This document shows, piece by piece, positions 1 through 64,000 of a stretch of 64,000 nucleotides of DNA. This stretch comes from Candidatus Poribacteria bacterium (GTDB taxonomy: Bacteria > Poribacteria > WGA-4E > WGA-3G): contig OZ242029.1 in the NCBI GenBank assembly GCA_965205015.1, forward strand, positions 3,264,001 to 3,328,000. The letters run 5' to 3'. The position numbers were made by a program, and so were the translations under genes. The notes beneath the pieces were generated by a model. That model worked only from the letters and a program-made list of their open reading frames with translations. It ran no database searches and had not been told where the DNA came from. Each line of letters begins with the position of its first letter. Positions within the stretch are counted from its first letter, which is position 1.

Positions 1-2
1 CT

Positions 3-257
3 ATCGCAACGCATCGAGCCAGTGTAACAGTGAAGCATCGGAGTGCAGAGGGAGAGTGTCTCGCAAATGCTGATGCCATGTCTCATATTGAACATGTGCC
101 TTCACTTTTATACTTGGTATACATTCATCATGGAATGGGGATCGATGAAGGTAGACTATGGGTCAAAGCCAAACTACAGCGGAGTTGGCAGAAACTACGG
201 GCAGATGTCCAAGAATTAGTTAAAGACACATACGAAGCCGCTTTGAAAATACTTTGA
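3..257 (+). CDS. C-terminal part of probable HD-domain phosphohydrolase (5' end outside window)
   Basis: Frame open from window start: IATHRASV...SAEGECLANADAMSH, resembling the late H...E...xAD motifs of HD domains. Confidence 0.55.
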   Translation: MATHRASVTVKHRSAEGECLANADAMSHIEHVPSLLYLVYIHHGMGIDEGRLWVKAKLQRSWQKLRADVQELVKDTYEAALKIL

Positions 258-281
258 CTATAAAGTTCATATAACCTGCTC

Positions 282-518
282 ATGTCTTTCATAAACTCTA
301 TAACCATTAACAAAGTTCACTGGTTCCTGGACCTCTTTAACGAACTCGGCATCACAGTTTGGATTGATGGCGGCTGGGGCGTTGATGCGCTATTGGGTGA
401 ATGTACCCGGGAACATCAGGATTTGGATATTATGATTTCATGGGAGGATTCAGCAATACTCGGGGTTAAGTTGCTCGATGGTCAGAGTAAGGATCAAGAT
501 AAACATATAGGAGGTTAG
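282..518 (+). pseudogene. Truncated aminoglycoside/lincosamide nucleotidyltransferase-family gene (ANT(2'')/Lnu-like N-terminus only)
   Basis: WIDGGWGVDALLG..TREHQDLDI signature; family-like sequence stops after about 58 aa and the ORF ends at 78 aa. Confidence 0.7.
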
Positions 519-521
519 CAC

Positions 522-1694
522 ATGAAAAATTTACCACAATTTCCGGTGACTGTCGTCGGGAGTTTGCCCCGTGCACGGGCAGTTTCACGGGCATTGCGAA
601 ATAGACAGAGAGGGCGGATTGCAGATGATGACTTTAATGCCATCGCAGATGAAGCGGTGCTTGAAAGTGTCGAATTGCAGGAAACAATAGGGATCGATAT
701 CATCACTGATGGTGAACAACGCCGCGACAATTTCTATTCCTTCATCACTGAATGTATTGACGGTATCCGGTTGATGACACTCGCCGAGATGCTGGATTAT
801 GTCGAAGACAAAGCGGCATTTGAACAACTCCTCAATGCCTTGGATGTCCCCGCCTTCGCATTGAAAAATCCAGTCGTTAATGGAAAATTAGAGCGGACTT
901 CTCCACTTGTGTTGAATGACTATCTATTTCTCAAAGAGCATACGACAAAACCCATTAAAGCCACACTTCCCGGTCCTTATCTTTTAACCCGTTCCATGTG
1001 GGTGAAGCGACTCTCTTACGAATTTTACCCCGATAAAGAATCTCTGGGAGACGACGTTGTTCGGATTCTCCGTGAAGAACTACAGGAGTTACAAGAGACA
1101 GGGTGTCAATTTGTTCAATTTGATGAGCCAGTATTGACCGAGGTTGCTTTCACGGGACCGCATGAAACCCACACTTTTATGTGTGCGGCACTTTCCGAAA
1201 AGAGCAGCCCTGAAGAGGAGCTTAATTTCGCCGTGGAACTGATGAATCGTGTCGTTGAAGGCGTAAACGATGAGATGAAAACGGCACTCCATGTCTGCCG
1301 TGGGAACTGGAGCCAGCAGGAGGATGTGCTGCTTCGGGGTTCTTACGATCTATTGATTCCCTATTTTAGCCGCATGAACGTCAATCAATTTGTGTTGGAG
1401 TATGCAACGGAACGGGCAGGTAGCATTGATGTCCTCAAAGAACTCCCACTCGACAAAGAGATAGGACTCGGGGTTGTCGATCCGCGAACCACGGAGGTCG
1501 AATCCGTCGATTTCGTATTGGCGAAAGTTCATGCCCTCTTAAGACATAGGAGGCCCGAACAGATTTATCTGAATCCGGATTGTGGGTTCGGCACATTCGC
1601 TGATCGACCCGTAAATACCACAGAGATCGCTGCGCAAAAACTAAATGTCATTCGTAAAGCGGCCGAGATATTGCGTTCAGATTTTTTATCTTAG
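522..1694 (+). CDS. Cobalamin-independent methionine synthase II family protein (single-barrel MetE-like)
   Basis: VVGSLPR, DIITDGEQRR, QFDEP, Zn ligands LHVCRGN, LEYA and NPDCGF; RBS GGAGG upstream. Confidence 0.9.
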   Translation: MKNLPQFPVTVVGSLPRARAVSRALRNRQRGRIADDDFNAIADEAVLESVELQETIGIDIITDGEQRRDNFYSFITECIDGIRLMTLAEMLDYVEDKAAFEQLLNALDVPAFALKNPVVNGKLERTSPLVLNDYLFLKEHTTKPIKATLPGPYLLTRSMWVKRLSYEFYPDKESLGDDVVRILREELQELQETGCQFVQFDEPVLTEVAFTGPHETHTFMCAALSEKSSPEEELNFAVELMNRVVEGVNDEMKTALHVCRGNWSQQEDVLLRGSYDLLIPYFSRMNVNQFVLEYATERAGSIDVLKELPLDKEIGLGVVDPRTTEVESVDFVLAKVHALLRHRRPEQIYLNPDCGFGTFADRPVNTTEIAAQKLNVIRKAAEILRSDFLS

Positions 1695-1698
1695 GAAA

Positions 1699-1723
1699 AG
1701 GCGCGCTTTCAAAGCGCGCCTAC
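1699..1723. repeat. REP-like palindrome / probable bidirectional terminator between convergent genes
   Basis: AGGCGCGCTTT-C-AAAGCGCGCCT followed by AC (CTAC end). Confidence 0.6.
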
Positions 1724-1735
1724 AATCTAAGGGAA

Positions 1736-2605
1736 TCAATTGGCACGGTCGAGCCAGCCAGGCGGTTTGATGCTTTCAGAGAGCTGCCACGCAGTCAAGT
1801 AGAGTGAAGCCGTCCAACGCACTGCTTCACGTGATCGAGCATTTGTAAAATCAACCACTGCAGGTGTCGGATCTTTCAGATTTTGCCAGTCTCCGACAAG
1901 TTCGTAAACCCTGCCTACGAAACTGAATTCCGCCTTAACCTGCTTTACGATTGCTGGCATTAAGTCGCCAACGGCTTCAATCTGTTGTGCTTTCGCGAGT
2001 GCTGTCGGATCCAGTTTCAACATTTCAATGGCTGAATCGACTTTTTCATGGATACCGGCGTGTAAGCGCGTTCCGTCCTCCTGAACAATACCATCGAAAT
2101 GGATTGTCAGGTGCAGCGGTTGACACATATCCTGTGCATAGTGAGATAAGAATCCCGCATAAACAAAGCATTTGTACTGAATCATCGGATTGTCGGGCCA
2201 CTTACGGTACTCTGCGAAAGCGAAAGCGAGTCTTTCTGTCCATTCTGCCACCGCATAGGGAAGTGTACCAACTTTCCGTGGCGTCAGTCCCAACTCAGTA
2301 CACAACTGAATGTGTGCGTCGCGTCCCTCTGGAATCGGGTGATCTTTTAGCAATTCTACATCAATGTAATGTTCACTGTATTCAGCCTGTCGCGCGTGTG
2401 GCATGCTACGCGCCTTGGATAGATCTGGATCGTAGGCGCAGTGAGCGATCATTTTTCCGGCGGCTCGAAAAAATTCTGGCATCTCTTCGGGAAGTGTCTT
2501 GACGGATGCCCGTGTGAGGATATCGTGTCCGCCGCCCCACCATGCCCACGCGGGTGTAGTGAGGAGTATCGAAAATAGAACGAGAATATTACAGAAACGC
2601 TTCAT
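1736..2605 (-). CDS. Secreted S1/P1 nuclease / Zn-dependent phospholipase C-like protein
   Basis: Signal peptide ending AWA then W-x-x-x-H (WGGGH), PD, HYID, SHYAQDMCQPLH and IHEKVD metal-ligand motifs. Confidence 0.75.
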   Translation of the reverse strand: MKRFCNILVLFSILLTTPAWAWWGGGHDILTRASVKTLPEEMPEFFRAAGKMIAHCAYDPDLSKARSMPHARQAEYSEHYIDVELLKDHPIPEGRDAHIQLCTELGLTPRKVGTLPYAVAEWTERLAFAFAEYRKWPDNPMIQYKCFVYAGFLSHYAQDMCQPLHLTIHFDGIVQEDGTRLHAGIHEKVDSAIEMLKLDPTALAKAQQIEAVGDLMPAIVKQVKAEFSFVGRVYELVGDWQNLKDPTPAVVDFTNARSREAVRWTASLYLTAWQLSESIKPPGWLDRAN

Positions 2606-2646
2606 AATTCTCCTTTAAGGCACAATCTAACAGATTATGCTACGGG

Positions 2647-3597
2647 TTAATCTGCTGCCAGATATTCGGCAGGACTCGCTTCTTGCCATTGGAACTGGAG
2701 TTCAGCGGTTTCATGGGGCTTAAACGCTGTCGCGACTGTCTCTACGGCGGGTCCGGCGATATCAATTTTGTCAAGATCTGCGGTGCCGTATCCCAACGCA
2801 TTGGCGTAATGAAACAATCCAATCTCCAACGGTTCAAATCCCATCGCTTTGGTCGTGACTGCGTCCGCTGCAAACACATCTCCGCTCGCGACTGCGATAC
2901 CGAGGGGGACAGAATCGGTGCCGCCGGGTCCGTTGCCTTGTAACCCAACCGTGCCATCAACAATAGCGATGTCGGGCTTAAGGTGGCGTGAGAGGCGAAG
3001 CAGGTTGATATTCAACGTCTGTGCTTCGCGCGGGAGCACTCGATCTGCGTGACTGTGGTAGCCGTGCATTTTAATCCGGTCTTCCTTGTGCAAAGTGCCC
3101 ATAATCATATTCTTCATGGCAAGCGTCACAACACCGGCATCATGTGTTTTCGCGATAGCAACAGAGATAGTGCAGGGGCAGTCCAAGACTATCTTCGGCA
3201 TTCTCACGGTATCTTCATTACGTTCAGCAAGAAAGACCGTGGTTTCTACCCATTCGGTTTCTTGGTGCAAATCCACGAGCCGGATTGGGAGATCGTACTC
3301 GGCTTGGAGTGCTTCATACCCGAAAACTTGGAATGCCTCGCCAGAGAACGCTTCATTTGCGCCCTCAGCAACAATTATCTCTTTCGGCGGATGTGGTGTA
3401 CTCAGCAGAAAATCAATCGCACCCCGCATTGCATCAACGTGCGACGAGGCGAGTTGATTCGTGCTGGAGAGAAAATTCGGTTTTAGCAGTACCTGCTCAC
3501 GGACTTTCGGTGTGAGTGCCTCTCGTATAGTGTCCAACGCCTCAAAAACGTTAGAGCGTCGCCTGCCGGTTTTGGCAAGCCCAACTTGCGTACCCAT
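2647..3597 (-). CDS. DUF362 domain protein
   Basis: VLLKPNF, AEGA, KTH...VTLAMKNM.MG, DG.VGLQGNGP, D.FAADAV motifs. Confidence 0.85.
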   Translation of the reverse strand: MGTQVGLAKTGRRRSNVFEALDTIREALTPKVREQVLLKPNFLSSTNQLASSHVDAMRGAIDFLLSTPHPPKEIIVAEGANEAFSGEAFQVFGYEALQAEYDLPIRLVDLHQETEWVETTVFLAERNEDTVRMPKIVLDCPCTISVAIAKTHDAGVVTLAMKNMIMGTLHKEDRIKMHGYHSHADRVLPREAQTLNINLLRLSRHLKPDIAIVDGTVGLQGNGPGGTDSVPLGIAVASGDVFAADAVTTKAMGFEPLEIGLFHYANALGYGTADLDKIDIAGPAVETVATAFKPHETAELQFQWQEASPAEYLAAD

Positions 3598-3710
3598 CGG
3601 TTCCTCCTCATTGTTTCAGAATTTGCACAAACTCAGGGAATCATGTCTATTCCGCAACGATCGGGGTGATTCGGAAACCACACCGATCCGGGAATCACGT
3701 TCCCTCTTAC

Positions 3711-6656
3711 CTATTTTTGTATCAACATCTTGCGTGTCGCGGTAAAATCGCCTGCGGTGAGCGTGTAGAAGTAGACACCACTCGCCACAGGTTCACCCAA
3801 CGCATTTCTGCCATCCCAATACGCCGCACGGCTCCGAGACGCATAGATATCCGCAGACTGATGCCCTAACGTCAGCATCCGAACCAAACGTCCATCTGCA
3901 GCATAGATAGAAATAGACACATCCGCAGGCTCTGATAACTGATACGGGATCCACGTCTCCGGGTTGAACGGGTTCGGATAGTTCGCTAAGAGCAGCGTCT
4001 CTTTCGGGGTGAGTATCGCAAGGAGCTGCTCCAGAAACAGGAACCCACGCTGATACCGCGCACCCGTGAGACCTTCTGCCCGCGCAAGCGATAACCACTG
4101 ACGCATCTCTGTCGCAGTGAACATCTCAGCAATGCTCTCCGGATGCAGGGACGGGGCAGCCGCTGCTGCTTCTATCGCCGTAGCAATTAACACGAGATCC
4201 GCGGCATCCACCACGCCATCCTTGTTCATATCCGCTGTGTTCTCACCCGTTTGACCCAGACGCTCCGAAGCGACAGTCATATCCTCAAGACTCACCACAC
4301 CATCACCGTTCACGTCTCCTATAAGTTGTGGAGAATCTCCTACCTCTCCAGTCTCAATCCGCACGGCTAAGAAGTCGGCATTGCTGTCGGTCAGTTTCAC
4401 ATCGGATAATATCGGCAGCGCAGGCGAGGCAGTCAGCACTTCAAACGTGAAGGCCGCAAGCATCCCATCCCCTTCACTGCTCTCTTGGAGAGAGGTCCCA
4501 CCAAACGTGACCCGATTGCCATTCACCACGGGCGGCACAACGAAAGCACCTGACGGTAGATACCCGCCATCCACACTTGACACAAAACGCAGGGCTGCAC
4601 GCTCGAAAGTGAGTTCTATCTGATACCCCCTCACATCTGCACCCTCTGTGATGTTAGTGTTCACCGTCAGTTGGTCACCTATGGTGCCAGACCCTACCGA
4701 CGTAGGGGAGAGACTCACCCGCGCAACATCGCTGTTGACAGACACCTCAGGCACTGCTGTTAGACTATCTATTTCAACCGAATAAGATTGTGAGATGTAG
4801 GGTGTGACATCCCACAGCAGCGTGCTGCCGTCACCACTTCCGCTTGCGAGTGTGGTGCCATCAGGCGAAAACGATACACTTCTGACAAAACTATGCCCTA
4901 TAAGCATCTGTATCTGCTCCCCTGTCTCTACGTCCCAGAGACGGATGGTGCCTTCCCAACCCGCTGTTGCGAGTGTGGTGCCATCAGGCGAAAACGATAC
5001 GCTAGAGACCCAACCCCAATGCCCTATAAGCGTCTGTATCTGCTCCCCCGTCTCTACGTCCCAGAGACGGATGGTTTTGTCCCTACTCCCTGTTGCGAGT
5101 GTGGTGCCATCAGGCGAAAACGACACGCTGTGGACACCATCCATATGTCCTGTGAGTGTTCGTATCTGCTCCCCTGTCTCTACGTCCCAGAGACGGATGG
5201 TCTTATCCTGACTCGCTGTTGCGAGTGTGGTGCCATCAGGCGAAAACGATACGCTATAGACACCCTCCGTATGCTTGGTGAGTGTTTGTATCTGCTTCCC
5301 CGTCTCTATGTCCCATAGATGCACGGGGCCGTCCACAATTCCGCTTGCGAGGGTGCCATCCGGAGCAAACGCCAAGCTACCTGCAAAATGCGTATGCCCT
5401 GTGAGTGTTTGTATCTGCTTTCCCGTCTTTACATCCCAGAGACGGATACCAAGGTATCCGCAATTAGTCGCGCTTGCGAGGGTGCCATTATCGGGAGAAA
5501 ACGACAGGCTACTGACAAGATTTATATGCCCTGTGAGTGTTTGTATCTGCCTCCCCGTTTTTACATCCCAGAGACGGATGGTTCCGTGCCCATTCCCGCT
5601 TGCGAGTGTGGTGCCATCCGGACTAAACGATACGCTATAGACAGAACTCGTATGCCGTGTGATCGTTCGTATCTGCTTCCCCGTCTCTACATCCCATAGA
5701 CAGATGCCGCCCAAATTCCCACTGGCGAGGGTGCTACTATCGGGAGAAAACGATACACTAACGACATAACCCGTATCTCCTTCAAGCGTCCGGATGTGGT
5801 TCCCTGTCTCTGCGTCCCAGAGACGGATGGTTCCATCCTGCCCCCCGCTTGCGAGCGTCCTACCATCAGGCGAAAACGATACGCTATGGACACCATCCGT
5901 ATGCCCTTCAAGCGTGCGGATGGGATTACCTGTCGCTACGTCCCATAAATGGATGGTTCCGTCCCCATTTCCGCTTGCGAGTGTGGTGCCATCCGGACTA
6001 AATGATACGCTATCGTTCCAATTCGCACCTCCTTGGAAGGTTTGGAACTGTTCGCCCGTCACTACGTCCCATAAACGGATAGTTTTATCACGACTCTCGC
6101 TTGCGAGTGTGGTGCCATCAGGCGAAAACGATACGCTATAGACCCAACCCGTATGCCCTTGGAGCATGCGGATGGGATCGCCTGTCGCTACGTTCCATAA
6201 ACGGATGGTTCCGTCCCCATTCCCGCTTGCGAGTGTAGTGCCGTCAGGCGAAAACGACACGCTACCGACAGTACTCGTATGCCCTTAGAACGTTCGTATC
6301 TGCTTCCCCGTTTCTACGTCCCATAAACGAATAGTTCTGTCATTACTCCCACTTGCGAGTGTGGTGCCATCAGGCGAAAACGATACACTCAAGACGACCC
6401 CATGCGTATGCCCCGTGAGTAGGTCAAGTGCCTCACCAGTCTCCGCATCGTAGACCCAAATACCGATAGAACTCGCAGCCACCAGACGCGTCGCATCCGG
6501 GGAATACGCTATCTCGTATATACGCCCTTTATCAAGGCGCGCTTTGGCACCCTCGGGTAAACCCCATTGCGTGTCGTCTTGCGCGAAGGTGTTTGCTGAA
6601 AAAACGGTGAACGCATACAATAGGGTCAAAACAATAAAAAAACGTCTGTTTTTCAT
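3711..6656 (-). pseudogene. Secreted WD40 (14 repeats) - cohesin - dockerin - C-terminal Ig-like sorting-type domain protein, interrupted by one in-frame TAA at 6287-6285
   Basis: ATG 6656 with RBS and signal peptide MKNRRFFIVLTLL; ORFs 6285-6731 and 3711-6260 are in the same frame (TF*GHTSTVGSVSFSPDG); GYQIELTF cohesin-like region, GDVNGDGVV/DMNKDGVVDAADL dockerin, LLANYPNPFNPETWIPYQL...SGVYFY tail. Confidence 0.85.
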
Positions 6657-6723
6657 GAAAGTTTCCTCATCTTGTTTGTGGCAATTTGGATATCCAGAGC
6701 AGAAACCCAAGCGTTGAAAATTG

Positions 6724-7608
6724 TCAATCAAGAATGTGCCTTAGAAATCCTTCATGTTCTTCTAAGAGTGTGTTCGCGTCCGTTGGATTCAGTCCCTTCG
6801 CGAGCATTACAATCGCGAGTTTGGCGCGACCGTCTGCGCGTGTTAATGCTTCCTCAGCCACCGCGGCATTGACCCCAGTAACGGCTTGGACAATTCGGAT
6901 GCTCCGCGCAACCAGTTTCGCATTAGAAGCATTTACATCTACCATTAGGTTGTTGTAGACCTTACCCAGTTTGATCATAGAAACAGTCGTCAACATGTTC
7001 AGAACCAGTTTCGTGGCTGTTCCCGCTTTCAATCGGGTTGAGCCAGCGATGATCTCCGGTCCGACAATGGGTGTGATGAAATGTGTTACCCATCCTTTCA
7101 ATTGCGCAGGCGGTGGAACACAGCAGAGAAATATTGTTGTTGCACCAAGGGTGTGCGCCTCCTTCAAAGCCCCTATAACGTAAGGGGTCTGTCCACTGCT
7201 TGCGATTCCGACGATCACATCTTGTGATGTGAGGTGTCGCTCTCGGACAGCGAGCGCACCACTTTCGGGCTTATCCTCTTCCCTTTCCACCGAGCGACGT
7301 AAGGCAACATCTCCACCTGCGATTATGCCTTGCACCATTTCTGGGGACGTGCTAAAGGTCGGCGGACATTCAGAAGCATCCAACACGCCGAGTCTACCAC
7401 TCGTACCCGCGCCAACATAAAAGAGTCTACCACCGGCGCGAAATGCTGCAACGCATAATTCAATAGCGTGTGCAATCGCTTCGGATTCTGCTTCTACTGC
7501 CTTAATCGCTTTCCGATCTTCTTCGTGAAAAATCCGGACGATTTCTGACGTTGACTTCAGATCGATGTCAACAGAATTCGGATTTTGCCCTTCTGTTTTT
7601 TTAATTAT
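6724..7608 (-). CDS. murQ: N-acetylmuramic acid 6-phosphate etherase (no ATG/GTG/TTG start; 5' end uncertain)
   Basis: Frame continues upstream of the track start as TEGQNPNSVDID...GGRLFYVGAGTSGRLGVLDASECPPTF; also GSTRLKAGTATKLVLNMLTT and NLMVDVNASNAKL. Confidence 0.9.
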   Translation of the reverse strand: MIKKTEGQNPNSVDIDLKSTSEIVRIFHEEDRKAIKAVEAESEAIAHAIELCVAAFRAGGRLFYVGAGTSGRLGVLDASECPPTFSTSPEMVQGIIAGGDVALRRSVEREEDKPESGALAVRERHLTSQDVIVGIASSGQTPYVIGALKEAHTLGATTIFLCCVPPPAQLKGWVTHFITPIVGPEIIAGSTRLKAGTATKLVLNMLTTVSMIKLGKVYNNLMVDVNASNAKLVARSIRIVQAVTGVNAAVAEEALTRADGRAKLAIVMLAKGLNPTDANTLLEEHEGFLRHILD

Positions 7609-7734
7609 ACCTTGCGGTTCGGTGAGGCGGGTTTAGATATTGACGTGCCTTTCCGTATATCTGAAGAAACGCCCCAGCAAAAACCCCTCCATTTCATTAT
7701 GGGCTAACGTTTTAACCTGTTAAACTAAAGCCTA

Positions 7735-8661
7735 TTAACCTGACACAGGGTCCTTCTGCAAACTTGCTTGTGCTAACAACACAGCCCCGTAGGCAGGCTC
7801 ATGTTTTGGGAGTTGGATTACTGCGCCTGGTTGAATCCTTGCCAACCGGTGGCGGAGTTTATCGGCAAATATCGGTTGGTGAGTGAGATTGCCCCCACTG
7901 AGAACGATATCAAATGGCTCAGTGAATTCCAACTGTTCAATTACACTGACTGCGGCACAAACGAGTTCATCAGCCGCTGCGTCGACAATGCCTTCAGCAA
8001 CCGTGTCCGCTGTTCGGGCAGTATCGAACACCACCTTTGCCAACTGAGCAATCGTATCTCGACTCGCGGTGTGCGCCCAGCGAATCAGTTCGCTCGGTTC
8101 GTTGCGTTCAAGTCTATTGAGGATTCGATCTGTCAAGTCGGTTTGGTCGCCTCTGCCATCAGCGGCACGGGCAACGGCTTGGAGTCCTTTTATAGCAATG
8201 TCGTAACCGCTCCCTTCGTCTCCAAGGAGGTATCCCCATCCACTGGCGCGTGCTTCTCTGCCATCGGCGTTGATGCCGTAGACGATCGCACCCGTTCCGG
8301 AGATGACAATTACACCTTCCTGTTTCTCTATGCCACCAACGAGAGCGATATGTGCGTCGTGGGTCAAGACTCGATTTTGGCAGATGCCGAGTTCATCACA
8401 AATTTGTCCAATCACTTCTCGATCTGCGGGACGTCCTAAGCCAGCCATACCCAAGCAGAACCGAACAGAACCCCCTGATGGCATGCCTGATTTTTCGTAA
8501 AGTTCCGTGATGATGTCTTCCAAAACCGCCTGCGTTTTCGCCTCGCCAACGACGTGGTAGTTCGCGGGTCCTGATTCCACTTCTGCGAGGTGTTGTCCCG
8601 TTGCTGTTGCCAGAATACCAATCGTTTTCGTTCCACCGCCATCAATTCCGATGATGTACAT
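7735..8661 (-). CDS. BadF/BadG/BcrA/BcrD-type sugar kinase (N-acetylglucosamine/MurNAc kinase-like)
   Basis: MYIIGIDGGGTKT, GPANY, ISGTGA, GWGYLLGDEGSGY; lies directly upstream of murQ; start reassigned to ATG 8661. Confidence 0.85.
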   Translation of the reverse strand: MYIIGIDGGGTKTIGILATATGQHLAEVESGPANYHVVGEAKTQAVLEDIITELYEKSGMPSGGSVRFCLGMAGLGRPADREVIGQICDELGICQNRVLTHDAHIALVGGIEKQEGVIVISGTGAIVYGINADGREARASGWGYLLGDEGSGYDIAIKGLQAVARAADGRGDQTDLTDRILNRLERNEPSELIRWAHTASRDTIAQLAKVVFDTARTADTVAEGIVDAAADELVCAAVSVIEQLEFTEPFDIVLSGGNLTHQPIFADKLRHRLARIQPGAVIQLPKHEPAYGAVLLAQASLQKDPVSG

Positions 8662-8779
8662 AATACTTTGGAATAACACCTCTGTAAAAATTTGACAATT
8701 CGGCTTGCATCCTCTATAATGTAATTTACACGATTTAGAAAATAGTTGCAATAAAATTTTTATCGGTAGGTGCCTCAAA

Positions 8780-9721
8780 ATGCAAAATAAAAATTATATC
8801 GCGCTCATGATTTTATGTGGAAGCCTTGTGTGCCTCGGTTGCTCCCAAGATACGGTGCAATTTGAGTGGCGACACCTTGAAAGCGGGACGGGTGAACATC
8901 TTTACGGCATCCATTTTATAGACACGAAACGCGGCTGGGCAGTCGGTACTGGTGGCACAGTACTCTCTACAGTTGACGGTGGAGGTTCTTGGAAAGCAGC
9001 TGCGATCTCAAAGGACACGCTGACGCAGGTTAATTTCGCGACGCCAAACAATGGTTGGACCGTCAGTATTGGGCAGGTACATTATACGGGCAGTGGGGGT
9101 GCCTCGTGGAACTTGCAACACCAAGCACGCGGTATGGGGAAGACCTCGCCTGGCATCTTGGATCTACATTTCGTTAACACAACGCACGGCTGGGCGGTTG
9201 GCGGAAAAGGGACGGTGCTTAAAACAGAGAATGGCGGCGGTCGTTGGGAAAGCCAAAGAGATCTGTCAGATAAGCATTTATGGGGTGTGTATTTTGTTGA
9301 TCCAGCACACGGATGGATTGTAGGGGAAGAGGGTGAGATTCTCCATACCCAAGATGGTGGAAATCGGTGGGTTCAACAGCGAAGTAACGTCGAGCAGCCT
9401 TTATTCTCTGTCCATTTTGCAAATTTGACGCACGGATGGATTGTAGGGACAAATGGCTTGATTCTCCATACCCCTGATGGTGGCATGACGTGGGTACGGC
9501 AAAAAACGCCTGTAAATCAGACCTTACGAGACATCGCCTTCCGTGATGAGAAACGCGGGTGGGCAGTCGGTGAGAAAGGGCTAATCCTCCACACAATAGA
9601 TGGTGGCAACACATGGAATCGCTATCCTACACCTGCTCAGCATAACTTGCAGGATATCTATCTCCAGAAAAATGCGGGGTGGATTGTCGGCGCGAAAGGG
9701 ACTATCCTGAGAGGTCATTAG
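8780..9721 (+). CDS. YCF48/BNR-repeat beta-propeller lipoprotein
   Basis: Lipobox-like CLGC; repeated GWAVGxxGxILHTxDGGxxW units. Confidence 0.85.
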   Translation: MQNKNYIALMILCGSLVCLGCSQDTVQFEWRHLESGTGEHLYGIHFIDTKRGWAVGTGGTVLSTVDGGGSWKAAAISKDTLTQVNFATPNNGWTVSIGQVHYTGSGGASWNLQHQARGMGKTSPGILDLHFVNTTHGWAVGGKGTVLKTENGGGRWESQRDLSDKHLWGVYFVDPAHGWIVGEEGEILHTQDGGNRWVQQRSNVEQPLFSVHFANLTHGWIVGTNGLILHTPDGGMTWVRQKTPVNQTLRDIAFRDEKRGWAVGEKGLILHTIDGGNTWNRYPTPAQHNLQDIYLQKNAGWIVGAKGTILRGH

Positions 9722-9808
9722 GATTTGAATTCTATAATTAAGGGGATGTGTAGAGCCAAATCTCCGTGATTCAGCCCTACTTGTCCGGTGAATTTCCAAT
9801 TGTGGGTT

Positions 9809-10858
9809 CTACTCACGCGGAAGCGAAACTGTATCGGGAACAACGATCTCGCCCGCAATGATTTTTGCCTTCAATGATTCAATGGTCGTTATGAGGTCGT
9901 CCGAAAGCAGCGATTGGTTGTGTTCATCGACGGCATAACTGACCTCGCCATCTTCGAGTCCGAAATATCGGACTCCTGCCGTAAAATTACCCTCCATAGT
10001 TTCTCGGATAATGCGCTGCACAGAAGTTGAAATCTCTTTTGTCATACTCGTTAGGACAATTCCTGGGGCAAGATGGTTACCGTTAGCGTCAACCCAAATA
10101 ATGAATTTTTGTTGTTCTTGGGCGGCTTCAAGCACGCCTTGACCCGACCCGCCAGCGGCGGCGTAAATTACATCGATTCCGTTTGCATATTGTGCTAAAG
10201 CCAGTTCTTTTGCTTTTTCAGGTTGATCGAAACCCGTTGCATCTTTGCTAATATATTCTACGGTGACTTCCGCATCTGGGTTGACTGCATGAATCCCAGC
10301 GACGTAGCCTGCTTCAAATTCCTGTAATAGCGGGACATCCGCACCTCCGATGTAGCCGATTTTGTTACTTTCCGATTTCAAAGCCGCAATTGCTCCAACC
10401 AGAAATGAGCCTTCGTTGGATTTATAGTTCACAGAAGCCACATTTGGAATATCAAGCACAACATCAAAAGTTGCAAATTGGACATCAGGGAATTCGGGTG
10501 CGACGCGAGCAAGCACGTCTCCCATTTGATAACCTGCTGTCAAAACAAGTTCTGAATTCTGGGCAGCTTCTCTGAGGAACATCTCTGTGGCTACTGGGTC
10601 ATTTTCCATACCGTTTACTTCGGTTAGCGTAATTCCAAGTTCTTTCTCTGCGGCTTTTACACCGATATGGAAGGCGGTACAATAAGCCGCTGAGCCAACG
10701 CAATCGCTGGGATATATCATGGTCACGCGAAGCGGTGCCGCCTCTGTTTCACTCGTCGGTTCAGTGAGAATGACATCTTGAATTGCCTCACAGCCACAGA
10801 TTAAAAGTAGCCCGAATGCTAAAAAAAAGTATTTGCTAAGAATGCTAAAATTTTTCAT
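9809..10858 (-). CDS. BMP (PnrA-like) ABC transporter substrate-binding lipoprotein
   Basis: EGSFLVGAIAA, KIGYIGG, DVIYAAAGGSGQGV, IWVD, TSMTK; start reassigned to ATG 10858 after GGAGG. Confidence 0.9.
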   Translation of the reverse strand: MKNFSILSKYFFLAFGLLLICGCEAIQDVILTEPTSETEAAPLRVTMIYPSDCVGSAAYCTAFHIGVKAAEKELGITLTEVNGMENDPVATEMFLREAAQNSELVLTAGYQMGDVLARVAPEFPDVQFATFDVVLDIPNVASVNYKSNEGSFLVGAIAALKSESNKIGYIGGADVPLLQEFEAGYVAGIHAVNPDAEVTVEYISKDATGFDQPEKAKELALAQYANGIDVIYAAAGGSGQGVLEAAQEQQKFIIWVDANGNHLAPGIVLTSMTKEISTSVQRIIRETMEGNFTAGVRYFGLEDGEVSYAVDEHNQSLLSDDLITTIESLKAKIIAGEIVVPDTVSLPRE

Positions 10859-10934
10859 AGTGCCTCCTAAAAAACTTTGTCGTAAATATGAAAATAGAAA
10901 ATTATTGCGTGAATGAAACTGACCCACCCCGATT

Positions 10935-11384
10935 TCATAGAAAACGCTCTTCACAAACCTGATAGGGATCATTGGTGTAAACGCGATAAGTGACGCGTCC
11001 CGAAAAATCGAGCATATCTTTCATTCTATCATAGATAGCCGGATGCGATACACGCTGCAAAGCCGAATGACGCGCAACCCATTCGGTTTCTAAACTTTCA
11101 TCGCTCGTTGTTAATTCACCCCGGATGTGGTCTCCTAAGAAACCAAACATCAATTTAGTAGGGGACTTGATATTTGAGTAGACCCCAACCAATTGTCCAA
11201 TTAGGGCAGTGATGCCAGTCTCTTCTTGAATTTCACGTTGTAACGCCTCAATAAGGTTTTCACCTTCTTCGACCTGACCACCGGGAAACTCCCAGCCACG
11301 GCGTGGACTCCGTATGAGCAGGATTTTGCCGTTGGGATGACTGATCAATCCAGAGACGGCAACAATGTGTTTTGGGTGGATCAT
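10935..11384 (-). CDS. NUDIX hydrolase
   Basis: Nudix box PGGQVEEGENLIEALQREIQEETG. Confidence 0.9.
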   Translation of the reverse strand: MIHPKHIVAVSGLISHPNGKILLIRSPRRGWEFPGGQVEEGENLIEALQREIQEETGITALIGQLVGVYSNIKSPTKLMFGFLGDHIRGELTTSDESLETEWVARHSALQRVSHPAIYDRMKDMLDFSGRVTYRVYTNDPYQVCEERFL

Positions 11385-11406
11385 TCAAACCTCAGTAGAG
11401 TCTCAG

Positions 11407-11435
11407 AGGGTAGGTACAAGACCTACCCCTACGGT
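11407..11435. repeat. Single copy of the 30-bp REP-like unit that is triplicated at 31932-32021
   Basis: AGGGTAGGTACAAGACCTACCCCTACGGT identical to the tandem unit. Confidence 0.8.
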
Positions 11436-11458
11436 GTGAAGAGAAGCGTGCCTACAGG

Positions 11459-13078
11459 CTACACACCTATTGCATACCCATCGCGCCGGGGGTCAGCACC
11501 ACCCATAAAGCTTCCTTCTTCGGGATCGAAAGCGATGCCGTGTCCGCCGCCGACGGTTGCGGTCCAATCAGGCAACACCTCAACCTCATGTCCGCGTGCT
11601 TCTAACGCCGCACGGACAGCAGCAGGAATCCGTCCCTCTATGCTGACATGTGTTCCCGGATTTACCAAGCGAACGCGCGGTGCTTCGATCGCCGCTTGGA
11701 CGTTCATCCCGTGTTCAATCAGGTTTAGCACCATCTGTAGTGTCGTTTGAAGGATGCCGTGGCTTCCAGGTGTGCCAATCGCCGCGAACGGATTTCCGTC
11801 CTTCCAGACTTGGCACGGCGACATGCACATCTCTATCCGTTTATGCGGTCCAACAGCGTTCGGACTCTCTGGGATTCTATCAAACCAATTCATGAAATTG
11901 TTGAGGAACATTCCTGTTGAACCGAGAATTACGCCTGAACCGAAAGGTTGTCCGAGGCTCTGTGTCACTGCGACGATATTGCCCTCTGCATCGGCGGTGT
12001 CAAAATGGGTTGTGCATTCGGTCGTCCAGTCATCAGCTACGATCTCGCCGGGAAGTTTGTCCTTTGACCAACGTTCACCCCCGCTGACTGCAGCCTGCTC
12101 ACCGATGCGTTCACGTTGTGCACGTGCATAGTCTTTGGATAACAAACGTTCAATCGGTGGATTCGGACGCGGAGCGTATTCGGCTCTATCCGCACTGGCT
12201 AACTTAATCGCTTCAATCAGTAGATGTAGATATTCTGGGGTATTGTGTCCGAGTTCACCGAGGGCATCGCCTTCCAAAATATTCAATGTCTCCAAGTACT
12301 GAAAACCTGAACACGGCGGCGGTGGACAGTAGACTTCATAATCCTTGTAGGTGACAGAGATAGGTTCCTGCCACTCCACCTCGAAGTCAGCCAAATCCTT
12401 TTCGGTAATTAGTCCATCAGTTTCTTCGGAAAAACGGACGATCTCTTTGGCAATCTCGCCGCGATAGAATGCCTCCACTCCGCCTTCAGCGACTTGACGG
12501 AATGTATTGGCTAAATCCTTTTGCACCAAGACCTCACCGGGGTGTGGTGTCCTCCCTCGTGAGGCGATCACCTCTTCAGCTCTCTCGGAGAAATAGGGAC
12601 GCGCACCTGCGATAAATTCCGCATTCTTGACGGTGACGGCGTATCCATTTTCCGCCAGTTCAATCGCTGGTGTAAAGATATCCGCGTGATCCATACTTCC
12701 GTAGCGTTCCAAGAGGGCAAGCCACCCACCACAGCCACCCGGTACCATACCGGCCCGAATACCGACCTGCTGACTTTCGAGGGTTGGATAGACATCCAGT
12801 GTTGCCGCGTAAGGGGCAGTGCCGAGATAATCTATCACGTGGTGTCTTTTTTCCTTCGCATTATAGAGCAACATGTACCCGTTACCCGCGATACCCGACA
12901 TATAAGGCTCAACCACATTGAGCGTTGAAGCGACTGCGACGGCTGCATCAAATGCGTTACCGCCAGCGAGCAACATGCGCGCGCCAGCAAGGCTGGCAAG
13001 CGGATGTGCACTCGTTACCATTCCGCGTGTACCCGTTACAGTCGATCGATGCGTTGTGCCGTGTGATGGAAAAGCCAT
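11459..13078 (-). CDS. ggt: Gamma-glutamyltransferase family protein
   Basis: GGNAFDAAVA, VVEPYMSG, catalytic TTHF, LNNFM, GTPGS, GGADPRRDG. Confidence 0.9.
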   Translation of the reverse strand: MAFPSHGTTHRSTVTGTRGMVTSAHPLASLAGARMLLAGGNAFDAAVAVASTLNVVEPYMSGIAGNGYMLLYNAKEKRHHVIDYLGTAPYAATLDVYPTLESQQVGIRAGMVPGGCGGWLALLERYGSMDHADIFTPAIELAENGYAVTVKNAEFIAGARPYFSERAEEVIASRGRTPHPGEVLVQKDLANTFRQVAEGGVEAFYRGEIAKEIVRFSEETDGLITEKDLADFEVEWQEPISVTYKDYEVYCPPPPCSGFQYLETLNILEGDALGELGHNTPEYLHLLIEAIKLASADRAEYAPRPNPPIERLLSKDYARAQRERIGEQAAVSGGERWSKDKLPGEIVADDWTTECTTHFDTADAEGNIVAVTQSLGQPFGSGVILGSTGMFLNNFMNWFDRIPESPNAVGPHKRIEMCMSPCQVWKDGNPFAAIGTPGSHGILQTTLQMVLNLIEHGMNVQAAIEAPRVRLVNPGTHVSIEGRIPAAVRAALEARGHEVEVLPDWTATVGGGHGIAFDPEEGSFMGGADPRRDGYAIGV

Positions 13079-13195
13079 GCTTATCTCCTCGTTTCTTTTT
13101 TATGTCCGACTTGCGTAAAATTGAGTCGGCATATCTACCTCTTGTGGGAGGGGTTTGTAACCCCGACAATATATGTAAGTCCTACTACAGCCAAT

Positions 13196-13483
13196 TTAGT
13201 TTGTAAACTTTGCTAAATACTTCCAGACCCAGTGCCACCGGAGCTGCCAGATTAATTTCCGGCGATTGATGTGATGCTCGAAAAGTCTTTGCCCATCTAA
13301 CTCAAGCACAGGAATCAGATGTTTATATTTCGTGAAGAGTCCGAGATTCTTTGTGATGTTAATCTCCTCTACTGCAATAAACGGTGTCTTTGCTTCAATG
13401 CGCTGCAGCACCACTTTTGCCTCATCGCAGAGCGGGCAGTCCGGTTTCGTGTAGAACTGGAGTTGTATGGGTTTGCTTTTCAA
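13196..13483 (-). CDS. Glutaredoxin-like protein (DUF836-type), copy 1
   Basis: YTKPDCPLCDEAK, EINIT, YKHLIPVL; probable TTG start at 13483. Confidence 0.8.
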   Translation of the reverse strand: MKSKPIQLQFYTKPDCPLCDEAKVVLQRIEAKTPFIAVEEINITKNLGLFTKYKHLIPVLELDGQRLFEHHINRRKLIWQLRWHWVWKYLAKFTN

Positions 13484-13577
13484 CAGAATTGCTTTGAAGT
13501 AAAATCTGCTAATATAAAAAATACGTGTGATTGCTTCCAACGAAGGTAGTCCCTACACGGGTTTGGCATCTTTATTT

Positions 13578-16500
13578 TTACGCATCTTTTTTACGTCTGT
13601 AGACCAGTAGGTTTCGGTATTTACGAAACACCTCTACGGTCTCAGTTGCTTTCTTTTGGGTAGCGATGTCTAATGGTGTTTCGCCATTGTTGGTTTCCGC
13701 ATGAACATCTACACCACGATCTAATAATACCTCGGCTGTTTTATACGCATTGTGCCATGCTGCTTCATGTAGAGGCATATATCCATGGTGGTCTTTTGCC
13801 TCAATATCCGCCCCGTATTTTAACAAGACTTCGGCTGTTTTATACGCATTGTGCTGTGCTGCTTCATGTAGAGGCGTATATCCATATTTGTCTTTTGCCT
13901 CAATATCCGCGCCATGTTTGATGAGTCTCTCAGTTTGCTCATAACTGTCGTTCTTCGCTGCCAAGTGCAACAACGTCTCACTATCCGAGTTTCTGTATTT
14001 ACAAAACACCTCCAGGGTCTCAGTCGCTTTCTTTCGTATAGCATTGTGCAATGCTGCTATATGTAGTGGTGTCCATCCATTATTGCTTTTTGCATTGACA
14101 TCTGCCCCGTTATCAATCAGGACTTCGGCTGTTGTATAAGCATTATTCCGAGCTGCTTCATGTAGTGGGGTATTACCCCATTTGTTTTCTACCATAGTAT
14201 CCGCCCCATTATCAATTAGTATTTCGGCTGCTTTATGCGTATTGTGCAATGCTGCAGTATGTAGAGGGGTATTCCCTGATCGGTCTTCTGCCTCAATATT
14301 CGCCCCATTTTTCAGTAAAACTTCTGCCATTTCGTAAGCATCGTGACGGGCTACATGATGTAGCAGAGCCTCACCTTTCCCATCCTTTACGTCTACATCC
14401 GCGCCATGTTTGATGAGTCTCTCCGCTTGTTCATAACTGTCGTTCTTCACTGCTAAGTGCAACAACGTCTCCCCAGATGCGTTTCGGTATTTACAGAACA
14501 CCTCCACGGTCTCAGTCGCTTTCATTCGTATAGCGATGTCTAATGGCGTTTCGCCACTGCTGGTTTCCGCATGAACATCTACACCACACTCCAATAATAC
14601 CTCGGCTGTTTTATGCGCATTGTGCAATGCTGCTATATGTAGTGGTGTCCAGCGACTGTTGTTTTTTGCGTTGACATCTGCTCCATTATCAATCAGTATT
14701 TCGGCTGCTTTATGCGCATTGTGCCATGCTGCTCTATGTAGAGGGGTATTCCCCGATCGGTCTTCTGCGTCTATATCCACCCCATTATTAATCAGTATTT
14801 CGGCTATTTCATAATCACTTTGTGATGCAGCAGTATGTAGGGGGGGCCAGCGACTGTTGCTTTTTGCGTTGACATCTGTCCCATTATTAATCAGTATTTC
14901 GGCTGCTTTATGTGCATTGTGCAATGCTGCTATATGTAGTGGTGTCCAGCTGTCCCTATCTTTTGTGTTGACATCCGCTCCATTATTAATCAGTATTTCG
15001 GCTATTTCATAATCATTTTGTGATGCTGCTATATGTAGTGGTATCCAGTCCCTGTTACTTTTTGCGTTGACATTTGCTCCATTGTCAATCAGTATTTCGG
15101 CTGCTTTATGTGCATTGTGCAATGCTGCTTCATGTAGAGGGGTACATCCATATTGGTTTTCTGCCTCAATATCCGCCCCATTATCAATCAGTATTTCGGC
15201 TGCTTTATGCGTATTGTGCCATGCAGCAGTATGTAGAGGGGTATTCCCTGATCGGTCTTCTGCCTCAATATCCGCGCCATGTTTGATGAGTCTCTCAGTT
15301 TGCTCATAGTTGTCGTTCTTCACTGCTAAGTGCAACAACGTCTCACCAGATGCGTTTCTATATTTACAAAACACCTCCACAGTCTCAGTCGCTTTCATTC
15401 GTATAGCGATGTCTAATGGCGTTTTGCCCCTGCTGGTTTCCGCATGAACATCTACACCGCGCTCCAATAATACCTCGGCTGTTTTATGTGCATTGTGCAA
15501 TGCTGCTTCATGTAGTGGTGTCCAGTCCCTGTTGCTTTTTACGTTGACCTCTGCCCCGTTATCAATCAGTATTTCGGCTATTTCATAATCACTTCGTGAT
15601 GCAGCAGTATGTAGTGGTGTCCATCCATTGTTGTTTTTTGCGTTGACCTCTGCTCCATTATCAATCAGTATTTCGGTTGCTTTATACGCATTGTGCAATG
15701 CTGCAGTATGTAGAGGGGTATTCCTCGACTGGTCTTCTGCCTCAATATCCGCTCTATGTTTGATGAGTTTCTCTATTTGTTCATAACTGCCGTTCTTCAC
15801 TACTAAGTGCAGCAACGTCTCACTATCCGAGTTTCTATATTTACAAAACACATCAATGGTCTTAGTTGCTTTCTTTCCGGTAGCGATGTCTAATGGCGTT
15901 TCGCCCCTGCTGGTTTCCGCATGAATATCTGCACCACGCTCCAATAATACCTCGGCTGTTTTATGTGCATTGTGCAATGCTGCTTCATGTAGAGGGGTAC
16001 ATCCAAATTGGTTTTCTGCTTCTATATCCGCCCCATTATCAATCAGTATTTCGGTTGCTTTATACGCATTTTGCAATGCTGCAGTATGTAGAGGAGTATT
16101 CCCCGATCGGTCTTTTGCCTCAATATCCGCTCCGTGTTTGATGAGTCTCTCAGTTTGCTCATAACTGCCGTCCTTCACTGCCAAGTGCAGCAACGTCTCG
16201 CCAGATGCGTTTCGGTATTTACAAAACACATCAATGGTCTTAGTCGCATTTTCTTGTATAGCAATGTCTAATGGCGTTTTACCACTACTGATTTCTGCAT
16301 GAACATCTGCACCGCGCCCCAATAATACCTCGGCTGTTTTATACGCATTTTTCAGAGCTGCTATGTGTAGTGGTGTCCATCCACTGTTGGTTTCCGCATG
16401 AACATCTGCACCGCGCCCCAATAATACCTCGGCTGTTTTATGTGCATTGTGCAATGCTGCAAGATGTAGTGGTGTACATTCATATTGGTTTTCTGCCTCA

Positions 16501-19181
16501 ATATCCGCCCCATATTTCAACAAGACTTCGGCTGTTTTATGTGCATTGTGCAATGCTGCTTCATGTAGAGGGGTACATCCAAATTGGTTTTCTACCTCTA
16601 TATCCACCCCATTTTTTAGTAAAACTTCGGCCATTTCGTAAGCATCCTGACGGGCTGCATGATGTAGCAGAGCCTCACCTTCCCCATCCTTTGCGTCTAT
16701 ATCCGCTCCATGTTTGATGAGTCTCTCTATTTGCTCATAACTGTCGTTCTTCACTGCCAAGTGCAACAACGTCTCACCAGATGCGTTTCGGTATTTACAA
16801 AACACATCAATGGTCTCGGTCGCATTTTCTTGTATAGCGATGTCTAATGGCATCTTGCCACTGCTGATTTCCGCATGGACATCTGCACCGCGATCCAATA
16901 ATACCTCGGCTGTTTTATACGCATTTTTCAGAGCTGCTATATGTAGTGATGTCCAGCCATCCTTATCTTTTCTGTTGACCTCTGCTCCATTATCAATCAG
17001 GACTTTGGCTGTTTGATATGCATCCGAAAATGCTACTGCATATAGTGATGTCCAGCCGTCCTTATCTTTTGCGTTGACATCTGCCCCGTTATCAATCAGG
17101 ACTTCGGCGCATTCATGATTCTTCTGTGATGCTGCTATATGTAGTGATGTCCAGCCATCCTTATCTTTTCTGTTGACCTCTGCTCCATTATCAATCAGCA
17201 TTTCGGCTGTTTTATATCCATTGTTCCGGGTGGCTTCATGTAGAGGGGTACATCCATATTGGTTTTCTGCCTCAATATCCGCCCCATTTTTTAGTAAAAC
17301 TTCCGCTATCTCGTAGGCATCCTGAAACACTACCCAATGTAGCGGGGTGCAACTTTTATCATCCTTTGCGTCTATATCCGCCCCATGTTTGATGAGTCTC
17401 TTTATTTGCTCATAACTGTTGTTCTTCACTGCCAAGTGCAACAACGTCTCACCAGATGCGTTTCGGTATTTACAAAACACCTCCACGGTCTCAGTCGCTT
17501 TCTTTTCGGTAGCGATGTCTAATGGCGTTTCGCCCCTGCTGGTTTTCGCATGAACATCTACACCACGCTCCAATAATACCTCGGCTGTTTTATATCCATT
17601 GTTCCGGGTGGCTTCATGTAGAGGGGTACATCCATATTGGTTTTCTGCTTCTATATCTGCCCCATTGTCAATCAGTATTTCGGCTGCTTTATGCGTATTG
17701 TACCATGCAGCAGTATGTAGAGGGGTATTACCTGATCGGTCTTCTGCCTCAAAATCCGCCCTGTATTTCAACAATACCTCGGCTGTTTTATGTGCATTGT
17801 GCCATGCAGCAGTATGTAGGGGGGTATTACCTGATCGATCTTCTGTCTCTATATCCGCCCCATTTTTTAGTAAAACTTCGGCCATTTCGTAAGCATCCTG
17901 ACGGGCTGCATGATGTAGCAGAGCCTCACCTTCCCCATCCTTTGCGTCTATATCCGCGCCATGTTTGATGAGTTTCTCAGTTTGCTCATAACTGCCGTTC
18001 TTCACTGCTAAGTGCAACAACGTCTCACCAGATGCGTTTCGGTATTTACAAAACACATCAATGGTTTCAGTCGCATTTTCTTCTATAGCGATGTCTAATG
18101 GCGTTTCGCCACTGTGGGTTTCCGCATGAACATCTGCACCGCAATCCAATAATACTGTGGTTGTTTTATACGCATTATGAGATGCTGCTTCATGTAGTGG
18201 TGTCCATCCACTGTTGCTTTTTGCGTTGACGTCTGCTCCATGATTAATCAGGGCTTCGGCTATTTCATAATCATTTTGTGATGCTGCAAGATGTAAAGGG
18301 GTTCGTCCATATTCATCTCTGGCATCGACATCTGGCAGTAATCTACAGGAGGTTGGAACCCGGATCGTGCCACCGTTTGTAGTAATCACAAGCGTCGTTT
18401 CGTACGTTTCGTATGGTGTTAGCCGGTTTGCATCAAGTGTGATAGAGACGGGACCCCCACCGAGGACCTCACGCTCTGAAATTTCCAGTCCTGGCAATTC
18501 CTTTGAAAATTCAACCTCGCCATGGAGAAACCCGCGCCCGACATTTGTAATCTCAAGGTTCACGGTTTCCTGTGTATCAGTAGCAATGTTGTCAAAGTCT
18601 ATACGCGACAGACTGATCTGAGCCTCCGGCTTCCCGATATGAGGGTCCAGCGTTTGCACTAACATTTCCAACCCGACATCTTGTCTCGACCTGTATTGTT
18701 CTGTAATGTCTTTCGCAGTGTGTGCCAGTCGTGGTTGGTGAATACCTTCAAGCCATCTCGGAATCACACCGCTATAGAGTAACGTCTTGGCTTCCGTCCA
18801 ATTGCCATCAATCAAACGCGCCAAGTGCTGAGGTGTGTCGGGTTGATCGCCGTTTGTGAATGTGAACACAAAGGGTGCCGTTTCTCTTTTCGGCTCTGGT
18901 ATGTGCTCCTGTCGTTTTTGTAGATCAATTTCTGCTATGTGCGCCTGCCGTTTTTGCGGATCAATCAAAACGGCTTTTGCTTTATTCAGAATGTCCCGCC
19001 ACTGCTCTTCTGTTTTGCCATCAAGCCGAGGGCGCCCCCCCGCATTTAAAGACGCTCTATAAAGATTTTTATGCTTAGCGTCAACCTGTGCCGCAATAGT
19101 AGACTCAGAAAGGCTCTGAATATCCTCAACGGAGATCTCCAACACCTCAAAATAGTTAATGAATTCATCGCGTTTGGACAT
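13578..19181 (-). CDS. Large ankyrin-repeat protein with degenerate J-domain-like N-terminus, helical domain and Ig-like domain
   Basis: NYFEVLEI...ILNKAKAVLIDPQKRQAH (J-like, no HPD); IDFDNI...LEITNVGRGFLHG (Ig-like); about 40 G.TPLH.AA repeats in 9 capped blocks; start ATG 19181 or 19211. Confidence 0.9.
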   Translation of the reverse strand: MSKRDEFINYFEVLEISVEDIQSLSESTIAAQVDAKHKNLYRASLNAGGRPRLDGKTEEQWRDILNKAKAVLIDPQKRQAHIAEIDLQKRQEHIPEPKRETAPFVFTFTNGDQPDTPQHLARLIDGNWTEAKTLLYSGVIPRWLEGIHQPRLAHTAKDITEQYRSRQDVGLEMLVQTLDPHIGKPEAQISLSRIDFDNIATDTQETVNLEITNVGRGFLHGEVEFSKELPGLEISEREVLGGGPVSITLDANRLTPYETYETTLVITTNGGTIRVPTSCRLLPDVDARDEYGRTPLHLAASQNDYEIAEALINHGADVNAKSNSGWTPLHEAASHNAYKTTTVLLDCGADVHAETHSGETPLDIAIEENATETIDVFCKYRNASGETLLHLAVKNGSYEQTEKLIKHGADIDAKDGEGEALLHHAARQDAYEMAEVLLKNGADIETEDRSGNTPLHTAAWHNAHKTAEVLLKYRADFEAEDRSGNTPLHTAAWYNTHKAAEILIDNGADIEAENQYGCTPLHEATRNNGYKTAEVLLERGVDVHAKTSRGETPLDIATEKKATETVEVFCKYRNASGETLLHLAVKNNSYEQIKRLIKHGADIDAKDDKSCTPLHWVVFQDAYEIAEVLLKNGADIEAENQYGCTPLHEATRNNGYKTAEMLIDNGAEVNRKDKDGWTSLHIAASQKNHECAEVLIDNGADVNAKDKDGWTSLYAVAFSDAYQTAKVLIDNGAEVNRKDKDGWTSLHIAALKNAYKTAEVLLDRGADVHAEISSGKMPLDIAIQENATETIDVFCKYRNASGETLLHLAVKNDSYEQIERLIKHGADIDAKDGEGEALLHHAARQDAYEMAEVLLKNGVDIEVENQFGCTPLHEAALHNAHKTAEVLLKYGADIEAENQYECTPLHLAALHNAHKTAEVLLGRGADVHAETNSGWTPLHIAALKNAYKTAEVLLGRGADVHAEISSGKTPLDIAIQENATKTIDVFCKYRNASGETLLHLAVKDGSYEQTERLIKHGADIEAKDRSGNTPLHTAALQNAYKATEILIDNGADIEAENQFGCTPLHEAALHNAHKTAEVLLERGADIHAETSRGETPLDIATGKKATKTIDVFCKYRNSDSETLLHLVVKNGSYEQIEKLIKHRADIEAEDQSRNTPLHTAALHNAYKATEILIDNGAEVNAKNNNGWTPLHTAASRSDYEIAEILIDNGAEVNVKSNRDWTPLHEAALHNAHKTAEVLLERGVDVHAETSRGKTPLDIAIRMKATETVEVFCKYRNASGETLLHLAVKNDNYEQTERLIKHGADIEAEDRSGNTPLHTAAWHNTHKAAEILIDNGADIEAENQYGCTPLHEAALHNAHKAAEILIDNGANVNAKSNRDWIPLHIAASQNDYEIAEILINNGADVNTKDRDSWTPLHIAALHNAHKAAEILINNGTDVNAKSNSRWPPLHTAASQSDYEIAEILINNGVDIDAEDRSGNTPLHRAAWHNAHKAAEILIDNGADVNAKNNSRWTPLHIAALHNAHKTAEVLLECGVDVHAETSSGETPLDIAIRMKATETVEVFCKYRNASGETLLHLAVKNDSYEQAERLIKHGADVDVKDGKGEALLHHVARHDAYEMAEVLLKNGANIEAEDRSGNTPLHTAALHNTHKAAEILIDNGADTMVENKWGNTPLHEAARNNAYTTAEVLIDNGADVNAKSNNGWTPLHIAALHNAIRKKATETLEVFCKYRNSDSETLLHLAAKNDSYEQTERLIKHGADIEAKDKYGYTPLHEAAQHNAYKTAEVLLKYGADIEAKDHHGYMPLHEAAWHNAYKTAEVLLDRGVDVHAETNNGETPLDIATQKKATETVEVFRKYRNLLVYRRKKDA

Positions 19182-19250
19182 ACTGTAGCTCTTTCGTATA
19201 TTCAAAGGCATCGCGGCTAAAATTATGGATTGCTACAAAGGGATACCAGT

Positions 19251-20846
19251 TTATTCGACTGTCAAACCTTGCATATCTGTTTGTGCCTGTGTGACAGCTT
19301 CTTCATCAAGTGTGGGTCGTTTAATGATGGAGAAAACATCATAAACTGCGGTTGCCCCCTTGTGGCTCAGAGATTTTGCCGTTACTTCAAGCACTTGGTC
19401 AAAGTTATATTTGTAAGTAACATGAACAGGAGATCCTGCTGGTAGTCCTGGGGGTAGTTCGAGGGTACATTCACCCAATTTATATTCGTCGAAAAGATCT
19501 ATATCGTCTTTTCGTTGATCCTGTTCAAGGCTCTGGACAACCTCAATCAAGACTAAGCGTTGGTTGTTGTCCACTGTTCCAAACTGATCTGCTATCTCAC
19601 AGGGGACTGGAGTCATTTTCTTAATCATGACGTGGATAATAGACTCGCGTGCTGCGTTGAGAACAACAAGCCCAAGATTATGTGTAGCACCATCGGTCAC
19701 AGTCACTTTAGGAGCACCGTCCGCTCCGATGAACTGTTCAATCACAGCGGCAGACATATCGGCTGTTGCTGCGTCCTCTTCGGATATCTGGCGGAGTGTT
19801 CCCTGAATTGCTGCCCCCAAGGCAACCGCTTCGTCAGGGTTGATTTCATTCGGGTTGATCTCTTTACCGCTGATGGTTGCGAGCATTTCTTGCACCATGG
19901 GCATCCGAGTGGATCCCCCTACTAATAGTACGGTGTCAATATCTGTCCATGTCATGTTGCCTTCATCGAGGACTATGTCGCAGAGGACTCGACATCTCTC
20001 AAGGAGTGCAGCAGTGAGTTCCTGAAACTTTTCACGCGTCAATTCTACACGTGTCGTCTTACCATTATATCCGCAAACGATGCGTGCTTTTTCTCGCCGT
20101 GACAAAGATTCTTTCGCACCGATTGCATTAAGTTGAAGGTCTTGATACGTGTGAAGGTCCTGTAACGGGTTCTCACCGTGTTCAATCTCAAACATTTTGG
20201 CAACATAGATAATAATGGCATTGTCCCAATCTTTACCCCCGAGTCTGTGATCTCCGTTCGTTGCGAGCATCTGGATTGTGGATTGGGAAACTTTCATAAG
20301 GGTTACATCGAGTGTTCCACCGCCAAGGTCAAACACAAATACGTTCTGGTCGGTGTCGAGTTGATCTATTCCATAAGCGAGCGCGGCGGCCGTCGGTTCG
20401 TTCAGTACCTGTAGGACGTTCAACCCGGCAATTTTACCGGCGTTGCGCGTGGCTTCGCGTTCTGCATCGCGAAAATAGGCGGGAACCGTAATAACAGCAT
20501 CCGTGATTTCGGTGTTGAGATATGCTTCGGCATCTTGTTTGAGTTTTGTCAAAATCAGTGCGGATAGTTCTTCGGGTGAATAGTTCTTATCATCAAAGTT
20601 TCGGAAAAACGTTTCTTTTGATTTCCCCATCTCGCGTTTGACGAATTCAACAATTTGTTCTGGAACTGATCTGGCGTTCTGTTTGGCGATTTTTCCGACG
20701 GTAACAAGATCGTCTTCAAACATAACCACCGACGGGGTAATCCGATCGCTTTCGGCGTTCGGTATAATTTCTGGCTGCCCATATTCGTCAATGTGCGCAA
20801 TGGCTGAAAATGTTGTACCTAAATCAATACCAACAACTTTACCCAT
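19251..20846 (-). CDS. Atypical Hsp70 (DnaK-like) protein, 531 aa
   Basis: GIDLGTTFS, TVPAYF, NEPTAAALAYG, FDLGGGTLDV, LGGKDWD, LVGGSTRMP, NPDEAVALGAA; short C-terminus. Confidence 0.95.
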   Translation of the reverse strand: MGKVVGIDLGTTFSAIAHIDEYGQPEIIPNAESDRITPSVVMFEDDLVTVGKIAKQNARSVPEQIVEFVKREMGKSKETFFRNFDDKNYSPEELSALILTKLKQDAEAYLNTEITDAVITVPAYFRDAEREATRNAGKIAGLNVLQVLNEPTAAALAYGIDQLDTDQNVFVFDLGGGTLDVTLMKVSQSTIQMLATNGDHRLGGKDWDNAIIIYVAKMFEIEHGENPLQDLHTYQDLQLNAIGAKESLSRREKARIVCGYNGKTTRVELTREKFQELTAALLERCRVLCDIVLDEGNMTWTDIDTVLLVGGSTRMPMVQEMLATISGKEINPNEINPDEAVALGAAIQGTLRQISEEDAATADMSAAVIEQFIGADGAPKVTVTDGATHNLGLVVLNAARESIIHVMIKKMTPVPCEIADQFGTVDNNQRLVLIEVVQSLEQDQRKDDIDLFDEYKLGECTLELPPGLPAGSPVHVTYKYNFDQVLEVTAKSLSHKGATAVYDVFSIIKRPTLDEEAVTQAQTDMQGLTVE

Positions 20847-21732
20847 CTATATCTGTCTCCTTTTCGGGTTTTGAATTTTCGACCATATCCTTTTTAGGTG
20901 TTGTTTCTTGGAGGACTGCCGTTTCTTGAGATTCATTCTCAGGCTGCGTATACCGTGAGATTTTCACCTCTGCTGGACGAATTACCTTCTCGTGCCAATA
21001 GAAACCGACTTTATGAATGTGAACCACCTTTTGATCTTCATCAGGGTTCGCTGTTGGCACGGTCTCAACGGTCTTATGAAGTTCTCTATTAAGATTCTCG
21101 GAATGATCTTCTGCTTCATAGGGACGGACATCCATGCGATACAGCACCTCTTCCAGTTCAAAACGGAGATTCTCCAAATTGCTACGAAAGTGTGTCAATT
21201 TTTCTTGGGTATATGGATGAGACGGCACTTCTGCCTGTCCTTCATCACAGATTTCGGTTAATTGCGATTCAACCTCCACAAAACTATCATACAACTGAAT
21301 GAGATTATGGACAATTGGTTTATGAATTGCCTCAAGAAGGGCATTTTCCTTGTAATCCTTCATTTCACGATAGACTGTGGCGAACATCTTTTGTTGATTC
21401 TGGTTACGCCCGATCTGATGTTGAAACAGATTCTCTAACCGCGTCAAGGATTGGTGCATCCCCGTTAGAACGTTTTGAAGAGGTTCAATACCTTTATTCT
21501 CAGACGGGGCTGCTTCTTTCGTTGAAGTGGTATCAGGAGCTACCTCGGTTTGAGAACCGTTTCCGTTTTTGGTTGGATGTGGGGTCTTCTCAGGCGTTCG
21601 CGGTGTTGATCCAACATCCTTCTCTGATCCGCTTTCTACGTTACCCGCTGCCTCTTTCGAAGAAAAATCGGTATCCATATCAGAATTTGAAGCCGCGCTT
21701 GTCTCATCAGTCTTTAACGCTTCTTTGCACAA
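20839..21732 (-). CDS. GrpE-like nucleotide exchange factor with long disordered N-terminus
   Basis: Coiled coil, then LIQLYD...HKTVETVPT...KVGFYWHEKVIRPAEVKI; stop overlaps the Hsp70 start (ATGGGTAA). Confidence 0.85.
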   Translation of the reverse strand: MCKEALKTDETSAASNSDMDTDFSSKEAAGNVESGSEKDVGSTPRTPEKTPHPTKNGNGSQTEVAPDTTSTKEAAPSENKGIEPLQNVLTGMHQSLTRLENLFQHQIGRNQNQQKMFATVYREMKDYKENALLEAIHKPIVHNLIQLYDSFVEVESQLTEICDEGQAEVPSHPYTQEKLTHFRSNLENLRFELEEVLYRMDVRPYEAEDHSENLNRELHKTVETVPTANPDEDQKVVHIHKVGFYWHEKVIRPAEVKISRYTQPENESQETAVLQETTPKKDMVENSKPEKETDIDG

Positions 21733-21876
21733 AATTACTATCTCCTTCCAGTGTCAAAACGTAACTGCCTTGTGGGGCGATGCGCTCTTTTTTTTTCACT
21801 ATAAAGCAACATGTACTCGTTGCCAGCAATACCCGACATATAGCAAAATTTAGAATTAATTGGACACTCTGCCCCA

Positions 21877-21900
21877 GCGAGGTTGGGAAACCTCGCCTAC
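21877..21900. repeat. REP-like palindrome (related copy at 59765-59781)
   Basis: GCGAGGTT-GGGA-AACCTCGC-CTAC versus CGAGGTT-AGA-AACCTCG. Confidence 0.6.
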
Positions 21901-21949
21901 CGAGTACGGGTGGAATGTCTGTTTATTTTTCGGATTTACCATATAAGAC

Positions 21950-22195
21950 TCAACAACACTGCGACACTAACTTCCAATAGTTGGCGTGGTGCACAAAAAG
22001 TTGTTGTCTGTCCAACTCAAACACGGGAATCAGATACTTATATTTCGTGAAGAGTCCGAGATTCTTTGTGATGTCAATTTCTTCTACTGCAATAAACAAT
22101 GTCTTTGCTTCAATGCGCTGCAGCACCACTTTTGCCTCGTCGCAGAGCGGGCAATCCGGTTTCGTGTAGAGCTGGAGTTGGATTGGAATTTCCAT
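21950..22195 (-). CDS. Glutaredoxin-like protein (DUF836-type), copy 2, with shorter C-terminus
   Basis: MEIPIQLQLYTKPDCPLCDEAKVVLQRIEAK; DNA near-identical to 13296-13470. Confidence 0.75.
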   Translation of the reverse strand: MEIPIQLQLYTKPDCPLCDEAKVVLQRIEAKTLFIAVEEIDITKNLGLFTKYKYLIPVFELDRQQLFVHHANYWKLVSQCC

Positions 22196-22414
22196 ACGCT
22201 AAAGTTTAGCACAAGCAGCGAAGAATTACACTCACTTTTTACGTCTATCCCAAAGGCATGCCATTGTTAAATTGTCTGAATCGTGGATTACACGGATTAC
22301 GTAGACTTTAAGATATTTACCATCGGAAACAGATTCGAGACTTGGAGAATTTCATACAGAATTGAATGGCTCTGATTTACCTCATTTTTTCCATTGACCC
22401 CATTGACAAACCAT

Positions 22415-22443
22415 TTGACTTTTGTCAGAAACTTTGGTATATT
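22415..22443 (+). promoter_or_regulatory. Sigma70-type promoter for the 859-aa gene
   Basis: TTGACT-17 bp-TATATT with extended -10 TG. Confidence 0.6.
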
Positions 22444-22759
22444 TAAAGTAGCGTAGTTGGTAGAGAATGCTACCCTCGTCGCGTAGCGAGGTCTCTACCG
22501 CCACTGAGTACCATCGGGAACTATGCGGGGGTCAACTCTGCGAAATATCACACACAAACTTTTTCATGATAAAGACTTGAAGCGTCTGCATAATGATATG
22601 AAAGATGCGAGTCGCCGATGTTCTACAGATAGAATGCCGATAAACTGTCAAAAGCACGAAGGGCGCGTTCCCGTAAGGTCATCAGAATAAACATCTCATG
22701 CTCACCTCGGTCAGGCGAATATCTCGGAGATTTTCGTTCAAAAAAAAAAGGAAATATTT

Positions 22760-25339
22760 ATGATACGCGGAACTGTTGAGACCAAGTTAAGACCTATCAA
22801 GTTAGCATTCCTTGTAAACCCTGAAGATAGAGTTTCTCTGCAGCAAGCTATAGAAATTAACACTTTTCTGTGGGGTGGAGTGTATAATCCAATAATTCCG
22901 ACTTATAAAGAACTTCCTGCCGGATGGCAAGATGACCCTTTTCTTAGAAGTCCAAGCCCTCAAGAATTGGTTTCTGGCTACTTGGACAATTTTGATCCTG
23001 ACTATGTTGTTCCGATGGGTGAGTGTGTTGATTATACCCCTGATGTTGATGATTTCAATAAAATCACGGATGTATCAGAGATACTTGAATCAGTCGATAC
23101 AGACGATGCGCCTATCTACGGAATAGGTCTTTTTGAAGTTTTGAGTTACTTTTTTGAGAAAGAACTCAAATTTCAAAGGAAATATCCATTAGATATATGC
23201 GTGCCTCAATTTAACGGTAACTTTGATCTCTTTTTTGCGAGTGTTTTTGGGAAACTGTCTGAAAGTATTAACACGATTTTTTGGGAACGCGTTGCTAATC
23301 ATTTAGAAGTAAAAAGAATAGATTGTTCCGCCTCAAACTACGTAGAGTTGCTTGAATTCCCACTCTTTTTGAGGCGTATGACCCGTTTATACCTTACGCA
23401 TAGTGGTAATTATGAGGAGTGTGTTTACCTCCTGGATGTCACTAAACCGATTGATGTTATAGATTATTGGAATCTTCGAGCTGTTGGTTGGAAAGTGTTT
23501 GCTGTCCCAAAACAATTTTCACAAGATGACATAGTTCAGAAAACTGTTCAACGTATTATTGAAGAGAAGTACGCTTACTACGACGATCCGATAAAAGATC
23601 AGTTTTATCGCCCGATAACACTTTTGAAAAGCCGATCTGTCTCTGAAGATGAACAGAGGCAATTTGTAGATTCATTGGGTAGTTCACTTTCTGATATACC
23701 CAATAAAGATAAAGGTCCAAAGTACTTGTTTAAGACGATGTATCCGAGAATATGGGACGAATGGGCACGAAGTCGTGACCATGTTGAATGTTGCGAGATT
23801 AAATCTGACACAGTGGAGCATGATATATCAACGAACGAAGCAACGATTCGTGTAAAAACCTTGGAACCGAAATTTTCTCGCCATCTTTTTACCGGATTAG
23901 GGGAACCGCGTTTTGTAAACGAATTTAATCTGCGATTATACAGTGATAAACAACTCTTAGCGGATATAATCCCTAAAGGCGATTTGCACCTTGCTAGTGT
24001 GATCAGTAGATATGATCGACTCAACTGGCGTATATCCAGAAAAGGGTTAGTCCACCTGTCCAAACATTCAGAAAGAGGCTTGGAACTATTTATCCCTGAA
24101 GCAGAATCGATTTTCACAAGATGGTTGGAATTGCAAGGATGGACAGTCAAACTAAGATCTCCGGGTAAAATTGCCAAGCAGATGCTACAACAGCTTGATG
24201 GTATTGATGGTACTTGGATCTTGGCAAAAAAGGGCATTATTGAACTTTTAGGAGAAATGAGTAGCTATGCCAATATCCTAAAGAGGGTCCCCGAGGAACT
24301 GACAAAATTACAAACGTCTTTACAACAGAACGGAGTTCAGGGTTCGGCAGATGAGATTGAAGGATTTGTAAAACATCTCAAAGAGATTGAACCGCAACTC
24401 GCAGATGACAAAAGACCTATGCTCGCAACGATTTTTTGGAGAAGGCTTAATGAGATTGTGGGGAAACCATTGGAGAAAGAAGAAGGATGGTCAAACGAAG
24501 TTCATAGGCGACGGGTTGATATTGAAGCAAAAGAGATCCGTAAGAAACTGATTGATTCAAATGCTCTCCAACTGGGACTGGAAGTTCAGTGCACGGTATG
24601 TAATAAACGCTCGTGGTATTCTCTGAAAAATTCGGATTACGAGTTACGATGTCCAGAATGCCATGCACAATTTGCCTTTCCACAAAATATTGAAGATATT
24701 CAGTGGGCATATCGTACACTCGGTGCCTTTAGTTCGTCTAACCAAGCTGACGGTGCCTACACGATGCTTTTGACGTTTCGTTTTTTCACTGTATTACTTG
24801 ATGGTGCAACAACTCCACTTATGAGTTTTGAAATTCAAAAAGCGGGGAAAGATCCTTTAGAAGTTGATTTGGGTCTATTTTTCCAAAGATCTAAATTCTC
24901 TAAATCCGAAACTAAAATCATTTTTGCGGAATGTAAAACATTTAATCCATTTGAACAGAAAGATATTGATAGAATGAGAGATTTAGGAAACGCTTTTCCC
25001 GGCGCGATCCTCGTCTTTGCCAAACTCACAGAATCCTTTAATGATGAGGAGAAAGCACTTCTTAGTCCTTTGGTAGAAGCATCTTGGGAACGCTATGGTA
25101 AAAATCAGCCATATAATCCTATATTGATCCTTACTGGAAAAGAACTTTATCTGGATTTGCTCTGGGAATCACATTTGGCTAAAGTTCGATACTGGGATTT
25201 ATTAGATATTTGTTCTTTGACGCAGGAATTGTATTTGGGCAGAGACTTGAGGCGTGAGCAAGATAACAACATTGAGCAGCGTGTAACACGTGCAACATGG
25301 TCGCCTATTGTTCGTCCACAGAACAATCAAAATCAATAG
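22760..25339 (+). CDS. Uncharacterised 859-aa protein with Zn-ribbon and C-terminal PD-(D/E)XK-like nuclease motif
   Basis: CTVC...CPEC; EVDLG...IIFAECKT; AT-richer than flanking metabolic genes. Confidence 0.7.
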   Translation: MIRGTVETKLRPIKLAFLVNPEDRVSLQQAIEINTFLWGGVYNPIIPTYKELPAGWQDDPFLRSPSPQELVSGYLDNFDPDYVVPMGECVDYTPDVDDFNKITDVSEILESVDTDDAPIYGIGLFEVLSYFFEKELKFQRKYPLDICVPQFNGNFDLFFASVFGKLSESINTIFWERVANHLEVKRIDCSASNYVELLEFPLFLRRMTRLYLTHSGNYEECVYLLDVTKPIDVIDYWNLRAVGWKVFAVPKQFSQDDIVQKTVQRIIEEKYAYYDDPIKDQFYRPITLLKSRSVSEDEQRQFVDSLGSSLSDIPNKDKGPKYLFKTMYPRIWDEWARSRDHVECCEIKSDTVEHDISTNEATIRVKTLEPKFSRHLFTGLGEPRFVNEFNLRLYSDKQLLADIIPKGDLHLASVISRYDRLNWRISRKGLVHLSKHSERGLELFIPEAESIFTRWLELQGWTVKLRSPGKIAKQMLQQLDGIDGTWILAKKGIIELLGEMSSYANILKRVPEELTKLQTSLQQNGVQGSADEIEGFVKHLKEIEPQLADDKRPMLATIFWRRLNEIVGKPLEKEEGWSNEVHRRRVDIEAKEIRKKLIDSNALQLGLEVQCTVCNKRSWYSLKNSDYELRCPECHAQFAFPQNIEDIQWAYRTLGAFSSSNQADGAYTMLLTFRFFTVLLDGATTPLMSFEIQKAGKDPLEVDLGLFFQRSKFSKSETKIIFAECKTFNPFEQKDIDRMRDLGNAFPGAILVFAKLTESFNDEEKALLSPLVEASWERYGKNQPYNPILILTGKELYLDLLWESHLAKVRYWDLLDICSLTQELYLGRDLRREQDNNIEQRVTRATWSPIVRPQNNQNQ

Positions 25340-25397
25340 ATGCTGTCCTTAATTTCTCATTTGTAAAAGGCGCGATGAATTGCGCTACTAAAAGTAG

Positions 25398-25910
25398 GTG
25401 ATGACGATGAAAAATGGTATTAAAGTTTTATTCGGAATTATCGGAGTTGTCCTCATATTTTTCTCAGGAGGTTGGGCACAAGAACGGTTCAATTTAGGTG
25501 TTGACCTTTTCAATCAGAACCATCTTGAAGAAGGATTAAAACGCTATGTACCTACGCGTATGCAATGGCTCGCACTTGAATTAGAAAGACGTAATTTGTT
25601 CACACTTGGTCAGATGGAGAGTATTGGATTTTATGTGTCTTATACAGATTATTACGGTCAGCTCCATGCCAATCTAACATATGGGTATAAGTTAGAATAT
25701 AAAAAAGTCAAAGATGCAATAGAGTTAGTGAAGACAGATATATCAATGATTGCGAAGGAATACGGGTGGGACTCATGGGTCCGTGTTCAGCTTACAGTTG
25801 ATAGGTCTCTCTTTGAGAAGGTTGGGGACTTCTGGCATAAACGCGAGCGAATTGCACCAGAGATTTATGAATGGAAGGGGACAGAACAACCTAAACTCTT
25901 AAAGTTCTAA
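25398..25910 (+). CDS. Hypothetical secreted protein
   Basis: Signal peptide MKNGIKVLFGIIGVVLIFFSGGWA; no recognisable domain. Confidence 0.65.
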   Translation: MMTMKNGIKVLFGIIGVVLIFFSGGWAQERFNLGVDLFNQNHLEEGLKRYVPTRMQWLALELERRNLFTLGQMESIGFYVSYTDYYGQLHANLTYGYKLEYKKVKDAIELVKTDISMIAKEYGWDSWVRVQLTVDRSLFEKVGDFWHKRERIAPEIYEWKGTEQPKLLKF

Positions 25911-26044
25911 TTATCGGAATCCATTATGTAGTGTGCTGGTTTCTTGGCTTTATAAATATCTGAAAAATAAAATCGCATTTAGGGATTTTGAGGCATGCAG
26001 GTCAGCAGAGGTACGAACACTCAGGTAGTATGCAGACGAACCGT

Positions 26045-26082
26045 TGTAGAACTGATACTCTTGTGTAGAACTGATACTCTTG
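26045..26082. repeat. Perfect 19-bp tandem duplication upstream of hicA
   Basis: TGTAGAACTGATACTCTTG x2. Confidence 0.85.
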
Positions 26083-26168
26083 TTGGTTGTGTTCCTTATC
26101 GCCTTGGCCCTCTTTGAGATGAACATTTATTTTTTTCTCTTCCAGAGAGGCAGGCGAGGCACTGCAAA

Positions 26169-26441
26169 ATGGAATTAAGTAAGAATCATATTAGGACTTT
26201 ACAAACTATTTTTAGAACACCAGTAGCTCGCACTTTACAATGGAGGCGCATTGAAGCTCTTATTGTAGCTCTTGGCGGTATAAAAACGGAAGGGGATGGT
26301 TCTCGCGTGAAATTTGAATTAGAAGATGAAACTATACATCTTCATCGACCTCACCAAAAAGAGGCGAAACCTTATCAAATACGAGAATTAAGGGAGTTCT
26401 TACTGAAAGCAGGTGTAACAAATGAAACCTATGATATATAA
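26169..26441 (+). CDS. hicA: HicA family toxin
   Basis: LQWRRIEALIVALGG..EGDGSRVKF...LHRPH.KEAKPYQIRELREFL. Confidence 0.9.
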   Translation: MELSKNHIRTLQTIFRTPVARTLQWRRIEALIVALGGIKTEGDGSRVKFELEDETIHLHRPHQKEAKPYQIRELREFLLKAGVTNETYDI

Positions 26442-26694
26442 AGGCTATAAAGCAGAAATTTCATATAGCGATGAGGATGAATGCTTTGTTGGGCATGTCG
26501 TTAATATTGATTCAATGGTAAGTTTTCATGGCAATACAGATGATGAATTAAGAACAGCTTTTCAAGAAATGATAGACTTCTATATTCAAACATCCGGCAA
26601 ACCAGAAAATTTCGTAACAATACCATTTGATATTTATGCAGAAAGAGGTAATAATTTTGACCCCAGAGCAGGAGGCAGAACACGGTATTTCTGA
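26422..26694 (+). CDS. hicB: HicB family antitoxin (short, atypical C-terminus)
   Basis: M.YKGYKAEISYSDEDECFVGHV.NI...VSFHG....ELRTAFQEMIDFY; overlaps hicA. Confidence 0.85.
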   Translation: MKPMIYKGYKAEISYSDEDECFVGHVVNIDSMVSFHGNTDDELRTAFQEMIDFYIQTSGKPENFVTIPFDIYAERGNNFDPRAGGRTRYF

Positions 26695-26726
26695 GATTAC
26701 AAGAGCGATCCCTAAGGAGAAAAAAC

Positions 26727-27722
26727 GTGAAATTAAAACTTGCACAATACGGTATTTCCCACGATCACGCTGGCGGGAAAGCCAACGTCATGAAGGAAAG
26801 TGATGAGATTGAGTTTGCTGGTGTCTTTGAACCATCATTAGAAGTCCGAGAAACACTTGGTCAAAGTCCAGTCTATGACGGCGTTCACTGGTTCACATCC
26901 AAAGAAGAAATACTCAAAGATGAGACAATCGTTGGGGTTGCGGCGCAGGGACGGGTGTCACAGAATCTCACCTTTGCCCGAGAAATTCTTGAACACGACA
27001 AGCATGTGTGGTTCGATAAGCCTGCGGGTGATAATCTTGATGAATTTCAAGAGGTTTTGGACATTGCACGAGACAAGAAGTTGCTCGTTCAACTCGGTTA
27101 TATGTTCCGTTACAATGCCGGCTTTCAGTTTATCCTTGATTGGGCGAACACCGGCAAGCTCGGTGACATTTTCTCTGTTCGGGCAAGAATCTCATCCAGT
27201 CTTTCAAGCGACGCGCATTGGAAACGTTGGGATTCACTCGGTGAACACTCAGGGGGCATTATGTTCATTCTCGCCTGTCATCTCACCGATATTATCGTGG
27301 CGTTGTTGGGACGCCCCACACGGGTGGCACCCTTTTCAAGGCATGATGGGCATGACGTGCCGTGGTATCGGAACAATACGGCGGCTGTCCTTGAATATCC
27401 CAGAGCATTGGCGATTCTTGAGTCAACGGCATTGGAAGTCGATGCGGGTAAATCCAGGCGATTGGAAGTCTACGGGACACGCGGCAGTGCGATTCTTGAG
27501 CCGCTTGAACCGCCAGCGTTGCGGTTGTGTCTGGACGAGGCGCGGGATGGATATGTGAAAGGTTGGCAGACAGTGCCAGTGGAGCCACGACCGCGTTACG
27601 TCGAGAGTCTTCGGGCGTTCATCGCTGATATTCGGGGAGAGAAATCTCCGGATCGTTCCCTTGATCACGAGTTCACAGTTCAGGAAACCGTGCTACGGGC
27701 GGCAGGACTGCGACAGGAATAA
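26727..27722 (+). CDS. Gfo/Idh/MocA family oxidoreductase
   Basis: KHVWFDKPAG, QLGYMFRYN, GGIMFILACHLTD. Confidence 0.9.
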   Translation: MKLKLAQYGISHDHAGGKANVMKESDEIEFAGVFEPSLEVRETLGQSPVYDGVHWFTSKEEILKDETIVGVAAQGRVSQNLTFAREILEHDKHVWFDKPAGDNLDEFQEVLDIARDKKLLVQLGYMFRYNAGFQFILDWANTGKLGDIFSVRARISSSLSSDAHWKRWDSLGEHSGGIMFILACHLTDIIVALLGRPTRVAPFSRHDGHDVPWYRNNTAAVLEYPRALAILESTALEVDAGKSRRLEVYGTRGSAILEPLEPPALRLCLDEARDGYVKGWQTVPVEPRPRYVESLRAFIADIRGEKSPDRSLDHEFTVQETVLRAAGLRQE

Positions 27723-27743
27723 AGAACCCACTTTAATTTTTGA

Positions 27744-27772
27744 TTGACATTCTTCTTAAATCTGATTATACT
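27744..27772 (+). promoter_or_regulatory. Sigma70-type promoter
   Basis: TTGACA-17 bp-TATACT. Confidence 0.65.
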
Positions 27773-27907
27773 TTATGTTAACTGAACAATGGTGGGATGA
27801 TAGTGTTAGGCGGAAGCACTCCCGCATCCGAACTGTTTGTAGCTGAGATGAATTATCCGTAATCAGATCACAAAGCGTGTTACAATGGTTAAGGGTGGAT
27901 GTAAACG

Positions 27908-28438
27908 ATGTTAGTCATAATTAATATCTGTTTTGTCATTGTGTGTCTGTCCCTCTTGGTGGCACTGCCTTTTTATTTATCTTGGAGACAGAGAACGATG
28001 GGGCAAGTGCTGTTTCACCTCCCTACGTCCAAAAGCCACAAAGTGCTTTTGAAGCTTGTCATCCTTGTGTGGGCGGGTATCATGCTTATGCAAATCGTGT
28101 TCCTAATCAGGGATGGTTGGCAGTCTGCCCCACAATTTTGGCCCGTGATGGTGGCACCCGCATTTTCCCTATTTCGTATGCATTCCGTAAACCGATTTGA
28201 AATCAGAGAAGCTGGCATTATCTCTAACGGAAATTTTGTAAAGTGGGAGAAACTTAACGCCTTCAAATGGAAAAAAGAGGGGGACTACGCATTAGGATTG
28301 GGCAAAGAGGCGTATGTACTCGGCGTGACGAAATCGGGAGACAAATTCCCATGGTGGCTTGAATGGGATAAATTTCAATCAGAGCAGCGCGAGCGTGCTA
28401 ATAAACTCCTGTCCCAATACCTACCGAAAACCACTTAA
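27908..28438 (+). CDS. Membrane protein with small C-terminal PH-like domain (DUF5673-like)
   Basis: Three hydrophobic segments then FEIREAGIISNGNFVKWEKLNAFKW. Confidence 0.6.
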   Translation: MLVIINICFVIVCLSLLVALPFYLSWRQRTMGQVLFHLPTSKSHKVLLKLVILVWAGIMLMQIVFLIRDGWQSAPQFWPVMVAPAFSLFRMHSVNRFEIREAGIISNGNFVKWEKLNAFKWKKEGDYALGLGKEAYVLGVTKSGDKFPWWLEWDKFQSEQRERANKLLSQYLPKTT

Positions 28439-28489
28439 GGTATAATGACCGACAGAATTCTTAGGACCCAGTCACCGCTGGCGAGGATT

Positions 28490-29455
28490 TTACCAATCTC
28501 CGTCTTCTATAGGAATGATCGGAATGACCGTAACAGGAAATGCTGATGGTTTGTAGTTTCCATCTGGTGCCTTGGTCGGAAATCTGTACTGGGGGTCCGT
28601 CAGAAGTTCATATACCGCGGAATCCCCAGAGCTGACCAGTTCTCTGGTGTTTAATTCCCATTCGATTTCGAGTGCCTCGTGTCGCCCTGGAAAATCTTGT
28701 GTCCCCAATATTGATGTCAAAGCCCAGTAGATATACTCCGTAACCATGCAACCATAATCACAGGTTTCATCCGTATAATGATACCAGGCTTCTGCTGGAT
28801 ATCCACTCTTGGGACCCTCTTTTGGTACGTGCTCAAAATATCCGCCACGGGCGGCATCCATGCACTTCGCTAAGGTGGACCCCCGTACCTCCCCGAACAC
28901 CTCGGGGTAAGCATTGGCATAACCGTGTTGTGTAATGGGATGCAGAATTTCCTCTAATGCCCCGTCGTAGTACCAGCCATCGGGAGCATTGATTTTGCCA
29001 TCAACAAGGAAATCTGGTTTGGTTTCTTCGCCATACAGATCTTGACCAAATCGGTAGCCTGCCGCTTCTACCAGATCCATTTCCATCCGCTCTATCTCCG
29101 CCTCTGTTCCGGGCATAATGATAAAGACGTTTCGGCTCACAAGGTGACTGAGAACCCGCGTGTTGTCAGGAACACCGTCTTCGTCGTTATCGAGGTATTG
29201 TGCCAAAACGCCTGCGGCGTGAGAGAGTTTATCTTCAGAGGTCGTTAGGCTTGCGAAGATGTGCATGCCGAAAACGTTGACATATTTGTCGCAGCCCACT
29301 TGTCTGAAAACAGAAAATGTGCTCGGCACCTCTACGATTTCAATTTTCGGTGTCACCTCAATACTTCGCATTATGTTGTCGCCAATAATTTGGGATGAAG
29401 CGATCCCCATTAAAACCAGCAAGATACCAGCGGTCATAACTTCCCTTTCTTCCAA
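28490..29455 (-). CDS. Hypothetical protein, possible zincin-like metallopeptidase
   Basis: AQYLDNDEDG, EEILHPITQHG (HExxH variant), downstream TEYIYWA. Confidence 0.55.
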   Translation of the reverse strand: MEEREVMTAGILLVLMGIASSQIIGDNIMRSIEVTPKIEIVEVPSTFSVFRQVGCDKYVNVFGMHIFASLTTSEDKLSHAAGVLAQYLDNDEDGVPDNTRVLSHLVSRNVFIIMPGTEAEIERMEMDLVEAAGYRFGQDLYGEETKPDFLVDGKINAPDGWYYDGALEEILHPITQHGYANAYPEVFGEVRGSTLAKCMDAARGGYFEHVPKEGPKSGYPAEAWYHYTDETCDYGCMVTEYIYWALTSILGTQDFPGRHEALEIEWELNTRELVSSGDSAVYELLTDPQYRFPTKAPDGNYKPSAFPVTVIPIIPIEDGDW

Positions 29456-29522
29456 ACTTACACGCTTGAGGCTGCTACCTGAGTGGATAACCCGATAAGG
29501 ACGAGCCCCTTAAAAACCACTA

Positions 29523-30557
29523 TTAGGCAAATCGAACGCCTAACTTCACATTCTCGCCTGGATGCGTCGCGATCTTCGGGTACTCGTCCAACAGATCGTC
29601 AAAATCGACAACAGGATGGATAACGGGTTCAGATTTCAGACTGCCATCGCAAAGGAGTCGCCAACTGATTTCAAAGAGCCTGCCTTCATTCCAATTGGGA
29701 TACTCAGGATTCGGTTCGCTACACGCCCGTGAGAAAATAATCGTCGGTCGGTTGAAATGCGCTTCTGCACCGAGATCCAATCCTGCAGGGTAGGTCCCGG
29801 GCCAGGCACCAGCGACAACCGTTCCGAGATACGTCACACCGCGGATCGCTGCCTGTAGTGCGCTATGATGTCCACTGTATTCAATGCAAACATCGGCACC
29901 CCGTTTGTCGGTGGCTTTTTTGATTTCCAAACCGGCATCCTCCGTCGTTGGATCAATGACCATATCAGCACCACATTTGAGGGCAACATTGCGGCGCAAC
30001 TCGAGTGGATCGATCCCAATCACGGGGTAGGCACCCGCCAACTTGGCGAGCTGCAGTGCCATGAGTCCGATGCCGCCCATTCCAAAGACGGCTACGGCGT
30101 CTCCAATGCGGATGTGCCCGTCGCGCACCGCACCCAGGGCGAAATCCGTCGGATCCAGACAGACGGCTGCCTGCCAGGGGACACCCTCAGGAAGTTTTCG
30201 TGTACCTGCTGCATTCCAAACGTGTTCTTCACGGAAGGAACTGTGCCGAAAAACTCGCTCTCCCACTTTGACATCGGTAACGTCCGCCCCAATCTCAGTT
30301 ACCTCGCCGACACACATGTTCCCAAGTCCTGAAGGATAGTTTACCATCCCGCCGGAACCATCTGCTCGAAAGATTTTATATTCGCCATCGTAGCCACCGC
30401 GTGGACCGGCATACCCCTTATAGGATGCCATCTCTGAACCGTGTTTGGCGGCACCAAACTGGCTTTTGACCCGAATTTCATTCGCTTGCAACGGTTGGCT
30501 TTCATATTCTCGGAAAGCGACCTGCTCTTGGGCGGGTGCAATGAGTTCTCTTAGCAT
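29523..30557 (-). CDS. Zinc-binding (MDR) alcohol dehydrogenase family protein
   Basis: VGEVTEIGADV, VAVFGMGGIGL, GADVCIEYSG. Confidence 0.9.
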   Translation of the reverse strand: MLRELIAPAQEQVAFREYESQPLQANEIRVKSQFGAAKHGSEMASYKGYAGPRGGYDGEYKIFRADGSGGMVNYPSGLGNMCVGEVTEIGADVTDVKVGERVFRHSSFREEHVWNAAGTRKLPEGVPWQAAVCLDPTDFALGAVRDGHIRIGDAVAVFGMGGIGLMALQLAKLAGAYPVIGIDPLELRRNVALKCGADMVIDPTTEDAGLEIKKATDKRGADVCIEYSGHHSALQAAIRGVTYLGTVVAGAWPGTYPAGLDLGAEAHFNRPTIIFSRACSEPNPEYPNWNEGRLFEISWRLLCDGSLKSEPVIHPVVDFDDLLDEYPKIATHPGENVKLGVRFA

Positions 30558-30616
30558 ACTTTTAATTTATCTCCTCCTGGACTGCCCTCCATTTCAGGCA
30601 GGTTTATTGAAAAATT

Positions 30617-31900
30617 TTAGTCGGCGATTGCTTGGTAAGTGAGGATGCGAATTCTCTCTCCGAGGTCCAAACCACCGCTGGGATGCAATTGACACATGAA
30701 AATACCAATCATCTGTTCTTGCGGGTCAATGAAGAAATTGGTAAAGAAGAAACCGCCCCAGCCAAACGTCCCGACTGATCCGACTTCATTGAGGTCTGAT
30801 TTGTCTCGGACAACACTAAAGCCTAAACCGAATCCGTAGTTGATATCCATCTTGGCGAGTCGATTTGAAGTCATCAACTCAACGGTTTTTCGGCTCAACA
30901 ATCGGACACCGTTAAATTTTCCACCGTTCAGCATCATCTGTGCAAAGCGGACGTAATCCGGGGCAGTGGAGACCAAGCCACCCCCGCCGGAAAAATAGCT
31001 TCGTGGACCGTTGTAAGGATAATCCGTTGAATAGATCAGTGCGCCGTCCACTGTCGGTTCTTGGGACTTGCGCGCTATGGGTCCATCTTTGGTTCGCTCA
31101 TATACAGTTGCGATTCGTTCGCGTTTTGTTTCAGGGATAAAAAAATGTGTGTCGTTCATACCGAGTGGTTTGAAGATACGCTCAGCGAAAAATGCATCGA
31201 GCGACATCCCGGACGCGACCTCAACAAGATAGCCGAGGACATCTATTGAGAGTCCATATTCGACTTGGGCACCCGGTTGATGCAATAACGGGATCGTCGC
31301 CAAGATTTTCATCTTCTCCTCGAGCGTGCTCTCATCTTGAAGAAGTCCGTGGGTGATACCCGCATCGGTGTATTGCTGACCTAAACGCCCGTTCCAATGA
31401 TATGTTAAACCCGCGGTGTGAGTGAGTAGGTTCCAAATTGTAATTTGCCGTTCTGTGGGGACAGGTTGCGCCGAGTCTTCGGCATCTTCCGGCGGCAGCA
31501 CAAGCATTTTCTTGAACGCTGGAATGAACTTTGAAACCGGTTCGTGCAACCGAAAATGTCCCTCTTCATAGAGCATCATCACAGCGACACTCGTGATCGG
31601 TTTTGTCATCGACGCAATACGGAAAATAGTATCGGGGGTCATCGGCTTTCCCGCTTCGACATCCATCATACCGTAGGTCCCCAGATGTGCGATCTTCCCG
31701 TGTCGAGCGAGCAATGTAACGCCGCCAGCGATTTTCTGCTGCGCGACGTGCATTTCCATGACTTTATCAATTCTTGAGAGTCTTTCGGTAGAAAGCCCAA
31801 CGGCTTCAGGTTCCACCATCGGGAGATCGTGGCTGAAGGCGGATGCCGTCAGAATCAACAAGAACGAGATGTGTACTAAAATCCTACCCATTTTGTTCAT
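30617..31900 (-). CDS. Secreted serine hydrolase (beta-lactamase class C family)
   Basis: Signal peptide; FRIASMTK, LLTHTAGL, QPG...YG.S.DVLG, GGGGLVST, FGWGG. Confidence 0.9.
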   Translation of the reverse strand: MNKMGRILVHISFLLILTASAFSHDLPMVEPEAVGLSTERLSRIDKVMEMHVAQQKIAGGVTLLARHGKIAHLGTYGMMDVEAGKPMTPDTIFRIASMTKPITSVAVMMLYEEGHFRLHEPVSKFIPAFKKMLVLPPEDAEDSAQPVPTERQITIWNLLTHTAGLTYHWNGRLGQQYTDAGITHGLLQDESTLEEKMKILATIPLLHQPGAQVEYGLSIDVLGYLVEVASGMSLDAFFAERIFKPLGMNDTHFFIPETKRERIATVYERTKDGPIARKSQEPTVDGALIYSTDYPYNGPRSYFSGGGGLVSTAPDYVRFAQMMLNGGKFNGVRLLSRKTVELMTSNRLAKMDINYGFGLGFSVVRDKSDLNEVGSVGTFGWGGFFFTNFFIDPQEQMIGIFMCQLHPSGGLDLGERIRILTYQAIAD

Positions 31901-31931
31901 AGAAGCTACTGTACAACCTTATTATTTTTCA

Positions 31932-32021
31932 TAGGGTAGGCACAAGACCTGCCCCTACGGTTAGGGTAGGTACAAGACCTACCCCTACGGTTAGGGTAGG
32001 TACAAGACCTACCCCTACAGT
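31932..32021. repeat. Three tandem 30-bp palindromic REP-like units
   Basis: TAGGGTAGG(C/T)ACAAGACCT(G/A)CCCCTAC(G/A)GT x3 with no spacers. Confidence 0.9.
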
Positions 32022-32074
32022 GTAATTGGTGCGTTCAAACATATGGAAACTGTTGGATAGCACTCCAATTGTTT

Positions 32075-33514
32075 TTATGCCAGAATGTCGCGGACGACGT
32101 GCCCGTGGACGTCGGTGAGACGGAAGTCCCGCCCTTGGAAGCGGTAGACCAGTTTTTCGTGGTTAATTCCGAACAGATGTAACATCGTGGCGTGGAAGTC
32201 GTGGACGTGCACGATATTTTCAACGGAATTATACCCCAATTCATCGGTGTTCCCGTAACTCATACCCCCCTGGATACCACCGCCAGCCATCCACATCGAG
32301 AAACCCTTGATGTGGTGGTCGCGTCCGGTGCCTTGCGCCATAGGTGTTCGACCAAACTCGCCGCCCCAAATCACTAAGGTGTCGTCCAACATACCGCGCT
32401 GCTTCAAATCATTGACGAGTGCAGCGGTTGCCTTGTCAACATAGCCAGCGGTCGTCTTGATGGCGTTTTCAATACCCCCGTGGTGATCCCAGCCGCGATG
32501 ATAGAGTTGGATAAACCGAACACCACGCTCAGCTAACCGTCGTGCGAGGAGGCAGTTTGAAGCGTAGGATCCGTCACCGGGCTTTGCACCGTAAGCATCC
32601 AGAACGTGCTGAGGTTCCTTCGAGATGTCCGTCAACTCCGGAACACTCGTCTGCATTCGGAACGCCATTTCGTATTGGCTAATCCGCGTTGAGATTGAGG
32701 GATCATCTACAGTCTCATCGAGCATACCGTTCAGGGTCTGCACGGCATCGACAACGTCCCGTTGCTGTTCGGTGTTCACGCCATCAGGATTCGTAACGTA
32801 GTGAACGGGATCACCGGTTGAATGGAACTGGACACCTTGAAACTGACCTGGGAGGAATCCGCTATGCCACTGCCGCGTTGCAATCGGTTGATCTTGTCCC
32901 CCACCAGAAGAGATGAGGACGACGTAACCCGGCAGATTTTCGTTTTCACTGCCAAGTCCGTAGAGGAGCCACGACCCCATACTCGGTCTGCCAGCGATCG
33001 CCGTGCCAGTGTTCATGAAGGTGTGTGCTGGATCGTGGTTAATCTGCTCGGTTTTCAGGGAGCGTACGATACAGATATCGTCGGCGAGGCTTCCGATATG
33101 CGGAAACGCCGTACTCATCTCCTGCCCGGATTGTCCATATTTTTTAAATTCATGTGTCGGACCGAGGCATTTGAGTGAGTCTGCCTGTCCTTGGAGTTGG
33201 GCAATCGGCTGCCCTTCCGTGAAAGACTTCGGCATCGGTTGCCCGTCGAGTTCTGCGAGTTTCGGTTTGTAGTCCAAAGTCTCTAAATGCGAAGGACCGC
33301 CTGCCATGCAGAGATGAATGATGCGTTTCGCCTTCGGTGGCACATGTGGAGTGGACACAATCCCCGGCCACCGCTCAATCTCCGGCGCAGCATTTAGCAG
33401 CGATGGCGCAAGCAGTGAGCCAAGCGCAAGCGACCCAATGCCACGTACACTTTTACCCAAAAAGGTGCGCCTCGTGAGGCGACGATTGGTTTCTTTGTGA
33501 ATATCCATAGCCAT
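32075..33514 (-). CDS. DUF1501 domain protein with Tat-like signal
   Basis: TRRTFL; MAGGPSHLETLDYKP, NHDPA, RPSMGSW, CLLARRLAERGVRFIQL, WDHH, GEFGRTP, GRDHH. Confidence 0.9.
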   Translation of the reverse strand: MAMDIHKETNRRLTRRTFLGKSVRGIGSLALGSLLAPSLLNAAPEIERWPGIVSTPHVPPKAKRIIHLCMAGGPSHLETLDYKPKLAELDGQPMPKSFTEGQPIAQLQGQADSLKCLGPTHEFKKYGQSGQEMSTAFPHIGSLADDICIVRSLKTEQINHDPAHTFMNTGTAIAGRPSMGSWLLYGLGSENENLPGYVVLISSGGGQDQPIATRQWHSGFLPGQFQGVQFHSTGDPVHYVTNPDGVNTEQQRDVVDAVQTLNGMLDETVDDPSISTRISQYEMAFRMQTSVPELTDISKEPQHVLDAYGAKPGDGSYASNCLLARRLAERGVRFIQLYHRGWDHHGGIENAIKTTAGYVDKATAALVNDLKQRGMLDDTLVIWGGEFGRTPMAQGTGRDHHIKGFSMWMAGGGIQGGMSYGNTDELGYNSVENIVHVHDFHATMLHLFGINHEKLVYRFQGRDFRLTDVHGHVVRDILA

Positions 33515-33547
33515 ACCTATACCTCCTGTCCGTTTAATTTTCAGAAT

Positions 33548-36500
33548 TTAATATCGCATGATCGTCTCATGCAAATTCAATATTACCCGTGCCACAGAAG
33601 TCCACGCCGCCAATTCATCAGATGTAACGCCTTCTGTTAGAGGGGTTTCACCCGTTGTGACGAGCATACTGGCGGCATCGAGGTCAGCAGTATATTCGGC
33701 GTGGTGCTTCTCATAGAGATTTTTCATAATCTCTAATTCCTTCGGCTGCGGCATCCGAGACAGCGTCCACTGATATGCCCAGTTGATACGTTCAGCGAAG
33801 GATTCACCACCCTCTTGGATAATCCGTGCCGCAAAAACGCGCGCCGCCTCAACGTAACTTGGGTCGTTGAGTAGCGTCAAGGCTTGCATCGGGGTATTAG
33901 AGGTTGCGCGCTCGGCGGTACACTCCTGACGACTCGGCGCATCGAACGCCATCATACTCGGATGCAAGAACGTGCGCTGCCAATGCGTGTAAAGCCCGCG
34001 GCGATATTGATTTTCTCCCTCGTCATGCACATAAACCCGCTTTGGGAAGTTCAAGTTCGAGTAGTAGCCTATCGGTTGGTAAGGTCTCACGCTCGGTCCG
34101 CCGATTTTGGGGACAAGAAGCCCACTCAGCATCAATGCGTTGTCGCGGACCGCCTCTGCGTCGAGTCTCCAGCGTGATTGGCGTGCCAGCAAGCGGTTGT
34201 AGGCATCCTTCTCCTGTAATACCTCGTTTGATGTTGAAGCTTGACGATAGGTGTTTGATGTGACAAGGAGTTTTACGATATGTTTAACGTTCCACCCACT
34301 CTCCACAAATTCGACAGCGAGCCAGTCAAGCAGTTCAGGATGTGTCGGTGATTCGCCTTGTGCGCCGAGGTCATCTAAGACGCCGGATAATCCTGTCCCG
34401 AAGTAGAGTGCCCAAAGTCGATTGACAAACGTACGGGCGGTCAACGGGTTGTCCTTTGAGGCGATCCACTGTGCAAGCTCTAAACGGGTTGGTCGGCGGT
34501 TTTTGATACCGAGATCACCCAGGAAAGCCGGTATCATCGGTTCGACGATCTCACCCGAATCGTCCATCCAGTTACCCCTCGGGAGCACGCGTGTCGTCCG
34601 AGGTAGCGTGGACACGGTTGTGAGCGAGTACGGAATTTGCGCTTCCATTTCGCCTTTCTGCTTCTGTAAATCTGCAATCTGATTCCGGATACCATCGAGT
34701 GCGGGTGTGATACGGCGATACTCCGCTGCGATCTGCTCGCGCTGATGTGTTGTCCTGACAGAGCGGTCGACCTGAATTGCTGCGATGATCGGTTCTGTGT
34801 GCGTGTGCTTCACCGTAGAACCGCGAGTCGTTGCGACGCCAGCCATATCCCAATACGCAGTGCCACCAAACTGTACGAAAGCAATTCCGTTCAGGACACT
34901 CTCCGGGTTCAACCCAACGTCTGCTGGATCTACCTCAAGACGCACCCATTCGCCGACTGTGGGCAGCACACCCATCGATTTGTGAGCAGGTGTATCGCTT
35001 CCAATCTCACCGAAGTTAATCTTGTCTTCACCCCAAAACGCGCGATGATCCCAAGTCCCGTCGTTCCACTGGAGCATGACGGTTTCTGGTGGTGATTCCG
35101 GATCAATCCAGACATAGGCAAAGAGTTGATCGCCGTCTGTCAAAGTGAACGTTCGCTTCGCGCCACGGAAAGCATGCTGGACGGTTTTTCCTGCTTCCGC
35201 TGTCTGTTTTCGTGAGTACAGTTTACTGAAAACAGGGGCTTCATCTTTGCCGACAAATTCCCATGTGCCCTCGGTTCTACCGCCGTTTGCTTGCGCATCG
35301 TCTATCCACGCGAAGTCCGCGGGTTCTGTTGCGCTGAGCAGTGAAAGCACTTCGTTCTCCCACTCTGTTTGCGCGGCTTCCAATTCAGGCGATGACGCTT
35401 TGAACACCCGCTCCAATTGTGCTAATTCGTCGTCAATATCCTGCAGTGCTGATTCTTGTGCAGGTGTCGGTAGCATTACGACAGGTTCCCATTTACTACC
35501 ACCCCCATATACGCCGGGTCCCTTGACATCTGCGAAGAACGCGGCGAAACTGTAAAAATCCTTTGCGGTATATGGATCAAACTTGTGGTCGTGGCACTGT
35601 GCACAACCGAGCGTCGCACCCAACCAGACGGACGCAGTCGTTCGCACTCGGTCCGCCGCATAGATTGCGAGATACTCTTTCGCTTGTGCGCCGCCTTCTG
35701 AGGTTGTCTGATTTAGACGGTTATAACCCACAGCAATCTTTTGTGCTGATGTTGGATTCGGCAGGAGATCGCCTGCGAGGTTTTCGACCGTAAATTGATC
35801 AAACGGCATGTTGTCGTTAAACGCTTTTATTACATAGTCACGATAGGGCCAGATACTCACATTTTCGTCAGCATGGTAACCGCTCGTGTCCGCGTAGCGG
35901 ACCAGATCGAGCCAGTACATTGCCATCCGCTCGCCATATTGCGCTTTAGACAGAAGCCTGCTGACGAGCGACTCATAGGCATCAGGGTTTTCATCTTTTA
36001 AGAATTGCTCTACTTCAGTCGGTGTCGGCAGCAATCCAGTCAGATCGAAACTCAGGCGACGGATAAGTGTTCGTTTATCCGCTTCTGCTGACGGCGTGAG
36101 ACCCTCTGCTTCCAATCTTCCGAGTATGAAGGCATCAATAGGGTTACCGACCCATGTTGTGTTTTCGACAGCAGGGGATTCAACCCGTTCAGGAAGACTG
36201 TAGACCCAATGTTCTTCCCATTCAGCCCCTTCGGCAATCCACTGGATAAGCGTATCAATCTGTTCTTGTGTCGGCTGCCGATTGGAGATCTGCGGTGGCA
36301 TCCGCTGGTCAATATTTTCGTGTGTTATGCGTAGGACCAATTCGCTGTTTTCCGGTTCACCCGGCACGATAATCGGATAACCACTCGGTGCGGAGAACGC
36401 ACCCTCCTTTGTATCAAGCCGCAGGTTGGCTTGCCGGACCGCCGGATCGGGACCGTGACACGCAAAGCATTTATCTGACAATATCGGCAGAACATCACGG

Positions 36501-36631
36501 TCGAATTGAAGTTTCTCAGCATAGACAGGTTGTAGGACAATGGCGAGTCCTAACAAGAGCAATATAAGACTCACACAATGCGTGCGAACCCAGTTTGAAG
36601 GGTTTAAACATGAGAGCTGTGTCTGGGGCAT
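33548..36631 (-). CDS. Planctomycete cytochrome c / DUF1549 / DUF1553 (PSD1) protein
   Basis: CFACHGPD and CAQCHDHKFDP heme motifs, WLDLVRYADT, THPELLDWLA, NTPMQALTLLN; start reassigned to ATG 36631 after GGAGG. Confidence 0.9.
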   Translation of the reverse strand: MPQTQLSCLNPSNWVRTHCVSLILLLLGLAIVLQPVYAEKLQFDRDVLPILSDKCFACHGPDPAVRQANLRLDTKEGAFSAPSGYPIIVPGEPENSELVLRITHENIDQRMPPQISNRQPTQEQIDTLIQWIAEGAEWEEHWVYSLPERVESPAVENTTWVGNPIDAFILGRLEAEGLTPSAEADKRTLIRRLSFDLTGLLPTPTEVEQFLKDENPDAYESLVSRLLSKAQYGERMAMYWLDLVRYADTSGYHADENVSIWPYRDYVIKAFNDNMPFDQFTVENLAGDLLPNPTSAQKIAVGYNRLNQTTSEGGAQAKEYLAIYAADRVRTTASVWLGATLGCAQCHDHKFDPYTAKDFYSFAAFFADVKGPGVYGGGSKWEPVVMLPTPAQESALQDIDDELAQLERVFKASSPELEAAQTEWENEVLSLLSATEPADFAWIDDAQANGGRTEGTWEFVGKDEAPVFSKLYSRKQTAEAGKTVQHAFRGAKRTFTLTDGDQLFAYVWIDPESPPETVMLQWNDGTWDHRAFWGEDKINFGEIGSDTPAHKSMGVLPTVGEWVRLEVDPADVGLNPESVLNGIAFVQFGGTAYWDMAGVATTRGSTVKHTHTEPIIAAIQVDRSVRTTHQREQIAAEYRRITPALDGIRNQIADLQKQKGEMEAQIPYSLTTVSTLPRTTRVLPRGNWMDDSGEIVEPMIPAFLGDLGIKNRRPTRLELAQWIASKDNPLTARTFVNRLWALYFGTGLSGVLDDLGAQGESPTHPELLDWLAVEFVESGWNVKHIVKLLVTSNTYRQASTSNEVLQEKDAYNRLLARQSRWRLDAEAVRDNALMLSGLLVPKIGGPSVRPYQPIGYYSNLNFPKRVYVHDEGENQYRRGLYTHWQRTFLHPSMMAFDAPSRQECTAERATSNTPMQALTLLNDPSYVEAARVFAARIIQEGGESFAERINWAYQWTLSRMPQPKELEIMKNLYEKHHAEYTADLDAASMLVTTGETPLTEGVTSDELAAWTSVARVILNLHETIMRY

Positions 36632-36809
36632 TATAGAATATCTCCTCCATTTCTTCTGTGCAGGCGATGTCAACCCCCAACGGGGCATAAGTCTGACCAT
36701 CCTCAAAATCGCTTGATTGTTCAGTAGTATATCATTAAAGTGAAATATGTGCAAGCAAATCCCGCGAACAGCGGGTTCCATTTTCACCAATTTTACTGAA
36801 TTTTTATTA

Positions 36810-36849
36810 TACTTTAGAGTATAATACTTTAGAGTATAATACTTTAGAG
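36810..36849 (+). promoter_or_regulatory. 15-bp-period triple direct repeat containing TATAAT boxes, upstream of ATPase gene
   Basis: TACTTTAGAG at 36810, 36825 and 36840, separated by TATAA. Confidence 0.7.
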
Positions 36850-36869
36850 GCATTTAAGGAGAGAAATTT

Positions 36870-38273
36870 ATGTTTATCAATCGACACCAAGAATTAAATG
36901 CTTTAGAACGCATGTTTCAGTCAGGAATAGCAGAATTTTTCGTGTTATATGGCAGGAGACGGGTAGGAAAAACTGAACTCCTCTCACGGTTTTGTAAGGA
37001 CAAAAGAAGTATCTATTTCCTTGCCAGTCAGTTGAAGGAGCAAGATCACCTCCAGCAGCTGACTGAGACTGCGCGACATATCATCAACGATCCATTACTG
37101 CAGAGCCTTGCCTTTAATGATTGGGAATCTGCCCTTATCTACTTCGCGCAGCAGGCAGAAGAAGAAAGGCTTGTTCTGGTACTTGACGAATTTCAATATC
37201 TCTGTGAGGATAACGCGGCACTCCCGTCACTGATCCAACGCTTTTGGGATCTACACGGAAAAAATAGCAAACTTTTTTTGATCTTATGTGGATCACAGGT
37301 GAGTTTTATGGAGCGAGAGGTATTGGCGGAACGATCACCACTATATGGACGACGTACTGGACAACTCCGTTTGATGCCGCTCTCCTACCGTGACAGTGGA
37401 TATTTTTTTTCTGAATATTCTGCGAAAGAAAAACTCATCGCTTACGGCATCCTCGGCGGGATTCCAGCGTATCTCAATCAATTTGCGTTGCGTGCCTCAA
37501 ACGATTCACAAGGAATGCTTGAACAGCATATCAAAAACGAATTGCTCACACCGCAAGGGTACTTGTTTGATGAAGTTAATTTCTTGTTACGCACGGAACT
37601 CAGAGAACCGAGAACGTATGCGAGTTTGCTGCACGCAATCGCTGGTGGCGTGACGCGGCTGAATGAGATTTCCCAACGGGTTGGGCTTGACGCAACAAGC
37701 GTGAATAAATATTTGAGCGTGCTTCGGGAACTCGGGTTAGTTAAACGCGAAACACCGGTCACTGACCGCGCACCCCAAAAAAGCAGAAAAGGGCTTTATA
37801 AAATCGCGGACAACTATGTCAAATTCTGGTTTCGGTTTGTGCTGCCCAATCGGAGTCTCATCGAATCCGGTAACACAGAGTTGGTGTATGAGCAGATGAT
37901 CGCTCCGAACCTTTCACACTATATGGGCGAAATTTTTGAAGACGTTTGTCGTCAATATATCAGTCTTTATTGGGAAGAAAAATTAAGGGTCGCTCCCAAA
38001 CAGGTCGGGGCGCATTGGGGGGGCAATGTTGAAATTGATGTCCTAACAGAAAATGTTGACGAAAGTCACTGGTTTGGCGAGTGCAAGTGGTGGAGTGCTC
38101 CAGTCGGAGAAAACATTTTAAATCATCTCATCGAAAAGGCTGCGCAAGTTCCTAATCAATGGAATCGGAATCCGCGGTATCTGCTGTTTTCTGCGAATGG
38201 CTTTACGGACGCGCTCAAACAGAGAGCAAAAAAGGAGGATATCTTTCTCATTGAGACCAACGACCTGTTTTGA
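36870..38273 (+). CDS. Archaeal-type P-loop ATPase with wHTH and C-terminal DUF234/PD-(D/E)XK domain
   Basis: FINRHQEL, YGRRRVGKT, LDEFQY, LCGS, SPLYGRRT, GGIPAYL, EIDV...GECKW. Confidence 0.9.
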   Translation: MFINRHQELNALERMFQSGIAEFFVLYGRRRVGKTELLSRFCKDKRSIYFLASQLKEQDHLQQLTETARHIINDPLLQSLAFNDWESALIYFAQQAEEERLVLVLDEFQYLCEDNAALPSLIQRFWDLHGKNSKLFLILCGSQVSFMEREVLAERSPLYGRRTGQLRLMPLSYRDSGYFFSEYSAKEKLIAYGILGGIPAYLNQFALRASNDSQGMLEQHIKNELLTPQGYLFDEVNFLLRTELREPRTYASLLHAIAGGVTRLNEISQRVGLDATSVNKYLSVLRELGLVKRETPVTDRAPQKSRKGLYKIADNYVKFWFRFVLPNRSLIESGNTELVYEQMIAPNLSHYMGEIFEDVCRQYISLYWEEKLRVAPKQVGAHWGGNVEIDVLTENVDESHWFGECKWWSAPVGENILNHLIEKAAQVPNQWNRNPRYLLFSANGFTDALKQRAKKEDIFLIETNDLF

Positions 38274-39681
38274 TTGGGCGATATGGGTCAATGAACCTGT
38301 TATGCTCATCCTTTCGGCGCGGCGGCGGTAATGCGTCGGCTTTCGCACGTAGTCTGGAGAGCGCATCGGCGTAGGATGGCACCTCAATCAGGTTATTCCG
38401 TTCATCTGGGTCTTTGGAGAGATCAAAAAGCTGTTCGGGCCACCCCTTGTCGTTATTAAATTGGAAATACTTTAAATTCCCCTCTTTGACCATCACAGAG
38501 GGTCCGTTTTGCGCACGCCACAGTTCACTATAAACGGTATCGTGCCAGTCGGTGGTATCTCCATCAATCAGTGGCAGGAACGAACGTCCATCGAGTTCAT
38601 CCGGGACGGGAACATCTACTAACTCGCATAGCGTCGGAAACAGATCGACCAACGACACGTTCTGCTCAACAATTTTCGGTTCTCGTCCAAACCGTTTCGG
38701 ATACCAGATAGAAAGTGGGACTCGTGCTGAAGCCTCAAAGTAGCTCTGTTTCTCCCAAAGCCCTTTCGTACCAAGCATCTCACCGTGGTCAGAGAGGAAA
38801 ACGATGATGAAGTCGTCTAAGACGTTCAAATGCTCCAGTTTCTCAATGACGCGACCGAATTGTGCGTCCATCCATTCAATCATTCCGTAATACGCTGCGG
38901 TTGCTCGGTGTGCCTGACGGTAGGTGACATCTTCGCCAACTCGGACCCTGAAAAAATCGTCGTATCCAAACTGTTCGTTCGGCGCTTCGACGATCGGTTC
39001 CACCCGCTGCATGTAGTAATTGAACAGGTCCATTGGACACTGATACGGATAGTGTGGTGCGATGAGGCTTACTGCCATACAGAGCGGATTGGATCTCGGA
39101 CGATCGTAGGGGGCATCGACAAAATATTCCTCAAGGAACAGCAGTGCACCGTCTACGTTGTATTGGTCATTGAGCATCCAACGCCCTAAGCCGGGTTGTG
39201 CGTCGCGGACTTCCTGAATCACTTTGCTCTGCTTCGGACCCGTTCCGGGTTCCGATTCAGTGCGTGCGGAGTGTTCATCTTTTACAGATGGATAAGGATA
39301 ACCATTTTTACCAATGATATCGCGTCCCACGCGTTCTTGCCAGCCGTGCATCACGTCTGTCCCGACGAAGTGCATCTTGCCCGCACAGCAACTATAGTAT
39401 CCGTAGTTTCCCAATTGTCCTGGAATCGTTCGGACCTCTGTCGGCATCGGATCCCCAAAGTTGAGGCTTCCGCAGTTTCGCGGATAGAGTCCTGAAAGAA
39501 AACTCTGTCGGGCAGGCACACAGATCGGCGAAGGCGTATAAGCGTTGCGGAAGTAGATACCTTCATCCATAAACCGAGAAAGTGTCGGCATGCGGATAGC
39601 GGGGTCCCCTTCGATTGGCTGGACATCGGGACGGTGTTCGTCGTTGATAAGGAAGAGAATGTGTGGTTTATTTTGTGGCAT
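38248..39681 (-). CDS. Sulfatase (choline-sulfatase-like)
   Basis: DEHR, formylglycine motif CVPARQS, GKMHF, APHYPY, SDHGEMLG. Confidence 0.9.
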   Translation of the reverse strand: MPQNKPHILFLINDEHRPDVQPIEGDPAIRMPTLSRFMDEGIYFRNAYTPSPICVPARQSFLSGLYPRNCGSLNFGDPMPTEVRTIPGQLGNYGYYSCCAGKMHFVGTDVMHGWQERVGRDIIGKNGYPYPSVKDEHSARTESEPGTGPKQSKVIQEVRDAQPGLGRWMLNDQYNVDGALLFLEEYFVDAPYDRPRSNPLCMAVSLIAPHYPYQCPMDLFNYYMQRVEPIVEAPNEQFGYDDFFRVRVGEDVTYRQAHRATAAYYGMIEWMDAQFGRVIEKLEHLNVLDDFIIVFLSDHGEMLGTKGLWEKQSYFEASARVPLSIWYPKRFGREPKIVEQNVSLVDLFPTLCELVDVPVPDELDGRSFLPLIDGDTTDWHDTVYSELWRAQNGPSVMVKEGNLKYFQFNNDKGWPEQLFDLSKDPDERNNLIEVPSYADALSRLRAKADALPPPRRKDEHNRFIDPYRPIKTGRWSQ

Positions 39682-39728
39682 GGCTGCTTTGGGGTTACGG
39701 CATACGGCGTATGCCTACTACTTTAAAT

Positions 39729-40487
39729 TTAATAAAGGGACATTAAGCCTTCTGCGCCGGGGATCTGTTTTTGCTCGAATTCGGGGGTAAGCCAGCGGGC
39801 CCCGGACGGTCTGCCGGGGTTGCGATAGGCATAAACGACGCACCACCGCGTATCGCTATTTTCTTTTCTTGGGGACACAGCATGTGCGGCATGCGTCCAC
39901 ATCAACGCGACTGTGCCGGGTGGTGCGGATAACGCCTCGATCTCCAGAGGTTCACTTGTTTCTGGATGCGTTTTTCCTGCCAACCAATTCTCTTGGAGTT
40001 CTTCATCTGATTGTGCATGGATCCTTGCATCCCGATACAAGTGACTGCCGGGAACCGCTTTCAAGCCGCCATCGTCGGGTTCAAATCCGTTGACATAGAA
40101 GAAGATGCGGACGAATCCCAGGTTCGGGTCGTCATCGGAGTATCCGTGGCTGTGCCATCCAATGCCACGATTGCCACCGGGTCGATTGAGACTCACGCAG
40201 TGATCGTATCGGATGTCTTCACCCAAGACCTTCCGTGCGAGTTCAAGCATCTGTGGGTGTGCAATCAGGCTTTCGAGATAACTGTCGTATTCTGCAGAAA
40301 ATCGGTTCGGCTCATGTCCTTCTTTCTGCGTGCGCGAGCGTTCAAGAATAGACGACAGGGAGCGGGTCAAATGTTCCTGTGCCTCCGACGTGAGCACGCC
40401 GGGGAGGACGAAATGTCCATCGCTATCCAACGTTTTTCGTTCCTGTTCACCAAACGTATAGGCATGAAAAATCGGTCCTTGTGGCAT
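39729..40487 (-). CDS. Phytanoyl-CoA dioxygenase (PhyH) family protein
   Basis: DGHFVLPGVL, WHSH, DDGGLKAVPGSH, HAVS...R; start reassigned to ATG 40487. Confidence 0.85.
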   Translation of the reverse strand: MPQGPIFHAYTFGEQERKTLDSDGHFVLPGVLTSEAQEHLTRSLSSILERSRTQKEGHEPNRFSAEYDSYLESLIAHPQMLELARKVLGEDIRYDHCVSLNRPGGNRGIGWHSHGYSDDDPNLGFVRIFFYVNGFEPDDGGLKAVPGSHLYRDARIHAQSDEELQENWLAGKTHPETSEPLEIEALSAPPGTVALMWTHAAHAVSPRKENSDTRWCVVYAYRNPGRPSGARWLTPEFEQKQIPGAEGLMSLY

Positions 40488-40504
40488 AGCAGAAGTCCTT
40501 TCCT

Positions 40505-41197
40505 TTAGGTATCCTTTCCAGATTTTTCTGATGGTTTGTAGTAGGAAACGTATTTCCACCCCTGTTTTTTGAACTTTTCATCTTGTACTTTCAAATAGGC
40601 AGAGAGTTCCTCAATAGAATTGAACTTGGCAGCAAATTCTGCCTTCATCCGCAAGCATTCTTCAAGGATAGGATCTGTATAGTCCTCAGGTACCTCTTTC
40701 ATCTGAAATTCCTCCATTAGTTCAATAGGCGTGCAGATAGTTATTGGCTTAAATCCCTCCGCTTGACAAATCTGGTTAATCTGTTCACGCGTGTCTATAT
40801 TCAGAATATGCTTATGGTTCCATGATACAAGGTACTCGATCCCGTGTACCGTGGCAATAGCGATATGTTCTGCATCCGGACTCGATCTTTGTGGCACCGC
40901 GCCGGCATTTAGTAATTTCTGGGCAAGTGTATCAGCCTCAGATAAAGGTTCCAACACCGTAAGGGGCAACAATACCTCAAGTCGTTGTTGTGCTGCTCTT
41001 GGATCACCTCCACTGACCTCGTTAAGAACTATACTTGAAACAACAAACTCAAACCTATCCGCATAATCCGCCCAAAACCTCCGAGTTTCCCGTTGCCAAT
41101 ATCCTACAGTTGCATCAGCACTAGGTCGTGCCACTAAATAGCTCACAACCGTCGTCTCAATGTAAACTTTCGGTTTCTCCGCTGTATAATATATCAT
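40505..41197 (-). CDS. PIN-domain (VapC-like) protein with fused C-terminal helical extension
   Basis: VYIETTVVSYL, E...GD, DAEHIAIATVHG.EYLVSWNHKHI, ICTPIEL, then MKE...DPILEECLRMK. Confidence 0.85.
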   Translation of the reverse strand: MIYYTAEKPKVYIETTVVSYLVARPSADATVGYWQRETRRFWADYADRFEFVVSSIVLNEVSGGDPRAAQQRLEVLLPLTVLEPLSEADTLAQKLLNAGAVPQRSSPDAEHIAIATVHGIEYLVSWNHKHILNIDTREQINQICQAEGFKPITICTPIELMEEFQMKEVPEDYTDPILEECLRMKAEFAAKFNSIEELSAYLKVQDEKFKKQGWKYVSYYKPSEKSGKDT

Positions 41198-41243
41198 GAA
41201 ATACTGCTTTTTTCAAATCAAATTCCGTTTACGTTCACCCCGT

Positions 41244-42104
41244 CTATTTCAGTTCAGGTCCTGGATTCCGGTTCCATTTTAACGGTTCGACGTCGCCTTT
41301 ACAGACTGGCGCGAGTTCGGCAATGCGTTCCCAATCTCCGTCCGACCAAGCGAGGCTCTGCCGAAGTCTACCGATATGTGCCTGCATTTCCGTGGGTAAC
41401 AACGCAAAAAATGGATGATACCAGAGCGTAATGACTGTCCGCCGTTCATCTGATTGATTGCCGTGTGAAGCGTGTAGAAGCCGTGAGTCACCGATAACGA
41501 GGTCCCCCGCTTTTACGGGGATGTCAACTTCACCCGGAAAGTGTTGATAGGCAGGATGGTCAGCATCGTCTACGCGCTGGAGAGCTTCGCCGTGGGCATC
41601 GGGCAGTATATCATGCAGCGGATGCCGATTGAGATGTGAGCCTTTAATGACACGGAGGCATCCGTTATGCGGGATCGTATCAACCAAATAATACATGAGG
41701 AACAACTGTTGCGGCAGTGCTGTGTAGCTGCACGGATCGTTCCAGCCCCACCAGTCTTGGTGCCAAAACAGGGGTGGACTCTGCGGTGGTTTACTGATGA
41801 CATATCCCGACGACCATTTTGGCCTCAAGAACCCCAAAGCATCGAGAGCCTGCAGCGCACGCGGATAAACGACGAGTTCCGCGAACAGTGGATGCATATA
41901 CACGCTAATCATGCTGCCAGCGGAGCGATAGGCTGCGTGTTGATCCTCCGTTTGTGCATCAAGGAGTGTGTCGGTTACTGAGCGAAGTCGGTTAAGCATC
42001 TCTTCTTTCAAGACATTTTCAATGACACAATAACCGTCTGCGATTAATTGATCGTATCTTTCTTTCGGTTTTTCGACTTTCATATCGACTCCTGTTGCTA
42101 TCAT
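41244..42104 (-). CDS. Phytanoyl-CoA dioxygenase (PhyH) family protein
   Basis: DGYCVIENVL, WHQD, NGCLRVIKGSH, AGDLVIGDSRLLHASHGN.S..RR. Confidence 0.9.
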   Translation of the reverse strand: MIATGVDMKVEKPKERYDQLIADGYCVIENVLKEEMLNRLRSVTDTLLDAQTEDQHAAYRSAGSMISVYMHPLFAELVVYPRALQALDALGFLRPKWSSGYVISKPPQSPPLFWHQDWWGWNDPCSYTALPQQLFLMYYLVDTIPHNGCLRVIKGSHLNRHPLHDILPDAHGEALQRVDDADHPAYQHFPGEVDIPVKAGDLVIGDSRLLHASHGNQSDERRTVITLWYHPFFALLPTEMQAHIGRLRQSLAWSDGDWERIAELAPVCKGDVEPLKWNRNPGPELK

Positions 42105-42874
42105 TTTTTTGCCACCACAGAAAACCCATTGTCATTCTCTGGATGGAAGTCTTCCAGTCTACGCTTCTTGTAGAAATGGGAATCTGTAAATCCCACTTCC
42201 ACAAGACAGTTCTTGAGTTCGTCCGGCGGAAGGTGTTTGCTGGTATAGTCGCACCTGTAATGTTTTTGTGTCTCCAAATCTATTTTAAGCCAAGTGTATC
42301 TTTCTATGTCATTGCCTTCGTCATACTCTCCCTTTTCCAGAACAAATACGTTTTTCTCAATTTCAGACCAGTTAGACATCGGAAATTGCTTGTTTGTTAT
42401 TGGTTGATTTGGATGCACAAAGCAAACCCTACCATTGGGTGTGAGTGCTTTATGGATCCGGTTTAAGAGCGACATCAAACCCGCCTTGGATTGATAGAAA
42501 AACGAACCCTCGAAGAAAATAACAGAAAACCTTTCTTCAAAACGCATTTCATTATAGTCGCCCAAAATAAACTCAATCTCTAAATTTTCACGTTGCGTGA
42601 TCTTTTGAGCCTCAGACAGAAAGTTGGGTGATAGATCCATACCAACAATATGATAGCCGCGCCGAGCAAATTCACGCGAATAGCTGCCAATTCCGCATCC
42701 CGCCTCCAATATTCTGTCACTTTTAGAGAGCAGTAGCACCTTTTCATAGAAAGGAAAATGCCTTTCTACAAATTCTGGCGATTCAAAATTGTAGCTGCCT
42801 GGTCCAAGATACCATCCATCATAGACATCGTGTCCGAAATCTGTTCTCAGAAATTCATTAGAGACAGTGTTCAT
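42101..42874 (-). CDS. Class I SAM-dependent methyltransferase
   Basis: ILEAGCGIG, VGMDLS, GDY, LTPNGR; start reassigned to ATG 42874. Confidence 0.9.
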   Translation of the reverse strand: MNTVSNEFLRTDFGHDVYDGWYLGPGSYNFESPEFVERHFPFYEKVLLLSKSDRILEAGCGIGSYSREFARRGYHIVGMDLSPNFLSEAQKITQRENLEIEFILGDYNEMRFEERFSVIFFEGSFFYQSKAGLMSLLNRIHKALTPNGRVCFVHPNQPITNKQFPMSNWSEIEKNVFVLEKGEYDEGNDIERYTWLKIDLETQKHYRCDYTSKHLPPDELKNCLVEVGFTDSHFYKKRRLEDFHPENDNGFSVVAKK

Positions 42875-43011
42875 TTTTCCTCCTAAAATGAGCAGCGGGT
42901 GGCACAACCTAACAGTTTATGCGACAAGTCCCTTTATTGAACTCACGTTACGCTACTCAATCAAACCACATTCACAAACAGATGTCAAGCGAATTCTTTA
43001 TTGCTCCGATC

Positions 43012-43039
43012 TTGACTTTTTTCTCAGATATGCTATCAT
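43012..43039 (+). promoter_or_regulatory. Sigma70-type promoter
   Basis: TTGACT-16 bp-TATCAT with extended -10 TG. Confidence 0.5.
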
Positions 43040-43086
43040 TGCATCTATGCTCATTAACTCAAATCGTAAGTTGATAGGAGAAAAAA

Positions 43087-44073
43087 ATGTCAAACACTGT
43101 AAGCCGACAAATTCGCTTGAAGAACCGAATCGTCGGTATGCCCAAGGAAGATGATTTTGAAATCGTTGAGGCGACGCTCCCTGAACCCGCGGCAGGAGAG
43201 GTGTTAGTTGAAAACCTTTACACGTCCGTAGACCCGTATATGCGTGGCGGTATGCGGTCGGCTGAACTCGGTAAACCCTTAGAAGGTAGATGCGCCGGTC
43301 GGATAGTGGAATCGAACAGTGACCAGTTTCAAGTCGGAGACTATGTAACGGGTATGCAAGGGTGGCGGGACCACTACATCGCGTCTGCAGAGAGCGTGAC
43401 CGCTGTCGATCTGACGATTGCGCCGCTCCAGTCGTTTTTAGGGGCTGTCGGTATGCCTGGACGGACCGCCTACTTCGGATTTCTGGAGATAGGTCAGCCC
43501 GAAGCGGGAGAAACGGTTTTCGTCTCCGCAGCGGCAGGGGCGGTCGGTTCAATCGTATGCCAGATTGCCAAAATCAAAGGGTGCCGAGTCATTGCGAGTG
43601 CGGGTTCCGATCAGAAAGTTACATGGCTATTGGAGACAGCCGGCGTTGACGCGGCATTTAACTATAAAAATGTCGATGATTTGGAGGCTGAACTCAGGAA
43701 ACACTGTCCCGATGGACTGGACATCTATTTTGAAAATGTAGGCGGCAGACACCTACAAGCCGCGCTCGCAGTGATGAACATGCACGGACGGATCCCGCTG
43801 TGTGGTATGATCTCCCAATACAACGACATTGAACCGACCCCAGGTCCGACAAACCTCAGTTCTGCTATCGGTAAACGGATTAGATTACAAGGGTTTATCG
43901 TTACCGACTTCATGGAACGCAATCCTGAATTTTACAGCGATATGCGGCAGTGGATATCTGAAGGCAAGATACAGTGGGAAGAGACGATCATAGAAGGATT
44001 AGAGAATGCCCCAAAGGCGTTTATCGCGCTTTTCACAGGTGAAAAACTTGGCAAGATCATCGTCAAAGTATAA
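43087..44073 (+). CDS. NADP-dependent oxidoreductase (CurA/prostaglandin reductase-like)
   Basis: SVDPYMRG, GMPGRTAYFG, VSAAAGAVGS, YFENVGG, CGMISQYN. Confidence 0.9.
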   Translation: MSNTVSRQIRLKNRIVGMPKEDDFEIVEATLPEPAAGEVLVENLYTSVDPYMRGGMRSAELGKPLEGRCAGRIVESNSDQFQVGDYVTGMQGWRDHYIASAESVTAVDLTIAPLQSFLGAVGMPGRTAYFGFLEIGQPEAGETVFVSAAAGAVGSIVCQIAKIKGCRVIASAGSDQKVTWLLETAGVDAAFNYKNVDDLEAELRKHCPDGLDIYFENVGGRHLQAALAVMNMHGRIPLCGMISQYNDIEPTPGPTNLSSAIGKRIRLQGFIVTDFMERNPEFYSDMRQWISEGKIQWEETIIEGLENAPKAFIALFTGEKLGKIIVKV

Positions 44074-44085
44074 AGGAGTTTTACA

Positions 44086-45138
44086 ATGGCAACCAGAACA
44101 GCACGCGCCACCGTGATGAGTGGCAAAGATTTTGAAGTCCGAGAATATCCGATCGTCGACCCTGCTCCTGGGACGGTCCTCGTCCGTCAGGAGTTAGGCG
44201 GTATTTGCGGGACCGACCTTCATAACTGGGAATTTCAACGTATCGACCACGACATTATCCTCGGACACGAGAACGTCGGTGTGATTGAGACTTTAGGCGA
44301 AGGGGTTGAGACAGACTATCTCGGGAATCCGGTCAAAGAAGGCGACAGGATCGCGCTGTCCCCAAGCGGCGGACTCGGTTTTTCTCCGTCGGAAGAAGCG
44401 CCGTATCTACGCGGGGGGTTCAGTGAGTACATCTACCTGTCAAACCCATCGACGAATATGTTCATTAAAACCGATCTGCCACCGGAAATCGCTGTGCTCG
44501 CGGAGCCTGCTTCGTGTGCTGCACACTGTGTCTCACGCGGCAAAATCGAATTCGGAGATACGGTTGTAATTCAAGGAACCGGTCCGATCGGGCTGCTTGC
44601 GCTGAATTGGGCGAGAGTTTCCGGTGCTGGGAGGCTGATCGTTGTCGGGGGTCCCCCTGGAAGGCTTGAGATGGCAAAAAGATTGGGCGCAGATCTTACA
44701 ATTGACATCGCCGAAGTACCAGACCCGGAAGCGCGAAAGCAGATCGTCCGAGAGAACACACCACAAGGCAACGGTGCGGATGTCGTCTACGAATGTACCG
44801 GTTTTCTCGCCGCTATTCCTGAAGGCTTGGACTATATCAGGCATAGCGGTGCCTATGTTGTATATGGGCACTTTGTGGATGTTGGCTCTTTTGATTGTAA
44901 CCCCAATCAGATGTTAATGCGTAAGAATCTTCGATTGGAGGCTGGATGGGGATTTGAGAGGAAGCATTTTATCCGCGCCATTCCGATGCTTGAGAAGCAC
45001 GCACACTTATTTGAGGGGTTCGTCAGCCACGTTCTGCCCTTAGAAGATGTGTCTAAAGGTTTTGATGCGCTGCACGGCAGTTACAACTTGGACGGAAAGG
45101 ACGCGATTAAGATCGCCGTCGAAGGTGGGGCTGCCTAA
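44086..45138 (+). CDS. Zinc-binding dehydrogenase
   Basis: GICGTDLH, GHENVG, QGTGPIGL, GADVVYECTG. Confidence 0.9.
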   Translation: MATRTARATVMSGKDFEVREYPIVDPAPGTVLVRQELGGICGTDLHNWEFQRIDHDIILGHENVGVIETLGEGVETDYLGNPVKEGDRIALSPSGGLGFSPSEEAPYLRGGFSEYIYLSNPSTNMFIKTDLPPEIAVLAEPASCAAHCVSRGKIEFGDTVVIQGTGPIGLLALNWARVSGAGRLIVVGGPPGRLEMAKRLGADLTIDIAEVPDPEARKQIVRENTPQGNGADVVYECTGFLAAIPEGLDYIRHSGAYVVYGHFVDVGSFDCNPNQMLMRKNLRLEAGWGFERKHFIRAIPMLEKHAHLFEGFVSHVLPLEDVSKGFDALHGSYNLDGKDAIKIAVEGGAA

Positions 45139-45160
45139 AACGTTATACCATCCCTGAGAT

Positions 45161-45197
45161 GTAGGCGCGGTTTTCAACCGCGCCTATAATTTTTTTT
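45161..45197. terminator. REP-like hairpin / terminator between convergent genes
   Basis: GTAGGCGCGGTT-TTC-AACCGCGCCTAT followed by a T-run. Confidence 0.65.
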
Positions 45198-46201
45198 CAG
45201 GCACTTGCTTCTTCTTCGACATCTTTCAGATATACGCGAGCGTTGTTCTGCAAGGCCGACCTATGGACTGCTGCTTCAAACAGGAGTTCGTTCCACGCCG
45301 CTTCACCGTCTGCGGGGAAGGGGGTGTCGACGTGCATCGCCTTAATCACACCATCTGCCATCCGTTTGAAGGACTCCGGCATCTCGGGCTTGTTCTCTTC
45401 TGCTTCCCAGACTTCCTCTATTTCAGAATTATTCGCTTTTCTGCGCGAGTAAGAGCCTTCCAGTCCTTTTGCCTCCGCATAGAATTCATCGCCCAGGACC
45501 TTAACTCGAAGTGGATGGTCGTCGTAGCCCCACAGGTTTGTGCCGCTCAGGGAACCGATGACGCCGTTCTCCCAACCGATGTGAATTAAACGGCTCCAAC
45601 CCCCGGCTTCATTTGGGTCTCCGACGACACTCACCCATTCCGGTCTGCCGACCGTCCAGAGGATCTGATCGATCACATGGGACCAACAGTTGAAATGTGC
45701 CCGGGCGTGTACCATCCGAATCTCACCCAACCGATTCTCGGCAACATCATCGTGTAGTTTACGGAAATGGTGCATAAATCGGTAGTTGAAATCAATCCCG
45801 AACTTAAGATTGGAGTCGCGCCATGTTGCGATGGCGGGTGCCGCGATTCGGAGGTCTTTTTCACGCAACCGCGCTTGTCCTTCCAATCCACAGAGCGGTT
45901 TCTCTGTGAATACATTTCGTCCGGCTTCAAGCAATTGCCGCAGCGGTGGGATACGCCGGGTCTCATTGACAATGAGAAGAACGAGTTCCGCATCGCAGTT
46001 TGCTAAGAGGTCCTCAATTGTTGAATACCCGGGAACCCCGAATTGTTCCGCTGCCTTCGCAAGGAGTTCCGGGTCCATATCGCACACCGCGACCACTTCT
46101 GCGTCCGGATGGCTGTGGAAGTTTCCACCGTGCATCAACCCCATACCTCTACCGCTAATAAGTGCACATTTTTGCATAACGAAATCCTTTCTGTTTACCA
46201 A
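45197..46201 (-). CDS. Gfo/Idh/MocA family oxidoreductase (5' end uncertain)
   Basis: VVAVCD, NVFTEKPL, FNYRF, HVID. Confidence 0.85.
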   Translation of the reverse strand: MVNRKDFVMQKCALISGRGMGLMHGGNFHSHPDAEVVAVCDMDPELLAKAAEQFGVPGYSTIEDLLANCDAELVLLIVNETRRIPPLRQLLEAGRNVFTEKPLCGLEGQARLREKDLRIAAPAIATWRDSNLKFGIDFNYRFMHHFRKLHDDVAENRLGEIRMVHARAHFNCWSHVIDQILWTVGRPEWVSVVGDPNEAGGWSRLIHIGWENGVIGSLSGTNLWGYDDHPLRVKVLGDEFYAEAKGLEGSYSRRKANNSEIEEVWEAEENKPEMPESFKRMADGVIKAMHVDTPFPADGEAAWNELLFEAAVHRSALQNNARVYLKDVEEEASA

Positions 46202-46420
46202 CCCTTCAATTTTAGGTCTCCCTACGTCATTTCAAGGCAGTATAGCAGAGAGAATAAAAAACCTCAAGGAAAAACGTCTCTATAGACACACTAAGATAAG
46301 TTTGATGTGTCCCGATTTCTCTTGCCACTTCTCTCCTAACCTGCTATACTCTGATACCGTCTTCTACGCTTGAAATAACGATCTTCTGAACAGCAAGTTT
46401 TCGAGGAGAACTCATAGCAA

Positions 46421-47935
46421 ATGGACCCAGCAATCACAATTGACGACCTTCATAAACATATCGGAAATGCGCGTGAATTGCGAGAATATCTCTCAGCAGA
46501 CCCGCACCGTCCACGCTATCATCTGCTCCCACCCGATGGGTTTTTTAACGACGCAAACTGCACTATTTTCTGGAATGGGCGATACCATGTCTTTTATCTT
46601 GGACGCATGCCAAATCCAAATGCGGAGGAATGGCTGCCGGTACTCGATCACTCCTCCAGTTGTGATTTGGTGCATTGGATACACCACCCACCGGCGATAA
46701 AACCTGCTACTGACGGGTCAATGCCGCGCGGTATATATAGCGGAGACGCTATTGAGAACGCGCCGCTGCCGACCTTCATCTATCACGTGCCGAATCAAGG
46801 CACCTGCATCGCAACCAGCGAAGAGGATGATTTGATTCACTGGACCCCTTCACCCGCAAATCCGGTCATTTCAATACCGGACGAACCCCAAGAGTACCAC
46901 GTTTTTGATCCGTGTGCTTGGTATGAAGATGGCACCTATTATGCACTCATCGGCAACAAAAACAGCCGACCGGGATACGAGGGCGACGCGACGAGTCTTT
47001 TCCGTTCGGACGACTGTATTCAATGGGAGTACCTCGGTCCCTTCTACAAATCTTCACGGCGTTGGACGGATGAGGTTGAAGATTGCGCCTGTCCCGATTT
47101 CTTTCCGCTCGGTGATAAATACATGCTTCTGATGCACGGGCACCGCCCTTACGGTATGGCACATTATTACCTCGGACATTACGAAGATGAGCAGTTCTTT
47201 CCTGAAACACATGGACGTTTGAACTGGCAAGGTGGACAACTCTCTGGACCCGAAACGCTCCTTGACGACAAGGGACGCCGTATCTTTTTTGGTTGGATTC
47301 GCGAGGCCCGTCCCTGGGAGGAATACGGTTGGGCTTCTGTAATGACGTTGCCACGGATCCTATCGTTGCGTGGAGACGGAAGTCTCTGTATTGAACCCGT
47401 TCCAGAACTCGAAAAACTCCGCACTCAGCATCACCACCAAGAAGCGATTCAACTCAAGGCAGACGTGGAGATCGAGATTGGCGGTGTGCGTGGCGATTGT
47501 CTTGAAATACAGGTCGACATTGATCCAAGAGATACTACAGAATTCGGTGTGAAGGTTCGCCGTTCCCCAGGCGGCGAGGAGGAGACCGCCATTGTCTATT
47601 CGTCATCTGACGAATTCCTTAAAATCGATCTCACGAAATCAACTTTGAATGACGAAGTAAAATATCCGCGTCTGACGCCACAAGACGAAGACGGTGGAGA
47701 GCGTTATACAAATTCACAAGAAGCACCGTTTAAACTGTTTGAAGAGGAATCCGTGAAACTTCATATCTTCTTAGACCGATCCGTGTTGGAAGTTTTTGCG
47801 AACAGTCGATTGTGTCTAACCCAGCGTATCTATCCAACGCGAGCCGACAGTCTCGGTATCTCAATTTTCGCACGCGGTGGGGAAGGGATTGTAAACAGTT
47901 TAGATGCATGGACGCTTACGCCAACGGTAGGGTGA
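46421..47935 (+). CDS. Glycoside hydrolase family 32 protein
   Basis: RPRYH, FNDAN, YSGDA, FDP, DCACPDFF, MTLPR, IFLDRSVLEVFAN. Confidence 0.9.
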   Translation: MDPAITIDDLHKHIGNARELREYLSADPHRPRYHLLPPDGFFNDANCTIFWNGRYHVFYLGRMPNPNAEEWLPVLDHSSSCDLVHWIHHPPAIKPATDGSMPRGIYSGDAIENAPLPTFIYHVPNQGTCIATSEEDDLIHWTPSPANPVISIPDEPQEYHVFDPCAWYEDGTYYALIGNKNSRPGYEGDATSLFRSDDCIQWEYLGPFYKSSRRWTDEVEDCACPDFFPLGDKYMLLMHGHRPYGMAHYYLGHYEDEQFFPETHGRLNWQGGQLSGPETLLDDKGRRIFFGWIREARPWEEYGWASVMTLPRILSLRGDGSLCIEPVPELEKLRTQHHHQEAIQLKADVEIEIGGVRGDCLEIQVDIDPRDTTEFGVKVRRSPGGEEETAIVYSSSDEFLKIDLTKSTLNDEVKYPRLTPQDEDGGERYTNSQEAPFKLFEEESVKLHIFLDRSVLEVFANSRLCLTQRIYPTRADSLGISIFARGGEGIVNSLDAWTLTPTVG

Positions 47936-47970
47936 TCGTCAGTCTTCGAAAATCAAACGATAGGAAAATT

Positions 47971-48867
47971 ATGCAGCCTCAACAACTTCCCAGAATTGGT
48001 TTTATTGGACTCGGAAACATGGGCGGACGGATGGCGAAGAATCTTCACAATGCCGGGTATCCGCTCATTGGATATGATATTGATGCCGCAAAATGTGAAG
48101 CACTCGCTGAAACTGGCGCGACCGCAGGTCAAGATACCGCTGAGGTCGTCAGAAATAGCGATGTCGTCATGACCAGTTTGCGTTCCTCTGATATTTTTTC
48201 CAGCGTCGCAGAACAACACTTAATCCCTAATGCTCGCGACGGTCACGTCTTTATTGATTTAGGTACGACAGAAGTTGAGAGAACGCGGGACATAGCAACG
48301 ACATTCGCTGAAAAAGGCGCGACGCTGATAGACGCACCGGTAAGCGGGGGACCGCACGGATCGGAAACAGGAACACTCCGTATTTTTGTCGGTGGTGATG
48401 CCGCTGTTGTCGAAAAATGCCGCCCGATTTTAGAAGTGCTCGGGGAACCGAAGTATGTCGTATACTGCGGTCCGAGCGGTTCTGGACAGATTGTCAAAGG
48501 TGTGAACCAATTGGCAATGGGACTCGGTGATGCCGCATTCATGGAGGCAATGGCGTTTGGGGTATGTGCAGGCGTGGATCCAACCGCGATTCGCGAAGCA
48601 GTCGGTATGGGTGATGGCTGGCGTGGACAGTTCGATAGAATCGCCGAACGCATTATCGATGGGGAAGGTGGGACACTCGTCATCAAATACCCGGAATTGC
48701 CCTATTTCCTCGCCGCGGCGGAGGCCTCTGGGTTCAATATTCCATTAGCAGAAGCCCTCTACGCATTCTGTAAAAAAGGGGATTACGAGATGTTTGATAA
48801 TATGAATCGTCCGTCACGTTCATTCTGGCGAACATTGACAAAAGATTCAGACGCGGAACAGGATTAG
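47971..48867 (+). CDS. NAD(P)-dependent oxidoreductase (3-hydroxyisobutyrate dehydrogenase family)
   Basis: IGFIGLGNMG, DAPVSGG, GSGQIVKGVNQ; start reassigned to ATG 47971. Confidence 0.9.
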   Translation: MQPQQLPRIGFIGLGNMGGRMAKNLHNAGYPLIGYDIDAAKCEALAETGATAGQDTAEVVRNSDVVMTSLRSSDIFSSVAEQHLIPNARDGHVFIDLGTTEVERTRDIATTFAEKGATLIDAPVSGGPHGSETGTLRIFVGGDAAVVEKCRPILEVLGEPKYVVYCGPSGSGQIVKGVNQLAMGLGDAAFMEAMAFGVCAGVDPTAIREAVGMGDGWRGQFDRIAERIIDGEGGTLVIKYPELPYFLAAAEASGFNIPLAEALYAFCKKGDYEMFDNMNRPSRSFWRTLTKDSDAEQD

Positions 48868-48921
48868 TTGGCATCAAAACCTCTGACATTTCAACCTGTA
48901 AGAAGCCTGCAAGAATTTTGT

Positions 48922-49797
48922 CTAACGTCGGGCGGTACGCTGGCGGAAAAATTGGATAAGCGGTTTCACATACGACTCATCTGTTCTGATATGAATAGAA
49001 TCGACTTGATTTGCTCGGAAGACCTGTTGACGTTCTGTATCGGCACGCCGATTCAGTTCCGTATAGAGGTGCCGTGCTTCCGCGGCGCGTGTATCAATAA
49101 CGACCCTCTCTCCGCTCTCTGCATCCTCCAGTTCTATGAGTCCGACATCCGGTAATTCCACCTCCCGCCTGTCTTGTAAGGTAATAGCAATAAGCGAATG
49201 CCGTTTACTGCTCAAGCGTAACTGCTTTTCGTACCCCGAATCCTTGAAATCCGAGATCAGAAACACAACACTGTGTGGCTTGAGCACCCGATCGACGAAC
49301 GCCAATGCCGTTTCAATGTTCGTCCCCGGCTGCTTTGGTTGAAAATGAAGGATATCCCGAACGACCCGTAAGACGTGCCTTTTTCCCTTACGTGGCGCGA
49401 CGAAATGCTCCACGGTGTCCGTAAAACAGATAAGCCCAACTTTGTCGTTGTTTTTAATGGCGGAAAAGGCGAGGAGTGCTGCAATCTCGGCAGCGATTTC
49501 TGCCTTCGTCTCAGCAATACTGCCAAAACTGGTCGAGGCACTCATATCCACAACCAACATCATGACGAGTTCCCGTTCTTCCACGTACTTCTTGATGTAA
49601 GTCTGCCCCATGCGTGCGGTGACGTTCCAATCGATCGTACGGATTTCATCGCCTACCTGATACTCTCGCACCTCATCGAAGGTAATCCCTTGTCCTTTGA
49701 AGACGCTTTCATACTCCCCAGCGAAGACGGTGTTAACGAGGCGATTGGTGAATATTTCGATACGTTGGATTTTTTTGAGTATGTCTTTTTCGTTCAT
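48922..49797 (-). CDS. DUF58 domain protein
   Basis: S.FKGQG..F.EVREYQ.GD.IR.IDWNVTAR, EERE, D.SAS, FLISDF. Confidence 0.9.
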   Translation of the reverse strand: MNEKDILKKIQRIEIFTNRLVNTVFAGEYESVFKGQGITFDEVREYQVGDEIRTIDWNVTARMGQTYIKKYVEERELVMMLVVDMSASTSFGSIAETKAEIAAEIAALLAFSAIKNNDKVGLICFTDTVEHFVAPRKGKRHVLRVVRDILHFQPKQPGTNIETALAFVDRVLKPHSVVFLISDFKDSGYEKQLRLSSKRHSLIAITLQDRREVELPDVGLIELEDAESGERVVIDTRAAEARHLYTELNRRADTERQQVFRANQVDSIHIRTDESYVKPLIQFFRQRTARR

Positions 49798-49934
49798 GCT
49801 ACAAAAATTTTGTAAATAACAACTTAGGTTTGTATAAGGAAAAGTACTTGTTTAAGTTCTTAAACGCTATTATACTATTCGAAAAGAGCAGAATCAATAT
49901 TTTTTGACAACCGACAACTATAAAACTGATACCC

Positions 49935-50768
49935 ATGCAGAATACTTTTTTGGACAATACCGCAATTGAAATCCATCGTGAGATTCAAACCGGGAATATC
50001 CGCCACGTCGTTTTCGACTTTGATGGAACAATCTCCCTCATCCGAGACGGTTGGCAGAATGTGATGGTCCCGATGATGGTCGAATGCCTTCAAACCGAAA
50101 CGGATACTACTGAGACGCAAGAACAACTCGAAGCACTCGTCGTTGAATTTGTGGATAGGTTGACCGGTAAACAGACGATTTATCAAATGATCCAGTTAAG
50201 CGAGGAAATCGAGAAACGCGGTGGGACACCGAAGGATCCACTCGCCTATAAAGACGACTATAACCGCCGATTGTTGCCCGTCGTTGAGGAACGGATTGCG
50301 GGACTCGCTGCGGGAACATTGTCAGCCGATCCGCTCCGCGTGCCGATGTCGCTTGAATTTCTTCAAAGCCTGCGTGAGATGGGGATCAGCTGCTATCTCG
50401 CCAGTGGGACGGATGTTGAATTTGTTAAAAACGAAGCATCGCTCCTCGGTGTTGCGGAATACTTTGACGGTGGAATTTTCGGGGCATTACGGGAATATCA
50501 GAAGTTTTCCAAAGCGATGGTCATCCAGAAAATCATCACGGATTTCAACCTTAGCGGAAGCGAATTGCTAATCGTTGGGGACGGCTACGTAGAGATCGAA
50601 AACGCCAAAGAAGTCGGAGCGATCGCTGTCGGTGTTGCGTCTGTAGAGGACAATATGTACAATATGAACGCCGATAAACGGGAACGTCTTATCCGCGCCG
50701 GAGCGGACATCATCATCTCCGATTTTCGCGAAGGCACGCAGCTAATAAACCATCTGTTCAATCTGTAG
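49935..50768 (+). CDS. HAD family hydrolase
   Basis: FDFDGT, LASGT, K, VGDGYVE motifs. Confidence 0.85.
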   Translation: MQNTFLDNTAIEIHREIQTGNIRHVVFDFDGTISLIRDGWQNVMVPMMVECLQTETDTTETQEQLEALVVEFVDRLTGKQTIYQMIQLSEEIEKRGGTPKDPLAYKDDYNRRLLPVVEERIAGLAAGTLSADPLRVPMSLEFLQSLREMGISCYLASGTDVEFVKNEASLLGVAEYFDGGIFGALREYQKFSKAMVIQKIITDFNLSGSELLIVGDGYVEIENAKEVGAIAVGVASVEDNMYNMNADKRERLIRAGADIIISDFREGTQLINHLFNL

Positions 50769-50804
50769 CAATTATTTTATAAACAGACTCATGAGGAGGA
50801 CACT

Positions 50805-51938
50805 ATGCCAAACTACGCGAAAGCGTCCGTTCATCCTTCAGAACTACGTGAGTATCAAGACGACCAGACGGGTGCACACATTTATCAACTTACAAACGAT
50901 ACCTCTATTAACCATAACCTCTACTTCCTGACATCTTCGTTCACACCCGACCAAGGACATCTCATTTTCACCTCCTACCGCTCAGGAAAACCGAACTTTT
51001 TCAAACTACAATTTCCCAACGGCGATATTGTGCAGTTGACGGATGCCGATGACATCCACGGTTACTCCGGTGTGATCTCCAAAGACGGCACTGAGCTCTT
51101 TTACACCCAAGCAGACGCTATAAAGGCGATCCATCTTGATACCCTTGAGGAACGTGTGCTTGCAGAGTTCCCCGGTGGAAGTCTCGGTGAATGCAGCGTC
51201 AGTGCAGACGAACGCTTTATCGTAACGGCGATGAAACGCGACGACACATCGCACATCACCGTAACCGCTACTGACGGCAGCGGCGGCGAAGTTATCTACA
51301 CCTCTCCGGATCAGACGATTATCCATCCACAATTTCATCCGAAACATCCTGACCTCATCGCGTATTCCGGGGACCCAGCACCACGGATGTGGACTCTCAA
51401 ACGGGACGGCACAGAAAATCGATCGCTCTACCAACACGGTAACAACGAGTTCCTTGTCCACGAAACCTTTCTCGGCGCGTTGGATGAACTGATCGTGACG
51501 CATTGGCCCTATGCGCTTCGGCGGATGTCTTTGGAAACCCTACAGATGCAGACAATCGCCGATTTCAACGCGTGGCACATTGCCAGCAATCGCGATGGGA
51601 CGAAAGTCCTGTGCGACACCGTCCACCCTGATATCGGTTTACGTTTAGTCGATGTAGAGACAGGTGAACACACACCGATCTGTTATCCGCAGAGTTCCTC
51701 CAGCGGGAGCCAGTGGCAAACCGACCGGTATGCCCTCGCCGAAGATTGGGCAGCCGCCCAACAAGCAGGTGATAGAGAGCAGGCACTCAGTTGGATGGAG
51801 ATGAAGGTGGACACCGTTTATGGACCGCAATGGACGCATCCACATCCTTCTTTCAGTCCAGATGAAACGGCAGTCGTGTATACCTCAGATGTTTCCGGAC
51901 ATTCGCAGGTTTATGTTGCTCTGATTCCGTCAGTCTGA
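50805..51938 (+). CDS. Oligogalacturonate lyase-like beta-propeller protein
   Basis: YQDDQTGAHIYQLT, NLYF..SSFTPD, HPQFHP, HETF, THPHPSFSPD..VVYTSD. Confidence 0.8.
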   Translation: MPNYAKASVHPSELREYQDDQTGAHIYQLTNDTSINHNLYFLTSSFTPDQGHLIFTSYRSGKPNFFKLQFPNGDIVQLTDADDIHGYSGVISKDGTELFYTQADAIKAIHLDTLEERVLAEFPGGSLGECSVSADERFIVTAMKRDDTSHITVTATDGSGGEVIYTSPDQTIIHPQFHPKHPDLIAYSGDPAPRMWTLKRDGTENRSLYQHGNNEFLVHETFLGALDELIVTHWPYALRRMSLETLQMQTIADFNAWHIASNRDGTKVLCDTVHPDIGLRLVDVETGEHTPICYPQSSSSGSQWQTDRYALAEDWAAAQQAGDREQALSWMEMKVDTVYGPQWTHPHPSFSPDETAVVYTSDVSGHSQVYVALIPSV

Positions 51939-52074
51939 TTATGGACTGTGGGGCGATCCCTATGCTTGCTTATTCTTCATTCTTATTAGAGGATTGAAGA
52001 TCTTTTCGTTGCGATTTGCTAAAAAGACTGTGTATAATTGGGTTTAAATTCTCCATTCTCAGGAGGAAAAGATA

Positions 52075-53520
52075 GTGCTTGACACCAAGGACCTACACCC
52101 TACAAATGTCCACATCAAGGTGCAGAATTTCGGGCCTATAGATCAGGCGGAGATAGATCTACGCCCTCTGACGGTGTTCGTGGGTGAGAGCAATACCGGT
52201 AAGACCTATCTTGCTGCGCTTATTTATGCATTGTACAGTAGTTTTGCTGGTTTCTCACGATTTCCTTGGTCTGACCATGATGTTTTGGACTTAAGACTAA
52301 CACAACGAGGGGTGCCGGCTTACGACGAGGCGGAAGAAATTAGGGCAGTTCTCGAAAAACTATGGAAAGATGCGTTACCGTACAAATTCTCAGATTTACC
52401 TCAAAGGATACGCACCCAACTGCAATCTGTCCTCAACACTCCTGAAATTTTCAGCAGTCAACTCATTCGTTGTTTTGATCTCAGTTCCGTTTCAGATCTG
52501 ATACGTTTCACCGCTCCCTCAGACGCTGAAATGCAGATTTCCCTGAGCGTTCGCGAAAAAGATCAAACCCTCTGGTCTGTTGAGGCGCGCGACTCTGGAT
52601 CAGGCATCACCATGGAGGGATGTATTAATGATGATCTGGAAATATATCCTGAAGAAATAGGGGGAGGCAGGGAAACACTCGGTATTTTAGATGTTACGTC
52701 ACTATTGCGTCATGAAATTCAAGATGGAGAAAAAACCTATTATCTGCCAGCCGCCCGGAGTGGTCTTATGCAAAGCCACGGGGTGATTGCGAGTGCCCTT
52801 ATAGAACGTGCGACTCGCACTGGTTTGGAAGGTTTCCTTGAGCCATCTACATTTTCGGGAATGATAGCGGACTTTCTACAAGCACTTATCCGCTATAAGG
52901 GACGTAGCGAATCCGAGGATCAGGTGAATGGTATTGCCAAAGCACTGGAAGACGACCTCCTCTGTGGACAGATAGAGGTCAAACGCCCTGTACCGGGGGG
53001 GTACCCGGAATTCCTATACCGTCCCCAGCAGACAAAACAGACTTTGAGGATGAGCCAAGTTTCAGCAATGGTATCTGAACTCGCACCTTTAGTTCTCTTT
53101 CTGCGCGGTGTTGTTTGCCCAGGGGATACACTGATTATTGAGGAACCTGAAGCCCATTTGCATCCCAGTGCCCAGACCCAAATCGCCCTTATCCTTGCCC
53201 GATTGGTTCGAGCCGGGGTCCGCGTGGTTATCACGACACATAGTGAATGGCTCCTCCAGCAAATTGGAAATCTGATTCGCGAAGGCGAAGTGATGCAGTT
53301 GGGAAAAAGTAACACAGTGCCCACAAATTGGCTGTTAAAAGACGAGGTGGGGGCATGGCGGTTCAGCGGAAACCGCAAACCTGTGGCAGAAATCCCGTTC
53401 GATCGCATTGAAGGCATAGAGCCGCAGGATTATTTCGACATTGCTGATAAACTTTATAATACTTTCGTTAAACTTGAACAACAGCTTCTCGACGAGGAAG
53501 CATCCAGTGCAATTGAGTAA
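52075..53520 (+). CDS. ABC-type ATPase (AAA_15/AAA_21-like)
   Basis: VQNFGPI, Walker A GESNTGKT, YLPAARSG, SAMVSELAP, Walker B/D-loop IIEEPEAHLHP, TTHS. Confidence 0.9.
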   Translation: MLDTKDLHPTNVHIKVQNFGPIDQAEIDLRPLTVFVGESNTGKTYLAALIYALYSSFAGFSRFPWSDHDVLDLRLTQRGVPAYDEAEEIRAVLEKLWKDALPYKFSDLPQRIRTQLQSVLNTPEIFSSQLIRCFDLSSVSDLIRFTAPSDAEMQISLSVREKDQTLWSVEARDSGSGITMEGCINDDLEIYPEEIGGGRETLGILDVTSLLRHEIQDGEKTYYLPAARSGLMQSHGVIASALIERATRTGLEGFLEPSTFSGMIADFLQALIRYKGRSESEDQVNGIAKALEDDLLCGQIEVKRPVPGGYPEFLYRPQQTKQTLRMSQVSAMVSELAPLVLFLRGVVCPGDTLIIEEPEAHLHPSAQTQIALILARLVRAGVRVVITTHSEWLLQQIGNLIREGEVMQLGKSNTVPTNWLLKDEVGAWRFSGNRKPVAEIPFDRIEGIEPQDYFDIADKLYNTFVKLEQQLLDEEASSAIE

Positions 53521-54004
53521 AGTTCTTGACGAAATTCGCGAGCGAGTCGGCGAAGAAAGCCTGACACATTCGTGTAGCGGCGGTGGATGTCGCGTGGACA
53601 TGACCGATGTTCCAAGCGACCGGATTGTAATAGATATGGATATAGCATTCAAGGCACACCAAAGGATAGGAAAACACTGTGACCGAGTTCTTTTTTACAT
53701 AGATACCGCTAAAAATAGCCTCGTTGTGGTTTTAATTGAGCTCAAAAGTGGTACTTTCAAAGTAACAGATGTCGCTCAACAGTTGCAACAGAGTATTGCC
53801 TTCGTCTCAACCTTAGTACCGAGAAATCTTAAGACTATCTGCATTCCGGTAGTGTTTCATGGTAAGGGGATTCACGCTGCGCAAGGGGCAAGATTCAAAG
53901 GTATCAGGGTACGCTTCCGTAACAAGGAATCTGTCATTCGGCGAAATAGATGTGGTGCCCCCAAGAACTTAGCGAATGTGCTGTCTGGATCCGGGAACCT
54001 CTAA
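53507..54004 (+). CDS. Small PD-(D/E)XK-like nuclease-fold protein coupled to the ATPase
   Basis: GTG start at 53507 after GAGG, overlapping the ATPase stop; KHCDRVLF...VLIELKSG...AQQL. Confidence 0.65.
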   Translation: MQLSKVLDEIRERVGEESLTHSCSGGGCRVDMTDVPSDRIVIDMDIAFKAHQRIGKHCDRVLFYIDTAKNSLVVVLIELKSGTFKVTDVAQQLQQSIAFVSTLVPRNLKTICIPVVFHGKGIHAAQGARFKGIRVRFRNKESVIRRNRCGAPKNLANVLSGSGNL

Positions 54005-54061
54005 TTTGAATCCCGACGAAAATGCTGTTATATAAACTTCAGATATTTTAAGAAAGAAACT

Positions 54062-55969
54062 ATGAAACAAATTTATGCATATGTTCTATGTTTTCTGTTT
54101 CTGTTTGATATTGCATGCAGCATCTCATCAGCACAAGAGGAGTGGATGCCGGATCCTATACTCAGGGGCGCAATTCGAGCAGAAATCGGATTGCTCGCAG
54201 CAGCTCCTTTAGCAAAAGAAAATATGCTGGGATTTGAATTTCTCAGTGTGGATAACAAAGGTATTTCTGATATAACGGGTTTGGAGTATGCGATGAATCT
54301 CAAAGAACTCCACATTAGCAGGAATCCAATAACAGACCTGCGTCCCTTAGCGAGTTTGACCCAACTTCGTGAGTTGCATTTCTGGCATGAAGAGTTCCAT
54401 CGAATAAACCTTGACCTCAGCCCGTTAGCAAACCTTATCAACCTCGAAGTTCTTTCTCTTCAAAGGAACGGCATTTCTGATATAAGTCCATTGGCTGGAT
54501 TAAAGAATCTTCGGCATTTACATATTATAGACAACACTATCTCAGATGTAAGTCCACTGGGAGGGTTGACGCATCTCAGAGAAGTCTGGATAACAGGCAA
54601 TCCGATCTTGGATATACATCCTCTTCTCGATTTAGATCTAACCGAATTTGAATACGATGAGATATGTAAGATTCCACGAACTGGATCCGCTGTTGATCGA
54701 ATTCAAAGTAGGCGTTTTCCATCTGTAGCTTTGTGGCCGTATCGCGATTCTATTGAAGAAGTCAGCCGGTATGATTATCTTTGGGGTCATTTCGAGATTC
54801 TTACGTTGAAGAGTTATTCCGCGCAATTCAGTGCTATTGTGGGGAACGTGGAGGAGGCAAAAGCAGTGCAGCAACGTTGGCGTGAACTGAATCCGAATAG
54901 CATATTTTTATTTCCTGTAAGCATAACATTTGCAGTAGGAAATGAATTTCCCGAAAATTCGGATGTTTGGTTCAGAGATGCAGCAGGTAAACGGGTCTCC
55001 TACGTTGAGGAAAGGTGGGGAGGGTGGCACGAATATGTATATGATATTACCCAAAAGCATGTTCAAGATAAACTTGTAGCACAGATCCTTTCGGTTGTAG
55101 AGTGTGGACTTTTTGATGGAATTGCAATAGATGGTTTAGGGGGTTATGGGACAGTTTACTTCCATAGGGTTTCTTATCCTGCAGCTGATGATGATATTAT
55201 TGAGGCTATCGGTCACATTCTCCGCGAGATTCGCTCGCGTGTACCAGAAGATTTCTTGATTGTTATTAATTCAAATCAAGGTAGACTTGAACGTTATGCG
55301 GAATATATCAACGGCAATGCGATGGAAGCGGATAAAGATCATCCGAACGGATACACACACGAGTGGCTTCAGGAACTGGACGGTTCGTTGCTTTGGCATG
55401 AAGAACATCTACGATTTCCACAAATTAACTGGTCGGAAGTCTTCCTTATTGAAGGCGAGCCTCCAGACAGTCCCGATAACCAAAGGTGGATACGTGTTTT
55501 CACAGCAAGAAGTATGACACACGCTGATGGATACGTCAGTGTTCATCATGAAACGTCTCATGTCGCTGGCGAAACGGAACTTTGGTATGATTTCTGGGAT
55601 GCCGATCTCGGACAACCTATTGGTGAAAAGGCACAACTTTACGAACACCGAGAAGGACTATTTATCCGTGAGTTCACCAACGGTTGGGCAGTCTATAACC
55701 GCAGTGGAAAACCGCAAGTGGTTCGCCTACCAGAACAGGCAACAGGTGTAGAAAGTGGTTTGCGTAACGCCCTTCACATTCTCCCCGATTTGGATGGCGA
55801 AATCTACCTGAAAAGAACAACCCATAGGCACGATGTGAACGGAGACGGTGTTGTGAATATTTTGGATTTGGTTGCGGTTGCCAGTGGATTCGGTACAGAT
55901 GCCCCAGACGTTAATGGCGATGGGCTCGTCAATATTTTGGATTTGGTTGCGGTCGCAAACGCCTTTTGA
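54062..55969 (+). CDS. Secreted LRR (internalin-like) - putative TIM-barrel glycoside hydrolase - dockerin protein
   Basis: Signal peptide; ISDISPLAGLKNLRHL repeats; FDGIAID, WDADLGQP, FIREFTNGWAVYN; twin DVNGDG.VNILDLVAVA. Confidence 0.8.
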   Translation: MKQIYAYVLCFLFLFDIACSISSAQEEWMPDPILRGAIRAEIGLLAAAPLAKENMLGFEFLSVDNKGISDITGLEYAMNLKELHISRNPITDLRPLASLTQLRELHFWHEEFHRINLDLSPLANLINLEVLSLQRNGISDISPLAGLKNLRHLHIIDNTISDVSPLGGLTHLREVWITGNPILDIHPLLDLDLTEFEYDEICKIPRTGSAVDRIQSRRFPSVALWPYRDSIEEVSRYDYLWGHFEILTLKSYSAQFSAIVGNVEEAKAVQQRWRELNPNSIFLFPVSITFAVGNEFPENSDVWFRDAAGKRVSYVEERWGGWHEYVYDITQKHVQDKLVAQILSVVECGLFDGIAIDGLGGYGTVYFHRVSYPAADDDIIEAIGHILREIRSRVPEDFLIVINSNQGRLERYAEYINGNAMEADKDHPNGYTHEWLQELDGSLLWHEEHLRFPQINWSEVFLIEGEPPDSPDNQRWIRVFTARSMTHADGYVSVHHETSHVAGETELWYDFWDADLGQPIGEKAQLYEHREGLFIREFTNGWAVYNRSGKPQVVRLPEQATGVESGLRNALHILPDLDGEIYLKRTTHRHDVNGDGVVNILDLVAVASGFGTDAPDVNGDGLVNILDLVAVANAF

Positions 55970-56263
55970 GTGTTCCTGCACCAGCAGGTTATGGCAAGTT
56001 GTTCAACCATCATACATGGTACGTCAATGTCACTCAGATACTTAATGCTTTTGACTTTGAAGTCCACTCGCGACCCAGGGAGCAAGCAGTTGCATTTGCT
56101 TCTGATGGCGTTTATCCTTGTTTGTTTCGCTCGCCAACCCGTGTGTTTTTTGCAAATTTGGATTTATGCTATAATGTTTATAGGAGGCTTGGTAGGACCA
56201 ATTTAGCAAAACTCATCAAATCATGTTCATGAAAACGCGTATTACGCGTAGGGAGATTAACCT

Positions 56264-57040
56264 ATGTTTCTCCGTTTGTTTGCATGGCTCTGTATTTTGA
56301 CGCTCGTTTTGAGTGTAATGGCTGTAGAAGCTGCTAAAATTGCTGTTATTGATTTTGCTGACGAGTGGACAAAGGTTGATGCGTTACGTCAGACCTTGGA
56401 TGCGTTCAAAGTTGAGTACGATGATCTGACAAAGGCCCTTGAAGGTGGAAAGTTACCTCTCAAAGCAGAAACTAAAATTTTTTTGATTGGTAGCATGCTG
56501 ACTAACAATCCTGGATTGCATCAAAATCTCGACAAGAACGCAAAAGTGATTCAGGATTTCGTCGAAAATGGCGGTATCGTCTGGGAACCGACCCAAGCTG
56601 ATCAGAACGAAGCGAATGTGGATTGGTTGCCGCCTGGATTGAGTTGTGTTCGTAGTGACCGTGATAGTCCCGTTTTTGAAATACTGCAAGCCGACCATCA
56701 GCTCTTTAACGAACCGAACCGTATGGATCAAAAAACGTTTGAAGGTTGGGGACATCAGGGCTGGCCGACTGTCTGGGAAGTCATCTCTTCTCAAAAGGGC
56801 TTTGATGTGCTGATGGAAAGTTTAGGGCAACCTGTCATTATGGAAGCGGAATTCGGGAAAGGGAAGTTCCTGATGATGGCAATTGCTCCTGATAAATACT
56901 ATATCGCGGGTAACGATGACAACACGAAAGACATGGCAAAACTTTTCATGGAGAATTTGCTGTTCCATGTCGAAGAATTTGCCGCTATCGAAGCAGATAG
57001 TAAACTCACAACAATGTGGGCGAATCTGAAAATCTGGTAG
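56264..57040 (+). CDS. Secreted hypothetical protein with KLTTMWANLK C-terminal motif
   Basis: Signal peptide; DFVENGG (class I GATase-like fold, weak); tail AIEADSKLTTMWANLK. Confidence 0.7.
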   Translation: MFLRLFAWLCILTLVLSVMAVEAAKIAVIDFADEWTKVDALRQTLDAFKVEYDDLTKALEGGKLPLKAETKIFLIGSMLTNNPGLHQNLDKNAKVIQDFVENGGIVWEPTQADQNEANVDWLPPGLSCVRSDRDSPVFEILQADHQLFNEPNRMDQKTFEGWGHQGWPTVWEVISSQKGFDVLMESLGQPVIMEAEFGKGKFLMMAIAPDKYYIAGNDDNTKDMAKLFMENLLFHVEEFAAIEADSKLTTMWANLKIW

Positions 57041-57109
57041 ATGGGATATTAGGCATTATTGTAACCTCCAGGTCTTCAACGATCTGCCGGACGCTGCAAC
57101 TTGTTTGAG

Positions 57110-57138
57110 GTAGGGCGGATATGGAGATCCGCCCTTAC
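57110..57138. repeat. REP-like palindrome between convergent genes
   Basis: GTAGGGCGGAT-ATGGAG-ATCCGCCCTTAC. Confidence 0.6.
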
Positions 57139-57149
57139 AAACTAAATCC

Positions 57150-58409
57150 CTAACTCCACAATCTATCGTGCGAGCGTTCAGAATCCCATTCTGTCGTCGG
57201 TGCGAAGTAGTCCGTTTCCTCTGCGTGGAGATGCTCCCGAATGACCTCTTCGTTAAGATCGATACCTAACCCCGGGCTTTCTGGAACATTGATATAGCCG
57301 TCTTGGATAATCGGATTTGGTAAACCCGTTACCATTTCATCCCACCACGGATTGTCAACGGAGTGGTTCTCCAGCACCAAGAAGTTTGATGTTGCTGCGG
57401 CGCAGTGGACACTCGCCATTGCACAGATGGGCGTGCCTGCCATGTGCATAGCCATCGCAATGCCGTGGTCTTCTGCTAAATCCCCGATCTTCTTCGTCTC
57501 TAAAATCCCGCCCGATGTCGCAATATCCGGGTGCGCTATGGCAATCCCTCGGCTCTCGAACAGCGGCATGAAATCCTCTTTGCAATAGATGTCCTCACCT
57601 GTGCAGATGGGTGTCGCGCACGAATTCGAGAGACGCACATACTGATCGGTATACTGCCACGGCACCATATCCTCTAACCACGCGAGATTGTATTTCTCCA
57701 AGGCTCTGGCGAGACGGATACAGTCCTCAATACCGATATGCCCAAAATGATCCACCGCGAGCGGTATCTCATAACCGATAATGTCCCGAACGGTTTCCAC
57801 GTATTCGCACAATATAGCAATACCTTTTTCAGTGAGGCGGATACCGGTAAAGGGATGCATCAGGTTAGAGGTGTCTAAATTTCCTGCAGGTGCAGAGATT
57901 GTGCCGGGCGTTCCGCGAAGCAACCCAACGCCGATGTCCATCTTCAGAAAGGTGAACCCTCTATCCATGCGCTCTTGGAGGACTTTCCCCATTTCTTCAG
58001 GGTCTCTGAAGGACGGTGTATCGCTATAGCATCGGATTTTGTCCCGGAATTTACCGCCAGCGAGTTGATAACATGGCACACCATAAGCCTTTCCAGCCAG
58101 ATCCATCAGTGCCATCTCAATCCCGCAGATACCGCCACCTTGCCGAGCGTGGTGGCCGAACTGCTTAATCTGTCGAAAGATTTTATCAACGTTACACGGG
58201 TTCTCGCCGATGATACGGCTTTTGAGCATCAACGCGTACGTCGGACTCGCGCCATCGCGGACTTCGCCGAGACCGTGAATGCCTTGATTCGTGTCCAGTT
58301 TCAAAATGGGACCGCCCGTTTGGGTCCGAACGATACGCATATCGGTAATTTGTAGTGCCGAAGGTTGAGAAGCCGTCCTGACATTTGAGAGTATCTGTTG
58401 ATCTTCCAT
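57150..58409 (-). CDS. Mandelate racemase / muconate lactonizing enzyme family protein
   Basis: GLGE, GIEMALMDLAGKA.GVP.YQL.GG, KMD, WLED, GED, PD, LENH, PGLGIDL. Confidence 0.9.
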   Translation of the reverse strand: MEDQQILSNVRTASQPSALQITDMRIVRTQTGGPILKLDTNQGIHGLGEVRDGASPTYALMLKSRIIGENPCNVDKIFRQIKQFGHHARQGGGICGIEMALMDLAGKAYGVPCYQLAGGKFRDKIRCYSDTPSFRDPEEMGKVLQERMDRGFTFLKMDIGVGLLRGTPGTISAPAGNLDTSNLMHPFTGIRLTEKGIAILCEYVETVRDIIGYEIPLAVDHFGHIGIEDCIRLARALEKYNLAWLEDMVPWQYTDQYVRLSNSCATPICTGEDIYCKEDFMPLFESRGIAIAHPDIATSGGILETKKIGDLAEDHGIAMAMHMAGTPICAMASVHCAAATSNFLVLENHSVDNPWWDEMVTGLPNPIIQDGYINVPESPGLGIDLNEEVIREHLHAEETDYFAPTTEWDSERSHDRLWS

Positions 58410-58532
58410 TTTTTTAATTATTCCTTGCGGGGTAATGAAGTGGGTTCACGTTTGATGTCCCTTTCTCTTGGTCCGCCCGCGCCGTTGTTGCGGGCTGCTT
58501 TCTTAAGTTAATTTTCATTCCGGACAGACAAA

Positions 58533-59297
58533 CTATACACCCCTTTCTGATGTGATTTTGAGCGCGGTATCCAGTATTGTTAGATGGAGTGCTACGCGTT
58601 GTTCCAGTTGCCAGACTGTTGGTGTCTCAGAGATGATAACATGTTCACTGTGAAAATGCAATAGGTAAGGGGTCAAGCCTTGGGTGCCCCATGCGGTGGC
58701 AACTTTGTAGACACCTTCAGCGAGATCAGGAGCATCTTCACCCGGATCCTCGGGATCTATTGGACCCATTGCTTTGCCAGCGGTGGCGAGTTTGGGACCA
58801 ATATATTTCTCGTCCCGTTTGCCCTCGTATAAGTAAAACCCGGTCGCATCGTAGTCTTCGTGGAAATCTATCGCGAGTGAGAATTGCGTTTGACCTAAGG
58901 CTTTTTTGACGATAGCCACTTCGGGAACATCTTCCGTTTCAAAAGCACGATTGATGTCTATGCCGTCAAGCGTTTCACGCGTGTTATGAACATAGCCATA
59001 GGGATTAATGCACGGGATCACTAAAAACGAGAAGTTTTTCAGGAGTGCGGTGTTATCGCGCGCAAGGAACTGTAAAACCGCTTCAACACCAGCGGGTTCG
59101 TCGCCGTGCATACCACCAGTGATAAGAACGTGTTTCTGTGTCTCTTCCGAAGACGCTAAGTGGATTTGATATATCGGGTAAGTGTGGACGGTGCCGAGTC
59201 GTTCTATTGGTATATCTAAGTTTTTTAAACGTTCGGTAATTTCAGCGTAATCGCGCAAACTTTGAGCTCCTTGATAAGATCGATGAAGGATATACAC
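58533..59297 (-). CDS. M14 metallocarboxypeptidase / succinylglutamate desuccinylase family protein
   Basis: GGMHGDEPAG, INPYG..NTR, DINR, IDFHED, ETP. Confidence 0.85.
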   Translation of the reverse strand: MYILHRSYQGAQSLRDYAEITERLKNLDIPIERLGTVHTYPIYQIHLASSEETQKHVLITGGMHGDEPAGVEAVLQFLARDNTALLKNFSFLVIPCINPYGYVHNTRETLDGIDINRAFETEDVPEVAIVKKALGQTQFSLAIDFHEDYDATGFYLYEGKRDEKYIGPKLATAGKAMGPIDPEDPGEDAPDLAEGVYKVATAWGTQGLTPYLLHFHSEHVIISETPTVWQLEQRVALHLTILDTALKITSERGV

Positions 59298-59353
59298 ATA
59301 GCATATCGCAAAACGGATCGGCGTGCAATCGCTTTTTCAAATCGATTTTCTGT

Positions 59354-59382
59354 TTGACAATTACTGCCTTTTCTGATAGAAT
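59354..59382 (+). promoter_or_regulatory. Sigma70-type promoter upstream of the TPR and UGSC genes
   Basis: TTGACA-17 bp-TAGAAT with extended -10 TG. Confidence 0.65.
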
Positions 59383-59415
59383 TTTACTAAACCCATATTC
59401 TAGAGGACGTAAAAG

Positions 59416-59748
59416 ATGCTGACCGAAGTTGAACTTTACGATGCCGCCCTGACTCATTTTGCTGAAAACGACCTCGAAGCGGCTGTTAAGGCTTTTAAAA
59501 AATTGATTGAAACTTACCCAGACTATATTGAAGGATTCCTTGGGCTTGGACACGCCTACGAACGGATGAGTCTATACGATGAAGCCATTGAGGCGATCCA
59601 GCGGGCGATAGAAATCAACCCCAAGGACCCGCTTGTCTATACCAGTCTATCTATGTGTTACCAACGAAAAGGGATGATCCAAGAAGCAGAAGACGCGATG
59701 GCAAAATCGCAGGCGTTGCAGATAGAAGCATCCCGTTCATCTACATGA
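59416..59748 (+). CDS. Small tetratricopeptide-repeat protein
   Basis: LGLGHAYERMSLYDEAIEAIQRAIEINPKDPLVYTSLSMCY. Confidence 0.85.
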   Translation: MLTEVELYDAALTHFAENDLEAAVKAFKKLIETYPDYIEGFLGLGHAYERMSLYDEAIEAIQRAIEINPKDPLVYTSLSMCYQRKGMIQEAEDAMAKSQALQIEASRSST

Positions 59749-59808
59749 TAGTTTAAAGGGTTGACGAGGTTAGAAACCTCGCCAGCGAAGGAATATTGAG
59801 GTTTTCCT

Positions 59809-60345
59809 ATGCCAAATACGACTTTACTCGATCCAACCTCTCAAGGCGATGCATCGGCGAAATTTCTCGCGCCGCGGCTTGAAAGCCTTGATGGAAAAGT
59901 GATGGGCTTATTGAACATCACCAAAAACGGCAGTGATATCTTCCTTGACCGCATTGCTGAATTAATGCAGGAGCGATATGAGCTTGCTGAAGTGATCCAC
60001 GTCAAAAAACCGACGTTCACGCGTCCCGCGCCGACAGAACTGCTCGTCGAGCTGGCGGAGCAAGTAGATTTCGTCATTGAAGGGCTTGCTGACTGAGGGT
60101 CTTGTATATCGTGCAGTATGCACGATGGAAGTGCCTTAGAGGAGCGCGGGGTCCCAAGCATCGCGGTTTGTACGGAGGTCTTCTTCGCCGCAGGCAAAGT
60201 GCAGGCGCGGGTTCTCGGTCATAGTGATTTAGAACCGCTCACCGTTTCCCATCCGATCCAGAGTCTGACACCGGATCAGATTCGGGAGCGGGCAGAGGGT
60301 GCCGTGGAAGAAATCGTTGCGCGGTTGACAAAGAACGGTGAATAA
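59809..60345 (+). CDS. UGSC-family selenoprotein (178 aa; Sec at TGA 60094-60096)
   Basis: ORFs 59809-60096 and 60118-60345 are in frame: GLAD-(TGA)-GSCISCSMHD...ERGVPS; stem-loop just downstream of the TGA. Confidence 0.85.
60108..60126 (+). promoter_or_regulatory. Putative bacterial SECIS element
   Basis: ATCGTGCA-GTA-TGCACGAT perfect stem with G-containing loop about 20 nt after the in-frame UGA. Confidence 0.7.
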
Positions 60346-60366
60346 GTCGTAATTTATCTGAAACTG

Positions 60367-60435
60367 AAAACGCTGTAAGGTATAGTGGTAGGCACACTCC
60401 GTTGTGCCGTGACAAGAAATACCCTACAGCGTTTT
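60367..60435. repeat. Nested inverted-repeat element (MITE/REP-like)
   Basis: AAAACGCTGTAAGGTAT ... ATACCCTACAGCGTTTT (16/17 IR) enclosing GGCACA-CTCCGT-TGTGCC. Confidence 0.6.
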
Positions 60436-60910
60436 ATATTTTAAACTGCAACGTCATCGACTCACCCGGTTTCAGATCGTGCCACTTCTGTAACAGGGCT
60501 TGCAGCTTTTGCTGCATAGTCTCAAGCTGCGCATCTGCGATCTTCACTGGCAGTAGTGCCCCGTAATCGCGAAGCAGTTCGCAACAGTCTGCATTCCCTC
60601 TTAAACTCTCCAACAAATCTGTCTGTAGGAGTCCGACGATTACCTCAGTATTTAGTGCTTCTTCGGGAATTTCAAAAGGACGTTCCGCTTTAGGTTGGTT
60701 GAAATCAGGGATGTCGTATCCTTTTGCTATGAGACCCAAAAAGGCGTTTTCAAGCCCGAGTGTCGTTTCGACAACGTAGTGTGCCAAATCCTGGAGCGCA
60801 AACTCGCGATGGAGGTATGTCCACGTAACACTACCGTCGTCCCGAATACAGGTAAGCGTGTCGGGTTTGTGTTTCGACCGGTTTTTCCCCTTTTTGAAAC
60901 GGATAACCAT
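60434..60910 (-). CDS. Hypothetical protein
   Basis: LTCIRDDGSVTW, DLAHYVVETTLGL..AFLGLIA.G, W..L.PGESMTLQF; RBS overlaps the upstream stop. Confidence 0.7.
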   Translation of the reverse strand: MVIRFKKGKNRSKHKPDTLTCIRDDGSVTWTYLHREFALQDLAHYVVETTLGLENAFLGLIAKGYDIPDFNQPKAERPFEIPEEALNTEVIVGLLQTDLLESLRGNADCCELLRDYGALLPVKIADAQLETMQQKLQALLQKWHDLKPGESMTLQFKI

Positions 60911-60916
60911 TTTTAA

Positions 60917-61705
60917 TTATTCCTTCTTCAACCGTCCCCACACCGTTGCGAGTTTACCACGCGCTTCAACATCGAGCGTGTTCTCAACCAAACTGTTAAT
61001 CTCTTTTTTGCTGAGCGCAGCGTTGTAGATTCTCGCATCTTCCACCCGCGCGACGACCCAACCGTAGGCAGTGCCACCGATGAGTGCCCGCGGACCGAAA
61101 AGTGCTTCTACATCACCGGCTTCCCAAGATACGATCGGTCCCATGGTATAACCGCCGATACGATCACCGTTCCTATATATCGTAATTTTGGCATTTCCAC
61201 CCTCGTCTTCATACGAAATCGCCAATTGGATTAACTTCCCTGTCTCTTTTTCCTCAAATCCAGGAATTGCATCCTGAGTGCGTCTAAAAAAGCTGCTGCC
61301 AGCCATCCAACGTTTCGGTTGACGTTCGGCATAGACGATGGCGTCAAAGGTATCCGCGCTGCTTTTATTGACCGCCAGCGTGGCACCTCTTGTGACGTTC
61401 AGATTGTCTAAGTAGAGCCACGTTACCAATGTTTTATCGGGACCAATGTCAGGTCCTTTATAGCCTGTCGTCATTGCCCACTCGTTGCTGCCGATATGCA
61501 ATTTTCCGTCCTTCACATCGGCCCCCAGGAGATCAATATCGCTAAAGTGTCCCGTCAGGTCCTCTAATTCGACACCTTTCTCGAAGCTCCAATGCCCAAT
61601 CAAATCTTCCTTTTTTTCTCCCTGCCCTAACGCTGGTGCCACTATATTTCCGAGCAGAAACAGTGCCAAAAAGCTCAACGCGAAATAACGCCCGAAATGT
61701 ATCAT
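60917..61705 (-). CDS. Secreted LamG/concanavalin A-like protein with KLATVWGRLK C-terminal motif
   Basis: Signal peptide; LIGHWSFE...D.TG, VEDARIYNAALS..EI; tail DVEARGKLATVWGRLK. Confidence 0.8.
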   Translation of the reverse strand: MIHFGRYFALSFLALFLLGNIVAPALGQGEKKEDLIGHWSFEKGVELEDLTGHFSDIDLLGADVKDGKLHIGSNEWAMTTGYKGPDIGPDKTLVTWLYLDNLNVTRGATLAVNKSSADTFDAIVYAERQPKRWMAGSSFFRRTQDAIPGFEEKETGKLIQLAISYEDEGGNAKITIYRNGDRIGGYTMGPIVSWEAGDVEALFGPRALIGGTAYGWVVARVEDARIYNAALSKKEINSLVENTLDVEARGKLATVWGRLKKE

Positions 61706-61879
61706 CGTTGTGTCCTCCGTTGTTGATGCTGGTTGAGAATTACACGATCACTGGATAAACAGAAATGTTCTTGATGCGGTGAGCGCCCATAAGAGATCCT
61801 CAACCCCTGAACGAGGTTTCGGACTCTCTACAATGTATGCCTCAGTCGTTTCGAAGCGCTGTCTTCTTCAATATGTGTC

Positions 61880-64000
61880 TCATGCGAATACCTCCGTGAA
61901 AACTTCGGTGACATGTTCTACAAATAGAAACTCAACACCAGATTGAATGTCTTCCGGAACTTCAATAAAGTGTTTTTTGTTGCCTTCTGGCATGATGACC
62001 TTCTTGATACCTGCCTGCTTCGCGGCAAGAATTTTTTCCTTCACGCCTCCGATAGGTAACACCCTTCCTCTAAGTGTAAGTTCACCTGTCATGGCGATTT
62101 GAGGGCTGATGCGTTGTTGTGTAGCAATTGAAGCAAGCGCCGTCGCAATTGTAATGCCAGCCGAGGGACCGTCCTTAGGAATTGCGCCTGCTGGCACATG
62201 GATATGAATGTCGTTTTCTAAGACGTTTGGGTCAAACTTAAGCGCATCGGACTGGGATTTGACATAGCTCAGAGCAGCCTGTGCGGATTCCTGCATGACC
62301 TCGCCGATCTGACCCGTGATACGCAGTTGCGTCTGAGCATTTACCTTTTTAGTAGCCGCTACCTCAATGAAGAGGATCTCGCCGCCGGCAGGTGTAACAG
62401 AAAGCCCTGTTGCGACACCAATATCGGATTTACGACTCGCAATTTCAGAATCGAACTTCGCTGGTCCCAAATACCCTTGTATGTCCTTCGTTGTGATGGT
62501 GGTCGGATCGGTGTTCCCTTCGGCAACACGACGTGCGACTTTTCGGCAAACGGTACCCAGTTCGCGCTCTAAATTTCGTACACCCGCCTCGCGCGTATAT
62601 TCACTGATGACTTTGTCAATCGCTTTATCCTTAATGTCAATCAACTCATCTTTCAAGCCGTTCTCTTTCAATTGACGCGGGATCAGATACTGCTTGGCGA
62701 TAATTTGCTTCTCGTTGGCAGTATAGCCGGGAAGTTCTATGGTTTCCATCCGATCGCGTAACGGGGGTGGAATGGTATGAAGTTGATTTGCTGTTGTGAC
62801 AAACATCACGTTTGAAAGGTCAAATGGGACATCAAGGTAGTTGTCCGTAAATGAATGATTCTGTTCCGGGTCAAGGACTTCCAAGAGTGCGGAAGCCGGG
62901 TCACCTCGAAAATCGGATCCAAGTTTGTCAATTTCATCAAGCATAAAGACCGGATTGTTCGACTCGGCTTGTCGAAGTCCTTTGACGATGCGCCCTGGCA
63001 TTGAGCCGATGTAAGTGCGGCGATGCCCGCGGATTTCGGCTTCGTCGTGCATACCTCCTAACGAGATACGCACAAATTTTCGGTTCATTGAGCGAGCGAT
63101 AGACCTGCCGAGAGAGGTTTTTCCGACCCCCGGTGGTCCAACGAAACAGAAGATAGGTCCCTTCATATCGGCTTTAAGCATACGAACAGCAAGGTATTCC
63201 AAAATCCGCTCTTTGACCTTTTCCAAATCGTAGTGATCCGCATCAAGAATTTCTTGTGCCGCGGTGAGATCTAAAGCGTCTTCCGTGCTGACACACCATG
63301 GCAGATTTAACAACCAGTCTAAATAGTTTCGAGAAACAGTTGATTCAGGCGAGAAAGACTGCATTTTAGAGAGTCGTTTCAGTTCTTTTTCCGCTGCGTG
63401 TTTCGCTTTCTCGGGCATTTCAGTTTCGCTCAACTGTTCCCGCATTTCATCAATTTCAAGTCCGAGGTCATCGGATTCACCAAGTTCAGTCTGAATAGCT
63501 TTGAGTTGTTCTCTGAGATAATATTCACGCTGTCCTTTGTTAATGACGGCTTGCGCGTTATTTTGGATTTTGCTTTCTAATTCGTGGAGGTCGAGTTCTT
63601 TAGCGAGTATAACAGCGAGTGTATTCAAACGTTCATGGATAGAGACCGCCTCCAAAACGCGCTGCTTATCGTGTGGCTTTAAATCCAGCATGGCAGCGAT
63701 ATAGTCAGCAAGCCGACCCGGTTCATCAATCATCGTTTTGGTGAGGCTGCCGTATTCCTCTTGGTAGCGCGATGACATCTGCACGATGCGCTGAAACATT
63801 TCATCGTTGCTGCGAACGAGTGCCTCTACCTCCAGATCCAGTTCTGGGTTCCCAAAAGGAACGCGATCATCATGACTCATCACATTCACCCGAACCTTGA
63901 CGAACGGTTCGGTGTGCAAAATCTCCTCGATTTGGACGCGTTCGCGTCCATGGGCGAGGAATAACACGTCTTCATCGTCAGTTTTGTATCGAAGGATGTG
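61880..64000 (-). CDS. lon: ATP-dependent Lon protease (5' end outside window)
   Basis: GPPGVGKTS, IRGHRRTYIG, LDEIDK, EAGVRNLER, PKDGPSAG, MTGELTLRG, IGGVKEK. Confidence 0.97.
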   Translation of the reverse strand, partial: HILRYKTDDEDVLFLAHGRERVQIEEILHTEPFVKVRVNVMSHDDRVPFGNPELDLEVEALVRSNDEMFQRIVQMSSRYQEEYGSLTKTMIDEPGRLADYIAAMLDLKPHDKQRVLEAVSIHERLNTLAVILAKELDLHELESKIQNNAQAVINKGQREYYLREQLKAIQTELGESDDLGLEIDEMREQLSETEMPEKAKHAAEKELKRLSKMQSFSPESTVSRNYLDWLLNLPWCVSTEDALDLTAAQEILDADHYDLEKVKERILEYLAVRMLKADMKGPIFCFVGPPGVGKTSLGRSIARSMNRKFVRISLGGMHDEAEIRGHRRTYIGSMPGRIVKGLRQAESNNPVFMLDEIDKLGSDFRGDPASALLEVLDPEQNHSFTDNYLDVPFDLSNVMFVTTANQLHTIPPPLRDRMETIELPGYTANEKQIIAKQYLIPRQLKENGLKDELIDIKDKAIDKVISEYTREAGVRNLERELGTVCRKVARRVAEGNTDPTTITTKDIQGYLGPAKFDSEIASRKSDIGVATGLSVTPAGGEILFIEVAATKKVNAQTQLRITGQIGEVMQESAQAALSYVKSQSDALKFDPNVLENDIHIHVPAGAIPKDGPSAGITIATALASIATQQRISPQIAMTGELTLRGRVLPIGGVKEKILAAKQAGIKKVIMPEGNKKHFIEVPEDIQSGVEFLFVEHVTEVFTEVFA

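Follow-up and report, generated by a model that had tools for sequence, protein, structure and literature searches.

A lidless Hsp70 with a GrpE-like partner and a J-like ankyrin adaptor in a Poribacteria sponge symbiont: a candidate private chaperone machine

Described Hsp70 systems and the comparison with the cassette

Three types of bacterial Hsp70, namely DnaK, HscA and HscC, are distinguished in textbooks and in passages of the recent review by Mayer (PMC8215388). According to these passages, only its own J protein stimulates HscC, which is thought to work without GrpE, and a deletion in lobe I, a deletion in the GrpE-signature loop (the name is taken from there) and an insertion in L1,2 are listed among its features. 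For DjlB and DjlC, HPE is given in place of the HPD motif in a section of PMC10410713. Furthermore, parts of a 2026 review (PMC13580251) refer to 'DnaK derivates' with truncated or missing domains in complex bacteria as largely unexplored 'dark matter'. In sections of Kaur et al. 2020 (PMC7159879), a theme of HSP70, GrpE and DnaJ-FNIII is assigned to the GAP1-N2 GTPase conflict systems and placed among NTP-dependent conflict systems whose binders are FGS domains and arrays of repeats.

In a window of 64,000 nt (the whole stretch of DNA that was analyzed) from a Poribacteria sponge symbiont, a three-gene operon was found by ORF calls and translations, all genes being located on the minus strand. 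Literature searches yielded no description of such a cassette. The following features were annotated:

13196..13540, minus strand: glutaredoxin-like (DUF836) gene directly downstream of the cassette (PF05768, E 1.9e-16)
13578..19211, minus strand: adaptor of 1,877 aa with J-like, helical and Ig-like domains and an ankyrin array (ORF, translation, Pfam, AF2 model)
13602..18329, minus strand: ankyrin array of about 49 repeats, grouped into 9 blocks (Pfam Ank families, repeat analysis, motif count)
18333..18629, minus strand: PapD/ASH/HYDIN-like Ig domain, about residues 195-293 (AF2 strands 197-292, Foldseek)
18642..18869, minus strand: helical domain, about residues 115-190, FTFTNGD...WTEAKTLLYSG...GLEMLVQTLDP (AF2 helices 127-188)
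18906..19166, minus strand: J-like domain without HPD, residues 16-102 (alignment A1, AF2, Foldseek, VIA-align)
19251..20846, minus strand: lidless Hsp70 paralogue with intact catalytic residues (531 aa ORF, PF00012)
20839..21732, minus strand: GrpE-like nucleotide-exchange factor (297 aa ORF, PF01025)
21950..22195, minus strand: second glutaredoxin-like (DUF836) gene, directly upstream of the cassette (PF05768, E 9.8e-16)

The closest known system is HscC-DjlB/DjlC of E. coli. In both cases a specialised short Hsp70 is encoded beside its own J proteins (locus L050 in E. coli), and the partner J domains depart from HPD. In an alignment with HscC and DnaK of E. coli, three indels relative to DnaK are common to HscC and the cassette Hsp70, which has the lobe-I deletion (19 residues), 4 extra residues in loop L1,2 of the beta-sandwich and a GrpE-signature loop shortened by 6 residues. 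The last of these contrasts with the GrpE-like gene of the cassette. However, HscC and the cassette Hsp70 are 35% identical, and no common clade is resolved in the tree, in which the fork of the single HscC sequence with the atypical Hsp70s lacks resolution and carries a long-branch warning. HscC comprises 550-580 aa with a shortened lid, whereas the cassette protein has almost none and is accompanied by a GrpE-like gene. On the partner side, the cassette J-like domain is without both H and P and stays below the Pfam cut-off, and the membrane anchors of DjlB and DjlC contrast with the FGE-like, WD40 or ankyrin binder arrays of the cassette family.

HscA-HscB, the chaperone pair for Fe-S clusters, likewise consists of a dedicated Hsp70 and a J protein through which one client is delivered, and HscB is among the structural matches of the J-like domain (1fpo, Z 7.6, VIA-align). 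The cassette differs in its score of 326.8 with the HscA model of NCBIfam (TIGR01991, cut-off 708.55) and in the lack of an isc context. HscA itself carries a lid and works without a GrpE. DnaK-DnaJ-GrpE involves the same three families and the same logic of an ATPase, a J-type targeting factor and an exchange factor, but the cassette is devoid of lid, HPD motif, zinc-finger and G/F regions, its Hsp70 belongs to a separate clade with 35-37% identity to DnaKs, and housekeeping copies are present elsewhere in relatives.

As far as the sections of Kaur et al. describe it, the GAP1-N2 theme resembles the cassette in linking Hsp70 and GrpE to a J-domain protein with fused modules of the repeat or binder kind, but it is GTPase-centred, found in actinobacteria and firmicutes, and its J domain is described as DnaJ. 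A GTPase domain was detected in none of the 50 scanned ORFs of the window, and no GTPase gene of the GAP1-N2 type was seen in the related-locus clusters examined. The cassette also departs from the 'DnaK derivates', since an operon with arrays of J-like adaptors is not mentioned in the parts of PMC13580251 concerned with them.

With a probability of roughly 70%, the cassette encodes a private, adaptor-targeted Hsp70 machine. This reading builds on gene anatomy, folds, catalytic residues, gene linkage, binder swapping and a predicted contact. Such a machine, made up of a lidless Hsp70, a dedicated exchange factor and an HPD-less J-fold connector, would be a concrete and testable form of the DnaK-derived 'dark matter'.

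Operon structure, GrpE-like protein and Hsp70

The three genes are co-directional and tightly packed, as the original prediction had it, and all three ORFs are intact. It was also right in placing the stop codon of the grpE-like gene beyond the Hsp70 start (8 nt overlap). The close spacing between Hsp70 and the 1.87-kaa protein was recovered as well, but amounts to 39 nt instead of 40-70 bp. Neither hrcA nor a canonical dnaJ had been seen next to the cassette, in agreement with a Pfam scan of 50 window ORFs that yielded no DnaJ, HrcA or second Hsp70 domain; a tblastn search with the Hsp70 found no further copy in the window.

The two glutaredoxin-like genes that bracket the cassette share a direct repeat of 228 nt, with one copy in each (family D9; 13244-13471 and 21959-22186, 85% identity, spacing 8,715 nt). 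Contigs in two sponge metatranscriptome libraries cover the grpE-like gene, the Hsp70 gene and the J-like region of a relative with 90-99% identity, and a 2,196-nt contig joins the grpE-like and Hsp70 genes. These RNA-library contigs are a weak hint of cassette expression in the relative and do not prove transcription.

The GrpE-like gene starts with a TTG codon, 8 nt downstream of the Shine-Dalgarno-like stretch GGAAGGAGA. Its product has a low-complexity N-terminus of about 85 aa and matches PF01025 at residues 84-259 (E 9.7e-16, 58.3 bits, gathering cut-off 25.8), while it stays under every cut-off of the NCBIfam GrpE equivalogs (best 23.6 vs. 176). A GrpE-like gene accompanies the Hsp70 in 19 of 35 related loci, with 40-56% identity to the one described here, and is missing from the other 16; in 10 related loci an ankyrin protein occupies its position. 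The triad of GrpE, Hsp70 and adaptor is not obligatory in the family. The predicted three-gene synteny was retained for the linkage of Hsp70 and J-like genes (35 of 37 loci) but not for the GrpE-like member.

The Hsp70 matches PF00012 with an E of 4.2e-120 (402.2 bits, cut-off 20.6) at profile positions 1-491 of 599. The helical lid (SBD-alpha) is absent, the protein ending about 25 aa past the beta-sandwich. In the alignment with E. coli DnaK, the ATPase residues K70, E171, D194, T199 and D201 (DnaK numbering) are all identical, and the linker reads VTVTD in place of VLLLD. Furthermore, the substitutions R167Q, E206K, E217Q and D477K were found at positions which, in DnaK, are presumably contacts of the canonical J domain.

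The view of this Hsp70 as atypical and non-housekeeping was supported by the phylogeny, in which 14 atypical Hsp70s form one clade and four DnaKs another, each at 100/99 support. The atypical clade is located on a long separate branch and is 71-94% identical across many assemblies. The DnaK models of NCBIfam were rejected as well, with scores of 409.7 (NF001413, cut-off 648) and 397.8 (TIGR02350, cut-off 822.55). In each of the three complete related genomes, a full-length DnaK (890.9-892.3 bits) and a canonical GrpE are encoded elsewhere, in addition to the short Hsp70; judging from these relatives, a separate DnaK is to be expected in the source genome. Sequence comparison thus supports the conclusion that the cassette Hsp70 is probably no housekeeping DnaK.

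It is highly improbable that the cassette is an ordinary or decaying heat-shock duplicate without a special role, or the housekeeping DnaK operon of the source genome. Membership in the Hsp70 and GrpE families would fit such an origin, but the intact ORFs, the retained catalytic residues, the conserved clade on its own long branch, the canonical DnaK and GrpE of the three complete relatives and the lack of DnaJ and HrcA domains in the 50 scanned window ORFs argue against it.

The J-like adaptor and its predicted contact with Hsp70

The start of the large protein had been taken for J-domain-like. The J fold was recovered by AF2, Foldseek and VIA-align, whereas the HPD motif is absent. The AF2 model of the domain reaches a pLDDT of 91.4, and a Foldseek search with it returned J-domain chains almost throughout the matches listed (top TM 0.46-0.66, all E at least 0.056). 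Among 48,161 chains compared by VIA-align, ranks 1-22 are all J-domain chains (Z 9.1 to 5.6), the best one being 2dmx with an rmsd of 3.0 over 79 aligned residues. In sequence searches, 8 of 11 PDB matches of the J-like profile are J proteins, every E being at least 0.22. PF00226 reaches 13.1 bits with the window domain, under its cut-off of 27.8, and gives weak matches in 53 of 139 family members (best E 0.0045). Going by the model, the adaptor N-terminus has a J fold without HPD.

At the HPD position there is a loop with the sequence GGRPRLDG, of which G58, R62 and D64 are invariant across the 139 sequences of the J-like family in alignment A1. Because the HPD motif is absent, canonical ATPase stimulation may be lost. 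The N-terminus of the window adaptor, for which no signal peptide had been noted, is taken up by the J-like domain, and the adaptor is without the leader of about 46 aa kept in most relatives.

The helical domain and the Ig-like spacer behind it are both present in the AF2 model (pLDDT 92.2 for the module), as had been read from the sequence. The Ig domain is PapD/HYDIN-like, with a Foldseek match to the HYDIN PapD-like structure 2e6j (E 3.8e-06, target-normalised TM 0.75). In 25 of 37 representative proteins, the same module is also located behind Ser/Thr kinase domains.

The very large C-terminal ankyrin array that had been noted could be verified by counting about 49 repeats. It contains 49 TPLH-type motifs, 40 of 48 spacings being exactly 33 aa, and each block closes with a degenerate unit bearing an F[CR]KYRN motif. 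Ankyrin families of Pfam match with E values down to 6.7e-290, including PF00023 (E 2.5e-287) with 36 stretches. At the DNA level the array consists of 99-nt units with higher-order repeats of 198, 297, 378 and 477 nt (70-92% matches).

For the complex of the J-like domain and the cassette Hsp70, ipSAE values of 0.75, 0.75 and 0.56 were obtained in a prediction whose own alignments and riding ATP lie outside the calibration of the tool; the best control reached 0.04. In that calibration, 116 of 157 solved complexes attain this ipSAE mark, as do 2 of 215 mismatched pairs. The runs share 100% of contacts, and the partner pLDDT is at least 85. On the J-like side, the predicted interface involves the most conserved loop (A1 positions 40, 43-51 and 53), and on the Hsp70 side family-conserved hydrophobic residues of lobes IB/IIB that are polar in DnaK.

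An interaction of the N-terminus with the Hsp70 was thus found as a predicted contact, but at a site other than the canonical one: the docking on lobes IB/IIB of the NBD overlaps the usual region of exchange factors, while in the solved DnaK-J complex (PDB 5NRO) the contact is at lobe IIA, linker and SBD-beta. The model supports binding of the J-like domain to the cassette Hsp70 at this non-canonical site. The J-docking surface of the Hsp70 has changed in parallel with the loss of HPD, which suggests an insulation from the housekeeping system.

In the proposed machine, the Hsp70, with ATPase residues and beta-sandwich peptide-binding domain kept and no helical lid, would have the GrpE-like protein as its own nucleotide-exchange factor and the 1,877-aa protein as its targeting subunit. 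The J-fold head, in which the longer invariant loop G-G-R-P-R-x-D-G replaces HPD, would dock the adaptor onto the cassette Hsp70 and not onto the housekeeping DnaK. Held out by the helical and Ig spacer, the 49-repeat ankyrin solenoid may bind one or more protein ligands and thereby deliver them to the Hsp70, whose ATP cycle would hold, remodel or release them. ATPase coupling, client binding by the array and any biological role are putative.

Adaptor family and possible roles

In 35 of 37 related loci, the Hsp70 gene precedes 1-8 genes with the shared J-like N-terminus, so that the synteny is conserved elsewhere. Within the phylum, 45 of 120 sampled genomes contain matches of the J-like profile, between 1 and 13 each. 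Among 149 J-like ORFs, 135 encode an FGE-like domain, 11 WD40 and 3 no Pfam domain; HEAT adaptors also belong to the family, and the combination with ankyrin occurs in six metagenome representatives. A swap of the C-terminus behind a fixed N-terminus, as anticipated by the original prediction, is evident from these FGE-like, WD40 and ankyrin versions. One example is P0004, which has 85% of the N-terminus in common with the window adaptor and carries an FGE-like C-terminus instead. Up to 13 binder proteins in a genome have the connector in common, and it may be asked which function an Hsp70 assumes under the guidance of lectin-like, WD40 or ankyrin modules.

The catalytic Cys pair of FGE (GGSxxCxxxxC) was found in none of 142 J-like proteins with an FGE-like domain. 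GGSW followed by variable residues is present in 105 of them, and the GGS pattern is unmatched in 37. Judged by this motif and by an alignment to solved FGEs, the FGE-like adaptor domains are probably binders and not enzymes. Their variability is highest around the former active site, and the loop with the replaced Cys, being the most variable part, fits a diversified rather than a common specificity.

Given the architecture, the handling of endogenous clients such as sulfatases is a somewhat unlikely role. In its explicit form, which is unlikely, the family would serve sulfatase or glycan-degradation biogenesis: Cys-less FGE-like adaptors would bind the C-x-P-x-R motif of unfolded sulfatases for transfer to the private Hsp70, and the ankyrin adaptor of the window would be a derived offshoot with another endogenous client. 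This idea arises from the cytosolic Cys-type sulfatase gene upstream of the cassette in most relatives. In 31 of 37 loci, a sulfatase gene of the same orientation (cluster c1) is found upstream of the Hsp70, directly abutting it in 4, and C-x-P-x-R is present in 26 of 26 full-length copies (25 CSPSR, 1 CAPSR). Because these proteins begin directly at the sulfatase fold, they are without a signal peptide. C-x-P-x-R is also the ancestral ligand of the FGE-like domain found on 135 of 149 adaptors, and genes for GH95, UxuA and ConA-like lectins are among the neighbours of related loci. A lead, and no more than that, comes from the ESM Atlas, where Verrucomicrobiota and Planctomycetota, both sulfatase-rich phyla, contribute most to the nearest short-Hsp70 clusters. 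However, the adjacency may reflect a gene order that close relatives have in common by descent, and there is no adjacent sulfatase in the window (nearest 38248-39681) or in locus L002. WD40, ankyrin and HEAT adaptors fit poorly, as do the missing Cys pair and the variable loop in its place. If true, this role would account for the maturation of large enzyme sets in sulfatase-rich bacteria.

The constant N-terminus with variable repeat or lectin C-termini, in tandem beside a chaperone, is also reminiscent of effectors with trafficking domains. The J-like proteins themselves might then be cargo, that is eukaryote-like effectors (ankyrin, WD40, lectin-like) whose J-like tag recruits the Hsp70 for folding, solubility or export competence towards the sponge host. 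A protein with 49 repeats may need help in folding, and ankyrin proteins of sponge symbionts are postulated mediators of host interaction in parts of PMC3909097. Such a role is distinctly unlikely: a secretion-system gene or signal was seen neither in the cassette nor in the 50 scanned window ORFs or the related-locus clusters examined, a cytosolic Hsp70 cannot pull outwards, and in the prediction a domain docks specifically onto the NBD, unlike a client held in the peptide groove. A role of some other kind is quite unlikely.

For the private Hsp70 machine, recognition of foreign or host proteins in conflict or symbiosis is tentatively put forward as a role, less likely than not but slightly favoured over the other candidates. 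If true, it would represent a new class of ATP-driven recognition machinery; a part in host contact is already suspected for the ankyrin proteins of sponge symbionts. A further-reaching and rather unlikely version is a chaperone-powered recognition repertoire, in which one orthogonal J-like connector would couple the Hsp70 engine to changeable binders (lectin-like FGE-fold, WD40, ankyrin, HEAT). Here, the rapidly expanding array of 49 ankyrin repeats would capture phage or sponge-host proteins, and the Hsp70 would unfold or sequester them; the system would then be an Hsp70-based analogue of the MoxR-vWA and STAND-type conflict systems that multicellular and symbiotic bacteria possess. In a search of PADLOC-DB 2.0, the J-like N-terminus and the GrpE-like protein had no match, and the Hsp70 gave a weak match to PDC-M61B (E 1.2e-05).

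The cassette and its Hsp70

The cassette is genuine, intact and conserved. It represents one variant of a dedicated Hsp70 system and stands out by its exceptional ankyrin adaptor. As mechanism, a private Hsp70 that is aimed by its J-like adaptors is considered likely, at a probability of roughly 70%. ORFs, translations and Pfam matches bore out the three genes that had been claimed:

20839-21732, minus strand, GrpE-like gene, 297 aa (Pfam GrpE, E 9.7e-16)
19251-20846, minus strand, Hsp70 gene, 531 aa (Pfam HSP70, E 4.2e-120, covering only positions 1-491 of the 599 profile positions)
13578-19211, minus strand, adaptor gene, 1,877 aa (Pfam ankyrin array, E down to 6.7e-290)

The GrpE-like and Hsp70 genes overlap, as described in the original prediction; the overlap measures 8 nt, and the gap between the Hsp70 and adaptor genes is 39 nt and not the 40-70 bp given there.

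The Hsp70 shares 35-37% identity with poribacterial and Escherichia coli DnaK, 33% with HscA and 35% with HscC, and scores under all NCBIfam cut-offs for DnaK and HscA. Maximum-likelihood analysis of 21 rows placed 14 atypical Hsp70s in one clade (100/99) and four DnaKs in another; the deeper branching order is not separated and HscC carries a long-branch warning. Three complete related genomes were searched for Hsp70 and GrpE copies. All three encode, besides the short Hsp70, a full-length DnaK elsewhere (about 891 bits, 653-659-aa frames), which supports the view of the protein as an atypical, non-housekeeping Hsp70. A housekeeping GrpE was likewise found in 3/3, the GrpE-like gene of the cassette in 1/3.

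The catalytic residues K70, E171, D194, T199 and D201 (DnaK numbering) are all kept. The chain stops about 25 residues past the beta-sandwich and therefore has no helical lid. The linker reads VTVTD in place of VLLLD, with about 22 residues inserted ahead of it. Relative to DnaK, the changes R167Q, E206K, E217Q and D477K were found at positions which we take to be contacts of the DnaJ J-domain.

The adaptor and its predicted contact with Hsp70

Residues 1-295 of the adaptor were modelled with AF2 (pLDDT 92.2), and the model contains the helical domain and the Ig-like spacer that had been proposed:

residues 16-102, J-like part, helical
about residues 115-190, helical domain
about residues 195-293, beta-sandwich, matching Ig domains of the PapD/ASH/HYDIN type

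Modelled alone with 139 homologues, the J-like part reached a pLDDT of 91.4. Foldseek returned almost only J domains for it, with weak E values of at least 0.056, and in an independent all-against-representatives comparison with VIA-align, J-domain chains occupied ranks 1-22 of 48,161 (best match DNAJB8, Z 9.1, rmsd 3.0, 79 residues aligned). PF00226 scored 13.1 bits, short of the cut-off at 27.8, with any match at all in only 53 of the 139 members, and the J-protein matches in a profile search against the PDB all had E values of at least 0.22. The support that sequence comparison gives to the J identity is weak. The J-like N-terminus is supported as a fold and not as a sequence match: PF00226 stays under its cut-off and the HPD motif is absent, with a longer helix II-III loop (GGRPRLDG), in which none of the 139 sequences departs from G58, R62 and D64. 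A leader of about 46 aa (MSKRDEFI...GLVVGE), present in most relatives, is missing from the window adaptor.

The helical and Ig module is not peculiar to the J-like family. Of the 37 representatives tested, 25 have it behind a Ser/Thr kinase domain; the other partners are HEAT (3), BACON arrays (2), FGE-like domains (2), WD40, TPR and ankyrin (one each), and two have no Pfam family.

The very large C-terminal ankyrin array was found as claimed, with 49 TPLH-type motifs spaced by 33 aa in 40 of 48 intervals and an F[CR]KYRN unit that marks off nine blocks. At the DNA level, 99-nt units and higher-order repeats of 198-477 nt (70-92% identity) point to growth of the array by tandem duplication.

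For complex prediction, the input consisted of Hsp70 with an alignment of 37 rows, the J-like domain with one of 139 rows, and ATP. The ipSAE values were 0.75, 0.75 and 0.56, compared with 0.04 for the best control; in the calibration of the tool the same mark was reached by 116/157 solved complexes and 2/215 mismatched pairs, a calibration outside which own alignments and riding ATP fall. Contacts agreed at 100% between the runs, and the partner pLDDT was at least 85. On the J-like side, the predicted contact comprises the conserved loop (adaptor residues 52, 55-63 and 65), on the Hsp70 side residues 63-83 and 205-234 (lobes IB and IIB). This Hsp70 patch consists of hydrophobic residues conserved in the family and mostly polar in DnaK (V66, F68, F80, F81, I212, I213, L228, L231, Y234). 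The solved DnaK-J complex presumably uses another site, which makes it improbable that the prediction is a memory of the solved structure. The interaction proposed for the two proteins is backed by a predicted contact, but neither canonical docking nor a canonical J action is supported.

Related loci, variable partners and known systems

The related set comprises 37 loci from public genomes, 35 of them titled Poribacteria, which places the window in a poribacterial sponge symbiont or something closely related. The short Hsp70 was detected by tblastn in 35/37 (71-92% identity), followed by one to eight J-like genes on the same strand, with 153 J-like starts overall; the conserved synteny of Hsp70 and J-like genes was thereby established. 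The J-like profile matched 45 of the 120 genomes sampled from the phylum, 1-13 times each. A constant GrpE-like partner, as implied by the proposed triad, was not found: the GrpE-like gene lies ahead of Hsp70 in only 19/35 loci, and in 10 loci its slot is filled by a 299-aa ankyrin protein (L003:5019-5918 and nine others). These loci carry the Hsp70 lineage nearest to the window (87-92% identity); the ankyrin protein shares 41-47% identity with part of the window ankyrin array.

A census of 149 J-like ORFs of at least 250 aa was carried out with a local profile and, for 16 low scorers, with Pfam. A domain related to the formylglycine-generating enzyme (FGE-like) was assigned to 135 of them, 133 by the local profile, with agreement in every case that Pfam had covered as well, and two partial ones by Pfam. 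The remainder consists of 11 WD40 proteins and three without anything known to Pfam. Ankyrin adaptors are absent from the 37 loci; among the metagenome representatives, P0006, P0008, P0015, P0024, P0078 and P0092 combine the J-like domain with ankyrin repeats. The representative P0004 is 85% identical to the N-terminal 278 residues of the window adaptor, yet ends in an FGE-like domain, which indicates a recent domain exchange. A constant J-like N-terminus with a swapped C-terminal domain, as anticipated, therefore exists in FGE-like, WD40 and ankyrin versions.

The FGE-like adaptors were also considered as active FGEs. This was rejected: both Cys residues of the GGSxxCxxxxC motif of solved FGEs are present in 0/142 domains (GGSW plus variable residues in 105, GGS pattern unmatched in 37), so they cannot be enzymes.

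Relatives carry, in order, genes for a UxuA-like protein, two ConA-like lectins, a TPR protein and a sulfatase, a slot with a GrpE-like gene, an ankyrin gene or nothing, then Hsp70, the J-like array and GH95. In 31/37 loci the sulfatase cluster lies immediately ahead of the cassette (e.g., L003:3723-5006, a cytosolic Cys-type enzyme with CSPSR), and in four loci the sulfatase abuts the Hsp70 gene. All 26 full-length sulfatases contain C-x-P-x-R and have no signal peptide. The proximity of an FGE-fold binder to a Cys-type sulfatase raises the possibility that sulfatases are the clients. Against this stand the loss of the catalytic residues in the FGE-like domains, the hypervariability of the former active site, where column entropy is highest, the WD40, ankyrin and HEAT adaptors that also exist in the family, and the absence of such an upstream sulfatase from the window cassette and from the related locus L002. 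The upstream sulfatase is a new lead, contrary to the multi-specific binder of a conflict or symbiosis system that was originally predicted.

PADLOC, run on 39 representative proteins, gave no link to a defence model apart from P0084 (368 aa), a J-like domain fused to an ATPase-like part with matches to mad3 (E 5.3e-26) and AriA; none of the 39 matched Zorya. At locus L026, DDE transposase genes lie inside and beside one J-like array (L026:233-1510 and L026:9010-10341), marking such arrays as sites of mobile-element activity.

Bacterial J proteins have reportedly been surveyed broadly by Barriot et al. in 2020 (J. Mol. Biol.), as which the work is cited by two reviews. The literature searched, lying outside that survey, yielded no description of the operon. 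Of the known systems, HscC with DjlB/DjlC comes closest: as in the cassette, a short specialised Hsp70 adjoins its own J proteins; the J motif of DjlB/DjlC is HPE according to PMC10410713. Three indels are common to the window Hsp70 and E. coli HscC: part of lobe I is deleted, the GrpE-signature loop is 6 residues shorter, and loop L1,2 has an insertion of 4 residues. All three are given as HscC features in the Mayer review (PMC8215388). HSP70, GrpE and DnaJ-FNIII genes are placed inside GTPase-centred conflict systems by Kaur et al. (2020; PMC7159879), whereas no GTPase is linked to the window cassette. DnaK derivatives are called unexplored in a 2026 review (PMC13580251).

Expression and genomic surroundings

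In two sponge metatranscriptome libraries, contigs match the grpE-like gene, the Hsp70 gene and the J-like part at 90-99% identity, and one contig of 2,196 nt spans grpE-like and Hsp70. The summed depth reached 10-16 in the RNA library vs. 3-6 in the DNA run from that sample, which is no proof of transcription. Scans of the window for promoters (19 vs. 18.1 expected) and terminators (11 vs. 9.1 expected) were no better than shuffles, and tRNA genes are absent from the window.

Two glutaredoxin-like genes, one on either side of the 8.4-kb cassette, have a 228-nt direct repeat in common (85% identity):

13196-13540, glutaredoxin-like (DUF836) gene, repeat copy 13244-13471
21950-22195, glutaredoxin-like (DUF836) gene, repeat copy 21959-22186

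The repeat pair may be a trace of the arrival of the cassette, or a gene duplication split by insertion. The flanking genes (two glutaredoxin-like, GGT, NUDIX, Bmp, an 859-aa and a 170-aa ORF) were sought in the 37 loci and not found, save one Bmp match at 27%; the genomic position of the cassette is therefore not conserved. The G + C content is 0.40-0.47 in the cassette stretch, which also contains two orphan ORFs and a HicA gene, vs. roughly 0.48-0.55 in most flanking stretches.

The orphan ORFs (859 and 170 aa, no Pfam or PADLOC match) lie within the stretch 22760-26694 (G + C 0.40), which looks like an acquired island adjoining the cassette. The Atlas clusters nearest to their proteins are unnamed, of 774-813 aa and commonest in Pseudomonadota. 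The ORFs are followed by the HicA toxin-domain gene (26169-26441) and a small overlapping ORF.

Just upstream of grpE-like, the intergenic stretch 21785-21917 shows a depth spike of 4,267 vs. about 245 in the best DNA run, with many loose read ends at 21839, which indicates a multi-copy element in that sample; its 27-nt core occurs only once in the window.

Elsewhere, the window encodes PSCyt/PSD1, DUF1501, sulfatase, WD40 and LRR proteins. A 481-aa AAA_15/AAA_21 ATPase of the OLD/AbiEii-like family (52075-53520) is overlapped and followed by a 187-aa ORF without a Pfam match. Two eukaryote-like repeat proteins are an 849-aa WD40 protein that lacks a J-like head (3711-6260) and a 635-aa LRR, GHL15 and dockerin protein (54062-55969).
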